A stretch of 64,000 nucleotides of DNA, taken from the NCBI GenBank assembly GCA_965649825.1, contig OZ287706.1:876001-940000 (forward strand), given 5' to 3'. This DNA comes from Penicillus capitatus (Eukaryota > Plantae > Chlorophyta). Numbering within the stretch: the first letter of the stretch is position 1; each line of letters begins with the position of its first letter. The translations under genes and the position numbers were made by a program. Below are positions 1-64,000 of this stretch, piece by piece. The notes under the pieces were generated by a model that saw only the letters and a program-made list of their open reading frames with translations, had not been told where the DNA came from and did not search any database.

Positions 1-2196
1 TCAGTGTTGCCGCATGGGTGCCTTCCAACGAACCTTCGTGGCGCCCATTTCGCAAGTGGCATCAGCAGAAGCTCGACGTCTCGGAAGTCGCATGGGGCAC
101 CACCACACGGCGACATATGCTCGCCAGTTGCAGTCTGGACGGGACGATCATCATCTGGGATGTCGAACGGGGAGAGACCTGTCACATCATTACCGGCCAC
201 AAGAATATGGTCAAGGGCGTGGCATGGGATCCACTCGGTCAGTTCCTCGCGAGTCAGGCCGATGCCGAAGGAGTCTTCATTTGGCGGACCTCGGACTGGA
301 AGTGCATCCAACAGATCTCGGAGCCGTTCAAAGAGGCCGTCGATCTGTCGGATCACTTGAGACTGTCATGGTCGCCGAACGGGATGTATCTCACTGGCGT
401 CCAGGCGCACGTCCTGCCTCAGCCTTATGTCGCCGTCCTGAGTCGAGATCGATGGAATGTCGAGTTCTGTATTGTGGGCCACCGTTCGGGTGTGTCTATT
501 TCGAAATGGAATCCGCGTTTCTTTCACCCTCGTGGCAGCAAGGACGCGATGGAATCGGATTCGGCTAAGCTGGCGATGTGTCTATGCCTTGGCAGTCTGG
601 ATCGATCGTTTAGTCTGTGGCTGCAGACCGAGGAGCGTCCCATTCTCCATATGGACGGCTTCTTCGAGAATCGCATATCGGACATTGCATGGAGCGCCGA
701 TGGTTACACGTGTCTGGTTGCATCGCGAGACGGTTGTGTGGCGCTCTGTAACTTTACGGAGGAGGAATTGGGAGCGGCAGCCTCGCATCAAGTCTCCCCC
801 ATGGACGTTTTCCCATCTTCTTCCAAAATGCCGGTGGCTGAGAACCTCAACCTGTGGATGCTGGAACAGAACCGCGGTGCAGCTGCGCCTTCCGTGGAGC
901 CCCAGGAGAAGAGAGGACGATTGGAGGCAGAGCCTGGTGTTCCCGAAATGCAATCAAAGCGACAGAAGAAAGTGAGTGGCAACGAGGTGCTCCTTTCGCG
1001 CATGACCCTTGAATCCACACCGCCCCCTCCGCTAAGACTTGCCTCGAAGCCGACATCTGTGCAGCAGCTGCCGAAGGAGAGCCTTCGCGGGAAGGAGAGA
1101 CGAAACAAGACGTCGTTTCTGCATTTCTGTGGCAGAAGGGAGATGCCAGATGGATCGTCGTCGGATGTTCAGCTGGCTGTGGAGAATGCCATGAGCAACA
1201 AACAGTGCACCATTGTGTGCACCGAGGGATCGAATGAAGTGTGGAGAGATGAGATTTCAGACAGAGCAGTGGCCGTCGCTGGAAATCTGAAATTCAGCGT
1301 CGTTGCGACAAACGCTTCGTCTCTTCATGTCGTGTGCTCGTCGTCTATAGGACGTTCTGCTCAATGAGATGCTGTTGTAGGTGTTTGACGAGGTGGGCAT
1401 GTATCTGATACCTTCTTTGCAGCTTCCTTCGTCCATCTCACTCCTACAGGCCGATGACGAATGGCGTCTTATGGCGTTGACCAAGTGTGGAGAGCTGAGT
1501 CTCTGGCATCTACAGACAAGGCGCCTTGTCTGTCGCGCCTCTGTCTGCTCGCTCTGCAAGGAAGCCCAACGTGGGGTCTTTTCTTAGCATCCTTCACCGA
1601 ATGCAGGTGTTTGTGTGTGCAGTGTCAACCATCCACTTTAGCTCCAACTCCTTGCCAATTGCCGTGCTTTCGGACGGGCATGCTTATCTCTACAATACTT
1701 CCCTCGAAGCATGGACCCTCATTTCAGATCCATCACAGAGACAGACCGGTCATCAAGCAGCGCAGATGGATACAGGTAAGCCATCACAGTGATCATTCTC
1801 AAAGACAGCGAACGATTTGTTTGTCGACTAGATGAGACGAGCGATATTGAACTCGATGCATTATCCTTGCATGCCAGTCAGGCAGATGTGAAGCATCATC
1901 TGGAACAGGGAATCATGAACGCGATCGAGCTGCAGTCCCCAACAGACTATCGCAAGTGGACGCTGGCTTACGTCCGTTTCCTGATCTCTCGTGCCACACG
2001 ATGCCATTCCGTCACCAAGGACGAGGAGACGAAGCTCCGAAAGATCTGCATGGATCTACTGCAGGGACGAAACGGAGAGATGCTGGGAGGGGAGCCCGTC
2101 TCTTTTCTCCGTCAAGACATCCTCCCAGAGATCATGCGATCGCGCGATCTACAGCGACTGGCCGAAGAGATCTGGGACTGGATAGAACGTCTGTAA
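1..2196 (+). CDS. HIRA: Histone chaperone HIRA (WD40 repeats plus Hira C-terminal domain), 5' end outside window, multi-exon
   Basis: WD40 repeats GHKNMVKGVAWDPLGQFLASQAD, SWSPNG, DIAWSADG; C-terminal HLEQGIMNAIELQSPTDYRKWTLAYVRFL matches the Hira domain; short introns (e.g. 1329-1380). Confidence 0.9.
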
Positions 2197-2327
2197 ACCC
2201 CTCCTGCATAGATTTCAAACACTCTCGTCTGTTCAAAAAACATCACCCGCAAACACCCGCACAGCAAAGTGCTTATAAACCCATCCATCTCTCAATCAAA
2301 AAAATGCGCACGTAATGGATCGAAAAC

Positions 2328-3593
2328 TTAGAGGTCGTAAACGATCTCGACCATGTGTCCGGTGTATCCGCGTGAGTAACACGCAATTGTCGTTCCTCCT
2401 GTCACCACGCATGATGGCTTTTCGATCATGGCATAGGAAGAGGAGAACCAGTCCGACCAAGAATTGTCGACGAACGACTTGCGCATGAGAGTACGATCGA
2501 CACCGATCAGAAAACAGTGTATCGCCTCGTCTTCGATTGCAATACATTCCGGAGCGGACACGAAGCTGCCGCCGAGATCCTCCCATTCCTCCCACTCCTC
2601 TTCCACAAAGGCTCGGTGCATGAGCTGATTGCCGACGCCAAGGACGAAGATGTCGGCACGATCGTAGTCCCAGCTCGTCACGGAGATGCGATGCTTTCCC
2701 ATTCCACCCGCTCCCGGCTGCATTTTCCATTCTCCCCCGAAAACCCACATCTCATGCGCCACAGAGTTGTCGGATGCCAAGGCGAAACAGTCTTCGGCAT
2801 CGCCATCCCCGCGTTCGGTGCATGTCGGAGGTGATGACATACCCTCCAGCTGGAGCTTCTTTGGTGGTTCCCATTTGCCATAGCGCGAACGGTCCACATA
2901 CCAAAGCGAATTGTCCAATGCCCGATAGAAGCAGGTAACACCTCCGCTGGCACGCATAAAGACAGACGGCACTTCCAGTGCCATGGCATTCTCGATCGTC
3001 TCCCATTCCGTCCATTCACCGCCTCTGATCATTCTGGTCATCAAATGGTTCGACTGGTTCAAGGTCATGAGGGTGAATTTGTTGCTAGACTTGGCCACAG
3101 GAATCACTTCATCGCGTACTTTTCCTTTACTGTCGATTGAATTCTGCGGTGCACCGTCCTTTGTCTTCTTGTGGATAACCGTCTGCGTCTCATAGTTGAC
3201 GTAGAAGCAGTCCACTTGTCCTCTTTTGAAAGAAACACAGTTCGGCAGAGACGAGAGGAGATCGCCGGTGATGAGTTCACAGGATTTCACTGCCGGGTCT
3301 TTCGCCTCGTTGCTGAACGAGGCACGGGCATGATGAAGAGACGCGAGCGGAATCTTCTTCGGACGATGTTCAAGAGCGCAGGGGCAGCAGTTTTCGCGAG
3401 TGGCTCGACGATCCACCTCGGCTTCCTCCAAAACGCAAGGACAGCAGAACTCTCCGTTTTTCAAGGCCTTGGCGAGGAGGAGGTCGTTCCGTGTGACCGC
3501 TTCATGTTCGGTGTAGCCGAACGATACAACTGCAAAGAACAGAACGGCGCAGACACACGCCAGACACGGGCTGCAGATGAAGTTGGTACGCAT
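2328..3593 (-). CDS. Secreted beta-propeller lectin-like protein (PLL/fucose-lectin-type repeats), intronless
   Basis: N-terminal hydrophobic signal peptide; repeats such as SVTSWDYDRADIFVLGVGNQLMHRAFVEEEWEEWEDLGGSFVSAP resemble PLL-type blades. Confidence 0.65.
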   Translation of the reverse strand: MRTNFICSPCLACVCAVLFFAVVSFGYTEHEAVTRNDLLLAKALKNGEFCCPCVLEEAEVDRRATRENCCPCALEHRPKKIPLASLHHARASFSNEAKDPAVKSCELITGDLLSSLPNCVSFKRGQVDCFYVNYETQTVIHKKTKDGAPQNSIDSKGKVRDEVIPVAKSSNKFTLMTLNQSNHLMTRMIRGGEWTEWETIENAMALEVPSVFMRASGGVTCFYRALDNSLWYVDRSRYGKWEPPKKLQLEGMSSPPTCTERGDGDAEDCFALASDNSVAHEMWVFGGEWKMQPGAGGMGKHRISVTSWDYDRADIFVLGVGNQLMHRAFVEEEWEEWEDLGGSFVSAPECIAIEDEAIHCFLIGVDRTLMRKSFVDNSWSDWFSSSYAMIEKPSCVVTGGTTIACYSRGYTGHMVEIVYDL

Positions 3594-3973
3594 GGCTAAA
3601 AAGCACAGGTCCTCAGAAGAGCAGTTAACAAACGACGTATATATAGGCGGCTCCTTGCCTCTTTGGGATCAAGCGCGTCAAGCAACGGGCGTTTGTGGAC
3701 TGCAAAGGCATATCGGAACGAAGGGTCTTTCGCGTGGGCCACGTATTCATTATTGAATTGTACGCGTTTGATGGATTGGCCGATGGAGAAAGACCCAAAG
3801 AGGCGACGTTTAGGAAATGGCAGTCAGATGATCCGTTAGATCCAAAAGACGAGACGGGATCGGTACATGCAACAGGTTTTTTTTGAGACAAACCTCAACG
3901 AAATCAACTGCATTGACCTTCGGGCAGAGGCCTGTCCTCCACGACGTCACAGCATTTCGTCTTCTGGCTGTCG

Positions 3974-6937
3974 ATGGATGCAAATACCGTACGAAAGCCC
4001 TCGCGCAAGCGCGAAGCCGAGCCATCTGCGGGCCACGGTGGCAGTTGGTCCCGCTACTTCGACAACAAAAACGCCAAGTTCCGAAGGCAGTTTCGGAATG
4101 AAGAACTGGAACGGTTCCATCTCGGAGGACAGGAAAAGACATCGCTGTTCACCGGCATCACGATCTTCGTCAATGGACACACCGTGCCATCGCAACAGGA
4201 GCTCAGACATCTGATGGCTTTACATGGAGGAGGATTCGAGATCTACGACAACCGTCCTCCTGTCACACACCTCATCTGCAGTCAATTGCCACTCGCTAAG
4301 ATCCGCCAGCTCCGAAAAGAAAAGTGCCCGTGCTCTATCGTAAACGCCGTCTGACTGGGGGGATCGCATCGCTGCAGGAATTCGGTTCCGGTCGTGCGGC
4401 CGGAGTGGATCACTGCGTCGATCGATGCAGGAGAGGTGCTGCCCGTGGAGGACTTTGCCCTCGAGCAGATCCAGGATCCCCGGGATCGACGCCTCGATGC
4501 GTTTCTGATGAGCCATGACGATCCGCAAGAGGAAGCAGAGATGACAGTGGACATGCCTCCGGAGGGAGATGCCGAAAAAGAGACAGCCTATTTCAAGAAT
4601 GCTGATCTGACGCCGAGCGCTTTCATCCGTAGCTACTTTGAACATTCGAGGCTTCATTTCATCGGCACCTGGAAGCTGCGCATCGAAGGCTTCCTGCAAC
4701 AGCAGAGGAACCGGGGGCCCAAACCTGCCAAAACAGGTGCCTCTCGGAAACCCCGACCAAATGCTGCACGGCCTTATTGACAGGAGACAGACAGATCGTG
4801 CACATCGACATGGACTGTTTCTTCGCGTCCGTGGCTTTGCTGACGCGGCCGGAACTGAGAGACGTTCCTTTCGTGGTGTGCCATTCCAGCAACAGGAACG
4901 GCACAGCAGAGATCTCGTGTGCAAACTACCCGGCTCGTCGATTCGGAATTCGTGCTGGATCCTTCATCTCGTCTGCCCTGGAGAAGTGCCCGGCACTGAA
5001 AGTCGTCCCCTATCAGTTCCAGCAGTATCACGAAATTTCAGAACAGGCACTCAGAGCGCGTTCCGTTCGACAGTGCGACCGAACGGACGTCTGTTAGGTG
5101 TACGGAATTCTGTCGAGTTACAGTGCGCGTGTCGAGCCAGTATCGTGTGACGAAGCGTACCTTGATGTGACGGGACTGGGAGACCCTGAAGAGTTGGCAC
5201 GGCGCATCCGATGCGAGATCTACGACACGACGCGGTGCCCAGCCAGTGCCGGAATTGGACCGAACAAGCTCCTGGCCAAGATGGCGACGTCCAAGGCCAA
5301 ACCCGACGGGCAGTATCGCGTTCTGAGCGCCGAGATTTCGGCCTTCCTCTGCGAAGTCCCCCTTCACGACATTCCAGGCATTGCTGTCACATCGCGTGAT
5401 TCGCCTGTCGATGATCGAGCACCTAGGCATCGGATGGTCGCTGACAGAGAAGCTCCGAGCAGAAGGAATCGAAACGACGGCGCAGGTGATGGAGAGATCC
5501 GAGAAGTGGCTGATCGATGCGTTCGGCGAAAAGACAGGAAGGATGATGTGGAGAGCATCACATGGGATTGACGCAGCGGCCGTCCAACTGCCGAAGGTGT
5601 GAAGTCGTGGCGGCAGGATCGGCTCACGCGACGTGGGGTTCCTGGCAGACGCGCAAGTCCGTTTGCGCCGAATGCAACTGGGGTATCCGAATCCACAGGG
5701 TCGAAGATGTGCGGAGCTATCTACAGGAGATTCTGGCCGAAGTGCTGCACCGAATGTCTTTTCTGCGTCTCAAAGGACGATGCGTCTCGCTGAAGGTGCG
5801 TGACAAAACACCGAACGTTGTGGATGTATCGCGATGTGACAGGTGCGAGTACGACAGGAAGACGCGCCAGTGTGTCCGCGAAAGTTTCTGGGATGCGGAG
5901 CGTGTGACCATTACAGTCGCAGTCACACCTTGGATCAGTACACAGACCGTCCAGAGATTCTGTTGCAGCATGTCTGGCAGCTGTTTCTGCGCATGGAGAT
6001 TCCTGTCGCTGACATTCGAGGTCTCGGCATTGGGGTGAGCTGTGTTCACAGGGGGCAACGATGGTGTCGATTTTCTGTGCCGTTGTCAGATTTCGAAACT
6101 CGACAGCGAAAGAGATGCATCGCAGAGATTGTTGCCTGAGCTCAAGCCCGTCGACCAGGGCACGAAGTCGGATCTCCGACCTCAATTCGCCGTTCCGATC
6201 GATCGTGGAAAGAAGCGGAAAGCAAAGTCGAAGGGCAGCAGATCGCGTGCTCCGATCGTTCTGCGCTCCGTCAGAGTCGTTCAACCAGATGGTCTTGTCC
6301 TGGCCGATGTCTGACGTCTTGTCCCGACGTCGTTCTTATCGTGCGTGATTTGAGTAGGTGGATGAGAGTGTGCTGGAAGCTTTGCCGGTCGAGTTGAGAC
6401 GGGAGATCATTGAGACGATCCCACTGGAACGTAACAATCTCTTTGTGGCGGGTAACGACACGCGGGACACGAAGAGACAGAAGACGGTGACGGAGGCGGC
6501 GGAGAGCAAGAAGCATCCTGTCATTTCAAGTCGCGTCACCTGAGGGATGCCGATCTCCGTGAGTCCGAGCGCTTGTAGATGTCGCATCGATCGAAGAACT
6601 GATCTGCCGCGGGTGTGAATCGCGAATTCCATCTTTCGTCGCCGCCAAGCTGGTCGCATGGCTCAAAGAAAGGGACGAAGTTCTGAAATGGCCGCCTGAA
6701 CGCGTAAAAGGGAAGACAGATTCTGCGTCGGACATGCTCTGTCGAGTGAAGGAATGGATTGACGGCGTTGACGAGATGCAGATGGGAATCGCGAGCTTAA
6801 CGCTGAAAGCGATTCGCAGAGTCGGCGATCGATATCCTGTTTCCTTTGGTACCTGCTGTCGAGACTTCGTCCGATCGATTCAAGACGACATCCGTCAGAA
6901 GTTTAACTACGAATTAGATCTGGATGTCTTTATGTGA
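3974..6937 (+). CDS. REV1: Y-family translesion polymerase REV1 (BRCT, IMS domain, ubiquitin-binding motif, C-terminal domain); start uncertain
   Basis: BRCT FTGITIFVNGHTVPSQQELR; HSRLHFIGTW; VHIDMDCFFASV; SCDEAYLD; SAGIGPNKLLAKMAT; UBM DESVLEALPVELRREI. Confidence 0.93.
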
Positions 6938-7749
6938 TAAACGAACAGGTTATGCAATGAAAAGATAACATTCTCTTAGCGAAGCGGCTGTGCGATTATC
7001 ATGATCGACGATCGATATCTTTCGTCACAGATGCGGTTTTCGCGCAATCGAACAATGATTCGATCTTCCGATTGCCGCATCTTTTTAGATAAAGGATCGC
7101 GAAGAACGACCGGAGCTTTGAACCATGGCAGTTCAGTAGAGATCATTCGATTAGAAGTAACGCTTTTGATAAATACACGAAATCGTCGACGCAAATCCCA
7201 GAAGAAGAAGCCATTGCCTTATCATCAACTGTCGGTGATCTTACTTGGAACTTGTTATGTCGATCGCATGATTGGATCTGATGGATTCCCCGATCGCTAC
7301 GATCTAGAACGCTCCTTTACGTATTGAACGATGTTCGCTAGGGTATTCCAGCTGTTTTAACAAAACGATGATGGGAGAAAGCTTACCCGTCACAAGTTTC
7401 ATTCCACACGCGTCAGGACGATGATCGGAGATAAGCAGACGTTTATACTCACCTTTCGTGTCCAAGTCGGAGACAAATGAAATCGTCATGCGATTTTCGA
7501 GACGCTCAGACAATATCCAGATAAGCAAGTCCCTGATGAGACAGAGATTATGCATCGTGACGATTAGCGCGTGCGAATAAGACCCAGATAACCGAGCCAT
7601 TGTCAGATCGATGAAACCGTGTTCCTATTCGTCCGAGGAAATGATGTCTTGAATACGGACACCAACGGCCACCGAGCGTTAATCAGCAAGATCTTTCGAA
7701 CAGGTACTGCACGAAGTGACACTTCGTCCTGGAACAGCACAGAAGATGT

Positions 7750-8627
7750 TCATGGAGTCAATAGCTGGATGAGAGATGTTCGAGTGTCATCTGAGCAATC
7801 ACGATCAGGTGCAGCGCAAACAAAATCTCGAGGGATTTGTCCATACACCGTCCGGCGTGCGATCGCCGCACCCGCAGCAATTAGATCCTGAGACAAAGAG
7901 TAACTTTTCACGCACAAGAGACAACTCACTTACCTTTGCAATGATTAGACGGCCGTTGTACGATGCAACGTGAAGCGGAGTCCATCCATCATTGCCGGCG
8001 CGGTTGACGTCTGCTCCATGGTGAATGAGTGCTTGAATAACCATGTGAAATCAAGGCAGCGCGGATCAAAAATGGGGTCTACTCGCGCAATCTTTATATG
8101 TCCGAGGTGTGTTGCTAGAAAGAGGGGTGTGTATCCGTAGTTGTCAACAACCTCAACATACGCTCCATGATCGATCAGAGCCTACGAATACCGAGAATGA
8201 TAGAAAAAATGTGGAGAATCGGTGTCTACTGCAGCGACTGTCGTGAGGCCAAATTCTACTGCCAGAAGGAGCGGAGTGTATCCATCTCTATCGACGTCAT
8301 TGACAGTTGCCCCATGATCGATGAGAGCCTGTGGAATGAGTGAACAACAGAATGTGTATGAATCGTTCAGACGGACCAGTGCGATTGCTGCCTGACTGCT
8401 TCCCACTGCCAAAAGAAGTGGAGTGTACCCATTCTTATCAGCAACATTAACATTTGCCTCGTGATCGATCAGTGCCTATAGAACAGATAAACAATAGAAC
8501 GTGCGTCTACGGGAGCATGTAAACGGACCAGTGCGATTGCTGTCTCACTGCTTCTCACCGCCAAAAGGAGCAATGCCAATCCATTTCTATCGACGTCATT
8601 GACATTCGCTCCGTGATTCATGAGAGC
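7750..8627 (-). CDS. 3' part of ankyrin-repeat gene (five ~99-bp repeat exons plus terminal exon)
   Basis: Exons ALMNHGANVNDVDRNG, ALIDHEANVNVADKNGYTPLLLA, ALIDHGATVNDVDRDGYTPLLLA, ALIHHGADVNRAGNDGWTPLHVA; stop TGA at 7750-7752. Confidence 0.85.
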
Positions 8628-11555
8628 CTAAGGGAGCAAGCGGTAAGGTACACGCTTGTTTTTCAGCAGGCACATGACGACACGCAAGAACCGCAGACGA
8701 AACGTTTGGTACTAGTGAAAGCAAACTGGAATGACGAAACTCTTCGAGAGAGACTGAAAGAAAGACAATCACCTTCACCACCACTGCAAGTCACGGAATC
8801 AATTGAACGGGAGTTATTCCCGTTTAAGCAAAGCGGCTGGATTGTCTTCATGGCGGGGAGGAGTTTTGTGTTGGGACCCGTTCGGAGCCGACGGATCATC
8901 CTACCCTTCATATTTGCCGAGTCAACAGAATGGGCATCATTTTTTGACTGCACTCATAACAAGAATATCTTCTGCAAGGTCAAGCTGCACGCACATGGTA
9001 AGATCAGCGTGGTAATCTTCAACCAATCAGATACCCCACAACACGTCACCAGCAAGATGCGACTGTGTTGTGCTAAAGGTAACATTGATTCCATCGCCGA
9101 CGTCGACGGAATGGAATACCCGCTGAGAGTGAAGACCAAGCGTGTTAACAATGTTAGCGTCCTTACACCACTAGGCAAGGATGTTACAGTGGCTCGGCTG
9201 AGAGAAGAATTCCCGCTGGTTTTTTAGGACACCATTCGCCCGACGACCAGTAGGCTGTGGGACCTCAGGGTACGACAGAGATCTTTGTTGGCAAGGCGAG
9301 CCTAAGCCATGCTAGAGGGAGAACTACGTCTCAGATCTCACCAACGAAGAGATCTCAAAAGAGATCGATTCGCCACACAAGGAAGGTGTTATACGACCGT
9401 TGTCTGTGGCTGAGGCAATACACGCTGTCGTTAGCACCTTTAAACTTCATACGCAAACCGAATGGCAAGATCCGGCCCACCATTGACTTCCGCGACATCA
9501 ACACGTACCTGAAGGGAACGCAAGAGGGACCTTTATTCCGGTGTCCCACATCATCCAAAAGGTGGATCCCAAGTGGACCGTATACACCATCGTGGACATT
9601 GTCCACGGCTACGGATCCATCCCAATCGACGACGAGATTTCGCTTTTCTTTGCACTACATTGGAACGGCGTGACGTACGGCTTTCGGAGACTGCCGCAAG
9701 GCGTCAACGTCAGTCCAGAATTTTTTAATAACCGCATAACCCACATCCTACAAGGGTTGGATGTGATCCGATACTTCGACGGCATACTTATCGACGGCGA
9801 AACGGAGGAGGAACTCCTCAACAAGACTAAGCTTTTATTTAAACGTTTCGACGAATATGGCCTGACGATCAACTGTCAAAAGTGTGACTGGTTTGAAACA
9901 TCGGTAAGCTTTCTGGGTACCGAAATCAGTGGTGGGACGTTAAACCTCTACCACAGGGCTCAGGCTATACTCCAGAAGCTGCCAACTATCACATCACGTC
10001 ACGACGTACAAAAAGCCATGGGTCTGTGCCAGCAACTGGCACAGTACTGTTACAAATACGACGCGATCATCACGCAACTCAAGCCATTCCTGAAACGCGA
10101 ACACAATGACTACACCAAAGCTGACGAGATCTACAAAGACGCAGCTCAAACTCTATGCCTCAATACGTACCGACTGACGTTGGAAAGAAGGGGGCCATTC
10201 CATCTGTATACGGATTGGTGTGGTAACCCACTCAACCAGTTCGGATACGTATTGCTTAACTCGACCTTGCAACCTGTTCTCTTTGGCTCATTCACGACGA
10301 AACAGAGGGTCGGAAGTTTTCTGGGGGACTGATGGGGATAGTGCGGGCCTTGAAGGCATGTTACTTTGTGATCAAGCAGACGGAGGTATTCGTTTACTCC
10401 GACAACATGGCTACGGTCAATTGGCTCAAGGAGCCGACATTCCTGCACAAGTTCAAGGACCTCCGGATCCAGAGACAACATTGCTGGCTCCGGCACCACT
10501 TTTCCCACCATCGTCTCCACTTCTGTTTTGTAGAGGGGAAGGACAACGTGATTGCGGACCTTCTCAGCCGATGGAGGGACAACGCACCTGTCGAATTCCA
10601 CACCAAGAAGAAGCAACAGGGATATCAAGTGAACGCCGTATCCTACGCTCCGGAAGAACGGACCGAGCTCATCAAGAAAGCTCATGCAGGCCACTTCGGG
10701 GTAAGGACGACATTCCTGAACCTGCGGTCCGACGGAACCCGCTGGACGAACGACTTCAATGACGTGCGAGATTACGTCAATAACTGCGAGACGTGCCAAA
10801 TGTTTCGCAACCCACGGTCGGAGGTGGACTTGGGTATAATTGACAGTCCATCCCCGAACCACACACTGTGTCTAGACTTCATAGGACCGCTGAACCGTGG
10901 CAGCCACGGGTTTCGGTATATCGCTACCGGGATCGACGCTTTCACTAAGTTCGGCATGGGGCGCCCATGTAAGATGTGCTCGGCAGCACAGGCTATTAAG
11001 CTGGTACTCGAATGGGCACGAAACTTTGGGGCTCCACGAAGGATTCTATGCGACAACGGAAGCGCCTTCATTGCCAGGAGCTTCGAGAGTACCTGCGCAC
11101 AGCACGGAATAGACATTCTACACACCCCAACCTATTCCCACAAAAGCGCGGGCACTGTCGAGGCGTTCAACCGAAACCTCGTAAATCGACTTCGGAGGAT
11201 ATGGGCGGAAAAAGGGGGTGATTGGACGACACATGTGAGCACGAGCGTACATGAGATCAACCGAACGATCCATAGTACGACTCTGTTCTGTCCACAATAC
11301 CTTCTAACTGGCACACAACGAAACGGCACGATAACCAGTCCACAACATCTAGACACCGACCGAGGGCTAGCGTATCAACGAATAATTAAGGCACACCAGC
11401 AAAATAAGACAAGACACCACAAGAAAGTCAAGATCCGTCCCATTGAAGTGGGAGCGGAGGTCTCGTGGTACAACTCGAAGTTGGCCGACCGCCTCGACTC
11501 CAAACTCTACTCCAAATGGGTCTATCCTTGTGTGGTAGTGAAGGAACATAGTGAC

Positions 11556-11802
11556 TGTCGCCGAGCGATGTGACACTGCCTTGTTTTGTGAGGGTCAACC
11601 GTGCGAGGGGGTGCTGCCTGTCTTGTCAACGGCGTCTTGGGACGCCTTTCTCTGGCCCTGAGCACGAGCTGACTCACCTTTCTAGAAGGGTTACGTCAGC
11701 AGGCGACTATATAATGCAGAACCTGAACGTTGTTTCGCCTTGCTCCGAACACTGTAACAAGACTTCCGCTGTTATCGTTTAGTTCGGCGCCTCCGCGCGA
11801 CA
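11556..11802 (+). repeat. 5' LTR of element G
   Basis: Direct repeat of 13227-13473; TG...CA ends; TATA-like TATATAA; TGACTCA motif. Confidence 0.95.
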
Positions 11803-11958
11803 TGGTTTCGGAGCGTTGTTAAACGTTCCTCAGTTTGATCTCCGTCTAAGTGACGTTGCGTGTTTGCTGTGTGCATTACGCGCCTTTCTGAGTGGAAGTC
11901 GAGTCCTGTCTAGACACGTCTAGACGCACCTAGGAAATTCAAGGAAGCAGTAGCAAGG

Positions 11959-13161
11959 ATGAGTCAAGTACGACGAGAGAGAAGAACGGAGCAAGGTCAC
12001 GTAGAAGAGGGGTTTTACAATGCCACAGTTGTCGGGCCGAACCTGCTCAGTTGGCTTCATGAAGACGAGGGTTTATACCCGGAAGGACTTACCTTTCGCA
12101 GGGTACAGACGTGGCGTCGGGGTTACTCCGTCGACGTGCTCAAGGAAAGATACTTGTTGGAGGCGACGGAGCTGTGCGCTTTCTTCCGCTACATCTGTCC
12201 GAGGCTTCAAGAGAGACGGGACCTGCGAGGGGAGAACGAACACCTACGACGGCAGTTGGAGGGTGAGCGGCACAAGGCCTCCGAGGCGGCGAGAAGATTG
12301 CGCGAGGGAAAGGAGAAGATATACCAAAGGGCGACGACCCTTGACGCAGAGAAGGAGCAGCTGCGACAGCAGCTGCAGAGCGAACGACTGACCGCGTCTG
12401 AAGCACGGAAAGCATGTGCCGACGCAGCCCGGGAGAGCGAACGGTGGAAAGGGCTCCACGACGAGCTATACCGGGAGTTTGAGCAGGGACTGCAACAAAA
12501 CGCCTTGGCTGCGCAAGCATGGGAAGAAGTGAATGTGAAGAACGAACGGTTATCGGGGGCGAATGCGAGGCTGCAACAGGATCTTGCCGAGGCGCAGCAA
12601 GGCAGCGTCAAGGCACAGCAAGATGCAAACGAGGCACGCGTGGAAGCCTCCTCTCTCCATGAGAAGCTTAGAGAGACTGACGCCGCCTTCACAGAGGCGA
12701 AGAAAAAGTTTATTTCGGCACCTGATTTGGTGCCATGTCTACAGTCTTTGGCCGCCGAGGTGAAGACTCTGCAGGAAACCGTACGGACGAACGGCGAAAG
12801 GACGGCTGAGTTGATGACGACAAGACCGGCAGAAGGACGGAGAACCGTGAAGACGTTGCATCAGATGAAGCGCGTTTTGCACGACATTGGGCGGTTCCCG
12901 CGCCGACGACGGGCGAGAGCAACCGACGCGGCAGATGATGGCGGAGGTGCCATCAAGCGCGGTCGGATATGTTATGTGTGCCGATGCAAGGGGCATCTGG
13001 CCAAGGACTGTCCGCAAGCGCGGGTTAATGCGGTCGAGTCAGTGGATCCGACGATATCGGATGCGCAGCAGAGAGCGGGGGAACCAAACACAGAAGCATC
13101 ATCATCTTCGGGATGGACCATTTTCTCGGCGCTGCGACGATTCACCTCGGGCATAGACTGA
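11959..13161 (+). CDS. Gag-like protein of element G: long coiled coil plus CCHC zinc knuckle
   Basis: 400-aa uninterrupted ORF; ~200-aa helical E/A/R/Q-rich segment; CYVCRCKGHLAKDC knuckle. Confidence 0.85.
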   Translation: MSQVRRERRTEQGHVEEGFYNATVVGPNLLSWLHEDEGLYPEGLTFRRVQTWRRGYSVDVLKERYLLEATELCAFFRYICPRLQERRDLRGENEHLRRQLEGERHKASEAARRLREGKEKIYQRATTLDAEKEQLRQQLQSERLTASEARKACADAARESERWKGLHDELYREFEQGLQQNALAAQAWEEVNVKNERLSGANARLQQDLAEAQQGSVKAQQDANEARVEASSLHEKLRETDAAFTEAKKKFISAPDLVPCLQSLAAEVKTLQETVRTNGERTAELMTTRPAEGRRTVKTLHQMKRVLHDIGRFPRRRRARATDAADDGGGAIKRGRICYVCRCKGHLAKDCPQARVNAVESVDPTISDAQQRAGEPNTEASSSSGWTIFSALRRFTSGID

Positions 13162-13226
13162 TTTCATTCTGTTGTTTTCGTGGGGGCTTGCTTGCGTTTT
13201 TTTTCGGAGTTTGGCGGGAAGCGTGG

Positions 13227-13473
13227 TGTCGCCGAGCGATGTGACACTGCCTTGTTTTGTGAGGGTCAACCGTGCGAGGGGGTGCTGCCTGTCTTGTCAA
13301 CGGCGTCTTGGGACGCCTTTCTCTGGCCCTGAGCACGAGCTGACTCACCTTTCTAGAAGGGTTACGTCAGCAGGCGACTATATAATGCAGAACCTGAACG
13401 TTGTTTCGCCTTGCTCCGAACACTGTAACAAGACTTCCGCTGTTATCGTTTAGTTCGGCGCCTCCGCGCGACA
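13227..13473 (+). repeat. 3' LTR of element G
   Basis: Matches 11556-11802. Confidence 0.95.
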
Positions 13474-13571
13474 GTGACCACCGTTGGGATATCCGTATGC
13501 CCAACGGTTCGACGCTGCACAATGTCCATCGTGACTTCCTTCGGAGATTAGACAGAAGATAGGTGGGCCCA

Positions 13572-13898
13572 TGTCGTGTTAAGGCGTAGCGCTCGCGTTA
13601 ATGCGCTCATCTACCTACACTTGTGTCGATCTCCAGGTGACAGGTCGTAGGTTCTCCATACCTTCCCATCCACAAATAGACCCGCGGCTTCTATGTCACA
13701 GATTCCAAGCAGATTCCGGAATCTTCGAAGAATATTCGTTTGTGTTACTTAATATAGGCCCACGACCGTAATGCGACGCTACCCTATAAAAGCGTTGTAG
13801 ATGTACAGATCTTGTCTTTCGTTTGTAAGACTTTACGTTTCAAAGGTTTACGTGCGCCCACCGTTCAAATTGTTTCCATCTAAAAAACATACGCGACA
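13572..13898 (+). repeat. 3' LTR of element A
   Basis: Follows integrase stop and GATAGGTGGGCCCA; ends TGTCG/CGACA; homologous to 55713-56095 and 57596-57700. Confidence 0.85.
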
Positions 13899-13915
13899 CT
13901 AGCTAAGCTGTTTAC

Positions 13916-15007
13916 GTGATGTCGTGCGGCATGGCTTTCCTTAACGTTCTCGGAAAGGAAAGAATTGAACGCTTTGCTTTTGAGGTTGTCAAGGGCCATT
14001 TGACGGATGAAGTGAGAATAAGTTATGCTAGGTGGCTTCCTCGTAAGATAACGTATCCTCCCTTTACGGATTGCTCGTCAAGGTTTTTCGTTTCTCAAGT
14101 GATTCATTTGTGTAACCGGTGGTGTGCTCGGAATGTCAATTTTGGCAAACCGGGACCGGCGTCGAAGTTCGTATGCCGTCGGAAGGGTAGGGACGGAGTG
14201 CTAGTACCACGTACTTGGGCAGATTTTGTCGAAGCGCTCTGCGATGTCGCACAGCGAGGAGCTTTCTCTATCAATCCGGCGGCGACGTTTGAGCACCTTG
14301 CTCTAGCTGTGCTCTGCTTAGTTTACTGGTTGAAAAATAAAGGTGTAAACTTTCATACAGCCAGGCTAGTGAAGCAATTTACTAGTATGCTTTGCCAAGC
14401 TATCGAAGTAGCCCATCCGTATCTGCCTACCGAAGCAAACGAGAACGAAGGTGGCGAGGGAAGTGGGGAGCCGCAGCCGGTCGCCGTGCCGCAGCCGGTC
14501 GACGATGAGGATCCGGTCATCACGGACGAAGTTGGAGACACGATTATGGAAACAGAAAAGGCGACGTCTGGGGGCCGCGGTTCAAGACTCCGTAGTCGGG
14601 ACTTGTCTTACGAACAGGAAATGTCAAGGGGAAGAGAGGCAAAGCGCCGCTACAATCTTCGGAACACGCTGGCTCGAGTGGAACGGATGGCGAAGTTGAA
14701 AGAAGCAGAGGACGCAAAGTGGAAGGCGGACAATGAGGAGGAGGAGGTCACGGACGAAGATGGATACGCGAATATGGAAACAGAAGAGGTGACTTCTGGG
14801 AGTCGCGGTCCTAGACGTAGTCGGAGATTGTTTTACGAAGAGGAAACGTCAAGGGAAAGAGAGGCTAAGCGCCGGTACTGTCTTCGGAACACACAGGCTC
14901 GAGTAGAACGGATGGCGGGGTTGAAAGAAGCAGATGACGGAAAGCGGAAGGTCGACGATGGTGTTGGGAGTTCTTCTAGGGCCTCGCGGAAGAAATCAAG
15001 AAAGTAG
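13916..15007 (+). CDS. Orphan intronless protein with an internal duplication (RRYNLR/RRYCLR repeats)
   Basis: 363-aa ORF; two ~65-aa repeats METE...SRxREAKRRY(N/C)LRNTxARVERMAxLKEA(E/D)D; no family recognised. Confidence 0.6.
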   Translation: MMSCGMAFLNVLGKERIERFAFEVVKGHLTDEVRISYARWLPRKITYPPFTDCSSRFFVSQVIHLCNRWCARNVNFGKPGPASKFVCRRKGRDGVLVPRTWADFVEALCDVAQRGAFSINPAATFEHLALAVLCLVYWLKNKGVNFHTARLVKQFTSMLCQAIEVAHPYLPTEANENEGGEGSGEPQPVAVPQPVDDEDPVITDEVGDTIMETEKATSGGRGSRLRSRDLSYEQEMSRGREAKRRYNLRNTLARVERMAKLKEAEDAKWKADNEEEEVTDEDGYANMETEEVTSGSRGPRRSRRLFYEEETSREREAKRRYCLRNTQARVERMAGLKEADDGKRKVDDGVGSSSRASRKKSRK

Positions 15008-15582
15008 GTGACCGTTGAAGCGGTCTGGCGCGCGGATTAGGCTTCGTCGGAGGTTGTATCGGGCTTTTTCGTGTGGAAGGCGGAACTTTGTCGAGATGGG
15101 CAGGTGAGGAGAGAAGCCAATGTCAAGGGTCGGTACAAGATGATACGGAGTTGGCGATCTAATGCGTTGGTTGGCGATGTGTGTTGACATAGCGAACACG
15201 GATGGCGAAATGCGCGATGAGGCCGAAGCACGACGACTAAGGAATGCGAGATGTGGAGAGCGTGGGTTGGTCGTGGCAAAGAGAACGAGGATTGCTGTGG
15301 GGCCACGTTCCTTGCTTGACCTTGGCGTGCTGACCTAGAGTTCTGCGATCGCCATGGCTCGATGCGCTTTTTTTGCTTTTGTGTGTCTTCGTTGGCAAAG
15401 CGGCCTTTTTCCCGCGCCGAGCTTCCGTTTTTTCCTTTTCGGTGTCTGTCGCAGGCTTGTTGTTTTTTCTTTCTAGTTTCCGTTGTTTGTTCTTTATCGG
15501 TTTTGGTCGCCGTTGCAAACACACTTCCGGTTTTTTGTATAGTTTTCTTTTCCTAAAGAGCCGTGGTCCGTGGCTATCTTGT

Positions 15583-15683
15583 GTCGGTTTCGCCAAGAGC
15601 ATGGCTTCGTAGTCGGTCTGAGGGGGACGTCGGTTTCGCCAAGAGCATGGCTTCGTAGTCGGTCTGAGGGGGACGTCGGTTTC
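15583..15683. repeat. 46-bp tandem repeat, ~2.2 copies
   Basis: GTCGGTTTCGCCAAGAGCATGGCTTCGTAGTCGGTCTGAGGGGGAC at 15583 and 15629. Confidence 0.9.
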
Positions 15684-16105
15684 CATACGGGAGAACAATA
15701 GGAGGTATGGTATGTCGCTCCACCGGGTTCGTCAAAGGTGGTCGGTCAAGTGCGGAGGCGTTGGGGGTTGTCTAGGGGACGAGGGAAAGGTAGCGCGGGC
15801 AGACGGTTAGATCGCCAAGGGACAGGTTTGTGCCGTTTGTCCTGGGATGTCGATGAGACTGGAAAGCGCCCATTCGAGACAAAGTTTCGGCTGTTTTGTT
15901 AGTCAGGGGGCAACGGAAGAGACGTGTTCATCAGTCGAATGGTTGCATGGGTTCGCGACAGGCATGCATTGGATAAAAGTATCGTCCGTGAGGTATTCAG
16001 GCAAGGGTTTTGCGTGTCCTTTGATCAAAAGTTCACTGCCGGGCTTGATGCCGTGGTTTTTTTTTCACTGCCAAGACGAGTTCGATCCGCATAAATCGAA
16101 CTGGC

Positions 16106-16265
16106 TGTTTGCCTGCCTGTTGCCGGGGCCGCATGAGCCCCCCTTGTTTGCCTGCCTGTTGCCGGGGCCGCATGAGCCCCCCTTGTTTGCCTGCCTGTTG
16201 CCGGGGCCGCATGAGCCCCCCTTGTTTGCCTGCCTGTTGCCGGGGCCGCATGAGCCCCCCTTGTT
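16106..16265. repeat. 39-bp perfect tandem repeat, 4 copies, each with a GGGGC/GCCCC stem
   Basis: Unit TGTTTGCCTGCCTGTTGCCGGGGCCGCATGAGCCCCCTT. Confidence 0.92.
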
Positions 16266-16877
16266 GTTATAACCAAGTTAGCCATTGTGTAGTGTCTTTT
16301 GAAAACTTATAAGTTTCCTTCGATTGGTGCGCGTGCAAACGGTTCTCGCTTATCTTTTCGTATGCATACTTGGACTATGAGCTATGCTAAGTAGTTACTT
16401 TTGACTGCGGTTAACTCAATGTCCGCATATCCGTCCGGGGTAGACTCGCGCAGTAATGTTTAGGAGAAACGGCAACTGACGTTCAAACTGCTCCCGAAGA
16501 GGCCGTGCGGATACGGACGGCCTTCCGCAGCAAGTGGAGGGTGTTTTTGGAAGGAAATTTCGCTACTCTCGCGGCTTTTCATCAGGACTCGAAGTGTAGT
16601 TTCCGTGTACATCCGACTGCGGAGTGATTGAAACTGTTGACGATGTCGGCGGCGGCGACGACGGCGTCGGATGACTAGTTAGTTACCTGTTCGCTTGCGA
16701 GAGAAAAATGTTCTCTTCGATAGAGTGGTTCGTGACTCTTGGATACAGTCTAAGAGCAAGGGAACAAAACACGAAATGGAAAGGCGTTAGGATGACGTTC
16801 GCGCCAAACCATGATACTTCATCTGTGTCACGCACTCGCGTGGAGTCACATCATTCTGCCTCGATTCTGAGGGATTC

Positions 16878-18300
16878 TGTCGCCGGACGGGTCGGACGAA
16901 AACAGCAAACAGCGGAAGTCCTTTTACAACTGTTGGAGCAAGGCAAAGTAGCGTTCCGACTATCCGTTTTATACCCCAGAAGCGATGTGACCTGCCTAGG
17001 CAGGTGAGTCATCTTTGCGCCAGAACCAAAGAATAGCGCCCCAGATGACTCAACCTGCAACCCCCCAAGACGTGAACCCATCGGAAACGAGGCAGTCACA
17101 TCGACACGCCAAATCTTGGCGACACCACGCTTCCCGCCAACTCCGACGATCACCCTAGTAATATAACCGCAAATGTTCTGCATGAAATGATCCCACTCTT
17201 CGAGAACTTCCATTTTTCCACACCATCCATAATCTCGAACCCCGCGGCTCCGCAGTTAGGTGAGGACCTGTCCACGACGAATGGAGTGCATGGCGCTTTC
17301 TATGAGGTTCATACGCCAGAATCCATTGTCCTGTCTGTAGCGGCGGCTTGCTCGAATATTTTCGAAGGTATGCTTCCCTGTCCCTCTGTCGCCCAGCCGC
17401 TCTCCTCTGTCGAGCGAGGTGCATGGCCTGCTCCCACTCCATGTCCGTCATCAAGCTGCCGTCACGTCGTCTTCCCCAGCACAATTCCATGGGTGTGAAA
17501 CCCGTGGTCTCGCAAATCCCTTGGTTGAAAATCTCCTCCAACGCATGGATAGAGATGTCCTCGGCAGACTTCCAGAGTATCTTGGCCAATCTTGTCTTCA
17601 CGTTTCCCACCTGTCGCTCTGCTGCACCATTGCACCAAGGTGCGTGACTTGGCGACCACCGTTGCTTGATCCCATGCCCCTCACAGAATGCTCGAACCCC
17701 TCCGCCGATGAATTCAGCTCCTCTATCTGCCATGAACATACGAATATGTCCATGTTTCCATGATAAAGCTTGTTCCCATCGCTTCAATCCTCGCAGGACC
17801 GTTCTTTCCGTGGGAGTCTTAGCCACATGTAAGTGCGTGATGCGACTGAAACCGTCGACCAACACCAGAAGGACTCGTTTTCCTCGCCCTCGACTCAAAG
17901 TAATAGGCCCCAGAAAATCTCCGAAGACAACATCGTTTAGGTGAGTTATCTCCATCCCCGTCCATGGTTCCCGGTGCTCCAAGCCACGAAAATGTTGGCA
18001 ATTGGGACACTGCTCCACATACTGGAACACCTCTTTCCTTGCTCCCGGCCAAACCGGGCCATCCCGTTTCAGATGTTGCCACGTCCTTTCTGCGTGCCAG
18101 TGACCCTGATGTGCCTTTTCCAGACGGCTCCTCACCACGTCAACGAGAGGCCGCTGCTGAAGCATAACTGCTCCTACCATCTTCCCCGCCTTCTGCTGGC
18201 TTTTGCTCCGACTCAGGTAATCCGCCACTTGGTTGATTGTGCCAGGTACATACTCAAACTGTGCTTGAGGGAAGTTTCCCCACAGCCATCCCATGAGTCG
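16878..18300 (-). mobile_element. Ty3/gypsy element B, 3' half only (RNase H end, integrase, PPT, 247-bp 3' LTR at 16878-17124)
   Basis: LTR TGTCGCC...GGCGACA on minus strand; tract CGGAGTTGGCGGGAAGCGTGG directly upstream of it. Confidence 0.92.
17155..18294 (-). CDS. Retroviral-type integrase (intact) with RNase H C-terminus, element B
   Basis: NQVADYLSR; HQGHW...CPNC zinc finger; FGDFLGP, ADRGAEF, AAERQV catalytic DDE; SWTGPH GPY/F-like tail. Confidence 0.92.
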   Translation of the reverse strand: MGWLWGNFPQAQFEYVPGTINQVADYLSRSKSQQKAGKMVGAVMLQQRPLVDVVRSRLEKAHQGHWHAERTWQHLKRDGPVWPGARKEVFQYVEQCPNCQHFRGLEHREPWTGMEITHLNDVVFGDFLGPITLSRGRGKRVLLVLVDGFSRITHLHVAKTPTERTVLRGLKRWEQALSWKHGHIRMFMADRGAEFIGGGVRAFCEGHGIKQRWSPSHAPWCNGAAERQVGNVKTRLAKILWKSAEDISIHALEEIFNQGICETTGFTPMELCWGRRRDGSLMTDMEWEQAMHLARQRRAAGRQRDREAYLRKYSSKPPLQTGQWILAYEPHRKRHALHSSWTGPHLTAEPRGSRLWMVWKNGSSRRVGSFHAEHLRLYY

Positions 18301-21300
18301 AGAACATCAACATTCGCCCCATGATCGATGAGAACCTGTGGAGTTACAGAGCTTGTTAACAGTGGAGCATATCTGAAATATACCGTAACGGTCTGCGCGT
18401 CACCGAGTCCCACGGCTAGAAGAAGCGGAGTGCTTCCATTCTTGTTGGCGGCATTGACATCTGCACCACGATCGATGAGAGCCTATGGAACAGTACGAAT
18501 TAATGGACTGTTGCCGAGGATCGGAGTTCACCGTAGCCATCTCTGGGTGGCCGAGTTTCGCGACTTGATGAAGCGGAGTGAATCCTTCTTTATCAATCGC
18601 ATCGACAAACGCTCCATGATTGAGCAAAGCCTGAGATGATAATATAAACGGATCGGATAAGTCAGGACTGATGTGGAGCTTGCCATAGCGATCTCCGTGT
18701 GGTTATAACGGGATGCTGCCAAGAGTGACGTCCATCCTTCCTTATGAACAGCGTCGACATCGACGTTGTGGTCGATGAGAGCCTAGGCAACGATACGATG
18801 TCAGACAGAAACTCGGAATAGATGAAGAATTCGCCATGGCGATTTCTGTTCGGCCATAGCGCGCGGCAGATAGAAGAGGAGCCCATCCGTCATTGTCGAC
18901 ATGGTTAACATTTGCTCCGTGATCCATCAGCGCCTAAAACAGCACGAATTCCAGGGCGGTCTCAAACTCAATGTACAATCGACCTTGGCGAGTTCTACAT
19001 GTCCGGCATAAGTAGCCATCAATAGTGATGTCCGTCCTGTATTCGACGCAACATTGACGTTTGCCCCGAGATCGATGAGTCTCTGTGAAATGATGCCATA
19101 CATCTTATAGAAGAATAGATATGGGATGGTTAGTTCACCATGGCAATCTCTGTGAAACTAAAGAACGTTGCCAGGTAAAGCAGAGTTGATCCATCGCTCA
19201 AGCGAATGTCTAGATCTGCTCCGTGTTCCATGAGAAGCTAAAAAATGATACGGCAGAAAGATAACAGAGAAACGTGAGAGGCAGCTCACCGTAGCGATCT
19301 CTGTGTAGCCATACCGTGCTGCATGATGAAGTACTGTCCATCTATTCTGTTTGACATGATTGACATCTGCTCCATGCGCCAAGAGAGTCTAAGCAGCTTT
19401 GAAGGCTGCTTTCATGAACGAGGACGACCTGTCGTTTACCTGCAAGATATTGATGTACCGACCATAAGCCGCCCTTTGAAGTAGCGTCTCGCCATTGATC
19501 GCATTGGCATCGACGGCTGCTCCTTGAGAAAGAAGGATCTACCGGTTTGCTCGTTAGGAAAGAGATCGGACAGGGCAGGACATACCTCGACGACTTGCAG
19601 ATGACCTTGCCATGCCGCATCGTGCAAAGGCACGTTTCCATAGTTATCGACGGCATTGACATCGACGCCGCAATCCATAAGAACCTTGACAACGACGCTG
19701 ACAAAAACGCCGAAAGGAAGAGAAATGACATGCTCGCACCTTAACTGTCGCACTCTTTCCTTTGAAAGAGGCGAGATGCAACGCCGTTTTCCCTTGAAAA
19801 TTAGCGACAGAGACACCTGCCCCGTTTTCGATCAGTGCCTGTCCGGAATCTCATTCCTTGTATCGATCTCGATCGAAAGGTGCAAGACATACCGTCACGA
19901 CTGTAGTCTCTCCTCTTTTGGCCGCTTTGTGTAATGGTGTTTCCCCGTGTTTGTCTGTTGCGCTCGCATTTGCATCACGATCCAACAGCCACTGTCAAGA
20001 TGTCCATGACAATCATCGCAGGTGATCGATCGGCCAAACCTTAACGGTTTTTAGATCTCCGTTTCGCGCCGCCACCGACAATGCCGTCCAGCCATCGATG
20101 CTATCCGATCGTTCCTTGTTAGCGTTCTCTTCGACGAGCAGCTACATCGAACATGCAGTGGACGGGAACAGACGCTTCGCCGATCGATGTTCACCTTTGT
20201 AATCTCAAAGCGACCACTGTTCGTTGCCATTAATAGCGGCGTCCATCCCGTATTATCCACACCTTCCACATTCGCTCCCTTTTCGATCAGCACCTGAACA
20301 GACACCTTCGGGATTAAGATTGCCGCTCAGTGCACGCGCCTTCGCAATTCTCAGTTGTCCAGTCTTCGCTGCGATCAGAAGAGGCGTCTGTCCCTCATCG
20401 TCGCGCGCATCCAAATCGGCTCCGTTCTCGGCAAGAAGCTAATGGCCAAGTGATGGGAAGGGTGAAAACGATGGAACGGAGGAGGTACTTCCGCGATCTG
20501 CATTTGTCCACTCTCGGCTGCAATGTGCAAAGCAGTCCACTCGCTGCGATCCCTTGCGTTCACATCAGCACCGGCCTCGATCAGCACCTACTTACTGGAC
20601 AGTCATCGACAAAAAGAGAACTGGAAACTCGAATGCTCGCCTTGGCGACGTCTGACTGTTCCGTTCGCGCTGCTTTGTGTAACGGAGTTTCTCGAATCCG
20701 ATCGGTTGTATTGACATTTGCTCCTCGTTCCACGAGTATCTATCGTTGCCTCGATACCGAACGACGAATCGATCTGGAAGCTCACCTCGACAATCTTTCG
20801 ATGGCCGTTCTTCGACGCTAAGCTCAAAGGCGTCTGTCCATCGATATCGACGACATTCACTTCGGCTTTCGAATTCAGAAGAAACTGCAGAGTGCACAGA
20901 AGTATCGATTTAGCATGTCGAAGAGGATTAGCGAAAGTGATTCGGCTGAGGCGTTTGGTCGGTAAGCCATTTGCGCATTGTCGACGAAAGATTCGCTTCT
21001 TCTGTCATCGACGCACGTTTCGATGGCATTCTTCTCTCGCGAGAAACGATGGAGTGTCACACGACTCGCCTTTGTCGCTGATTGGGATCCGTACGCCGCA
21101 GCGACGTGCAGAGGAGTCAGAAGGTCTCTGTTCTGCCGGCCGATCTCTGCACCGTTCTCGACGAGAATCTGCGAACCAATAGGATGTCGCGCAAACAGAC
21201 ACACAAATCTGGTGGCAGCATCACCTTGGCACTGTCTATCGCATCGAACGCTGCCGCCCAGTGAAGCAATGTCGAGCCCTTGACCAAAGGCGTATGCTTG

Positions 21301-21542
21301 AAGCTTTCATCATAGCAGATGGTATTGGAGGAGATATTCGAATTGAGCAGAGCGATAACGCTCCAGTTTTGATCGTTTTCAAATTCCATCAGCATCTTCT
21401 GCAAACACGATTAACAGTGAGGCTGCGGAACGGTTAATGCATCATCCGACATGACACTGTTCCTGTGGTGCAGACACCTTCTGGGTTCTGAGAGAGGCTG
21501 CAAGTTCCTGTCGACTCTCCTGTTCTAGAGACTGAAGCATCT
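18300..21542 (-). CDS. 5' part of ankyrin-repeat gene (~18 exons, mostly one 33-aa repeat each), last exon cut at ~18300
   Basis: Exons such as VLIEAGADVNARDRSEWTALHIAA, VLIEKGANVEGVDNTGWTPLLMA, ALLNHGAFVDAIDKEGFTPLHQVA at ~150-bp period. Confidence 0.85.
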
Positions 21543-21659
21543 ACACGACAGTACACCGCGATCGAGTTTTGACGCTGGCTGAGATGGAAAGGATGAGAAA
21601 AAGTGCGTATCGCCGTCTCACGCTGAGCTGCCAGGCGATTGCCATTGGCAAGTGTATTT

Positions 21660-22922
21660 ACCTCGGATTCGCTCTTTATCGTTTCCTCGATCCATTTCCA
21701 GTAATCGGCCACACGTGTGTACACCGCAGGCAGTTCTCCATCGCATTCAGGGGATCCGAAGGAGGTAATGCCCACCAGGATATCGTGCTGAGGGCTTCCT
21801 TGCGAAAGACCGTTTTCCGGTCGGTGCGGAATAATCAACGGACCTCCCGAATCTCCTAAAGCACAAACAAATGCGCGGCGCTTTGTAGACACGGTCATCG
21901 GGAGAGATATCTATCCTGTTTACCTCGACAGGTGTCCATGCCGATGCCACCGGCACAGATCATGTGCTCGTCGAGTTCTTCTTCGAGTACGATCTCGCAG
22001 GTGTCTGTGCCGAGGATCGGCAGCTTCGCGGCAAGCTGCAACGTCTTCGCTGCTCGCGTTTTATCAGTAAGGCCCCAACCCATCGCCGCCATGAGATCCC
22101 CAAACTGTAAACGATCGCGAGCTTTGTCGATGAGAGGACGCTCGAGAGGCGCTTTCCTCTCCAAACGCACGAGTCCGATATCGGACCCTTTCTTGAAGTG
22201 TCCCGTCCATTCAGTGGGCCAGTATGCTTTTTTGGACTGGTAGAGCTAAGAAGCGAAAACCCGCGATCGTGCATCGGGTTGCGGACTGGTGCGGCGGCGC
22301 TTACGGTTTCCGGATCGTTTGTGTCGATTTCGTGGATGCCGCATCGAACAAGAGCGTAATGTCCGAGTCCAGTCTGCTCATTATTCCATAGGCAATGCGC
22401 CGCCGTAAGGATCCACTGCTCATCGATAAGGACGCCGCCGCAAGCATGCGTTTCGCTGCCACGCCGCCGTAGACTACACATACATGGGAATCGCTCTCTC
22501 GGTGCCGGACTTCCACCCTGCGCAAAGACACCTAATACACTGCGTAGATACTTTCCTGGCCGTACGGCGATTCTTGCTTCGGCTCTGTTGTCTGAAACGA
22601 AGCTCTTGACGGTACCTGAATGCACAAAGGGATGATGCATTGATTGTGATACTGACTGAGCACTTGCCTGATATGGATTCTGCACTTCTCTATCGGAAGA
22701 GTGCATCGACGTTTACTGAGCGAAGAGCAAATCGAAGCATACCGTGCTTTGCTGAAAGAGAGGGATGGAAGGTGGGTTTTGCAATCCATGCTCTGCGAGG
22801 ACAATGGATTCATCTTCGTCGACGAGACGGGACAGTACGTACGTACCTTGACTGCAGATAGACGGCTTCAGTGCTTGGAGCAGAAACAGAACACACGCGC
22901 AAAGAGACACGCGTGTCATCAT
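21660..22922 (-). CDS. Secreted trypsin-like serine protease zymogen (S1A)
   Basis: Signal peptide; spliced R-IAGG activation site; LTAAHC, SDIGLVRL, MDTCR-GDSGGPL; VYTRVADYWKWI. Confidence 0.9.
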
Positions 22923-23220
22923 CGTACCTAAACTAGACACGCGCAATAAGTGACAGGTGTGATTTCAATAGCCTCTGTAACAATGGAGACAATGGAAGAG
23001 CGTCTGTAGGCCTTCTCTGACATAAGGAATCACTCACCCGAACGGAACTGATGTGCAGCTGTTTGGGAGTTCGCACAATGGAGACAGTGACAGAACCGAG
23101 GACAATTGACAGAGACACACAAAACGTGCAGCGTCAAAACAAATGAATCGACAAACAGTGAATGCACTAAGCACAAGGATCAGCGGTTCATCGTGCCTCT
23201 TGGCGACGGTTGAAGCAGAC

Positions 23221-25668
23221 ATGGATCAACCTCGGCGATCACAGAAGGAAGAAAACCAACCGACGGGAATCTGCGAGAGGTACGGCGCAGAGCTAATTGT
23301 CACATCACAACGGTTACTCATAAAAGATGCGTCACGAGTACAACGTCGGGCCATGCGAGACGCAACGGCAGTCACTTCGGGATAAGAGGATCAGAGAAGT
23401 GCGCTTGCTGACCGACAGCGTTCGCCAGTTGCTGTCCACGTCTTCCGCGGGAATCGTTCAGAACGTAGATCACGCAGATCGCTTACGACTTCCTCGTGAC
23501 GTGATGATCCGCCGGGGGACAAGTTGTCAATTTGGCGACGCTTCCTCCATACACGCCTTTATCTTGATATGTGTTTGCTAGGAACACGACTGTTGGCGGT
23601 AGCAGTTTGTGGGTCCGATCTGTTTCGCGTTTCCACGATCAGCTTGTCCCGTGAAACCCTTCGTTATATATGCGAAGACTGGATAGCCTTTCGTTCTTCG
23701 ATGTGCGAGAGACTCGGATTCGTCTGCGAGTCCCGTGTTTGATGACGAAGTTTGGAAGGGGAGAGGCGACAGAAATCATTCTGTCGTACCGTATTCTTTG
23801 ATGGTCCTACGCGATCTGCCGTCGCGTGTGGCGTGGAACGTCCAGTAGATACGCTGCCACAAACAAGGCGTCGACTCAGCCATCGACGTTGAAGTACATG
23901 GAGAGACCCGTGGACAGATGACAGTACTGCAAGTGACTTTCGGCGTGTCTCACGCCCACGACTCGCATAAGACATCGATCAGTGCTTGCAACTCAGAGAC
24001 ATACCTGGTCAAGACCTTACCGGAAGCCAAAAACAGAAACGGCGACAGGATCATGCAGAAAGCACCGATCGCGGCAAGGAAGACTGTCTGTCTTTTAAAT
24101 GCTCTGCCTTGATGATGCTTAAGCAATTGAGGTGCTGTCGCGTTTGCTTCTCGGCTCATGTCTTCGGGTCCCGTCGTCTCGCGTCCGCCGTTGGCAAGGA
24201 CGTTCAGCGCTGAGTCGATGTCCGTCAGCATCTCGAAAAGCACGAAGGAGATAACCATATCTTTCGTCCACGACAAAGGCGACCGAGCGAGTCTTGGTGT
24301 CGACGATGTACTAGACGGAAAGTACAGAATCTGCGAACCCGCGAAAGAAGTCAACGGACGCGAGACATACATAGTAAGCCGTTTTCATAGTTTTGTCGTC
24401 CTTTACCGGCGTCTAGTGCGAACGGCTGTCTGACGGTCAAGAGATGTTGGTTCATATAGCAGCCTCGTTCGATCGAGGCGACAAAACTGCATCGAAGAAT
24501 TACGGCAAACAGAAGGCTGTAAGTCATCCACGTGCCCCTCTCCCTCGTCCATTGATGTCCGTCCTGCAGCGATTTCTGAGCATGACATCGCAAGATTTCT
24601 CAGAGTACGAAGACCTCTTCGAAGCGGATCACGGAGACGGAAGGAGACTCTATGTTGCAGAGGTGAGCTCTCTCATCCCATCGAGACGTTCGTCTTCACT
24701 GCGGCTCTTTGCAGAAGTCCGAAACAAAAGAGAAAGATTCTGAAGGAGAAAGTTCACTGCAGGAATCGGATGAAGCAGAAGCAGAATCGCGGCAGGAATC
24801 GGAAGGAGAAGAATCGCGGCAGGAATCAACGGATGAGATGACGGGTCAGGAATCGAACAGTGACCCACGCGTCGTTCAGGGAGCAGATCTGGAGCAGCGG
24901 CTTGGCCCCGATGGATCACGATCGATCGTGTTCAGGCGCGAACACGATCGATTGGAGATCGATATCCCTCCAGTCGGATGCTTCAATCGTAAGACACCTG
25001 ACAAAGACGATCACGACATCGCGCACTGTGATCAGGCTCCACACTGTGTCTCACATACCTCATTGTCACGTGGTTCAGTTTCTTGATCTTGTGGTGCAGC
25101 GGAGCGCTTGTCGCTGCCATCTTGACGCCAAGCGCAAGTAATCTCTCAATCTGCGTGTTGCCTCGCATGTAAGAACGTCCTGTTTTGCAGTTTCTTTTTT
25201 GATGCTGCTGTTCTCGACGCTTCCCTGGTTTGTTGGCTTCTTGTTGGTGAAGACCACCGTGCGCACTGCATTCCTCCACGAGAACCTCTCCATCACTCCC
25301 GACGAATACAGCATTACGCGGACGACGAGGACGAGGAGCAGAAAAGGAGATGGTGCCAGCAAAGCAATGTCCACCGCGACGCGTCTGGACAAACTGTTTG
25401 TCAAACAAACGAAGGGGAAAACGGCGGATCTCGTCGGCGTCGGAGTATGTCTGCCCCATTCCTGTTGCACATGTTGACCGTGGGCGTGTGTCTTAAGATT
25501 CTGCCGCACACAGACTTGCAGGGAAATGTACACAGGATCCTCGTGTTGCGCGAAAATGACATCGAACACCAGCTTTCCTCCGTTTTCTCCGAAGAGGAAC
25601 TGGAGTGGCTCGTTCCGGAGATCAGAGAGGTCGTCGAAGGGACAAAATCTCATCGTCTCGATCCCTGA
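23221..25668 (+). CDS. Degenerate-kinase/membrane family paralog 1 (start uncertain)
   Basis: VLDGKYRICE...ETYIV kinase-N-lobe-like stretch; acidic linker; LEIDIPP; hydrophobic LFSTLPWFVGFLLV; EEELEWLVPEIR. Confidence 0.5.
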
Positions 25669-27681
25669 ACGCCATGCCTGTTTGATGATCCGCGCAGCAT
25701 AGCTTTTTTTCACTTTTGCGAATCAGATTCTGTGTGTTAATGGTTCATGGTCGTAGGTTTTCGGTATATCGTCAGAAATTCAACGAGAATGCGCAGTTCA
25801 TGGCTCAAAGTGGGAAGGTTGGGATACATGCGTTTCCCTGTGCAGATTTAAGGTGGAAGTCTGTCGATGTTGTGACTCTTTTGGCCCCAGGTCGCTTTTA
25901 CACGATACGCGTTCTTCGAGAGCGCTTTTTTGGAAGTTCAAACGTCGACGGATGCAAATAAAGGCTGTACCAATTGTCGGAGGACATCTTGTCTTCTATT
26001 GACATGATGAACAGACCAATTGTCGCGAACCAAATCGACTCTCGATCGATGGTGTCGATCGTCACATAGCATTATTGCATTTATTGAGTGTTATCAAGCA
26101 CTTCACGTTCGTATGCATTACAGAATGGAAGAAGCGAAAGTTCGCGCCAGATACGAAAATCCATCTCTTCTAACGTCGCAATCGATCGATCGATACAAGT
26201 AGTCAAATTGAAGGTCGACATCAACGAGTTTGGCAGCTGTCTCCGATGGAAAACGATCGATGCAACAAATTTGTTCTACAGATACTTAGCGAGAGCATGT
26301 TTCTTCAAAAGAAGAGATCTCGAAAAGATCTCTCTCGTTTCCTTGGTATTCTCCTTCGGCATATCGAAGACGAAGCTTCGAAAAGTCATGTCAAAGAAGT
26401 CGGAACGTTTAAAAAGAAGAAAGCTACAAGAATTAAACATTTGTGCGATCAACACCCATTCGATCAATTCCGGCGATAGGCATTTTACTGGGAGAGACTT
26501 TCGGTGTGAGATGTCAAGATAAGCAATCGTTTCCTCAAATGAGGTGTTAACTAGATCGATCGAGATGCATGCTGGATCGGCGGCGATCCAGTGCACAAGA
26601 AAGTAGTCTGATCGATCGCAGTTTCGTTTCGCGATCGGCAAAGTCTATTTCGGGACATACGATTGCCGGAGAACGGCACAATCCAGGTAAACACCGCAAC
26701 TTTTGAAAGAATCTGAGGCTGATTGTAAGATCCGATCGTACTGCATCGGTCATACTGATAGCCCGATCGCATCGCATCGATTAGTCCAGCTGGTGTGTGA
26801 TCGATTGGCTCTCACTGGCGAATCGATCTTTGATGTTTCTCGCCATCGATGGTACGACGATCGCCGACGGTGCATTCATGGAAACAGAATGTGCGATAAA
26901 TCGAAATCAATCGATCGATCTGTTTCGACCGATCGACGACAATCGCACACGCGTTGTCGATGTTTCACGTCAGTGTGGTTATCTATCGAGCTATTTGACG
27001 TGTCCATCGACCGATCGGCGGTCGATGATACTGAATAATGCATGAGAGCACGAAATGTAAATCTCCCTTCGGATGCGGCAGATCGAGGAACAAAACTCCA
27101 AACAAGGCATGGAATATGCAACGGACAGATCCATCGTTGTCGAAGATTCCACCGAAGACGAGTAAGTCTACATGACAGATGGGGGGGTACTTTGAACCTC
27201 GACTCCATCTGCGCCGACGTGCGATCGACGATGACGTAACTCATTTCTTCTTCGATGATTCGATGCGTGAATTCGACAAACGTCGAAACGCATCGCCGAC
27301 AGGACAAAGTCGCTTCACGATCGCCAATGCCTTCTTGCCTAGCAAGGCTGTCCTCCCGTCTCCCGACGGGTATCCAACGCCAGAGTGGCCGACCGACGTT
27401 CAGCCAAGTAAGAAGACACTCGCTATCGTTCCAACTCCCGGATTCCTCAGGCAAGAGCGGAAGGACGTCGCTGGGAAGGTCCTTCTTACGCCGGTTCTCT
27501 TACGGCCTTCACTGGTTGTGCTGCTCTTCTTCTACTGACAAGAGGTGTCCATTCTGCTGAACTGCCTCCGACCTTTCCACCCACTCCAGTGCTCCTTTCT
27601 CCCGACGACTGAAGGAGACTCGACGCTGGGTTCTGTCGGCAGAGACAGACAACAAAGCTATCTCGCACGCTGCCGCGGACG

Positions 27682-28331
27682 ATGGCAAACCTCGGTGGTT
27701 TCTTCGGCAGGGAAGGCGGCGCCTCGGACAAGACGACCTCGCGCAAGGGATGGTCTGTCTCGCAAGGTCAGCCCGATCTGACCATCCTTGCTCTCTGATG
27801 GTGATGATGTCAACAGAGGGCGATCCGCGTCGTTTTTCGAAGTCAGGATATGACATCACTCCACTGACCGAAGAAGAACGCGCCGAATGGATCGCCAAAC
27901 TCACCGATTTCCAACGGTACTCTTCTGCCCGACACTGCATCACCGCGACGCATCGCGTGGGTAGATACGTCGCCGTGGATCAGGGCACCGAACGCAGCTT
28001 CACGGGGACGACCGTCAACGGCTACCCGCACGACAACAAAGCAGCAGGCACCTACGTCAGCGCCATTGGCGAGCTGCCTGTCTTCTCGTCCGAGGCCAAG
28101 TTCGACTCGGGAACCGGATGGCCGAGTTTCACCGCGCCCATCGATCCGGAGCACGTGATCGAAGTGACAGACTCGAGCATCCCCTTCATGTCTCGCGTCG
28201 AGATCGTCGACGCTCGGGGCGGTGCCCATCTGGGGCACGTCTTCGACGACGGACCGGCCCCGACAGGCAAGCGTTACTGCATGAACGCCGCCGCCTTGAA
28301 GTTCATTCCGGCCGAGGACAGCAATTCGTGA
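27682..28331 (+). CDS. MSRB: Methionine-R-sulfoxide reductase MsrB (start uncertain)
   Basis: GTERSFTG, KFDSGTGWPSF, HLGHVFDDGP, RYCMN. Confidence 0.92.
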
Positions 28332-28378
28332 TGTGACGTTTGACTCCCTGTAGCTTTTTGCTCACTGCCCGCTTTTGA

Positions 28379-30053
<1,675 letters not shown>

Positions 30054-30217
30054 ACCCGCTACGCATGTATGTCGTACTTTCTCCGTCCGTCGAGAACGTG
30101 TTTAAATGACAAGCGTTAGGAGAACGGTCTCGCGAGGGCGACGTGTCGTACGATAGATTTCTGCGGCGGCTTGTCTCCGGAGCTCGACTCAGCGAACGCC
30201 GACTCGCGTCAAGCGCC

Positions 30218-30941
<724 letters not shown>

Positions 30942-30977
30942 AACGTTAATCGATGTACGCGCACCTGTCGCATCGGA

Positions 30978-32590
30978 TGCCATTTAGTGAGTGCCCTTCC
31001 GTCCGCCGCCTGACGATCGGATGCGTCGATCGTTCGCGTGTCGCGCCGAGTCGCAGATCTCGAACTGGCGACAGAAGGCTCGTCCCATAAGGCCGGGAGC
31101 GCCGTACCCTGCCAAAGACTACTGCAGCCAATGCGGACTGTGCGACACGTACTACGTCGCGAAAGTGAAGGACGCCTGCGCCTTCCTCGGCAGAGGCACG
31201 TGCCGAATCGACGACGCCTCGTCTAGGCGAGACGGCTGTAGGGATGTCTCGAGTGGACGATCTCGAAGTCGTCGTGCACGGCCGGCAGCGGTCGGTGTTC
31301 CGAGCTGTGTGATCTGATGGGACGTTTGTGTGACGTACAGCGACGTCCAGGACGAAGATGAGCTGCGCTTCGGCGTGCACCGACAGATTCTCTACGCCAA
31401 GAACCGGCCGCCGGTGGATGGAGCCCAGTGGACAGGGATTGTGACGCAGGTGGCGCTCGAAATGCTGCGCAGCAAGACGGTCGAGGCCGTCGTCTGCGTC
31501 CAGAGCGACGAAAACGACCGCTTCACACCTCGGCCCGTCGTCGCCTTCACGGAAGACGACATCCTCAAGGCCAGAGGCGTCAAACCGACGCTCTCGCCGA
31601 ATCTGAACGTCCTGGCGACGGTGGAGGCGCTCAATGTCAAGCGCCTTCTCTTCGTCGGCGTCGGATGCCAAGTGCGTCTCTCTCGCGAGACGCATCGCGC
31701 GCGACTCGATGCCGTCCTATAGGTGCAGGCGCTGCGTTCGGTGGAGCGCGAGCTGGGTTTGGAGAAGCTGTATGTGATTGGGACCAATTGCGTCGACAAC
31801 GGAAAGCGCAAAGGTCTTCAGAAGTTCCTGGACACGGCGTCGGCGTCGCCAGATACCGCGCTGCACTACGAGTTCATGCAGGTGCGCCTCGACTCCCCTC
31901 GCCTTCTCTCCCCTGCAGCGAGCGAACAGGATTACCGCGTCCACATCAAGCACACCGACGGGCACTTCGAATACGTCCCCTTCTTCTCGCTGCCAGCGAA
32001 CGAGCTCACCGACGTCATCGCCCCGTCGTGCTACAGCTGCTTCGACTACACCAACGGGCTGGCCGATCTCGTCGTCGGCTACATGGCCGTTCCCTATCAA
32101 GTGCGCCGCCTCTCCGCCTCTCCGCCGACACACGACCCCCCCCTCGCAGGACTGCAACATGACAGAGCATCCGCAGTACGTCACGGTGCGCAACGATCGC
32201 GGCCAGGAGATGCTGGATCTGGTCCGCCGTCGTCTGGAGATAACGGAGACGACGACTTCCGGCAATCGCTCCGCCTCGGTGATGCAGACGCTCGAGTCAG
32301 GAGAGAAAAGCGTGCGCGGGGAGTTCCGTGATCCCCTGCCGTCGTGGATCGGGACGCTGTTGTCGCGGATCCTGTCGTGGCTCGGACCGAAAGGAATGGA
32401 ATTTGCGCGTTACTCCATCGATTACCACTATCTCCGAAACTTCCTCTACATCCACCGTCACTGGAAAGAAGAAAGAGTGGAGCAACACGTTCCCAAATAC
32501 GTCAGATCAATTGTTTCGGAATACGAGCCGAAGATCTCAAAAATGGTGAAGGACGCGCACTCGGGACGGAACGAGTGCGCGGATACATAG
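30978..32590 (+). CDS. HCAR: 7-hydroxymethyl chlorophyll a reductase (FrhB-like), start approximate
   Basis: PAKDYCSQCGLCDTYY; AQWTGIVT; GVGCQVQALR; IGTNCVDNG; APSCYSCFDYTNGLADLVVGYMAVP. Confidence 0.93.
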
Positions 32591-32719
32591 ACATCAAATA
32601 GCGCCAACCTGGTGGGCTGTACAGACAGGAGGAAACTGGATCTTCTTTCTGTCAATCTTCTCATGCGTTTTGCAAAAAGGGGACGCTGAACAGCTACAAG
32701 AAAAGACAGATACAATCTC

Positions 32720-33750
32720 TCAGATGTTATCCAGCCACTTCGGCCGATCCCCATAGTGTCCGTGTCTCTGAACAGATCGGAGCATTCCGGCCGTCTGCGA
32801 ACGGGAACGAATGGACTCGGCCTGGACACCACAGCCATGATGCGGACGGAATGCGCGGGAGAGAACGGACGCCGACCTCGAGGATGGCGATGAACTCGTC
32901 GAAGTCGAGGGAGTTGTGGATGTCCATCGAATCGAACATCGTCGCAACGGTGTCGCCGCTCACCTCGTCTCCGATCGCCTTCATCAGAGAGCGGAATTCC
33001 TCCACGTTGATCCGCCCGTCTCCGTTCGCGTCTTTCATGGCGAACAGCTTCTTGCAGAACTGCAACGACATCGCATCGCACGTGCGCATCTCTGACGCAT
33101 GCCGCACCCGACGCGTTTTGGTTTCATCCGAGAATTCACGCGCGGGAACGATGGATGACTTTCTGCGCGATGTGGTTCCGGGCGAAGAACTCTTCTTGGC
33201 CTTTGCGTTCTTCTCGGCCAGGATCGTCTGAACCATCTCTTCGGCGCCGCCGGCGGACTCGACCTTCACAGCACGACCATAAGATCCACCGTCGCAAGCG
33301 GTCCGCGACGACTTGTTGGACGAAGTTCTCCCAACGCTGGAAATCTGCACACGCCTTGCCCTTCGTGCTTCCGTCTGGCGATTCTAAATCGCACTGCTGC
33401 TCGGCGGTCAACGCTTCGCTGGTCAGATAGTTGTGAGCAGTCCAGCAGTCTATCGCTTCGTCACTCCCCTGAGGGAATCTCTCGCAGTACCCTGGAAGCC
33501 CAGCGCACATAGACGTCCTTCCGTCCGACGTCGCAGAGATAACGTACGTCCGATGCGTCGCAGAGCGGCGCCGGCAAGAGTTTCGGACGCGGCGTCGTGG
33601 CGGTTGTCTTTCATTGAGGCTTGGACTTTGACAACGCACCTCGTCCTTGCCTAGACGCGACACGCCGTGACGGAAGGGACCCGTCGAGCGACGCGGCGGA
33701 CCGACTTTTATGCGCAGAGGGCGAACACGTTGGACGACGGCATGCGGTCG
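32720..33750 (-). CDS. EF-hand calcium-binding protein with a Cys-containing N-terminal region, probably plastid-targeted
   Basis: DANGDGRINVEEF canonical EF loop; DIHNSLDFDEF degenerate second loop; R/S-rich leader. Confidence 0.65.
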
Positions 33751-33911
33751 ACAGCTACATCCGTAGGTGCCGTTATCCCTGGTCAAACGACGCGTGAGGT
33801 TTTTCATACTTGAGCGCGCTTTTCAAAATTCGAGGGTGCAAAAACGTAACGTTCGCGAAAAGTTGGAATGACATCACCCAGCCAGCCATCCACGTCATCT
33901 GCATCGCGATC

Positions 33912-35368
33912 ATGACGTCGAATCGCCGAAGCAGCGACGCAGCGCGCGATTCGCAGAGGATCCGTTTCTGCACGACCCTGACATCGACCGTCATTCAGCG
34001 CGCCATGAAGAAGCGCGGATGGAAGGAAGTGGACGAACATGGCGACTGGAGCATCTACTGGTTCGACGTCCGGCGAGACGCCCCGAGGACGTTCCATCGA
34101 TGGCACGTGGCTGTCCAGGGCAGATGTGCATTCCTTGACGCAGGAGGCGGGATTCGAGTTCGGTCGCCTGCGCGAAGGCCAACGCGTCAACCACTTCCCG
34201 CGTCACGTCGAACTGACACGCAAGTGCGCTGCGCAGACACAGCCGAACGCACGCGCGATGTCGAGGACAGAGATCTGATCGTGAAGAACTTGAAGCGCTC
34301 GAAGCGATTGCTCGAGAAGGACGGACGGGGCGACGAACTGGGGTTCTTCCCCAAGACCTTCACGCTGCCGCAAGACTACGGTCCTTTCACGGACGAGTTT
34401 CGCAAGACGGGCGGGGTGTGGATCATGAAGCCGTGCGGACGGGCCCAAGGCAAAGGGATCTTTCTGCTGGACAAGCTCAGTCAGGCAAAGCCTGCCGTCT
34501 GCCGGTCGCTTGCGACCGAGACGGGGCGTCTAGGTCGTGAGATGGCGCAAAGAGGTGTCGGAGAAGGAGCATCTCGAGACGTATCGCGACGTGTACGTGG
34601 TGTCGAAGTACATCGAAGATCCCTATCTCGTCGACGGACGCAAGTTCGATATACGTCTCTACGTCCTCGTGCTCTCCTTCACCCCTCTGCGTGTCTATCT
34701 CCACCGCGGCGGATTCTGCCGATTCAGTCTGGCGCAGTACAGCCGGTCGAAGGTCGGCGAGGATCTCGATCGGGTCGCGAGGAATCGTTGCCTGTTGACA
34801 GGACTGCCTCAAGGAGACGTCGATGCATCTGACCAATGTGGCCGTGCAGAAGCGCCAAGGAGGGTGCAGTGTGTCGGAGGAACTCAAATGGCCGCTCCGC
34901 CACCTGCGCCTCTACCTGATGACGCAGGTCGGGCAGGAGCGCACGGATGCCGTCTTTGAGGAGATACAGCAGATTGTCATTCAGTCGCTCTTGGCCGTGC
35001 AGAGTGTGGTCACACAGGACAAGCACTGTTTCGAGATCTACGGCTACGACGTCCTGCTCGATCGGCGGCTGAAGCCGTGGCTGATCGAGGTGAATGCGTC
35101 GCCGAGCCTGCAGACGGACTCCGTCGATGACTTCAAGCTGAAGTCGAACATGGTGCACGACGCGTTGACGCTCGTGGATATGGAGAACAGATTTCAGGGA
35201 CGCCTACCTGTGACGTGCGGCGGGTGTGACGCCTCTGCTATTACCCTGCCTGCACGGCGCTCGCGTACACGGAGTAGGTTTGATGCCATCTACGATCACG
35301 GACGATCGATCCAGGCGCATCCATCGACCGCGTCGTGCCTCGGATGTTACATTCCGGAGTCGAGCTGA
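33912..35368 (+). CDS. TTLL9: Tubulin polyglutamylase, TTLL9-like
   Basis: VNHFPRHVELTRK, FFPKTF, WIMKP...QGKGIFL, KFDIRLYVLV, FEIYGYDVLLD, PWLIEVNASPS. Confidence 0.88.
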
Positions 35369-36259
35369 CGGTCGTTTGAGCGGATCGGTCAATTCTGCTG
35401 GAAGTGCAGAGCTATCGCGAGTGCACGGATGGGCGCAGAAATAACTTTGGGAAAGAGGACGACGAACGTCTCTTCTGGGCCATCGAGAACGGCAGACGAT
35501 GAACGAAAGACGCGAGTTGGTGTATCTTCTGCAGCCTACGGTCGTTGGATTCTTTTGGTGCAAGAACGAACACACTCTGTTGACATGTTGCGGATCGTCC
35601 TCTCGCTAAATGACTTACTTCTTTGCGATCTCAACGTTTCCCTGTAAGTACAGATCCTCCTCCAGGCGCGGATCTTTTAATCCCTTCCCTCCGGGACAGC
35701 GCCCCTTCTAGCTCTAGGGTCGAGTATCATGAACAGCAAAGGTATCACCCACCACAGGCATTTAACAATCAGCGTTGACAATTCTGATGGGATGGAGGGG
35801 CGCACCGGAGCACTCACTGCCTTACCACCGTTCCTCGGCGCACGTTCACTGCTCGAGGAATAGTACTCTATCTACTTCTCTCCATCCCTTGGTAAGAGAT
35901 CCGTCAGATCGACATCGCTTCATAGACAGCTTGCAGTGCCGGGTGACTCCTCTGTCGGGTCCTTCGCTGACATCGACTGTCTGGCGGCGCACTGACACAG
36001 ACAGCGAGACTCGCGCGAACAGCTGAAAAGAAGCAGGTCGCGCTCCTCATCGAAGGCGCCAAACCACTGTTACCAATGAACGATCTTTCTTAAACACAGA
36101 GAGTCTCACAGCAGAGTTTCTTCACAAAAAGGGGCTCCTGCCTTAGGGCATCGCTTCAGTGCAACAACAAGAGTGCGGTTTCAGTGTCTCCATCTTGGGC
36201 GTTGCTCTGCGGACACAGGCGACTGACTGCATAAGATACCCCCATCACTACGGCTATAC

Positions 36260-36670
36260 TTAGCTCGCATCTCCGCGGATGCGTCTTGCGAGTTTCAGGT
36301 CCTTTGGCATGACGGTGACGCGTTTCGCATGGATGGCACACAAATTCGAATCCTCGAACAGGCCGACGAGGAAAGCTTCTGCCGCTTCTTGCAAAGCCAT
36401 AACGGCACTGGCTTGATAACGAAGGTCGGACTTGAAGTCTTGCGCGATCTCACGGACAATCCTCTGGAACGGCGCTCTCCGGATGAGCAGTTCTGTGGAC
36501 TTCTGGTATCGGCGAATCTCTCTCAGCGCCACCGTTCCTGGGCGGAAGCGGTGCGGCTTCTTGACGCCGCCTTTCACGGGGGCAGACTTGCGAGCGGCCT
36601 TCATCGCCAGCTGCTTGCGCGGCGCCTTGCCGCCAGTCGACTTGCGAGCCGTCTGCTTTGTGCGCACCAT
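36260..36670 (-). CDS. H3: Divergent histone H3 variant, intronless
   Basis: 135-aa H3 with ~19 substitutions versus canonical H3. Confidence 0.95.
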
Positions 36671-37369
<699 letters not shown>

Positions 37370-37699
37370 GCCTCGATGCTGCAGCGAACGGGTTCGGTCT
37401 GCTGTACCTTCTATTTACCTCTCTGCGAGGAACGCGTTTTGACTCAACAAACAGCAACGGGGTTTTCGAGTGAACGACCTTTGTATGGAACTAACCGATT
37501 TAACAAGGGCTTGACGATGAAGCGATGGATGCTCGGGCTCTCCCTGCATCTGCCTACCGTGCCGCGAACGATGTTTCTCACACTCTCTCACTCGGGGGGA
37601 TCGCAAAGCCATGGAGATGGGTGGGCTTGGTGGAAGTCCGGTGTTGGTGCGTTCGGATGGGAGCGTACGACAGTGCGGTCGTGAAGGCGACGACGAAAG

Positions 37700-38247
37700 A
37701 TGGACGAGACGGCATCTCGCGCCGCACGACTCGAGGCGTTGAAACAGGCGAAGCGGCTCCTCGAGGACGAGCGAAGGGAAGACGGCGACAAGCCCGTCCT
37801 GCGCTTTCGCAACTACGAGCTGCGCGACGAGACGATCGAACACGTCAAAGTAACAGACCACCTGACGTCTCCTCTCCCCTCCATCGTTGACAAGCTTCCC
37901 CGCAGCTTCCCCAGGCGCGGCCGACTCCCCTCGACGAACCGACCGTCGATTCCCCTCACACAGCAGCAGGCCCATTAGCGGTGAGCATGGGCGATGTGAC
38001 GTCTCCCTCATACAGAGCAGACAATGGATGGCAGGAAGACGTGCTGGACGTGGCTCCCAAGAAGCTCAACTTCGATTTAAAGCGTGACGTCGAACAGCAG
38101 CTGCATTTATTGGAAAAACGGACACAGCGTGCACTCATACAGCTACAACAAGAAGAAGAACGGAGGAGGCTTGAAGAGGACGGGGGCATTGCCGATTCGG
38201 AAGGCGGCCACTCCGACGGCGATCGCAGCTCAGAAAACTCTCCGTGA
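37700..38247 (+). CDS. CWC18: Splicing factor Cwf18/CCDC12
   Basis: RAARLEALK, LRFRNYE, VAPKKLNFDLKRDV...LEKRTQRAL. Confidence 0.85.
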
Positions 38248-38269
38248 CAGAGAGGCCGCCGGGATCCCC

Positions 38270-39469
38270 TTATTCTGCTGTTGGATTCTGATTGCCTTCG
38301 TGGGCTCTCCTGAGATACTTCTCCCACTTCCGGTGCTTAATGTGCGCCAGCGATTCCAACGGACCGATCAATCTGAAGTAGTCCGCCAAGTACAGGAGCT
38401 CCTTGTCTGTTGCGCGGTTTCGATGCGCTCGACGGTAGGGACGAATCGTCAGACCATTCTGGCGGTTCATCACGAAATTGCGTCTGCGTCCAACAGAGCC
38501 GCCGTGAACGCGATCCCATTCCACAGGCGGACAGATGCACGTACTTTAGGTCGTCGAGCATGACGGTGTTGCTCGGATCGTAGTGCTCCGGGAACTTCCT
38601 CCAGATGAACTCGAGCGGCTTGCAGTCGAACACGCCGTACTTCTCCGTCTGGACCGTCACCATCGCCGCGTGATCCAGCATGCAGACCAGGTGATAGTTC
38701 GTGTGGTTCAGGACGCCCAACTCCTACAGCACCGCCGGCCCTCTGGAGTGTCCGTGTACAGGGAGACGGTGTACTCGCATCTTCATCTCCACCCACTTCA
38801 TCGACGTGGCGCTCCAAACCATCAGATCGAAGTGTTCGTAGCAGGCGGCGAGGAAGAAGTGGAGATAGGGTCGCGCGAGCTCCTCAACCCTCTCGGCCGT
38901 GGAGCCCAAATCGAAGATCGTGTAGTCGATGTCGATGACGAGCAGCTTCTTCCCAGGTCTCGGCGGATTGAGAATCCGAACCTGCACCGTATCCAGTCGC
39001 TTCTGGAGCTTCTCTTGCACTACGAGGCGCTCCGCGAGAGATGTCCGGGAGGAAAGGGGAATCGACCTTCGGGTCGCTCGTGGACGCTGATCGAGAGCTC
39101 GTCGTTGGCGTCGATGTCGAAGTCGTCCTTCACCTCGGGTGCCGCTTCGGCGAGCTTCACTGTCTGGTCAATCACAGCATCCGGAGTCCTGTCGCGTCAT
39201 CTCTCTGAAATTTCTATCGTGTGAGAGAGCAGTGGACGGTACCCAAGCATCATGATTTTTTGCCCGGGTTTCAGCAGAAGCTCCGAAACCAGTGTGGCGT
39301 CATTCGTAGGTTTACCCGAAGTGGTCTTGAGTCCAATGTACTTCTGCCTGCCGACTTCGACGTTCGCTCTCTCTTTCATGTGCGTCTTGACCGCGGTCAT
39401 CGTCTCGTTGGGCTCCACGCTGACATGGTACTCGTTGCCATTCCAACGCACCGTTAACACGACAGCCAT
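38270..39469 (-). CDS. UBLCP1: Ubiquitin-like domain CTD phosphatase 1
   Basis: N-terminal UBL (VRWNGNEY...RQKYIGLK); HAD motif LLVIDIDYTIFD; VMLDDL; NGLTIRPY. Confidence 0.92.
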
Positions 39470-39522
39470 GGTGGTAATGTCGACCGAAATGCACAAACAC
39501 ACGTGACGACGCGACGACGGCA

Positions 39523-40294
39523 TGCATCCACCACCGACGGAGGATGGCCACCCCTCGGCAGACGACGAGGAAATCAAGGACCTCGAGCGGTAACGCCATC
39601 GAATGCCCGCCACGGTGCCGGGCACCTGTGCTGCACCAGGATCGTCCTCGCGTTCCGGAGCTATGCCGAACAGGGACGGTGCGAAGTCGGAAGGTGGCGT
39701 CGACAGTTTGGACGTCTCGACGACCGACATCGCAAACTGCTGCCGAGCTTCTCGGAGAAATGCAGACGGGCGACGGCAGTGGTCGAGACGAATCAGTTCT
39801 TTCTGAATGCGATGCTGACGTCCCTCCAGCCAGAGCTCGAAGCAAGCGGCCTCGTTGTGGGTGACATCACAGAGGACATGCGTTCGCCGCCACAAGATGT
39901 CGAGAAAGTGCGATATGTGTTGAAGAATCTCGTCCGCGATTGGACGCGCGAAGGAATGGAAGAACGTCGAGCGACGTACACGCCGATCGTGAAGGAGCTG
40001 AAAGCCCAGTTCTGTAAATGGTGTGACCTGGAGGACGGGGAAGGAGATGTCTAACGTGTGCGAGACATAGAGGACTGGACGAAGCCGCCGAAGGAGTTGA
40101 TTCCGGGATGTGGTCTGGGACGATTGGTGGCCGAGATTGCATCGGCAGGTTTTGAGGCCGAAGGAAATGAGTTTTCTTACTTCATGCTGAGTGACATTTT
40201 ACAAGCTTCTTTGAGCCTCCATCGCAACCCTGGCTTGCTGTGCAACACACTTTTAACACTTTTTCTTAGTGCGACACACGTTTCAGAAGAGTGA
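39523..40294 (+). pseudogene. CARNMT1: Carnosine N-methyltransferase (N2227-like), apparently 3'-truncated
   Basis: [32 protein letters not shown]; I could not find the downstream FFIDTA/WINxGPL motifs. Confidence 0.6.
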
Positions 40295-42901
40295 CATTAA
40301 AAACATTGTTTAAACAGTCAATCTTCATTTCCGTTACGTTGCATGTACGCGAATTACAATTTAACGACAGAACGCTTAATCTCAGACTCCTTTCTGATCG
40401 CTGCGGAGGGTGTTGCAGGACGCATGTCATCGTTAAGCTCGTCACCGTCTTCTGGGCGAAGACTTTGGGAATCCACAGATCTCTTCAGCGCATTCGCTGT
40501 CGCCGACAGACAACACGACGCCGACTCCGAGCAGGCGCCGTCAATTTAGGTTTCCTACGCTCACCTAGCACGTTGCGATGTGTGACCGCCGACAACTGCT
40601 CATCTCGTCATGTGCCACACTCTGATTGTCTCCTAACATTACCGTGCCGGGCTTCTGTCCGAGCGGCTTGCACTCGAGTTCCAGAGATCCGTGCCACGCC
40701 TGAGATGTTAGAAACGTGCCTACGCATGAAATAGACTTGAAGCGGTTACGTCGAAGAAGTAGCGATAGGAGAGTGAGAGCCGAGAGCCTCGTCGATGCGC
40801 CAGACGGACTCTTAGGCAGTTATAAGTCGCTCTTCCAACTGCAAGTCGATTCGAACTAGCATTGGTCTGGTGTCGCTCAGAACGGCGACGGTACTTCGCA
40901 GCGGCAAAATATGAAGACATCGCTGCTTGTCATCCACAGCAGACGATGCACTCTGAAAAGGGGGCGCGCGACAAACAATCGCCATTTCGAAGCTGTCTAC
41001 ACAGTGAGCACGCATGCATGATTCGGCGTGGACTCTATCGACCGTCCGAAAAGAAGTGCATAACAGTCCGCGCAGCTTTTCAAGGCAAAAAAGAGAGCGC
41101 GCACTGGAATGACGAACCTGTCGTTTTCGTTCTATCGCCTTAGCGACTTCGCAATTCGAGCATAGAATAACATAGTAGGCACGCGAAAGACCTTTAGGGA
41201 GACGAACAGATCATACAGGAACAGCGTGAACTTCAGAGGACCACAGTCACAGGAGGCCGTAGAGCGCAAAGCCTCCAGGAATCCTTGTTCGATAGCTCTG
41301 ATGGCGTCAACTGACTGCTGCTGCGCCATTCAACGCATCGAACGACATCTCTGCCGCCTCACTCTCTCGGCGTCCTCTTCTCTGGGCGATCCGCCTTTCT
41401 CCAGTCCTCGTTGCTCGTTCTTGTCAGATTTTTCTGACGAGGCCTGTACAATCGCTTGTCGTTCGCTCCGACAACGATAAAGAGGTCGATGCGTCTCCGC
41501 GTACCGCTCGTCGGATTTGAGAACGCCGGAACGACATTTGAACGCTCGTCTAATGGCGACGCCTGAACGTCGATGTCACCGACATGGCAAGACGATTGGA
41601 GTCACGTGTATTACATACACGAAGTCAAGTTTGATCTCGTGTGTTTGCTGATGCGATTGGCGTTAGCAGGTGATTCCTGAAGTGCTAAAACTCAACGCCT
41701 AGAAACAATGATGACGCCATGCAATTCGACAATCCAAATGCTCGATACGGAATAGTGTGTCCTGCATGACGCATCTTTCCCACGGACTAATCAACGCAAT
41801 AATCTCTGGAAATGGATCTTCGAAGAAAATGTGGCCGCAAAGAGTCCTTCCTCGTCGACGATCTATTCGACAAATAATAAATTTACATCAATGCTTTGGT
41901 AATTGCTCTGGCAGGTTGCTGCCTTCTGAGCAATAGCCACAGATGAAAGCCACGAGACCACAGTTTGCATGAAATTGAAAAGTACAAATGCAATGCAAAG
42001 AGAGAGTGTTTAAGCATGTAGCGCACTAAGTGGATGAGTATATGAAGAAGCTGAATCGATTACTGAAAATAGCATGAAAGATGATGAAATTGAAGGCGGA
42101 GTATGTGCTACAGGCTAGAACAACACACTGCGGCAAAGCAGAGTAGGTCAGATGCATCTCGCTCATCGAATCTGCGGCTGCCATCATCTTCCTCTGCTGC
42201 CTCGTTTCGACTCGCCAGCCGAAACACCGAGGAACGGACAGTCACATCGCTCCACTCGCCGGAAGCGGCGGATGGAGCCGCCGCACCTCTGCCATGTCCA
42301 CACCTTGCGTCTCCCTGATCTCGGTGTTTCGAACGCGTCCTCCATCGACTGAGTTTGCGTTGGACATCTCTATCGCCTTTCTGTCGGGTGACCTGTCAGC
42401 CGAGCAGTAGATTACTTGAAATACAGGCTCTGTATAGAATTTCAAGTACATGATAATCTATGGGGCACGACAGAAGGTCAAATGGGCGCGATAGACGCAG
42501 GTAGAGACACACCTGATTGAGAGAAATCCCGACAGAGACGCAAGAGAAGAGTGCGGCGATGACTCTCGCTGCAACGCTGTCACTTAACATGGTTGCGTAA
42601 CGCACGTGCTGAGTTGAAAATTGATTAAAAATGGATGATGCGTCCGAACAAATGTCACATCAAAAACAAACATGTTTGACATACAGACATCAGCAAAGTC
42701 TCGCACATCATATCACAATCAGGAAACAGATGAGGGCGTTGTTCATTGGATCCTCTGTGACAGGCGATTCTGTCAAACTCGATTCTGAAGCAGGAATGAG
42801 ATAGGGAGTGGTGTTGAATTCTCGGAGATGCACAACACCAGCGGCTTCGCATTCACGGAGGACGACTCGGGTAGGCGCGTTGTTTCGGGCTTGGATAGTT
42901 A

Positions 42902-43112
42902 TGCCATGTGCAGGACTGCGCCGATCTGCATCGAGGCAGATCGACGGCAGACTCATGCACATGGCAGTAGCTATGGCCTCTTGAGTCGCCTCCATGTGCA
43001 GGACTGCGCCGATCTGCATCGAGGCAGATCGACGGCAGACTCATGCACATGGAGTAGCTACGTACAGGTCTGCCGTCGATCTGCATCGAGGCAGATCGAC
43101 GGCAGACTCATG
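42902..43112. repeat. Three tandem long hairpins sharing a CGATCTGC-ATCGAG-GCAGATCG core
   Basis: Copies at ~42902, ~42991 and ~43062; third has a perfect 17-bp stem (43068-43084 / 43091-43107). Confidence 0.9.
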
Positions 43113-43236
43113 TACACGCCGTCGTACGCTCGACTCGCTCTCCACTCTGGAGACTGCATCCTCCGTCCTGCGCGCAGAGTGAGGAGAGGGATCCCTGGCA
43201 GAAAGGATGGGCACCTCTTGGCAAACCTCTTCGGTC

Positions 43237-44480
43237 TCATGTGTTTCGGCTTCCTGGCAGCTCGAGGTATGACTCTGCCGCGCCTATTCTTTTCTTGGTC
43301 TCCTTCGGCTCTCTTGCGGCCTTCTGCGATCTCTTGCAGCATCGATCGCGGTCCAGTCGCACCACCTGCTGGTAGGCGACATTCATCTTCTTGACAATGT
43401 CCCTGCACTTCTCCCAGTTGAGCGGATCCATGTCGTCCATCAGCTTCTGGAGCCTCGGTCACTTGGACGTCGTCATCGTCTTGTGGCTTAACCAGTTTCC
43501 AATGACGCACACCTCCGACGCCGCAAATCCGCCGGCCTTCTAGTTGCTGCCAGACACACAACCATGTAAGACCAAAGCAGAGAGAGGGAGCACGTACCTT
43601 GATGACGAAGGGGAATTCTTGTGGCTGGAGGAGGAGACGGTTGCGTGTCCCGGCGAAGGGGTAGGTCTTGGACTCGGCCGGGAAGAAGTCCCAGAGCTGC
43701 CGGGCCTTGAGCTTCTTCCCAGGACGCCTGGAAAGCACGACTCGGCGGCCCAGGTGCTTCCCTCCGACGCCGCAAATCCGCCGGCCTTCTAGTTGCTGCC
43801 AGACACACAACCATGTAAGACCAAAGCAGAGAGAGGGAGCACGTACCTTGATGACGAAGGGGAATTCTTGTGGCTGGAGGAGGCGACGGTTGCGTGTCTG
43901 GCGAAGCGGTAGGTCTTGGACTCGGCCGGGAAGAAGTCCCAGAGCTGCCGAGGGGTGAAGGCGCAGTCCCACCAGGAGCAGTGGACGTGCTCCGTCGACC
44001 CCTCCTCCGCAGACGCCTCTTTCTTGGCGACGGTTGCGTGTCCCGGCGAAGGGGTAGGTCTTGGACTCGGCCGGGAAGGAGTCCCAGAGCTGCCGAGGGG
44101 TGAAGGCGCAGTCCCACCGGGAGCAGTGGACGTGCTCCGTCGACCCCTCCTCCGCAGACGCCTCTTTCTTGGCGACGGTTGCGTGTCCCGGCGAAGGGGT
44201 AGGTCTTGGACTCGGCCGGGAAGGAGTCCCAGAGATGCCGGGCCTTGAGCTTCTTCCCAGGACGCCGGGAAAGCACGACTCGGCGGCCCAGGTGCTTCCC
44301 TCCGACGCCGCAAAGACGCCGGCCTTCCAGTTGCTGCCAGCCACACCCCCATGTTATACCGAACCAGAGCGGGAGAGAGGGAGCACGTACCTTGGTGTCG
44401 AGGGGGAATTCCTGTGGTTGGCAGACCGTACCCGAAGAAAGTTGTCGTCGGGGGGTCTTTGAGTGCGCGCTTGGGAAATC
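43237..44480 (-). other. Repeat-built ORF or pseudogene with 249-bp (intron-containing) and ~145-bp units
   Basis: Recurrent LWDxFPAESKTY and PQEFP motifs; the 51-nt intron GTACGT...GGCAG is duplicated with the unit. Confidence 0.55.
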
Positions 44481-44699
44481 GGCGCACAGTTCGGAAATGC
44501 GGAAATGCGAAAACTGGTATGGCGCTTTGCGTTTTATCGTCGAGGATGTGACAGCTGCAACAAATTCGACCGCAGTTAGCCAATCAGAATGCGCGATTTT
44601 CTCCGCGGCAGTCTGACGTCAGACAAAAATGGGTCGAACGTCACATCGCTCGGCAGGCAACCTACCACATCGCCAGTGGACTGATCTCACAGTGGAGAA

Positions 44700-45230
44700 A
44701 CATCGAGACGATGAGGGTCGGCATGGCCTCTTCCAGGAAGACCAGATCCCTTGTCTTCTCGTGCTGCATGGGCAAGCGAATCTGCTCACCACACCCCTTT
44801 GCTTCCGAGCGACGGATGGAGGGCAAAGAGCATGGAAGATGTGACTGACCTTTGTCGAGTCTTCCCTGTCCCCGTTCTCCTGGGACGCGTCGGGAAGCAC
44901 CCTGGAGTGTACATAGGGTAGAACAGTGAACTGGCTGCGACTTCTCACTCGAGCGCTTCGGCGCGTCCTCTCGCTATGAAGAGCTCGAAGTCGTCGTGGT
45001 GGATGTTGACGAGGGACTTCCATATGAGCGCCTTCAGTTCTGTCCCCAGTCGACGACAGCCGTTGATGGGAAGCTCTTCCTCGAGCAAGCTCCAGAAGCG
45101 ACTCAGAGAGCAACCTCGCGGCGGGGCACGCGTTAAGCCTTCGTGCGATAACGTATTCGTCGCACGCACCTCGGCTCCCCTCTAGCGCGATTTGTTTGAT
45201 CGCCTCGTCGACGAACGCGTCGATCGCGCA
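44700..45230 (-). pseudogene. Fragment resembling the TFIIIC large subunit (GTF3C1/Sfc3) N-terminus
   Basis: DAFVDEAIKQIALEGSRG-CSLSRFWSLL...LKALIWKSLV; ATC where the start ATG is expected; no continuation found. Confidence 0.5.
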
Positions 45231-45436
45231 AAGTCGATGCGGGAAGACGACATCGGTAGCGTGTACGACACGATAACATCGCACCGTCGTCAGTCGCATG
45301 CCGGATTTCTTCGCGAACTTTCGTGTGACTGTGTGAGAAATTCGTTAAGAGAACTGCCGAAAGAGCAGCAGATCGGATGAAAGAATCGTTGGCAATGAAA
45401 CAGACGTTCAGCATTTGTCAGAACTGTCTTCGAATC

Positions 45437-46729
45437 TCACTCCAGTGTCACAGGACCGCCTTCGACCCACTTGACGCCGAGCTCCGAAAGCTTCGCATGC
45501 GAGGCGGCGTAGTCCGTGAAGAACGCAGCCTGATCGGCGGCGTACTTCTCAGCATAGGGCCTGTGCACAGAAAGATCGCACTCGGGTCATACATGATCCG
45601 TGATGCGCAGACTTGAATGCGTCGTCTTCGAAGAGGCACGCATCGGTCTCGAGCACCAGCAAATCGGCATCGCGTTTCTCCTTCACTTCCTACGGCGAGA
45701 GGGCACAGCTGCGAAAAGACAGCTGGCGGATGTGTCCCACCACAAAGTAAGAGTTGTCGAACTTGAGCCACTCCGGTGTCCACGAGCTGCCGCCGACCGT
45801 ACCCGGGCCTTTCTCCGTGTACTTCGTCCTTTCTTTCCCTGCCGGTCGCATCCGATAACGCCGTCCTCCGCCGACGATCCCACCGTACCGAATCCAGATC
45901 GTGTTGGATAGGCGCGTCCGATGGTGTGTGCCCCTGACAGAGCCACGATGTCCTGGTCCGTCAGTCCCATGCGATAGAAGATATCGCGCAGATGCGCCGC
46001 TGGGCCCTTCGCCTCATTAGGATACGGCGCGCCACCCGCTGCAGAACAACGATCCCACCTGTCAGCTAACGTCTCCCTGTCACACCTGGGAGGTTTCCTT
46101 CGACTGGGCAGTCGTCTGGTCCCGTGGCGTCTGTGCGACCGTAGCGCATCGGAATCTTCGGTCCTCCAGCGACCTGTTACACGGTGAAGAGATCTCGTGC
46201 TGATGGAAAGCGTTCACCTCGATGGCCACAGCGGAGGCCATCTGGTAGATGTCCGCGTAAGACACATTTGGGTACTTCTGTTTGATGGGCTCTACCAACG
46301 CCAAGGCATTCGCCAAACCTTCATGCCAACAACATCGCTCGACAACGGTGGCGGCGAGATGGACAGCGCACCGGCGTTGGCACCGTGATCGATCTCGGGT
46401 TTGAAACGAATGCTCCCATTCGCGCCGCCGCAAACGGGCCACCTGTCCGCCATGTCCTGCAACGCCATCGTCGCTTGCACTTCGTGATATGGCGTCTGTA
46501 CCTTGTTGTATGTTCCGGAGTCATGCCAGGCCAGTCGCACGAGAATCGGATTGCAGTTCTTCGACTGTATGAGCGGTATCAGCTCCTTGTGGCACTGTTT
46601 GAGATCGTCTATGGAGACCATTTCCGCCACTGCTGCGACGCAACGACTGGCGACTCGACGTGTTAAGAGATGTCGAGTTGGTAGAGGCGAACCGGTGAAA
46701 GCGGAACGACTCAAACGCGCATACAACAT
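45437..46729 (-). CDS. APX: Plastid-type ascorbate peroxidase
   Basis: Transit peptide; [13 protein letters not shown]; GANGSIRF; [13 protein letters not shown]; WLKFDNSYF. Confidence 0.95.
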
Positions 46730-47544
46730 TCGAAGAGGTACAGAGGGAGCTACTTGCAGAGGAGCCGTCGATGATTCAACATGAGTCATCTCCCTCGGAC
46801 CCACCATGGGACACGATCCATGCCCAATCCGTCCATGGGAGGATACCTTGCCTAGAGAGATGCGCTCGCGCAGCCGAATGGCAGAGACAGAGGTGCGCCC
46901 GTCACTTTTCTTGCAGGTTTGAATGGCATCGTTCGGTCTGGACGCATCGCGACAGACGATGGCCGAGGTGACGGCACTCGGCGTCGCGTTCTAAATACTT
47001 GCCGCGGCATCTATCTAACGGCAGCGTCGATCCGCGATGACGCAGAACCTGCAAATGCTCTTGTCATTCGAAGTTGGTTTCGGATTGCCTTGTCCGTCTC
47101 GAGGTGTCTTGTAAATCTCCACTTGCCTCGAGCCTTTGGCTCTAAGCAGCGAACGACATCATGGAACGTCCGTCGTTCGAGTGATACAGCCGCTTGGCAT
47201 GTGCTCTGACGTTTGTGGTATCATAATGGTGCGCTGATGAGACAAAGCGCAGAGGCGCGCCCTTGCCGTTTGCGCACATGTCATGTATCTGACCACAATT
47301 GCGTGGGCACAACAAGACAATTTCTGCGGGGTTCCATCGATATCTGAATGCCTGGATGTAATATCATGCCTCGTTTAGCGAACGGCCACAAATGGCTGAG
47401 AACTCTGTGCGTAATTGCGAGTCGCGGTGCGGCGTTGCGCGTGTCAGAAAAGACACATGAAATCCTAGGCACTTGACTTAAACCGTGTAGATCATTGTAG
47501 AGCGTCAAAATCCAAGAACTCGTAAAAAGGCCTTTTCTAACCAG

Positions 47545-48999
47545 ATGGTCTCTGCTGGTAAGGTCCCTCCTCCACGGCCGCGCCGAACTGGCTCTTTCCG
47601 TTACCTCTTACAATACTCCGGACGCATCTCTGTTGCAGACAATTGCTCAGCGGCGTACCGCGTTGGCGACGTTGTTTTTGAGCGGTACCTCATCGAAGAA
47701 GTCCAACTGACTCCACGAGGCACGACCGTATGCCGCGTGCGTCTTCGTACCGATCTTCTGGGACGACACCATCTCGCATGCTATGTTGCAGTGTGCAAAT
47801 CTGCGCGACGGATGTGAAGTGATCTTTGACTGCCTGTCTCTGTGCTCGACGCAGCCACCGTTCTCACCGGGCGTCTACGAGAAGGCGAAGCACGTACACC
47901 CTTCGCCGAGGCCATTCATTCTCTGGATTCTGTTTCTGAAGGAGCTGTTGACCGAGCACAGCGATCGTCGGCTGCAGAGGCCTCCATGGCTGGAGACACA
48001 GGAAGGAAACAACAAGCGCTTTCTAGTCGTCGCAGTAATTGCATTTCACTCCCGAGGCCATAAAAACAGAAACGGTGTATGTAACAGGGACGTTCTGTTT
48101 CTGAACTGCGCTCCACCTGCTGCCACGCCATCGTTCATCCTTCCAGGTGCAGCCGACGCCTCCACATGCCCCTCCCTCCACATGCTCTCGCAGGTGCGGA
48201 ATCGCCGAGGAAGTACGACATGGACCGCAGAACGCATGGTCTTCGGTGCGAAGATACGGCGAGTGCTTCCTGGAAGTCGACGTTCCGCCACTGTGGACGC
48301 GCTTAAGTCCGTCCTATCACGCGTTTCGGTGTCGGTTGGTCTGACCTGTGTCCGTCAGGTCGTCCATGGTTGCTTGCGCTCTGTCTCTTGACGCTCGTCT
48401 TCTTGGCGTTTGTCGGTGTCCTTTCGTTTATAACATCTCTCCTCGTCGACCACATCGCCGATCGCGGTCGACACCTCTGCGTCTCGCCTGTCTGCCGTCG
48501 AATGTCTCTTCTTTTAGGAGGGCGTTGGCACGTTGTCTTCTTGGCGCCCTTCTGGGCAGTCGTCACTCTCTCGCCGTTTGTCTTCTGTGCGATGTTCTTC
48601 GGTCGCCAGCATCTGAGGATCAGCTACAGCGACTTCGAAGTGAGAAGGACACTGGGACTGCCTTTCTGTCATAAACCGCGTCTTAGCGACCGCATCGACG
48701 GATGGCACACTTCCTGTTTCGATAGATGGTTCAGGGCACAAGTAACAAGCAAAACGAAAGATCTGAAGAAGGCGGAGGTGATGCACAAATCTCGTTATTC
48801 CGCAGAGAGGTCACGACGAGTGGTGCAGGTGGAGCAAGGACGGGACCGCTGCACGAACATAAGCACGATTGTTTTGAGCGGAAGCATCACGCAACAGCGC
48901 GTGTTTCCTTTCCTTTCCATAGAAGAACAAGAATGGATTGCCGATGAGGTCAACCTAATCCTGGAGTGCATCAATCTGAATGCTCCAGTGAATCTGTGA
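47545..48999 (+). CDS. Degenerate-kinase/membrane family paralog 2
   Basis: YRVGDVVFERYLIEEV; LEVDVPP; two hydrophobic helices; FEVRRTLG; QVTSKTKDLKKAEV; EEQEWIADEV. Confidence 0.6.
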
Positions 49000-49513
49000 G
49001 GCGAATCCAATTTAGAGTAAGCACCAGGCGCAACGCCTAACGCACTGTGCGACATGGATTCGTCAATTCTCTTTCTGTTACTCAACGAAGATGACGCATC
49101 AGTTCAAGTTGTTTAGTCAAAGCGACCAGTGGGGGATGGGGGTATAGTATCCGCGAGAGCTGTAGAGATCGTAATGTCGTCCGTTTTATGAGCTTCGTCA
49201 CTGTTCGCGGCATAGAGGCTTTGAAGAAGACTTAGTGTGTACGTGCACAATAACGCGACACTCTCTAGAAGATCTATCTTGAATTCCCGTGTTGTTATTC
49301 GAGATTCTTCCCATTCATTGTAATCAACATTCTGGCTTTCGAATGCGTTTCCCGATCTGTCGATCGAGACGATCCGCGCGGCTGATGGATGTGGATCTGC
49401 CATTGGCAGGGAGCACTCGTCCTTTTTCCGACAGCACATTACATTTGAGCGTCATATGAAAGAAGGCTATCTATCATACACGGCATGACATGTGTGGGCA
49501 TTGATTCGAGAAA

Positions 49514-50870
49514 TCACGGTTCTCCTCTTGGTATGCTCTCGAGGAAAGAACAAATCTCCCTCGCGAGCCACACTTGCTCGGATAGCGAAAGAAGCGGAAA
49601 CAGTTGATATTCTCTGCGGACTTCAGCTAAGACTAACATTGAAACCGTGGAGGCACAACATGTCGATGCCTTCACCTGCACCACAGGACATGTCTGTCTC
49701 GATCGTGGGAAGCGGCATTGTTCTCACTTCTGCCTTCGTCAGATCTCGCGTTTTGCCTGTGACTTGTCGGCGCAGCATTCTGTCGATGCGGGATGGCTTC
49801 CAGAGATGGCAGGTGGGAGGTGCATCGGTAGACGAGCGCAGAGGTCGTCCGATCGTCCTTCTGACTTCGAACGTGCATGGTGCGATGATCAACAACTGCC
49901 GGCCGGACAGCATCGCGACGAACAGAGCAGGCAGAGGCAGTACAAACAGCCACATGAGAATAAGAAGAGAGTTAAGTACGTAGTGTCCTGCCAAACACGA
50001 AACGCATCGCATTGCACGGACGGCCAGGGAATCCCGTACTTCCATCCATGACTTTATGCATTGCAGTGTATGAAGAGAAAGCGAGGAGGCCTGTCGCCAG
50101 CAGAAAGATGGAAATGCAAAGAACGAGCATGACGAGAAAGGGCAAGGCTGGCGAGCAACACACCCACCATGAACAGGCCAATCTACAGGAATGACGCGAC
50201 GCGATGCACGCACTTCGATATCGAAACGGTGGAGGGACGTCGATCTCCAGACAGCGTTGACCTCTCCTTACGGTCGGTCGGGCATCCTCTGGCCCGGGCC
50301 TTACTTCGACGTCCGTGCTGCGTGAGAGCACAGCGTGGTCAGTCGATCGATGCGCGCATGATGTGACGGACGCACCAGATCCTCTCTGGAGGTGTGAGGT
50401 GCAGAATCCGGCAAACGATCTGCGGATAACAGTCCTGTAGACTGCCGCCCTTCACTGAAGAAAGGAATGAGCGCATCGGTCACACTTGAATGATGTGTAG
50501 GATTCTATTCCCGTTGACTTCGATCTCAAACCACTCCGGTCGCTGTCCTCGATTATGCGGACTGCCCGTGAGAATATCCTGCAGTGTGCATGCATGAGCA
50601 AAGGGAGGGATGAGCCGTTGCCTGCCATTTTGCGCTGCTCGTAGTAGTCTGCAGTTTCAGGAAGATCCATTGCTCTGAGGAATATACATTCAATTGTCAC
50701 ATCGCTGCCATCTCCATATCTTGTGCACTGGAGACAACCCCTGTAGCTAACAGGGAGGGCTCCTTGATGTCTTTAGCAGGCGTACTCGACATATGGCGCC
50801 GTTTGCTCGAATTCGGGAGACTTCTCGGACGAAATACCCGCCCTCTATGACGTCTCCCACTCGGTACATA
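49514..50870 (-). CDS. Degenerate-kinase/membrane family paralog 3, convergent with paralog 2 (start further upstream, uncertain)
   Basis: YRVGDVIEGGYFVREV; LEIDVPP; FEVRRTIG; QVTGKTRDLTKAEV; SEQVWLAREI. Confidence 0.6.
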
Positions 50871-52949
50871 GCGCGACAAAACGGCGAGTGAAAAAGTGTG
50901 CTCGTTGTGCCTGCCAGTCCCCAAGCAGTTCATTAAAGGGACAACTCCGACGAAGATCTGCGCACTGGTTGAAACGCGTTCGCTTTCTATTGAATGCGAG
51001 ATAATGCGGTGCGTGAACCGTCCGTGCTCGACTCGACAGCGGTTTGTGATGCGTGCCGGTGACGACTCAACAAGGCACGTTCACGTTACCTGACTTAATG
51101 TCCTTAAGTCTCCCGATCTCTTCCTTCCGCATGATCTTTCTGTACTGCAGCAGTGCAGAGGTATCAGGGAAGCCGCTGACGCAATTCCGAGGCGGTCGTT
51201 TACCAACATCACTTGGCAGAAGTCGTGCAGCCGCTGTGGCGTTCGGGAAGGGAGTGCAAGTTTCCCGAAAGGGAATAGACAGGACGATCTGTGGTCTTCG
51301 ATGCCGACAGGTTGAATGGCGCCTCCTCCTTCTGCGACCACGTCGCCCGTCGACGGGACGTCAGTATTCAGCCCAATCTAAAGAGAGACCGCAGGGCACA
51401 TTCGGTCTCACGACATGCGACATCGGAGATGGAGGGTATGGAAGGAAAACACTTCCTTCGTCCCTGCGTCACGAACGAAACGAATGCTACTTCTGAAGAC
51501 TGTCCAGATAGCAGGCACAGCAGATAGGCCTCACAAGCTGTGCTGTCTTTGTTGTGGAGTTGTTCGAATTTGATCGATATGAAGGAGATGGGTGAAGAAC
51601 TTGCTTTCGGCGTCTGCTCGGATATCACACGCTGCTTTTCTGAAAGCACGGACGCGGCAGGTGCAAATGGTTCTCTGTTTGGATACGCGTCCTCTGCTAT
51701 TCTCGTCGAACAATGAAATTCTGAATACTCTGCTCGTAAGGCGGTATCTGTTGTGGAAACCTGATAAAGGCATCCACAACCCTCTCTTCCAAATAGGCAC
51801 TAGTAATGATCACCACGTAGCGCTACTTTTTTGATATTACCTAACGCCGACATGAATGTGTTTTGCCTTTCTGCAAGAGCGATTCGTCGGTCAACTTGCA
51901 GTGTGTGTTACATCTTTTTCTTTAATCTCTCAGCCGGTTTTGCATCACAAGGGATCGTTTCGCCCATATTGTGTGTTACAGAGATTTGATGATTCCTCCG
52001 AGACACCACCGTTTTGAAGAGAATTCTGTCTTATGGATTCATTGTACGGCAACGTCGATGGCATGCCGTTTTCGAACACAGCTGCTCTCTCGTTTACATC
52101 AAAGGCGAACAAAGCAGGCCGCTTGATGTTACACCAACTTTTAAGTGTCCCGTTGTTGTTTGCCGCGCGAATCGTGCGCCGAATCTCCATCGCCGTTTTG
52201 GCGAAGTTGCATTCGCGCATAGAAGGCGCGCTAGCTGTCAAGCACTGCCGCTGAGAAGGTCATGTGTCGACGACGAGCAGCTCACCACTGGACAGCTTTT
52301 CAGTAACTTACGGCGTGTACCAATCGCGCTTGGAGAGTGCAGCTCATCCCAGTTTTCAAAACGCTTGAAGGCTTCAAGGCGTTCTGGACACAAACGGTAA
52401 CCCTCAAGCTTCAGAGCTTCTCTATCGATTCCTTTTGCCTGCCATCGGAAGCAGCTGTTACGTTCGTAGGTAGGTACTTAGAAGTTCGTTCTGTAGGACA
52501 TGTGGTTTGATGAAGTCATTAGGCTGATGGTGAGCGGCATATCACATTACATTTAAGCAGAGGCTATCATCTATCTGTAGCGCAGTTATTGTGACACGAA
52601 GAGTTGCAAACGTAGAAGCTCAGATTTGGGATACAGCAGCTAACACTATGACCGAGGAAAACATGCAGGAATTTCGTCGTTCGAACAGAGTTAGAACTGA
52701 CCGACAAGGTCGTCCGTTGCACATCCCTGCCATCAGTAAGTAATGTGCGGGGCCTATAGGAAAGGCACAGGTCTTATCAAAGCCACCAAGACAAGACACG
52801 GAATGGCGTCGCATGGACGACAATGTACAAGAGCTGTGCCTGAGCATGAAATCTAAAGGCCCCGACAGCAAGTGCGTGAATAAGAGCGACGAGCAATGCT
52901 AACGGTTGTGTTACAGCGTCGGGGAAGCGCCCTTTCCGGCTAGAATGTT

Positions 52950-54407
52950 CATGAAGGACGGCGAAACGATGGAAGCTCTTTTAGGAAAAAAGGGAGACGA
53001 AACCTCAGGTGAGAGTGACTCCTCATGTACACAGGAAGACCACGACCACAACCAAAACGCAGTTCAGACCATGCATCTCCCTATGCCGGCTGATTTGTCC
53101 AAACCTCGATGCATCCTATTCTTCATTAAATGCCAGTCCTCAGCCGACACACTGGCAAACGTCTGTCTCCTTTAACAAGGATCTTCTCGATCTGTTGTTC
53201 TTAGATTCCACCGGTAGAAGTGCATCTGGAACTGAATGGAGAAGAAAGCCAAAAGACCGAACGTCTCTGGGATTCTTCGGCTAAACCCCTAAAAAGAAAT
53301 GATGCTTGGGTCATGTTAATGATGAATGCAACAGATGGTTGGTATTATCGCCCACTGACTAAATCTGGCAATGAAAACCTCACAGAGCCGAATTCAACTG
53401 TAAAGATTTCCTGCTAGAGTGCTCTTCTAACATCGCCTTCCCTGTAGGACAGCGTTGAGGAACCCCCATCGCTTGGATCAACGTCCTCTAGGGCTAATCA
53501 TGCACGTGCTCGGGTGGTAGAGGGAAGGGAACTTCTCCCGAAAGACAACAAAATCGGAAGGAGGGGCACGTCGGATCCGTACTACCAAATGCGTTTTCGG
53601 GGACTAAGCTATTCGTCATCTGTCAAAACAAGAACGTTGACGCCGAAGTGGGAGAAGGAGACTTTCTTTGACCTGGGACCTTTAGATGCAAATGGAATGG
53701 ACAAGCTAACCATAAAAGTGATCGACAGGGATCATTTGACACCTGATGATCCCATGGGCAGCCTCTCAGTTTCAGAACGCACGCTTTGGGTTGCTGCAGA
53801 GGAAAATTACCAACCGTGGTTCTATGTGGATGCCCCAGACTCAGAAGACGGCGAGCGACATGCCGGGCAGATTCAGTTGGAAGTGGGATGGCTCATCGAG
53901 TCACTGACTTTACCAAACTCCTCTACGTCTGATGGCTGATTCTATGGAGGTTAACCCACGGATAGCCAAGAGACAATGCCACAAGGTTTTTTTGATCAAA
54001 TCCCTTTATCTTTGTATGCACCCTTTATAATCATCACAATGACTTGTGTGTGTGACCTCCTTTTTTGCCGGACTTGTTTGCCAATTGTCAGACTGTGGCT
54101 TTCCAATCCGGAGTTGTGAATTTGTGTGTTACCCTTGGATCTGAGAGTCACTTGCATTGCCAATGTCCAAACAATGGCAAACGGCCTTGATGATTCAAAG
54201 CAGCTTAGCATCTGTACTGTTCAGAGCGCGTTACTTTTAAAGGCCAGGACATCCCAGGCAATGATTGATCTTGTTAGTACGAAGGCTGAGATGCCAGCCG
54301 AACGTTTGGCATTGTTGCATCGCCATGACCTCCCACAAACCTCTACTGATGACGACATCGAGACAGTAGATCATTCCAGTGCACACGAAGTCTCCTGTTT
54401 TGACTAG
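52950..54407 (+). CDS. C2-domain protein (gene limits uncertain)
   Basis: VEGRELLPKD...SDPYY...KTRTLTPKWEKETF...IKVIDRDHLTPDDPMG. Confidence 0.75.
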
Positions 54408-54809
54408 GTATATGCCGGTGAGATGCGAATCCGATCGTTCGTGAGTGATGCAGATATACACAATGTCTATTGCTAGAACTCTTGATGCGGGTTTGTCCGT
54501 TCATTCATACGTTTTGAACAGGGATGGTCGAGATCTAATCGCAAAAAGTACACGTGTGTCCTTTTCTTGCCGGCACCGAGCCTAACCGGAAAACTGTGCT
54601 TGTCGCATCAGCATGGCAGAAGGCACTTGCTGCAATCCAGACGGTCACCGCAGAATCATCGTGCGTGATGATCGCACATTCTCACCTTCAAGCCTTCGAT
54701 TGTGATTCTGTCATAAAACCAAAATCGAATGGGAATGCATTTAAGAGGATGATAAGTGGAGATTAGGTAAGAGCGACGAATCCAACAGTACGACAGCGTT
54801 CCCTTTGCC

Positions 54810-55274
54810 ATGTCCAACCGAGCAGCGCTTTACATCCGTCCAGCTGTTGTCGCGGATGCACACGTCGTCGCCAAGCACGTGCGGGCAATTGCGTTCGAAT
54901 CGGAGTCTGTGACGCTCGACGTCGTGGAGACCGAAGCGGCTGCGAGGAGGGTTCTGGTGAATCCCGCCTTCGGCACCTACTTTCTCGCCACGCACGGAGA
55001 TGAATGCGTCGGACAGCTTCTGGTGAAGCCGGAATGGATTCCATGGAGGAATGCGTTTGAGTGGAAAGTTTCGAGTGTATATGTTCATCCCAATCACCGA
55101 AGAAAAGGATATCTTTGCGCACTCTATCACCATGTGCGTCGTGCAGCGAAGGAGAAAGGCATCTCAGCATTGAAGCTCGTTGTCAACGAGAGCAATGCAA
55201 CAGCGAGAACCACCTTCTCGCAGCTCGGCCCACACAAGAGTGGACGAATATTTGAGATGGGCATTGAAGGATAA
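54810..55274 (+). CDS. GNAT-family N-acetyltransferase, intronless
   Basis: IRPAVVAD; VGQLLVKPEWIPWRN; SVYVHPNHRRKG motif A; LVVNESNATA. Confidence 0.85.
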   Translation: MSNRAALYIRPAVVADAHVVAKHVRAIAFESESVTLDVVETEAAARRVLVNPAFGTYFLATHGDECVGQLLVKPEWIPWRNAFEWKVSSVYVHPNHRRKGYLCALYHHVRRAAKEKGISALKLVVNESNATARTTFSQLGPHKSGRIFEMGIEG

Positions 55275-55712
55275 GAAACGATGTCTAGTATCGTTCAGCT
55301 TTTGACGAAGACACTAAGAAGAGTGGGTTGCTTTCTGGCGACGATCTGTGCCGTCAGACAACAGACAGACGTGTTGTTGAGATAGCAGTGGATTTGGAAT
55401 GAAAATGCTGTCGATTAGAGAAGAATGCGATCGATGGAGAAAGAAATTCGAGATTACGTGGGCCTCCAAGCAGAGAGGCATGCGGGTAAATGGCTCATGT
55501 ACAAGTTGGGCAAAACAGATCGACTATCAAGGGAAACGGTATTATTCGCTACGATCTGACTCATGTTCTATGAACTTTAATCCGAACACCTTGGGTAAAA
55601 TATGGCAAGGGGTATGTGCGCGTCTACTAAGAAAAAAGACGACTTATAAAAACACCAAGGATGATGGTGAGCATAAGCAGGACGGTGAAAAAGGATGAAA
55701 ATGCGTTTCCAC

Positions 55713-56430
55713 TGTCGCGTCGGGTGTTTGATGGAACTGATTTGAATCGTAGGAGACCGTAAACCTTGAAACGCAAAGTCTTACACAACGAAAGACAAGA
55801 ACTGTACATCTACAATTGTCAGCGGAAGGCTTCACGTATTACAGAGCAAAGGTATACAATGGTCTACGTTCACATATTTGTATGCTATAGGTGACATGAC
55901 AGATGAGTCACTGGCCTATCAGGATCACGGGAAAGGATCCATAGGTTAACGTAAACCTCATGTAAGCGCCTCTTCGGAGACAGAACCCTTAGATAGCGAC
56001 GCAGTCACGATAGGACAGCCTCGGTCTTTCTGACAACAATGCTTACATAGGGAGTAGATGAGCTCATTATTAGGAGCTTACGGCTTAACACAACATGGGC
56101 CCACCTATCCTTTGTTTAATCTATGAAGGAAGTCACAATGGACATTGCGTACCGTCGAACCATTGGGCAGACGGATGTCCCAACGGTGGTCACTATGTTT
56201 CTTGACTACCATATACGGATAAACCCATTTGGAGTATAGTCTAGAGTCGAGACGGTCGGCCAGTTTCGAGTTGTACCACGAGACCTCTGTTCCCAGATTA
56301 ATGGGGCGGATCCTGACTTTCTTGTGGTGTTTCGCTTTTTTTTACTGATGTGCCTTAACTATTCTTTAGTATGCTGGCTTTCGGTCGGTATCTGGTTGTG
56401 TACTAATTATCGCGTCGTTCACCGTTTGCG
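55713..56430 (-). mobile_element. Relic of an A-family element: integrase tail, PPT and 3' LTR (55713-56095)
   Basis: Reverse complement aligns to 11330-11555 joined to 13479-13571, with a single GTGAC. Confidence 0.88.
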
Positions 56431-57205
56431 CGACAGATCCAAAAAACCATTAAACATCTAATTTTGCCGCCGACAAAAGGAGGTCTTCGAGAACTTCAAG
56501 CGGAATTTTACATAATCTGAGCATCTCAAGTGACATTGTCACAATCTTCACACCGAGGCTAATTTATATTCTGGACCTAACGAGTTATCAAACTTAGCTG
56601 CAAGATATAAGGTAACATAACCACTTGTAGCAACGATCGGGAGGAGTTGACCCCTATCTTGACAACCCTAGCGTTCTAGCCATCGGTCTCGACGGGTGAT
56701 GGCTCTGGTTATAACTTCCTACTAACAATATGATAGTAGTTACTGAACGTAAGCTAAAGCTCGCAACTATTGAAAACAAAGGTTAGCGAACACTGAACCA
56801 TCAAGGGTATTTACAGCAAACATTCTCCCCGTGAATATCTCTAGTTCTTTGGTGTTCAAATCCTGAGTGTTTTCGCCAGCGTTGTCGTTCGCATATCGAC
56901 TCCAAGTGTCTAAGTGTTTTACACGATTCCCGACGTAAGCCTTTAACTCAATGGACTCTGTACCATCCTTCACTTCATTGTATTCCTTCTCATCCAAAAA
57001 CCCGAAGAAAGAAAACTCATCTAGGACAATGAATGTGCGAGAAAAAGAGCATCGTTCTTGTCACCAGAAACAGCTTCCTTGCAGCTGCTTCCCCTTAGCT
57101 TCCATCCGCGCCACCGGGAAGGAGGTTTTTATTTAAAACCGACTATCTGTGCATAATTCACCGTTTAATGCACGTAGCCACTCGTTCACTATTTCTTGCT
57201 CTCGT

Positions 57206-57471
57206 TGTCGCCAAAATTTCTCTGGCGATGGGACTGCCTTGTTTGTAAGGGGTGCCAGTGCTTCTTGAGACGCTGTTTGTCACGTCAAATGGGTTCACTG
57301 AACTCTGAGGGTTCATTTTCTATGGTTTTGGTGAATGGCTGAGTCATCTGCCTTGGAAGTCACGTCATCACGCAGTATTTAATGAACAATCTGGATCTCG
57401 TTTGACCTTGCTCTGTAAACATCTAGAAGTCTTCCGCTGTTGTATCTTCTTCATTCGGCCGACCGGCGACA
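57206..57471 (+). mobile_element. Solo LTR of the G/B family
   Basis: TGTCGCC...GGCGACA, 266 bp; TSD CTCGT at 57201-57205 and 57472-57476; shares CTGCCTTGTTT, CCTTGCTC and CTTCCGCTGTT blocks with G and B. Confidence 0.9.
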
Positions 57472-57595
57472 CTCGTGGGTATTTTGGCATTCAAGCTTAC
57501 GATTCAACGTTATCTTGGAACTCTTCTGCAGAGTGTACTTTCGGCTGCCTTTCCTTGCATTTTTCTGGCAGTTTGTTTCCATCAAGGCTGCACGG

Positions 57596-57700
57596 TGTTG
57601 TGTTAAGCCGTAACGCTCCTAATAATGAGCTCATCTACTTACACATGTCAATCTCCACGCAATAGGTCGCAGGTTCTCTATGCCTTCCCTCCGCCTGACA
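57596..57700 (+). repeat. 5' fragment of an A-family LTR cut by bacterial sequence
   Basis: TGTTGTGTTAAGCCGTAA...GAGCTCATCTAC...CCTTCCC aligns to 13572 onward and to 56095 leftward. Confidence 0.85.
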
Positions 57701-57710
57701 ATCCAAACAT

Positions 57711-58373
57711 ACTCAAAAACGCCCGATCCCGCAAGGATTGGTGCCCCGTTCAGAAGCGGCAGCGTTTGGCTGGTTTCTGTCGGCGCTGGCGGTCGCGCTG
57801 CTGGCGCTTGCGTCCAACTACCTTGCCGCCGGCCTCCTCGCATTCACTATCTTTTTCTATGTCGTCATTTATTCGATGTGGCTGAAACGCGCGACGCCGC
57901 AGAATATTGTCATCGGCGGCGCTGCTGGGGCGCTTCCACCTGTAGTCGGTTGGGCCGCCGTTTCGGGCGCCGCGCCGCTCGACGCGTGGGTGCTTTTTGC
58001 GATCATCTTCTTCTGGACGCCGCCGCATTTCTGGGCGCTCGCGCTTTTCAAGCACGGCGACTATGAGCGCGCCGGCGTGCCGATGATGCCGGTGGTCAAA
58101 GGCCGTCAGGAAACCCGGCGGCAGATTTTCATCTATACGATCCTGGTCGCGGCGATTGGTCTGGCGCCCTTCGCTATAGGGACGGCCGGTTTCCTTTATC
58201 TTGCCACAGCGATTGTTCTTGGCGCCTATTTCATTTTCGTGGCATGGAGGGTGTTGCGCGCCGATGATGATGACCGCCGCGTCCCCATGCATTTGTTCGG
58301 CTTTTCCATATTCTATCTTCTCGCCCTATTTGCGGCGATACCCATTGAGCGTTGGGCAGGTCTTCATGGCTGA
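57711..58373 (+). CDS. ctaB: Protoheme IX farnesyltransferase (heme O synthase), N-terminally truncated
   Basis: TQKRPIP; [21 protein letters not shown]; [12 protein letters not shown]; [12 protein letters not shown]. Confidence 0.95.
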
Positions 58374-58530
58374 GCAGCATCCTGTAAAAAACCCAGAAAA
58401 ATCCGATGAGATCAAACAACGCGATCGGCGTAATGTTGCAATCGCGCTAGCGCCCGCCGCCTTTATCATTCTCGTTTTCGCTGTAACTATTATCCGTCTT
58501 GGCGGCTCCGTCGTCGAGCGATCTTTTTAA
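58366..58530 (+). CDS. Small membrane protein of alphaproteobacterial cox operons (CoxF-like)
   Basis: Start overlaps ctaB stop; [10 protein letters not shown] plus one TM helix. Confidence 0.6.
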
Positions 58531-58540
58531 GAGCATCGCC

Positions 58541-59096
58541 ATGAGCGAACGCGCGAACAAGAAAACCGCAACCATCATTGCCAGCGTTGTTGTCGGGATG
58601 ATTGCGCTCTCCTTTGCATCTGTTCCCGCTTACCGCGCCTTTTGTCAGGTCACCGGTTGGGGCGGCTTTACCCAGCGGGCGGAAACCGGCGCCGACCGGA
58701 CCCTCGCGCGCGAAATCACCATCCGCTTTGACAGCACCGTTTCTCGGGATCTGAACTGGCGGTTCAAACCGGAACAGATTTCCCAGACCCTTCATATCGG
58801 TGAAACCGGGCTTGCCTTCTACGAGGCGGAGAACCAGGCGGCTCGTCCGGTGACCGGGCGCGCCACGTTCAACGTTTCCCCGCCAAAGCCGGGATCTATT
58901 TCCAAAAGATCGAGTGTTCTGTTTCACCGAGCAGACGCTCCAGCCTGGCGAGAAAGTATCCATGCCGGTGACCTATTTCATCGACCCGGCATTGGCCGAT
59001 GATCCTAATATGGCTGAGGTCGAAACGATCACGCTGTCCTATACATTTTTCGCCTGGGACGATGCGCCAAGCGGTGACGAGGCAGGCGGGGCCTAG
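58541..59096 (+). CDS. ctaG: Cytochrome c oxidase assembly protein CtaG/Cox11 with two 1-bp deletions
   Basis: AFCQVTGWGG; corrected frame gives KIECFCFTEQ; ITLSYTFF; indels near 58880 and 58916. Confidence 0.9.
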
Positions 59097-59218
59097 GTCA
59101 GGTCCTCCTCCTGCGGCTGTTTGGCGCGGCGTCTGATGAGCCCTGTGCTTGGATTTTTGCCCCCGGGCGCAGTATAGCAGTCAGCAAATTTTGAGAATTC
59201 ATCAAAGAGGGGACGCCC

Positions 59219-60184
59219 ATGGCCGGCGCCGACGTCAAACACGATTATCATTTGGTCAACCCGTCGCCCTGGCCGCTGGTCGGGTCAGCCGCCGCAACGG
59301 TGCTGATGATTGGCGCTGTGATGTGGATGAAGTCGGGCGCCAACGAATCAGGCCTTGTGCTTGGCCCTGCGAGTTCGCCCTTTATTGCCATCAAAGGCAG
59401 CTGGCTTTTCTTCCTCGGGCTGGCCGGCATTCTCATCACCTTCTTTGGCTGGTGGCGCGACGTCATCAAGGAAAGCCTCGCTGGCGAGAATACATCGACC
59501 GTCGTACGCTTGGGGCTGCGCTACGGTATGGTCCTGTTCATCGCTTCTGAAGTGATGTTTTTCGCCGCGTGGTTCTGGGCGTTTTTTGGCGCAGCGCTCT
59601 TTCCTGGCGCTGGCGAGCCAATTCTACTTCCTGATGGATCGCAAGTACTCAACACGGCTGGCGAACCGGCGTTCTCCGGCAATGATGGGCGCGTCCATGC
59701 CACCGGCGCCGTATGGCCCCCAGTGGGTGTTGAGCCTCTCAATCCTTGGGGTCTTCCGCTGATCAATACGCTGGTGCTTCTCCTTTCCGGCACAACGGTC
59801 ACCTGGGCGCACCATGCCATCGTCCACAATGATCAAAAGGGATTCATTCAGGGGCTTATCCTGACGATTGTGCTTGGCGCGTTCTTCACCTTGCTTCAGG
59901 GCGTTGAATATTATGAAGCGATTGCTTTCGACATGTTCACATTCTCTGGTGGCGGCATCTACGGCGCATCGTTCTTCATGGCGACCGGCTTTCACGGCCT
60001 GCATGTTGTTATCGGGACCATATTCCTAGCCGTTTGTTTGTTCCGCGGTCTTGCTGGACACTTCACGGCCGAGCGGCATTTCGGCTTTGAGGCAGCGGCC
60101 TGGTACTGGCACTTTGTCGACGTGGTCTGGCTGTTCCTCTTCGCCTTTGTCTACGTGCTGGGGAATCAAGGGCTTCTGTCCTAA
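59219..60184 (+). CDS. ctaE: Cytochrome c oxidase subunit III
   Basis: HDYHLVNPSPWP; LFIASEVMFF; ATGFHGLHV; AAWYWHFVDVVWLFLF. Confidence 0.97.
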   Translation: MAGADVKHDYHLVNPSPWPLVGSAAATVLMIGAVMWMKSGANESGLVLGPASSPFIAIKGSWLFFLGLAGILITFFGWWRDVIKESLAGENTSTVVRLGLRYGMVLFIASEVMFFAAWFWAFFGAALFPGAGEPILLPDGSQVLNTAGEPAFSGNDGRVHATGAVWPPVGVEPLNPWGLPLINTLVLLLSGTTVTWAHHAIVHNDQKGFIQGLILTIVLGAFFTLLQGVEYYEAIAFDMFTFSGGGIYGASFFMATGFHGLHVVIGTIFLAVCLFRGLAGHFTAERHFGFEAAAWYWHFVDVVWLFLFAFVYVLGNQGLLS

Positions 60185-60209
60185 CGGCGGAAACGCAAGG
60201 AGGGCCGCC

Positions 60210-60773
60210 ATGCGCTCTCTGATGATCAAGGCTGGCTTTTTTAGCGTCGCACTGGCGCTTGCTGGCTGTCTGGTTTCTGAAGAGCCGATACTTGATGCAA
60301 AAACCGGCAAGGCGAAGCCGCTTGGCGTGGGGCCGCACCTTATCTGTCCGCTCGGTGAGGACGCGGATGACAGCGATTGTGAACGTTTCACCATCGCTGT
60401 CGATGAAACTGGGCTGTATCAGTTCACCGATGCCGAAGACGAAGATGATGACGCAAAGATGCGGTTCCGCCCGATAGCGCGCGATGGCTATGCTGTGCAG
60501 TCTTATGAAGAAGACGGCGCCATGTATTATTATGGACGCGGCGACCGAAACGAGTTCCGGCTGACTATGATGAACTGCCCGTCTCTGTCAGCGAAAACCC
60601 GCGATCAACTGCTTGACCGCGGCGACCTTGCTGCGGATGAGGGCGACTATTCCATTTGCCAGGTCAAATCACTAAAGGGGCTGACCGTTGCCGCGCGCGA
60701 GTATCATCGCCGGCGCACGAATGACGGTGACGAAGAAATTGTTCTGGAAATAACACCAGCGAGCGAGCGATGA
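60210..60773 (+). CDS. Hypothetical lipoprotein
   Basis: SD AAGGAGG; lipobox LAGC. Confidence 0.7.
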   Translation: MRSLMIKAGFFSVALALAGCLVSEEPILDAKTGKAKPLGVGPHLICPLGEDADDSDCERFTIAVDETGLYQFTDAEDEDDDAKMRFRPIARDGYAVQSYEEDGAMYYYGRGDRNEFRLTMMNCPSLSAKTRDQLLDRGDLAADEGDYSICQVKSLKGLTVAAREYHRRRTNDGDEEIVLEITPASER

Positions 60774-61138
60774 CGTATTACCCCCCGGTATCTCCTTACG
60801 CTGCTGGCCTGAGCGGTAAATGTCCGCGTTGCGGGCAGGGGCCGTTGTTTCAAGGCTTTCTTGGCTTGCGCGCCTCTTGCGAGGTTTGCGGGCTGGACTA
60901 TGCAAAAGCCGACGCTGGCGACGGGCCGGCCGTATTTGTGATTTTTATCGTCGGCTTTGTCGCGGTTGCGGCGGCTTTTATCGTGCGTTTCACATTCTAT
61001 GCGCCGCTCTGGGCCGCCTTTGCCGTGAGCGCCGGGCTGACTGTTGCGCTAACACTGCTGTTGCTACGGCCATTCAAGGCAACGTTGATAGCGCTGCAAT
61101 ATGCTCACAAGGCTGCGGAAGGCCGGCTCGAAGAGTGA
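60770..61138 (+). CDS. DUF983-family membrane protein
   Basis: GKCPRCGQGPLF...CEVCGLDY...DGPAVFVI; usual neighbour of SURF1. Confidence 0.85.
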   Translation: MTYYPPVSPYAAGLSGKCPRCGQGPLFQGFLGLRASCEVCGLDYAKADAGDGPAVFVIFIVGFVAVAAAFIVRFTFYAPLWAAFAVSAGLTVALTLLLLRPFKATLIALQYAHKAAEGRLEE

Positions 61139-61869
61139 TTGCGGGCTTGCAGTTTCATTTCCGTCCCGTGCTGACGATTTGCGCCGGCATCGCGCTGGCA
61201 ATCCTTATCGCGCTTGGAAACTGGCAATTGCAGCGTCTCGAGTGGAAGCGAGACCTTATCTCGAGCGTTGAGACGCGTATTGGCGCTGCGCCGATCGCTT
61301 TTGCCGAGGCTCTCACCCGCGCTGAAGCCGGCGAAGCTATGGAATATACGCCGGTCTATCTGGATGGTGAATATTTGTCACTCAGCGAAGAGCGGGTATT
61401 CGGCACTTACGACGCCGCACCGGGGGGTTACTTATTCTATCCGTTTACAGATGGAATGGGCTTTGTAATTTACGTAAACAGGGGGTTTGTCCCGCAATTT
61501 AACGGCGCCGATGATGTTCGCTATATGCCCCCCAGTGGCCCACAGCGCGTTTCGGGATTATTGCGCGCGACGGAGCGACCATCGCCGCCGGCATCCTGGT
61601 TTCTTCCGGGTACAGACGGTAGAACCGACACTCATTGGTTTGTCCGCGATCCCGGCGCCATGGCAAAAGCCGCCGGGCTAGAGCGTGCGGGATATGTCGT
61701 ATCTCCAGATTTTTACATTGATGAATTTGAGAATGGCGACGGCTGGCCCAAGGGCGGAACAACACGCCTCAATTTCCGCAACAATCATTTTGATTATGCG
61801 CTCACATGGTTCGGCCTTGCCGGCGCGCTGATCGCCATTTGGCTCGCCATGTCCGTTTCGCGTAAATAG
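61135..61869 (+). CDS. surf1: SURF1-family cytochrome oxidase assembly protein
   Basis: LGNWQLQRLEWK; YVNRGFVP; NNHFDYALTWFGLA; GTG start overlapping the previous stop. Confidence 0.93.
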   Translation: MIAGLQFHFRPVLTICAGIALAILIALGNWQLQRLEWKRDLISSVETRIGAAPIAFAEALTRAEAGEAMEYTPVYLDGEYLSLSEERVFGTYDAAPGGYLFYPFTDGMGFVIYVNRGFVPQFNGADDVRYMPPSGPQRVSGLLRATERPSPPASWFLPGTDGRTDTHWFVRDPGAMAKAAGLERAGYVVSPDFYIDEFENGDGWPKGGTTRLNFRNNHFDYALTWFGLAGALIAIWLAMSVSRK

Positions 61870-61921
61870 GCAAAATATCCTGAGAGCCTGGCTCGAAATT
61901 CAAAAAAAAACCTATTCCGAT

Positions 61922-62001
61922 GTCATCACCGGACTTGTTCCGGTGATCCAGAACTACTGAGAAAATGTCCGCTGGATTGCCGGAACAAGTCCGGCAATGA
62001 C
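61922..62001. repeat. Alphaproteobacterial REP-like palindromic element
   Basis: GTCATCACCGGACTTGTTCCGGTGATCCA ... TGGATTGCCGGAACAAGTCCGGCAATGAC, 29-bp inverted arms with 4 mismatches. Confidence 0.8.
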
Positions 62002-62141
62002 GCTTTTGTGTGCTTGTTTCTCCCTTTCGAGTCAGACTCTGACGACGAGGAACGGCGATACAGATTTACTGCTGCTTGCTATAGAACTCTGCTTGGCTTT
62101 TCATACGAGTAATAACCAGGTTTTGGGAGCCGGAGGGGAAT

Positions 62142-62561
62142 ATGTCGTTACAGCCATTGCTTGACGCGCCATGGGTGATCCAGATTCACGCCTTTGGCGC
62201 TATGGCCGGTTTTTTGTTGGGTATTGTTCAGTTTATAGCACCAAAGGGCACGCTACCGCACAAAACGATCGGATTCGTGTGGATCTTAATTCTCTCAGTG
62301 GTCGGTGTTTCCAGCATTTTTATTCGGCCCTCCATATATCCCGGACTGCCGATCACTCAATGGTTCTCGTTTATCCACATATTCACGATACTAACGTTTT
62401 GGGGCGTCATAGAAGGATCCTATCGTTTGATCCGCGGCGGCCCGAATCTGAAAAAGCATTCAGGCCCATTTCTGGGCCTGTTTATTGGCGGACTAGTCAT
62501 CGCCGGCGCGTTCGCCTTTTTGCCCGGCCGCATCATGAACGAAGTCGTATTCGGCGGTTGA
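62142..62561 (+). CDS. DUF2306-like membrane protein
   Basis: IQIHAF...APKGTLPHKTIG...FSFIHIF...FAFLPGRIM; SD GGAGGGG. Confidence 0.75.
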   Translation: MSLQPLLDAPWVIQIHAFGAMAGFLLGIVQFIAPKGTLPHKTIGFVWILILSVVGVSSIFIRPSIYPGLPITQWFSFIHIFTILTFWGVIEGSYRLIRGGPNLKKHSGPFLGLFIGGLVIAGAFAFLPGRIMNEVVFGG

Positions 62562-62588
62562 GCCATCTATTCGCCGCGCAATTTGTAC

Positions 62589-63656
62589 TCAGCGCTCGGT
62601 CAGTTTGAATTCAATGCGTCGGTTTTGCGCCAGCGCCGCCGCGGAATAGCCAGAGACCAACGGGAAATCGGCGCCAAGGCCGCTGGCGACCAAACGGCTC
62701 GACGGCACGCCCCGGCTTTCGAGATACCGGGTCACCGAAAGCGCGCGGGCCGACGATAGACCTTTGTTGTCGATAAATCGCGCGGCGCAACCGGGCCCGA
62801 GCGGTGTTGAATCCGCATGGCCGTCAACCCGGATAATCCAATTTTGTATAGCCTGAGTTTGTTCGTCATTTTCGCGACCTGCTACCTGCGCCTGAATGCG
62901 CCGATCGATTTCCAGAATCGCTGTCGCGACTCCGTTAAGGCTCTGGCTCGCGGCGGGCGACAGCGACGCCTGACAGGAGCCGAACAACGCATCCCCGCTG
63001 ACGATCAGGCGGTCGCCCTGAACCGTAACGCCTGGGAGGTCAGTGAGCGCTGCCCGCGCTTCCTCGAAAAAGCGCGACCGCACCTCTTGTAGCTCCTGCA
63101 CTTTGCGGGCGAGCGCTGCATTGAGGCGCTGCGACAGGTTTTCGATCTGCGCTTGTTGTTCGCGATCCTTTGCTTCGGCCGCGTCGAGGGCTTCCTGAAG
63201 GGATGCGAGTTGGCGGCGCAGGGCTGCGATCTGTGCGTTAAGGGTGGCAATCTCGCTTTTCTGCTCGTCCGAGAGTGCTTTTTCCGCTTCGAGTTCCTCG
63301 GCGGAAGCGGCGACGGCGGCCTGGCTGGTCGCGAGTGCTGCGGTCAGCGCCGCAAGCTCATCATCTTTTTCGTTGATGGTCGTTTCAAGCGACAGGATCT
63401 GAGCGCTAAGTGTTTCGTTCTCCTGTTGCGCAAGGCCGAGCTGATCATTCAGGGAATTGATCTGGGCTATGAGGCGCGCCAGTTCGGAATCTTTGTCAGC
63501 GAGCTCTTGCTTGACCGTGTTAAGCCGGTCGCCGAGATAAAACTGCGCGACGACAAAAATCAATAGCACGAACATTAAGACCAGTAGCAACGTCGACAAC
63601 CCGTCGACGAAGCCCGGCCAGATGTTGGCCTCGGACCTGGTGCGCCGCCGCGCCAT
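62589..63656 (-). CDS. Peptidoglycan-binding OmpA/MotB-family protein with coiled coil
   Basis: WPGFVDGLSTLLL; RSRFF; RVDGHAD; LSSARALSV; NRRIEFKLTER. Confidence 0.9.
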   Translation of the reverse strand: MARRRTRSEANIWPGFVDGLSTLLLVLMFVLLIFVVAQFYLGDRLNTVKQELADKDSELARLIAQINSLNDQLGLAQQENETLSAQILSLETTINEKDDELAALTAALATSQAAVAASAEELEAEKALSDEQKSEIATLNAQIAALRRQLASLQEALDAAEAKDREQQAQIENLSQRLNAALARKVQELQEVRSRFFEEARAALTDLPGVTVQGDRLIVSGDALFGSCQASLSPAASQSLNGVATAILEIDRRIQAQVAGRENDEQTQAIQNWIIRVDGHADSTPLGPGCAARFIDNKGLSSARALSVTRYLESRGVPSSRLVASGLGADFPLVSGYSAAALAQNRRIEFKLTER

Positions 63657-63662
63657 CGCTCG

Positions 63663-64000
63663 CTACTCCCCGCCGCCGACGCGGATAAGGGTGCGGTTGA
63701 GCGCGCGGATTTCGTCTTTCAGTTCCGCGTTCTGGCCTGCACTCGCCTTGATCTGGGTTTCGGTATTGGTCGCGAGCGCGGCTTCGAGGCCAGCAAGCGC
63801 CCTCGGTTAGCTCAGTGATATCGGCGCCGCCATAGGACTTGCCGTCGCCTGTTTTCGAGCGAATGGTTTCCGTCTGGCCGGCGAGCCAGTCTTCAAGGTC
63901 CGTATAGAAACGGTTTTGTGCTTGCCCGGCCTGAAGGTCGAGAAACCCGACAACAAGACTGCCGCCAAGCCCAAACAGCGATGATGAAAATGCCGTCCCC
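63663..64000 (-). CDS. MotA/TolQ/ExbB-family protein, C-terminal part, with a 1-bp insertion near 63800
   Basis: GTAFSSSLFGLGGSLVVGFLDLQAGQAQNRFYTDLEDWL. Confidence 0.8.

Follow-up and report, generated by a model that had tools for sequence, protein, structure and literature searches.

The window analysed here, a 64,000-nucleotide stretch of Penicillus capitatus DNA, carries a short LTR retrotransposon that has recently moved and yet lacks pol. How does such an element move, and what does its single protein contribute? With a probability of roughly 0.78, it belongs to a lineage of short (~1.4–1.9 kb) non-autonomous LTR retrotransposons that is old and still active, and whose members have their own protein and are mobilised in trans by gypsy-like partners.

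Anatomy and insertion site of the element

The features discussed below are as follows.
9382–13571 (+): older gypsy-like element hit by the insertion (Pfam RVT_1, rve, and Integrase_H2C2; tblastn map)
11551–11555 (+): left target-site duplication GTGAC, single copy in the paralogue (56189–56193)
11556–11802 (+): 5′ LTR, 247 bp, TG..CA ends, 100% identical to the 3′ LTR
11708–11714 (+): TATATAA within the 5′ LTR (LTR alignments)
11803–11814 (+): primer-binding site (PBS) TGGTTTCGGAGC, directly abutting the 5′ LTR, invariant in 8/8 pol-less loci
11803–11958 (+): conserved 5′ leader (alignment and consensus fold of 7 leaders)
11959–13161 (+): single intact ORF, 400 aa (ORF list, Pfam, family alignment, AlphaFold2)
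13203–13226 (+): TTCGGAG motif followed by the polypurine tract (PPT), abutting the 3′ LTR
13227–13473 (+): 3′ LTR, 247 bp, 0 differences in 247 bp from the 5′ LTR
13474–13478 (+): right target-site duplication GTGAC, matching the left copy
16878–18318 (−): 3′ fragment of an autonomous gypsy-like relative (homology to integrase, PPT, and LTR)
56054–56419 (−): paralogous integrase end of the older element, uninterrupted target, with a single GTCAC at 56189–56193

The element occupies 11556–13473 (+) and is 1,918 bp long. Its LTRs start with TGTCGCC and finish with GCGACA, and LTR alignments reveal a conserved CCTTGCTC ~30 nt downstream of TATATAA. The PPT, GGCGGGAAGCGTGG, is positioned at 13213–13226, directly before the 3′ LTR. 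The identical 247-bp LTRs, the GTGAC duplication, the PBS, the PPT, and the one 400-aa ORF had all been reported in an earlier note and are confirmed here. The note had also stated that there is no room for protease (PR), reverse transcriptase (RT), or integrase (IN). In accordance, the internal region spans just 1,424 bp, and a Pfam scan of the ORF (E up to 1) detects neither protease nor RT, RNase H, or integrase.

The insertion interrupts an older gypsy-like element, in which RT lies at 9382–10329 and integrase lies at 10332–11555 and resumes at 13479–13562. As read, the interrupted integrase ORF extends over 10332–11573 and contains rve and Integrase_H2C2 domains (Pfam). The older element has its own PPT at ~13549–13571, and its own LTR begins at 13572 (TGTCGTG). 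When the two flanks are joined with one GTGAC, they align gap-free to the minus-strand paralogue at ~56100–56290, with 134/156 positions identical. The empty site previously proposed near 56.2 kb therefore stands, but it is paralogous (82–86% identity), not allelic. A tblastn search of the window with the family proteins, seeking the gag of the older element, finds no relative besides the ORF itself. Elsewhere in the window, the COX3 gene is alphaproteobacterial.

A second copy of the element, at locus L001, matches it with 99.8% identity across 1,920 bp. It has different flanks and its own target-site duplication, AACAC. Together with the identical LTRs, this copy bears out the earlier description of the element as young.

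A compact pol-less family under purifying selection

The copy search suggested in the earlier note yields, in addition to the L001 copy, a family of 32 protein clusters (227–505 aa; large protein database search), in which the sole protein longer than 406 aa is an LTR read-through. Eight loci were examined (the window element, L001, L002, L003, L004, L005, L010, and L011), and the LTR–PBS–leader–ORF–PPT–LTR layout without pol is present at 8/8, although the most distant locus, L011, retains only a truncated 3′ LTR, and a frameshift precedes the zinc knuckle in its ORF. Family elements are compact, about 1.4–1.9 kb. The identity of the ORF falls to 59% and ~42% within the sample, and L010 and L011, which come from other samples, show 29–30% protein identity. 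No family ORF is fused to PR or RT among 5.8 billion and 1.84 billion proteins, and neither a leader DNA pattern nor a protein-pattern scan finds relatives in the JGI metagenomes.

The leader contains a hairpin, GGAGC..GYTCC, and the motif CTCCGTCTnnnTGACGT. The palindrome GTCTAGAC occurs in it twice, at 11908–11915 and 11918–11925. The first ~60 nt of the leader are near-invariant, even between loci with ORFs ~30% identical.

The earlier note had allowed that the element might be a single internal-deletion derivative of a full element whose gag is the same ORF. It is not such a derivative, given the pol-less layout at every locus examined, the lack of PR or RT fusions, and the gag of the closest autonomous relative, L008, which is not detectably the same protein (see below). 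Moreover, the architecture and the leader have persisted through deep divergence, so a deletion, if there was one, would be ancient and not the source of the window copy.

The ORF is under purifying selection across element lineages with different LTRs, with dN/dS of 0.25–0.47 in all 15 pairs for which dS could be estimated. Compared with L002, the window element is a mosaic, with dS falling from 0.98 (N-terminal part) through 0.42 (coil) to 0.015 (C-terminal half), a pattern that fits template switching between co-packaged RNAs.

LTR elements are known to pick up cellular ORFs, and the knuckle is the only recognisable retroelement domain of the protein. The ORF might thus be a captured host gene encoding a cellular coiled-coil and CCHC protein, a passenger between LTRs with no role in transposition. 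However, all homologues with enough flanking DNA are in the same LTR–PBS–leader context (8/8 loci), no LTR-free cellular homologue is seen, and a protein profile search beyond the family matches zinc knuckles only. The purifying selection that persists through changes of LTR is likewise hard to reconcile with a passenger, and we consider this explanation very improbable.

A coiled-coil and zinc-knuckle protein

The same fold of the 400-aa protein emerges from two AlphaFold2 runs: a small beta domain, one long helix, two short helices, and a knuckle. The beta domain is predicted at aa 18–67 (12010–12159), and the long helix of ~180 residues is predicted at aa 69–249 (12163–12705) with pLDDT above 90. 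The hydrophobic periodicity of the long helix peaks at 3.5 residues. The two short helices, predicted within aa 257–311, are conserved; confidence is low for the segment aa 250–335. The CCHC knuckle CYVCRCKGHLAKDC is located at aa 338–351 (12970–13011) and has the pattern CX2CX4HX4C. Its Pfam zf-CCHC match is sub-threshold (E = 0.0079, below the gathering score), but the knuckle is nearly invariant in 40 family sequences. The C-terminal tail is also conserved (SSGWxIFSxxRRFTSGID), and the motifs HFIxAPDL and QMKRVLHDI are kept, along with the knuckle, down to ~25% identity.

The two-lobed all-helical capsid fold (CA NTD and CTD) appears in neither AlphaFold2 model. Pfam gives no capsid or gag family in the ORF at E up to 1, Foldseek gives no match with E < 0.3 (best E = 1.5 against PDB and 0.38 against BFVD), and a PDB profile search returns knuckle or generic coiled-coil matches only. 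These results agree with the earlier observation that a capsid domain is absent, and they count against a standard capsid fold. The N-terminal beta domain repeatedly draws COMM-domain chains among its non-significant Foldseek matches (E > 1), which is a lead only.

The earlier note had likened the protein to a LINE ORF1p-type RNA chaperone. In LINE-1 ORF1p and other non-LTR ORF1 proteins, a coiled coil that varies in length and serves oligomerisation precedes a nucleic-acid-binding module, and some of these proteins use CCHC knuckles. The likeness holds for the architecture only, a coiled coil followed by a nucleic-acid-binding module. The window protein has no RRM or CTD and matches ORF1p in neither sequence nor fold (Pfam, Foldseek, and PDB profiles), and its carrier is an LTR element with PBS, PPT, a 5-bp duplication, and no second ORF (ORF2), whereas non-LTR elements are target-primed.

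The closest parallel in element structure is TR-GAG. Elements of this group are <4 kb, occur in at least two copies, and have LTRs, PBS, PPT, and a 5-bp target duplication; their single ORF includes a CCHC-type zinc finger, and PR, RT, RNase H, and IN are missing (Chaparro et al. 2015, PMC4350172). The plant TR-GAG elements have no closely matching autonomous partner, so trans-mobilisation is assumed, and similarity to GAG capsid domains (GyDB, Pfam UBN2) was the criterion that defined their ORFs (PMC4350172). The window element resembles them in its size of 1,918 bp, single ORF, CCHC knuckle, lack of pol and of a closely matching autonomous partner, further copies, and LTR, PBS, PPT, and 5-bp duplication. 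It differs in that its ORF has no Pfam capsid similarity (UBN2 or Retrotrans_gag) and, by prediction, encodes a protein dominated by a single long helix, in that its lineage is deep (protein identity down to ~25–30%) with a conserved leader, and in that its host is not a land plant. A search of the TR-GAG literature returned plant elements only; to our knowledge, gag-only elements have been described so far only in plants.

Non-autonomous LTR elements are usually viewed as decayed copies that keep cis signals only. TRIM, LARD, and the BARE-2/BARE-1 pair are non-autonomous systems in which the cis signals (LTR ends, PBS, and PPT) are kept and the proteins of a partner are used (PMC4350172). The window element is likewise non-autonomous with LTR ends, PBS, and PPT. 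However, TRIM and LARD have no ORF and no internal coding capacity, whereas the window element keeps one intact, selected protein. BARE-2 keeps pol without a working gag, whereas the window element is the opposite, one protein and no pol. The pol-less family thus retains one small protein under purifying selection while its LTRs have diverged. If this protein is needed for movement, a retrotransposon parasite can carry its own RNA-handling factor and yet depend on the enzymes of a partner.

Candidate partners and priming

The minus-strand fragment near 17 kb contains an RNase H end and integrase at 18318–17158 (integrase 17158–18294), followed by the PPT GGCGGGAAGCGTGG at 17138–17125 and a 247-bp LTR, the same length as that of the window element, at 17124–16878. 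Its LTR is homologous to the pol-less LTRs, 78.8% identical to the L003 type and 61.7% to the window element. A near-complete autonomous element was obtained only at L008, on a contig with 2x coverage. Its PBS and PPT are identical to those of the window element, its LTR starts with TGTCG, and it encodes gag-PR in one ORF (with a frameshift in gag), RT-RNase H, and integrase. TTCGGAG and the PPT sequence follow the integrase in both the 17-kb element and L008. These Ty3/gypsy-like elements therefore share with the window element the PBS 12-mer, the PPT, and homologous LTRs with TGTCG...ACA ends. They differ in that they encode gag-PR, RT-RNase H, and IN, in that the L008 leader departs from the conserved leader of the pol-less family beyond the PBS, and in that the L008 gag has no detectable homology to the 400-aa ORF (hhalign probability 8.5%). 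L007 has no PBS. Integrase homologues are few and mostly fragments, and among them no intact autonomous copy has LTRs near that of the window element; the best is the 17-kb LTR at 62%, and its 79% match concerns the L003 lineage only. The PPT and LTR start of the L011 pol-less element resemble those of the other autonomous family in the window (13549–13580).

The shared PBS, PPT, and homologous LTRs agree with the earlier proposal that the element is mobilised in trans; the trans step itself we infer from them. The LTR would drive transcription of the element, and the RNA would carry a PBS for a host tRNA, the strongly conserved leader, and the PPT. It would encode one protein, comprising the N-terminal beta domain, a coiled coil of variable length, the conserved helical segment, a basic linker, one CCHC knuckle, and the conserved tail. 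RT, RNase H, and integrase would be supplied in trans by Ty3/gypsy-like elements of the same genome, whose PBS and PPT are the same and whose LTR ends are homologous. The protein most likely oligomerises via its coiled coil and binds or chaperones the RNA of the element via the knuckle and basic linker, and would thus act as an RNA-coating chaperone. Binding of its own RNA would favour the transcript of the element for packaging and reverse transcription. The lineage is probably ancient and TR-GAG-like, with RT and integrase borrowed from gypsy-like relatives.

The autonomous elements of these genomes also have no Pfam-recognisable gag domain, so the 400-aa ORF may be a very diverged gag of the lineage. 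The family would then have originated as a gag-retaining internal deletion and would behave like a plant TR-GAG, and its protein would co-assemble with the Gag or Gag-Pol of the partner into ordinary particles. Consistent with this, coiled-coil stretches also occur in the L008 gag-PR, a CX2CX4HX4C knuckle precedes its protease, and the cis signals are common to the pol-less and autonomous elements. In addition, hhalign gives one weak collinear match, EVKTLQ..QMKRVLHDIGRYPRRRR against EMKNLQ..QMPRAAEEKEVYPPQRRR, ~20 residues before the knuckle in both proteins. However, the hhalign probability is low, neither large protein database joins the ORF to PR or RT, and no capsid-like helical bundle is present in either model. 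We regard a diverged gag as possible but doubtful. The family also hints that no recognisable capsid domain is present in the Gag of the gypsy-like elements of the host lineage.

A further reading, which we put forward tentatively, is that these elements form a separate and long-lived class of "satellite" LTR retrotransposons. Its non-capsid coiled-coil and zinc-knuckle protein would coat RNA in an ORF1p-like manner, mark its own RNA, perhaps via the leader, and deliver it to the Pol of several gypsy-like partners, and LTRs, PBS, and PPT would be exchanged between lineages and their currently active partner. If so, LTR and non-LTR retroelements have converged on an ORF1p-style ribonucleoprotein strategy. 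The role of the ORF is testable, since the family is compact (1.4–1.9 kb) with clear cis signals and several natural variants and the protein is likely easy to express.

The PBS always begins with TGG, after 0–3 spacer bases. The 12-mer TGGTTTCGGAGC is also found in the autonomous elements L008, L006, and L011 and at 39291 on the minus strand of the window. Its presence in further, unrelated LTR-element families argues for a host tRNA primer. A host tRNA fitting the PBS would end with ...GCUCCGAAACCA. ARAGORN and Rfam give no matching tRNA in ~190 kb of host DNA and no clear tRNA in the window, and a regex search finds none with the ends UUCGGAG...CUCCGAA. ARAGORN makes two calls with undetermined anticodon, in L001 and L003, of which Rfam (window and four loci) confirms only the L003 call, a tRNA-Met with an intron that does not match the PBS.

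Priming could instead be of the Tf1 type, with the transcript folding its 5′ end back on the PBS in place of a tRNA primer. In the window copy, GCTCCGAA (11743–11750), ~30 nt downstream of the TATA box, complements TTCGGAGC of the PBS, and the transcript would start at GCUCCGAA. However, the LTR segment is degenerate in relatives (GCTTCGAA, GCTCTGTAA, GCTCCAAC, and GCTCATTG) while the PBS is invariant and has a constant TGG start, and the sharing of the PBS across unrelated families is as expected of a host tRNA 3′ end. Self-priming is thus quite unlikely, and we reject it as the main mechanism because its 8-nt complement decays in relatives whereas the PBS is invariant and crosses element families.

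Insertion site, family and selection

The element (window 11556-13473, 1,918 bp) has the anatomy of an LTR retrotransposon and interrupts an older gypsy-like element within its integrase ORF. The relevant features are:

9541-10332, RVT_1 of the older gypsy-like element (Pfam)
10332-11573, rve and Integrase_H2C2 of the same element (Pfam)
11551-11555 and 13474-13478, target duplication GTGAC on both flanks of the inserted element
11556-11802, + strand, 5' LTR, direct repeat of 247 bp
11959-13161, + strand, single intact ORF of 400 aa, between the primer-binding site (PBS) and the polypurine tract (PPT)
13227-13473, + strand, 3' LTR, direct repeat of 247 bp
56054-56419, - strand, diverged paralogue of the interrupted integrase end

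The two LTRs start with TGTCGCC, end with GCGACA, and show no differences. The PBS, TGGTTTCGGAGC, adjoins the 5' LTR, and the PPT, GGCGGGAAGCGTGG, lies immediately 5' of the 3' LTR. The internal region is only 1,424 bp and is therefore too small for protease, RT, or integrase, none of which is found by Pfam in the element. When the flanks are fused at one GTGAC, they align with the paralogue without a gap (134/156 identical), revealing the target before the interruption. The earlier note had read much of this from the sequence alone, namely identical 247-bp LTRs with a GTGAC duplication, PBS-like and PPT-like tracts, one 400-aa ORF with no space for pol, and an empty site in a related copy at about 56 kb, and each observation holds.

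A protein nearly identical to that of the element is encoded on a separate contig, L001. The L001 copy is 99.8% identical to the element over 1,920 bp and has other flanks, an identical LTR pair, and its own target duplication, AACAC, indicating that the family moved very recently, as had been proposed. Four further loci, L002-L005, each carry the same PBS, one ORF, and a PPT within about 1.5-1.8 kb, and their LTR pairs are 98-100% identical. Protein identity to the element's ORF is 77% for L002, 59% for L003, and 42% for L004. In a collection of 5.8 billion proteins the ORF has 32 relatives (227-505 aa), none with a pol domain; the lone 505-aa relative is a read-through from the upstream LTR. 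Searched as a profile against 1.84 billion representatives, the conserved C-terminal half matches the family and a small number of short, free-standing distant relatives (182-318 aa); all other matches are to zinc knuckles. Two distant relatives have DNA context, P0042 (30% identity; ERZ27276715) and P0049 (29%; ERZ26696514), and both loci consist of LTR, TGGTTTCGGAG, conserved leader, ORF, and LTR, without pol. The pol-less layout is thus family-wide and, judged from its presence in relatives at 29-30% protein identity, ancient, which rules out a one-off internal-deletion derivative, the case that the earlier note named against its own reading. In L011, one of these two distant loci, the 3' LTR is truncated and a frameshift interrupts the ORF upstream of the knuckle. 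Scans of JGI metagenomes with a leader DNA pattern and with a protein pattern find no family relatives.

Pairwise dN/dS of the ORF is 0.25-0.47 (Nei-Gojobori, all pairs with measurable dS), and by this measure the ORF is kept by selection. Between the element and L002, dS falls from 0.98 in the N-terminal 85 codons through 0.42 in the coil to 0.015 in the C-terminal 185 codons. On these values the element is a mosaic relative to L002 and copies recombine, as expected if templates switch between co-packaged RNAs.

Cis signals and candidate autonomous partners

Further LTR-element families (L006, L011, and window (-) 39291) carry the PBS 12-mer as well, which is consistent with a host tRNA primer. 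The window copy is exact (39280-39291 (-), TGGTTTCGGAGC, preceded by ...CACAC) and lies away from any recognisable gag or pol, perhaps as the remnant of a further LTR element.

The leader, from PBS to start codon, aligns well across seven elements and is conserved even between elements with about 30% protein identity. Its first ~60 nt are nearly invariant and comprise TGGTTTCGGAGC, a GGAGC...GYTCC hairpin, and CTCCGTCTnnnTGACGT. In the element, the leader also contains the palindrome GTCTAGAC twice. L008, a contig with an autonomous element, shares none of the family leader past the PBS. We can only guess that the leader acts in packaging or dimerisation.

Two shorter motifs recur in pol-less and autonomous elements alike. 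The heptamer TTCGGAG, the PBS core, reappears a few bases upstream of the PPT (window 13203-13209 and 17147-17141 (-); L008 4879-4885; L011 4567-4573 and 6983-6989), with the first T replaced (GTCGGAG) in the 17-kb copy; it might be a second primer-tRNA contact or a 5'-3' interaction site. TGTAA (11753-11757), located ~45 nt 3' of the TATA box, is conserved in every LTR examined and may be a polyadenylation signal, giving a very short R region.

The 17-kb copy (window 16878-18318 (-)) is a 3' fragment only of an autonomous gypsy-like relative, in which the integrase ORF is followed by TCGGAGTTGGCGGGAAGCGTGG and an LTR:

17155-18294, - strand, integrase ORF
17124-16878, - strand, LTR of 247 bp, starting TGTCGCC and ending GGCGACA

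Family LTRs align with this LTR along its length. With the L003-type pol-less LTR it shares 78.8% identity, and with the element's LTR 61.7%; identity among pol-less lineages, 62-69%, is below the former value. The closest integrase relative, at 68% identity, is on L008. Along this 6.6-kb contig the identical PBS 12-mer is followed by a gag-PR ORF, then by RT-RNase H and integrase, and finally by the identical PPT and the start of an LTR, TGTCG. Its gag (66-1903) is unusual: after a signal-peptide-like start, MQQRAWLRLFALFYLIASAAVIA, it contains a frameshift, coiled-coil stretches, and several hydrophobic, membrane-like segments, followed by CCHC knuckles (CNKCGRYHAGEC) and a DSG protease. In L011, the PPT and LTR start of the pol-less element (TTCGGAGATGGCAACGGGGGTTAGGTGGACCCA|TGTCGTGTTATCGCG) resemble those of the window's other autonomous family (TTCGGAGATTAGACAGAAGATAGGTGGGCCCA|TGTCGTGTTAAGGCG, 13543-13586), suggesting that separate pol-less lineages pair with separate partners.

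The encoded protein and its proposed role

Two AlphaFold2 runs, on alignments of 32 and 40 sequences, agree on the structured parts of the following architecture:

aa 18-67, three-stranded beta domain (AlphaFold2, pLDDT 82-90)
aa 69-249, single helix (AlphaFold2, pLDDT above 90)
aa 257-278 and 297-311, two short helices (AlphaFold2, low confidence)
between the short helices and the knuckle, basic linker
aa 338-351, zinc knuckle CX2CX4HX4C
SSGWxIFSxxRRxFTSGID, conserved though disordered tail

The hydrophobic periodicity of the long helix peaks at 3.5 residues, and its length differs among family members owing to indels. The short helices fall in the most conserved sequence (HFISAPDLVPCL... and KTLxQMKRVLHDIGRYP). 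The sole Pfam match of the ORF is a weak zf-CCHC. Neither Pfam, Foldseek (best E 1.5 in PDB and 0.38 in BFVD), nor a PDB profile search (just knuckles and generic coiled coils, every E above 0.003) gives a capsid or ORF1p match. The suspected lack of a capsid domain is thereby upheld. The suggested likeness to LINE ORF1p is confined to the combination of a coiled coil and a module that binds nucleic acid; the protein is outside the ORF1p family.

Plant TR-GAG elements are structurally closest to the element, sharing its size, its LTR, PBS, PPT, and target duplication, a single ORF, the lack of pol, and multiple copies (PMC4350172). However, their definition requires ORF similarity to GAG capsid domains, which the element's ORF does not have (PMC4350172). 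The TR-GAG literature found is on plants throughout.

The insertion is fresh, and the family-wide lack of pol, selection on the ORF, and cis signals in common with gypsy-like elements are established. We propose that the element's RNA would be primed by a host tRNA with the 3' end ...GCUCCGAAACCA, and that the Pol of an autonomous partner would reverse-transcribe and integrate it. The encoded protein would oligomerise via its coiled coil, and the knuckle and basic linker would bind or chaperone the RNA. As the chief alternative, the ORF could be this lineage's own gag, very diverged and co-assembling with the Gag of the partner. The autonomous gags of these genomes (L006, L008, and L011) likewise match no Pfam gag family, so the missing Pfam match is weak evidence alone; the structure prediction argues more strongly against a diverged gag. 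When the family profile is compared with the L008 gag, the only collinear match is a weak one immediately ahead of the knuckle (probability 8.5%).

Surrounding sequence

Left of about 57.7 kb the window carries eukaryotic genes, encoding a cenH3-like histone, trypsin, TTL, a WD40 HIR1/CAF1B-like protein, and a Y-family polymerase, and this part ends in an LTR fragment (about 57596-57700). The last 6.3 kb are alphaproteobacterial, as revealed by COX3:

57711-64000, bacterial cox-operon segment with heme o synthase (truncated at the junction), a Cox11-like gene, COX3 (59219-60184), SURF1, and an OmpA-type peptidoglycan-binding protein

Six alphaproteobacterial contigs from the same sample match this segment at about 97% identity, and among named proteins its COX3 is closest to those of Parvularculaceae, Hyphococcus, and Marinicaulis. 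Either the contig is chimeric, or bacterial DNA has entered a eukaryotic genome very recently.

The window has a counterpart in ENA, contig ctg340479_41x of ERZ25074695 (L009), from a long-read metagenome assembly with coverage varying between contigs. Window 8958-16161 is 99.97% identical to it (one mismatch and one gap in 7.2 kb), and by coordinates L009 would end near window 61,300, which suggests that the window derives from an assembly version that differs slightly.

On L003, four consecutive same-strand ORFs (841-5153) carry wybutosine-pathway domains (TYW3, Kelch TYW4-like, TRM5/TYW2, and JmjC/cupin TYW5-like) and may belong to a single multi-domain gene or form a cluster of genes in the host. 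Tandem-repeat blocks occupy window 14520-14951, 15583-15683, 16106-16265, and 42904-44421. The third consists of perfect repeats of a 39-bp unit that, within an ORF, translates as a repeated peptide; at 43.5-44.4 kb lies a complex array of ~250-bp units.

Follow-up and report, generated by a model that had tools for sequence, protein, structure and literature searches.

Pairs of autonomous and non-autonomous LTR retrotransposons, such as RIRE2/Dasheng in rice and BARE1/BARE2 in barley, have their LTR termini, primer-binding site (PBS), and polypurine tract (PPT) in common and differ in their interiors, the non-autonomous partner being at least as numerous and diverse as its helper. Dasheng has no coding capacity, whereas BARE2, closely related to BARE1, has a defective gag and relies on BARE1 Gag. 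Among non-LTR elements, LINE-1 encodes ORF1p, in which a nucleic-acid-binding module comes after a long coiled coil and which has a presumed RNA-binding or chaperone role with cis preference, and some non-LTR ORF1 proteins carry CCHC knuckles. LARD, TRIM, and SMART elements are non-coding, non-autonomous LTR elements (PMC13570524, PMC6934838). In plants, the terminal-repeat retrotransposons that have a GAG domain (TR-GAGs) are LTR bounded and shorter than 4 kb and keep one ORF, at the gag position; they are without pol enzymes, are called semi-autonomous, and presumably obtain Pol from autonomous LTR elements (as cited in PMC13570524).

The element described here, G, resembles the TR-GAGs in that it is LTR bounded, is short (1,918 bp, well under 4 kb), and has one ORF, at the gag position, but no pol enzymes. 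The TR-GAG ORF is a recognizable Ty1/copia or Ty3/gypsy GAG, whereas that of G encodes an orphan coiled-coil and CCHC protein without a Pfam gag domain, a predicted capsid fold, or homology to the ORF1 of its partner. As in the RIRE2/Dasheng and BARE1/BARE2 pairs, G has termini, PBS, and PPT in common with a second element, B, and a different interior, and it resembles these pairs in that the non-autonomous side is no less numerous and diverse than the helper; unlike Dasheng and BARE2, it keeps a selected ORF unrelated to that of the helper. It is like LARD, TRIM, and SMART elements in being non-autonomous, small, and dependent on cis signals, and differs from them in that its ORF is conserved and selected and its leader is conserved as well. 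G and B reveal no new kind of retroelement organization.

G lies on the plus strand of the window, that is, the whole 64,000-nucleotide stretch of Penicillus capitatus DNA analyzed; the host, sampled in ENA metagenome assemblies, is a non-plant eukaryote that is apparently intron poor. The two LTRs (11556 to 11802 and 13227 to 13473; 247 bp each, TGTCGCC...GCGACA, with a TATATAA box at ∼11708 in the 5′ copy) are direct repeats with TG...CA ends and are 100% identical (247/247). They are flanked by the target-site duplication (TSD) GTGAC, at 11551 to 11555 and 13474 to 13478. The insertion splits the integrase, with rve and H2C2 domains, of a host element, A (plus strand, 10332 to 11555, resuming at 13479 to ∼13565). 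When both flanks were joined in silico, this ORF was open again, and the same reading is found in an uninterrupted paralogue of the element A integrase at 56183 to 56419 on the minus strand. Given the identical LTRs, the TSD, and the empty site restored by flank joining, the insertion of G is clean and very recent. Element A is unrelated and Ty3/gypsy-like, and its integrase is only 26% identical to that of B.

The 1,424 bp between the LTRs contain a single ORF (11959 to 13161, plus strand) for a small zinc-knuckle protein of 400 aa. No protease, RT, RNase H, or integrase was recognized between the LTRs by Pfam, the sole match being a weak zf-CCHC hit under the Pfam cutoff. The protein consists, in this order, of a small N-terminal beta domain, a single helix of ∼180 residues (coiled coil), a basic tract, one CCHC knuckle (CYVCRCKGHLAKDC), and a conserved tail, ...FTSGID. 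Its AlphaFold2 model displays the beta domain and one long helix, with no capsid-like fold predicted, and yielded no PDB fold match in Foldseek; hhalign against two other local gag-PR proteins gave probabilities of <1%. This architecture is similar to that of LINE-1 ORF1p by analogy only, as there is no sequence or fold match and G is an LTR element. Among four family members, the dN/dS ratio of the G ORF was 0.31 to 0.46, and the G-type ORF is accordingly judged to be under purifying selection.

The PBS (TGGTTTCGGAGCG, 11803 to 11815) adjoins the 5′ LTR, and the PPT region (TCGGAGTTTGGCGGGAAGCGTGG, 13204 to 13226), whose purine-rich GGCGGGAAGCGTGG ends at 13226, adjoins the 3′ LTR. With LTRs, a fixed-length TSD, a PBS, and a PPT, G has the attributes of an LTR retrotransposon; a search for the tRNA cognate to the PBS identified none. 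The leader (11816 to 11958), with a palindromic block, TCTAGAC..GTCTAGAC, is kept among gag-only elements and has no counterpart in B (leaders of G, L002, L003, L011, and L008 compared); it is a candidate packaging or dimerization region. A six-codon upstream ORF, MVSERC plus stop (11802 to 11822), begins with an ATG that straddles the junction between LTR and PBS. The same start, ATG/G TTT CGG AGC, opens ORF1 (MVSER...) in the autonomous relatives L007, L009, and L010, and the upstream ORF of G looks like a vestige of it.

G belongs to a family of gag-only elements. A search for G-like proteins of 220 to 700 aa found 32 clusters, 30 of which were aligned (38 to 77% aa identity, ORFs intact); a G-like domain that is part of a long gag-pol could escape a search of this length range. 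The six copies inspected (window G, L002, L003, L011, L012, and L013) have an LTR-ORF-LTR layout of ∼1.2 to 2 kb, with no pol inside or adjoining; LTRs, PBS, and TSD could be delimited in all but one. Each element encodes one protein of 300 to 400 aa, with coiled coil and CCHC zinc knuckle, and no protease, RT, RNase H, or integrase. Besides GTGAC in G, the 5-bp TSDs are AGATG in L002, AGTGC in L003, and GGAAG in L012. Near-identical G proteins (n = 3) occur on three contigs, and the window also holds a solo LTR of the short gag-only type (57205 to 57471, plus strand, 267 bp) with the 5-bp duplication CTCGT. The family is diversified and currently active. We lean toward regarding G as a young copy of a large and old non-autonomous LTR retrotransposon family, for which "semi-autonomous" is also a possible name.

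B is represented in the window by a fragment on the minus strand (17091 to 18324) that matches positions 11592 to 12827 of a full-length B copy, L008, with 96.8% nucleotide identity. Since this homology ends at 18324, the fragment is 5′ truncated, as the original prediction had stated, and its integrase was likewise found intact, as an uninterrupted ORF of 379 aa (17155 to 18294) comprising the end of RNase H followed by Integrase_H2C2 and rve, 95% identical at the amino acid level to the full-length Pol, P0203. The PPT (TCGGAGTTGGCGGGAAGCGTGG, 17125 to 17146) is identical in L005, L007, L008, L009, and L010, and next to it lies a 3′ LTR of 247 bp (16878 to 17124, TGTCGCC...GCGACA). L008 itself, from the same assembly (ERZ25074695), has 100% identical LTRs, the TSD GATAT, and the layout ORF1, slippery heptamer A_AAA_AAC with a hairpin, and ORF2 (P0203). 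ORF1 encodes coiled coils, a zinc knuckle, and the protease and is joined by a −1 frameshift to ORF2, which encodes RVT_1, RT_RNaseH, Integrase_H2C2, and rve; the DDE (rve) integrase is thus downstream of RT, in the order PR-RT-RH-IN. At least six Pol copies are 99.3 to 99.8% identical, which indicates that B is currently active. B is like Ty3/gypsy elements (Metaviridae) in this order, its H2C2 and rve integrase, TG..CA LTRs, 5-bp TSD, tRNA-type PBS, and heptamer with hairpin and −1 frameshift. It is unlike them in the transmembrane (TM)-like segments of ORF1, which lacks a detectable capsid domain, and in the long U5, where an open, conserved reading frame continues into ORF1. On balance, the B clade seems to consist of complete Ty3/gypsy-like elements with an ordinary gag-PR/pol layout.

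The LTR of the window B fragment and that of G had been described as equal in length, with the same termini and conserved blocks, and this was confirmed: their alignment score was 62, compared with 1.5 ± 2.3 for 1,000 dinucleotide shuffles (z of ∼26, or ∼12 without the termini), and blastn gave 70% identity over 140 nt (E = 2e-6). The identity of the tract preceding the 3′ LTR also held. A 21-mer composed of GGCGGGAAGCGTGG and TGTCGCC occurs exactly twice in the window (13213 to 13233, plus strand, and 17138 to 17118, minus strand; chance expectation, 0), and the preceding TCGGAGTT(T) matches too, G having one extra T. All B-clade elements have the PPT TCGGAGTT(T)GGCGGGAAGCGTGG followed by TGTCG, as do G, L002, L003, and L011; there is no further occurrence in the window. 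The PBS TGGTTTCGGAGCG is identical in the gag-only L002, L003, L012, and L013 and the autonomous L007 to L010, and L011 keeps its first 12 nt. Since unrelated LTR families use it too (L006:17940, L004 on the minus strand, and window position 39291), this PBS is not partner specific. Gag-only and autonomous LTRs are 70 to 75% identical over ∼110 to 120 nt of U3, and by this measure the U3 of G-type LTRs is homologous to that of B-clade LTRs. The common set comprises the PBS, an identical 22-nt PPT, up to ∼33 nt at the start of U3, the terminal CGACA of the LTR, and the 5-bp TSD, while R-U5, leader, and protein are G's own. No nucleotide or protein similarity between the internal sequence of G and B was found outside the PPT and LTR ends. 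G thus has LTR termini, PBS, and PPT in common with an autonomous family of the same genome, exactly the cis sites needed by RT and integrase, which fits the predicted helper/parasite relation.

The original prediction also considered a split system, in which B-type elements would lack gag, G would provide it, and neither would be mobile alone. The recovery of full-length B copies, set beforehand as the test, contradicted this, because an ORF1 of ∼560 to 610 aa, with coiled coils, zinc knuckle, and protease and coupled to pol through A_AAA_AAC and a hairpin (−1 frameshift), was found in 4/4 such elements (L007, L008, L009, and L010), with 42 to 46% identity across three further lineages; B is thus not without a gag-like gene. 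Its product showed no homology to the G protein (hhalign probability, 14%). In favor of a split, no Gag/capsid Pfam domain was recognized in the B ORF1, which has hydrophobic TM-like segments and a poor AlphaFold2 model (pLDDT, 53), and G-type and B-clade elements occur together in both assemblies sampled; but the G protein likewise lacks a predicted capsid fold. A split is consequently very improbable, and we rather favor a parasite and helper pair, since full-length B has a gag-like gene of its own. The idea that G arose from B by a recent internal deletion was refuted and retains next to no probability. The LTR ends, PBS, and PPT common to both elements would agree with it, but the interior of G is without similarity to B, its ORF is unrelated to ORF1, and its family is deep and diverse. 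In this respect the prediction that G is old and independently maintained was borne out by at least 30 clusters at 38 to 77% aa identity, the dN/dS values, and a leader of its own. It is also unlikely, if less so than a split, that another, unsampled autonomous family drives the G-type elements, the likeness to B resulting from common ancestry of Ty3/gypsy-like cis signals plus an accidental capture of a short LTR by the window B copy. The unrelated family L004 does have a similar PPT core (GCAGGGAAGCGAT), the TGTCG LTR start, and the same PBS, the PPT of the L012/L013 gag-only subfamily differs from that of G and B, and the protein search was limited by length. However, only B-clade and G-type elements have an exact copy of the whole 22-nt PPT, the 57 nt that span the PPT and the beginning of the LTR are 98% identical between L002 and L008, the U3 regions are homologous, and pol adjoins none of the six G-type copies.

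The window B LTR that was compared with the G LTR is not typical of its family. The canonical B LTR measures 386 bp (L008), and the window copy matches it only in the first 34 nt; the fragment follows L008 to 33 nt inside the LTR and then switches to a short LTR, which aligns from end to end with that of the gag-only L002 at 77% identity. The 247-bp length common to G and the window B LTR does not characterize the B family in general. Because the short type otherwise occurs only on gag-only elements and the canonical LTR differs after nt 34, the window copy is probably a B × gag-only recombinant, in which B pol extends as far as the PPT and a gag-only-type LTR follows; no donor was found among the gag-only elements sampled, the closest LTR being only 77% identical. 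We consider it improbable that no exchange took place and that the window LTR is ancestral to the B lineage, gag-only elements having inherited theirs from such a B. The L008 LTR does have short blocks in common with it (the first 34 nt, GGTCACATCGCTT, and the TATA region) and appears rearranged, with an internal U3 deletion, which makes the direction of exchange ambiguous. Against an ancestral short LTR, L005, L007, L009, and L010 all have long LTRs (541 to 623 bp for the complete ones) whose U5 extension is conserved, the R-U5 block of the short type (GCCTTGCTCC..GACTTCCGCTGTT..CGTCCGACCCG.CCGGCGACA) is otherwise confined to gag-only elements, and gag-only diversity is far older than the ∼3% split of the window copy and L008. 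Within the gag-only family, dS between the ORFs of G and L011 drops from 0.75 over the 5′ half to 0.013 over the 3′ half. Recombination has left sequence traces within this family and probably also with the helper.

Altogether, the reading of G as a member of a non-autonomous, TR-GAG-like family that probably uses B-clade Pol in trans is the one we find reasonably likely. B-clade Pol would reverse transcribe and integrate G RNA, as the common cis sites suggest; the G protein would probably bind G RNA and help it to reach Pol-containing particles, where G-type and B RNAs may meet and recombine, and the crossover that gave the window B fragment would lie within the common PPT and 33-nt stretch. 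Three points speak against a B-clade helper: the G protein is unrelated to the B ORF1, the PBS lacks specificity, and the PPT of L012/L013 is different, so that this subfamily may depend on a different helper or on none of the sampled elements.

More tentatively, the G protein is possibly not a degenerate Gag but an independently evolved RNA-binding protein, with coiled coil and zinc knuckle arranged much as in ORF1p. In that case, it would allow a 1.9-kb LTR element to assemble an RNP of its own and to exploit the Pol of a helper that is Ty3/gypsy-like and has an unrelated, apparently membrane-anchored ORF1, with repeated LTR swaps between parasite and helper by template switching across the common 55-nt stretch of PPT and U3 start. 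G would then represent an LTR hyperparasite outside plants that is long-lived and armed with its own protein. ORF-keeping non-autonomous LTR retrotransposons of the TR-GAG type have been described mostly in plants, where the ORF is a recognizable Gag; G is set apart by its diversified active family, its selected protein unrelated to the helper ORF1, and the recombination traces. It offers a compact natural system for asking what a parasite-encoded structural or RNA-binding protein adds to Pol hijacking and which cis sequences (∼55 nt at the PPT/U3 start, the PBS, and the CGACA end) suffice for trans-mobilization.

G, a complete small LTR element at 11556-13473 (+) of the window, is delimited by two 247-bp LTRs with identical sequences and by the 5-bp duplication GTGAC on both sides. 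It lies within the integrase gene of element A, which is Ty3/gypsy-like, unrelated to G, and has its RT starting at 9541 and its integrase at 10332. The integrase frame of A was recovered when the flanks of G were joined, and an uninterrupted paralogue at 56183-56419 (-) agreed with the joined-flank frame. Between its LTRs, G contains the PBS TGGTTTCGGAGCG at 11803 (+), a leader of 143 nt between PBS and ORF (+), a sole ORF of 400 aa at 11959-13161 (+) and the PPT TCGGAGTTTGGCGGGAAGCGTGG, ending at 13226 (+). No tRNA matching the PBS was present among the tRNA genes scanned in the window and ten loci. The exact G protein was matched in the 954-kb contig ctg340479 of the ENA metagenome assembly ERZ25074695, and the genes near G (trypsin, ankyrin, Kelch, E2F/DP, and C-type lectin with VWA) are eukaryotic-looking.

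A search with the G ORF rendered 32 clusters with 38-77% identity, all from two ENA assemblies and with one contig also at NCBI; a G-family profile scan of JGI metagenome contigs gave no relatives. Nearly all of the G-like proteins are 300-400 aa long and share the C-terminal tail ...FTSGID; conservation is good in their C-terminal half, where the knuckle CYxCRCKGHLAKDCP lies, and their N-terminal half is variable. Pol was absent from all six gag-only copies inspected (the window copy and loci L002, L003, L011, L012, and L013), and the five copies delimited in detail, about 1.2-2 kb long, showed an LTR-ORF-LTR organization that included a PBS and was flanked by 5-bp TSDs. Pairwise dN/dS values for four gag-only ORFs ranged from 0.31 to 0.46. 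The G and L011 ORFs form a mosaic, with a dS of 0.75 in the 5' half and 0.013 in the 3' half, a contrast that indicates recombination within the gag-only family. Recent activity is shown by the identity of the LTRs and by the presence, on three contigs, of three near-identical G proteins.

Other members of the family were also encountered. A solo LTR of the short gag-only type (57205-57471, +; 267 bp; TGTCGCC...GGCGACA; TSD CTCGT), approximately 77% identical to the L002 LTR, is the remnant of a further G-type insertion. The gag-only element at L012:4701-6093 (P0023 subfamily, 16 members; 123-bp LTRs; TSD GGAAG) is inserted into a different LTR element, whose pol it enters at a point between RNase H and integrase, comparable to G in the A integrase; this nesting may reflect a target preference or just a TE-rich context. 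In one ENA assembly, coverage of the contigs bearing G-type elements was 344x for L002 versus 32-43x for the window, L003-L006, L008, and L011, a difference of about 8-fold, and these contigs may represent two related genomes or compartments of unequal copy number.

The AlphaFold2 model of the G protein, built from a 30-sequence alignment, contains a small beta domain (residues 14-67), a single helix that extends over about 180 residues, two further helices of shorter length, and a basic region, predicted to be disordered, that bears the knuckle. Foldseek comparison of this model with the PDB rendered nothing at E<=0.001, so that the term "gag" for the G ORF rests only on position and the knuckle. 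Except for the knuckle, G matched neither of two other local gag-PR proteins; similarly, BLASTP and profile comparison with ORF1 of B, the other Ty3/gypsy-like element, detected no homology past that motif, the profiles giving a 14% probability confined to the coiled coil. The nearest named category for G is the plant TR-GAG element; G has the structural features of these elements, but its ORF is not the recognisable Gag that they carry (PMC13570524).

In the window, B is a 5'-truncated fragment with a 379-aa integrase ORF at 17155-18294 (-), containing Integrase_H2C2 and rve domains, a PPT at 17125-17146 (-), and a 247-bp LTR at 16878-17124 (-). The original prediction that G and B are alike in LTR architecture and PPT was confirmed. 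Their LTRs share the termini TGTCGCC...CGACA and conserved blocks, with a similarity of z about 26 against 1000 dinucleotide shuffles, or about 12 without the termini, and the window contains exactly two occurrences of a 21-mer comprising the PPT end and LTR start, against 0 expected by chance. All B-clade elements carry an exact copy of the full 22-nt PPT, as do G, L002, L003, and L011, and it is found nowhere else in the window; between L002 and the B-clade element L008, identity is 98% along a 57-nt stretch across the PPT and U3 start. The CGACA end and the 5-bp TSDs are also common to both. The U3 bodies of gag-only and autonomous LTRs are 70-75% identical over about 110-120 nt. The R-U5 differs: gag-only LTRs stop about 90 nt past the TATA box (block GCCTTGCTCC..GACTTCCGCTGTT), whereas autonomous ones run about 300 nt beyond that end point. 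Neither leader nor protein is common to G and B, the leaders of gag-only elements being conserved among themselves. The PBS, which G and B share, was rejected as a sign of partnership because unrelated LTR families have it too.

The original prediction had also proposed that G and B form a split gag/pol pair, provided that B-type elements lack gag. The B copies at L004-L006, reached via short B-like integrase ORFs, were checked for a G-like gag upstream of pol; all are degenerate or truncated, too incomplete to tell. The degenerate B-like copies at L005:11413-11990 and L006:11590-11800 have long-type 3' LTRs. An exhaustive search of representatives yielded a 921-aa Pol (P0053), and a follow-up search a 920-aa Pol (P0203), 95% identical to the window B integrase and located in L008, from the same assembly as the window; nucleotide identity between window 18324-17091 and L008 11592-12827 is 96.8%. 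L008 is a complete element, with 386-bp LTRs (100% identical), the TSD GATAT, and the PBS TGGTTTCGGAGCG located after an AG spacer. Its ORF1, in the gag position (7974-9791), contains hydrophobic segments, coiled coils, the zinc knuckle CERCKKWHPGLEC, the block CQDL...WDPYGTGGHW, and a protease with the motif FLIDTGSE and a weak Pfam Asp_protease_2 match; ORF2 (10001-12763) is in the -1 frame relative to ORF1. A slippery heptamer, A_AAA_AAC, overlaps the ORF1 stop and is followed by a GC-rich hairpin of 8-9 bp and a G-run (L008:9783-9820; L007:9753-9790; L010:5819-5856), the hairpin being preserved by compensatory changes in the three elements. L007, L009, and L010, from assembly ERZ26696514, represent three more lineages with this layout, identical LTR pairs, and TSDs. 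Since full-length copies have their own ORF in the gag position, the split gag/pol idea is refuted on the terms set by the original prediction. B has an ordinary Ty3/gypsy-type layout with an unusual ORF1, and at least six Pol copies with 99.3-99.8% identity show that it is active.

Several further features of ORF1 were observed. In L008 (7974-9791), L007 (8064-9761), and L010 (3986-5827), a hydrophobic N-terminal segment precedes the Cys/Trp-rich block, which is followed by a second TM-like segment; no Pfam gag domain was detected in these three proteins, and the AlphaFold2 model of B ORF1 (pLDDT 53) was too poor for a structure search. In the autonomous clade, the start ATG (MVSER...) spans the LTR end and PBS, and an open, amino-acid-conserved frame (..IPYAPLYPTF..FRQGEHAEL..VVHNVGLYD..) extends from within the long U5 into ORF1 (L007:7740-8066; L009:3828-4193; L010:3563-3988). 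G retains this ATG as a 6-codon uORF at 11802-11822, and an unrelated gag-pol at L006:17939 likewise begins MVSER.

The whole TE block is flanked by ankyrin-like repeat units of 108 nt (8224-8630 and 18378-18936). A (+) and B (-) are both 5'-truncated where these repeats start, which suggests a rearranged composite insertion into an ankyrin-repeat gene. Between the A 3' end and the B LTR lie a 363-aa ORF (13916-15007), which has no counterpart in Pfam and contains an internal repeat (2 x 75 aa), and short tandem-repeat arrays at 15590-15680 and 16100-16260.

Identity between the window B copy and L008 ends 33-34 nt into the LTR. The remainder is 77% identical to the gag-only L002 LTR over its full length and 78% identical to that of L003 over 159 nt, a likeness that covers the short R-U5 and the near-identical end CGTCCGACCCG.CCGGCGACA. 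The B-clade LTRs of L005, L007, L009, and L010 are long, with an extended U5, complete ones measuring 541-623 bp; that of L008 is itself rearranged. Repeats of 300 bp, considered as the full LTRs of L007 and L008, were dropped, as the PBS position gives 623 and 386 bp. On parsimony, the chances are about balanced, perhaps tilting in favor, that the window copy gained a gag-only-type LTR by crossover in the common PPT/U3-start stretch; no donor was found. Template switching between co-packaged RNAs is established retroviral biology, and such a swap would be its expected outcome.

G and B belong to families that are both young and that are active within one and the same genome. The helper/parasite reading of the pair is supported by sequence evidence, G being devoid of every enzyme while its cis signals are intact and match those of the B clade. 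The RT, RNase H, and integrase of the B clade would act in trans on G RNA, and the G protein would bind this RNA, possibly via the conserved leader, and carry it into Pol-containing particles. In this scheme, B Gag-Pol would have to be recruited by a protein unrelated to B ORF1. The L012/L013 subfamily has a different PPT. The relation between G and B resembles the RIRE2/Dasheng or BARE1/BARE2 pairs; unlike in these, the parasite G retains its own selected ORF, non-homologous to that of its helper.
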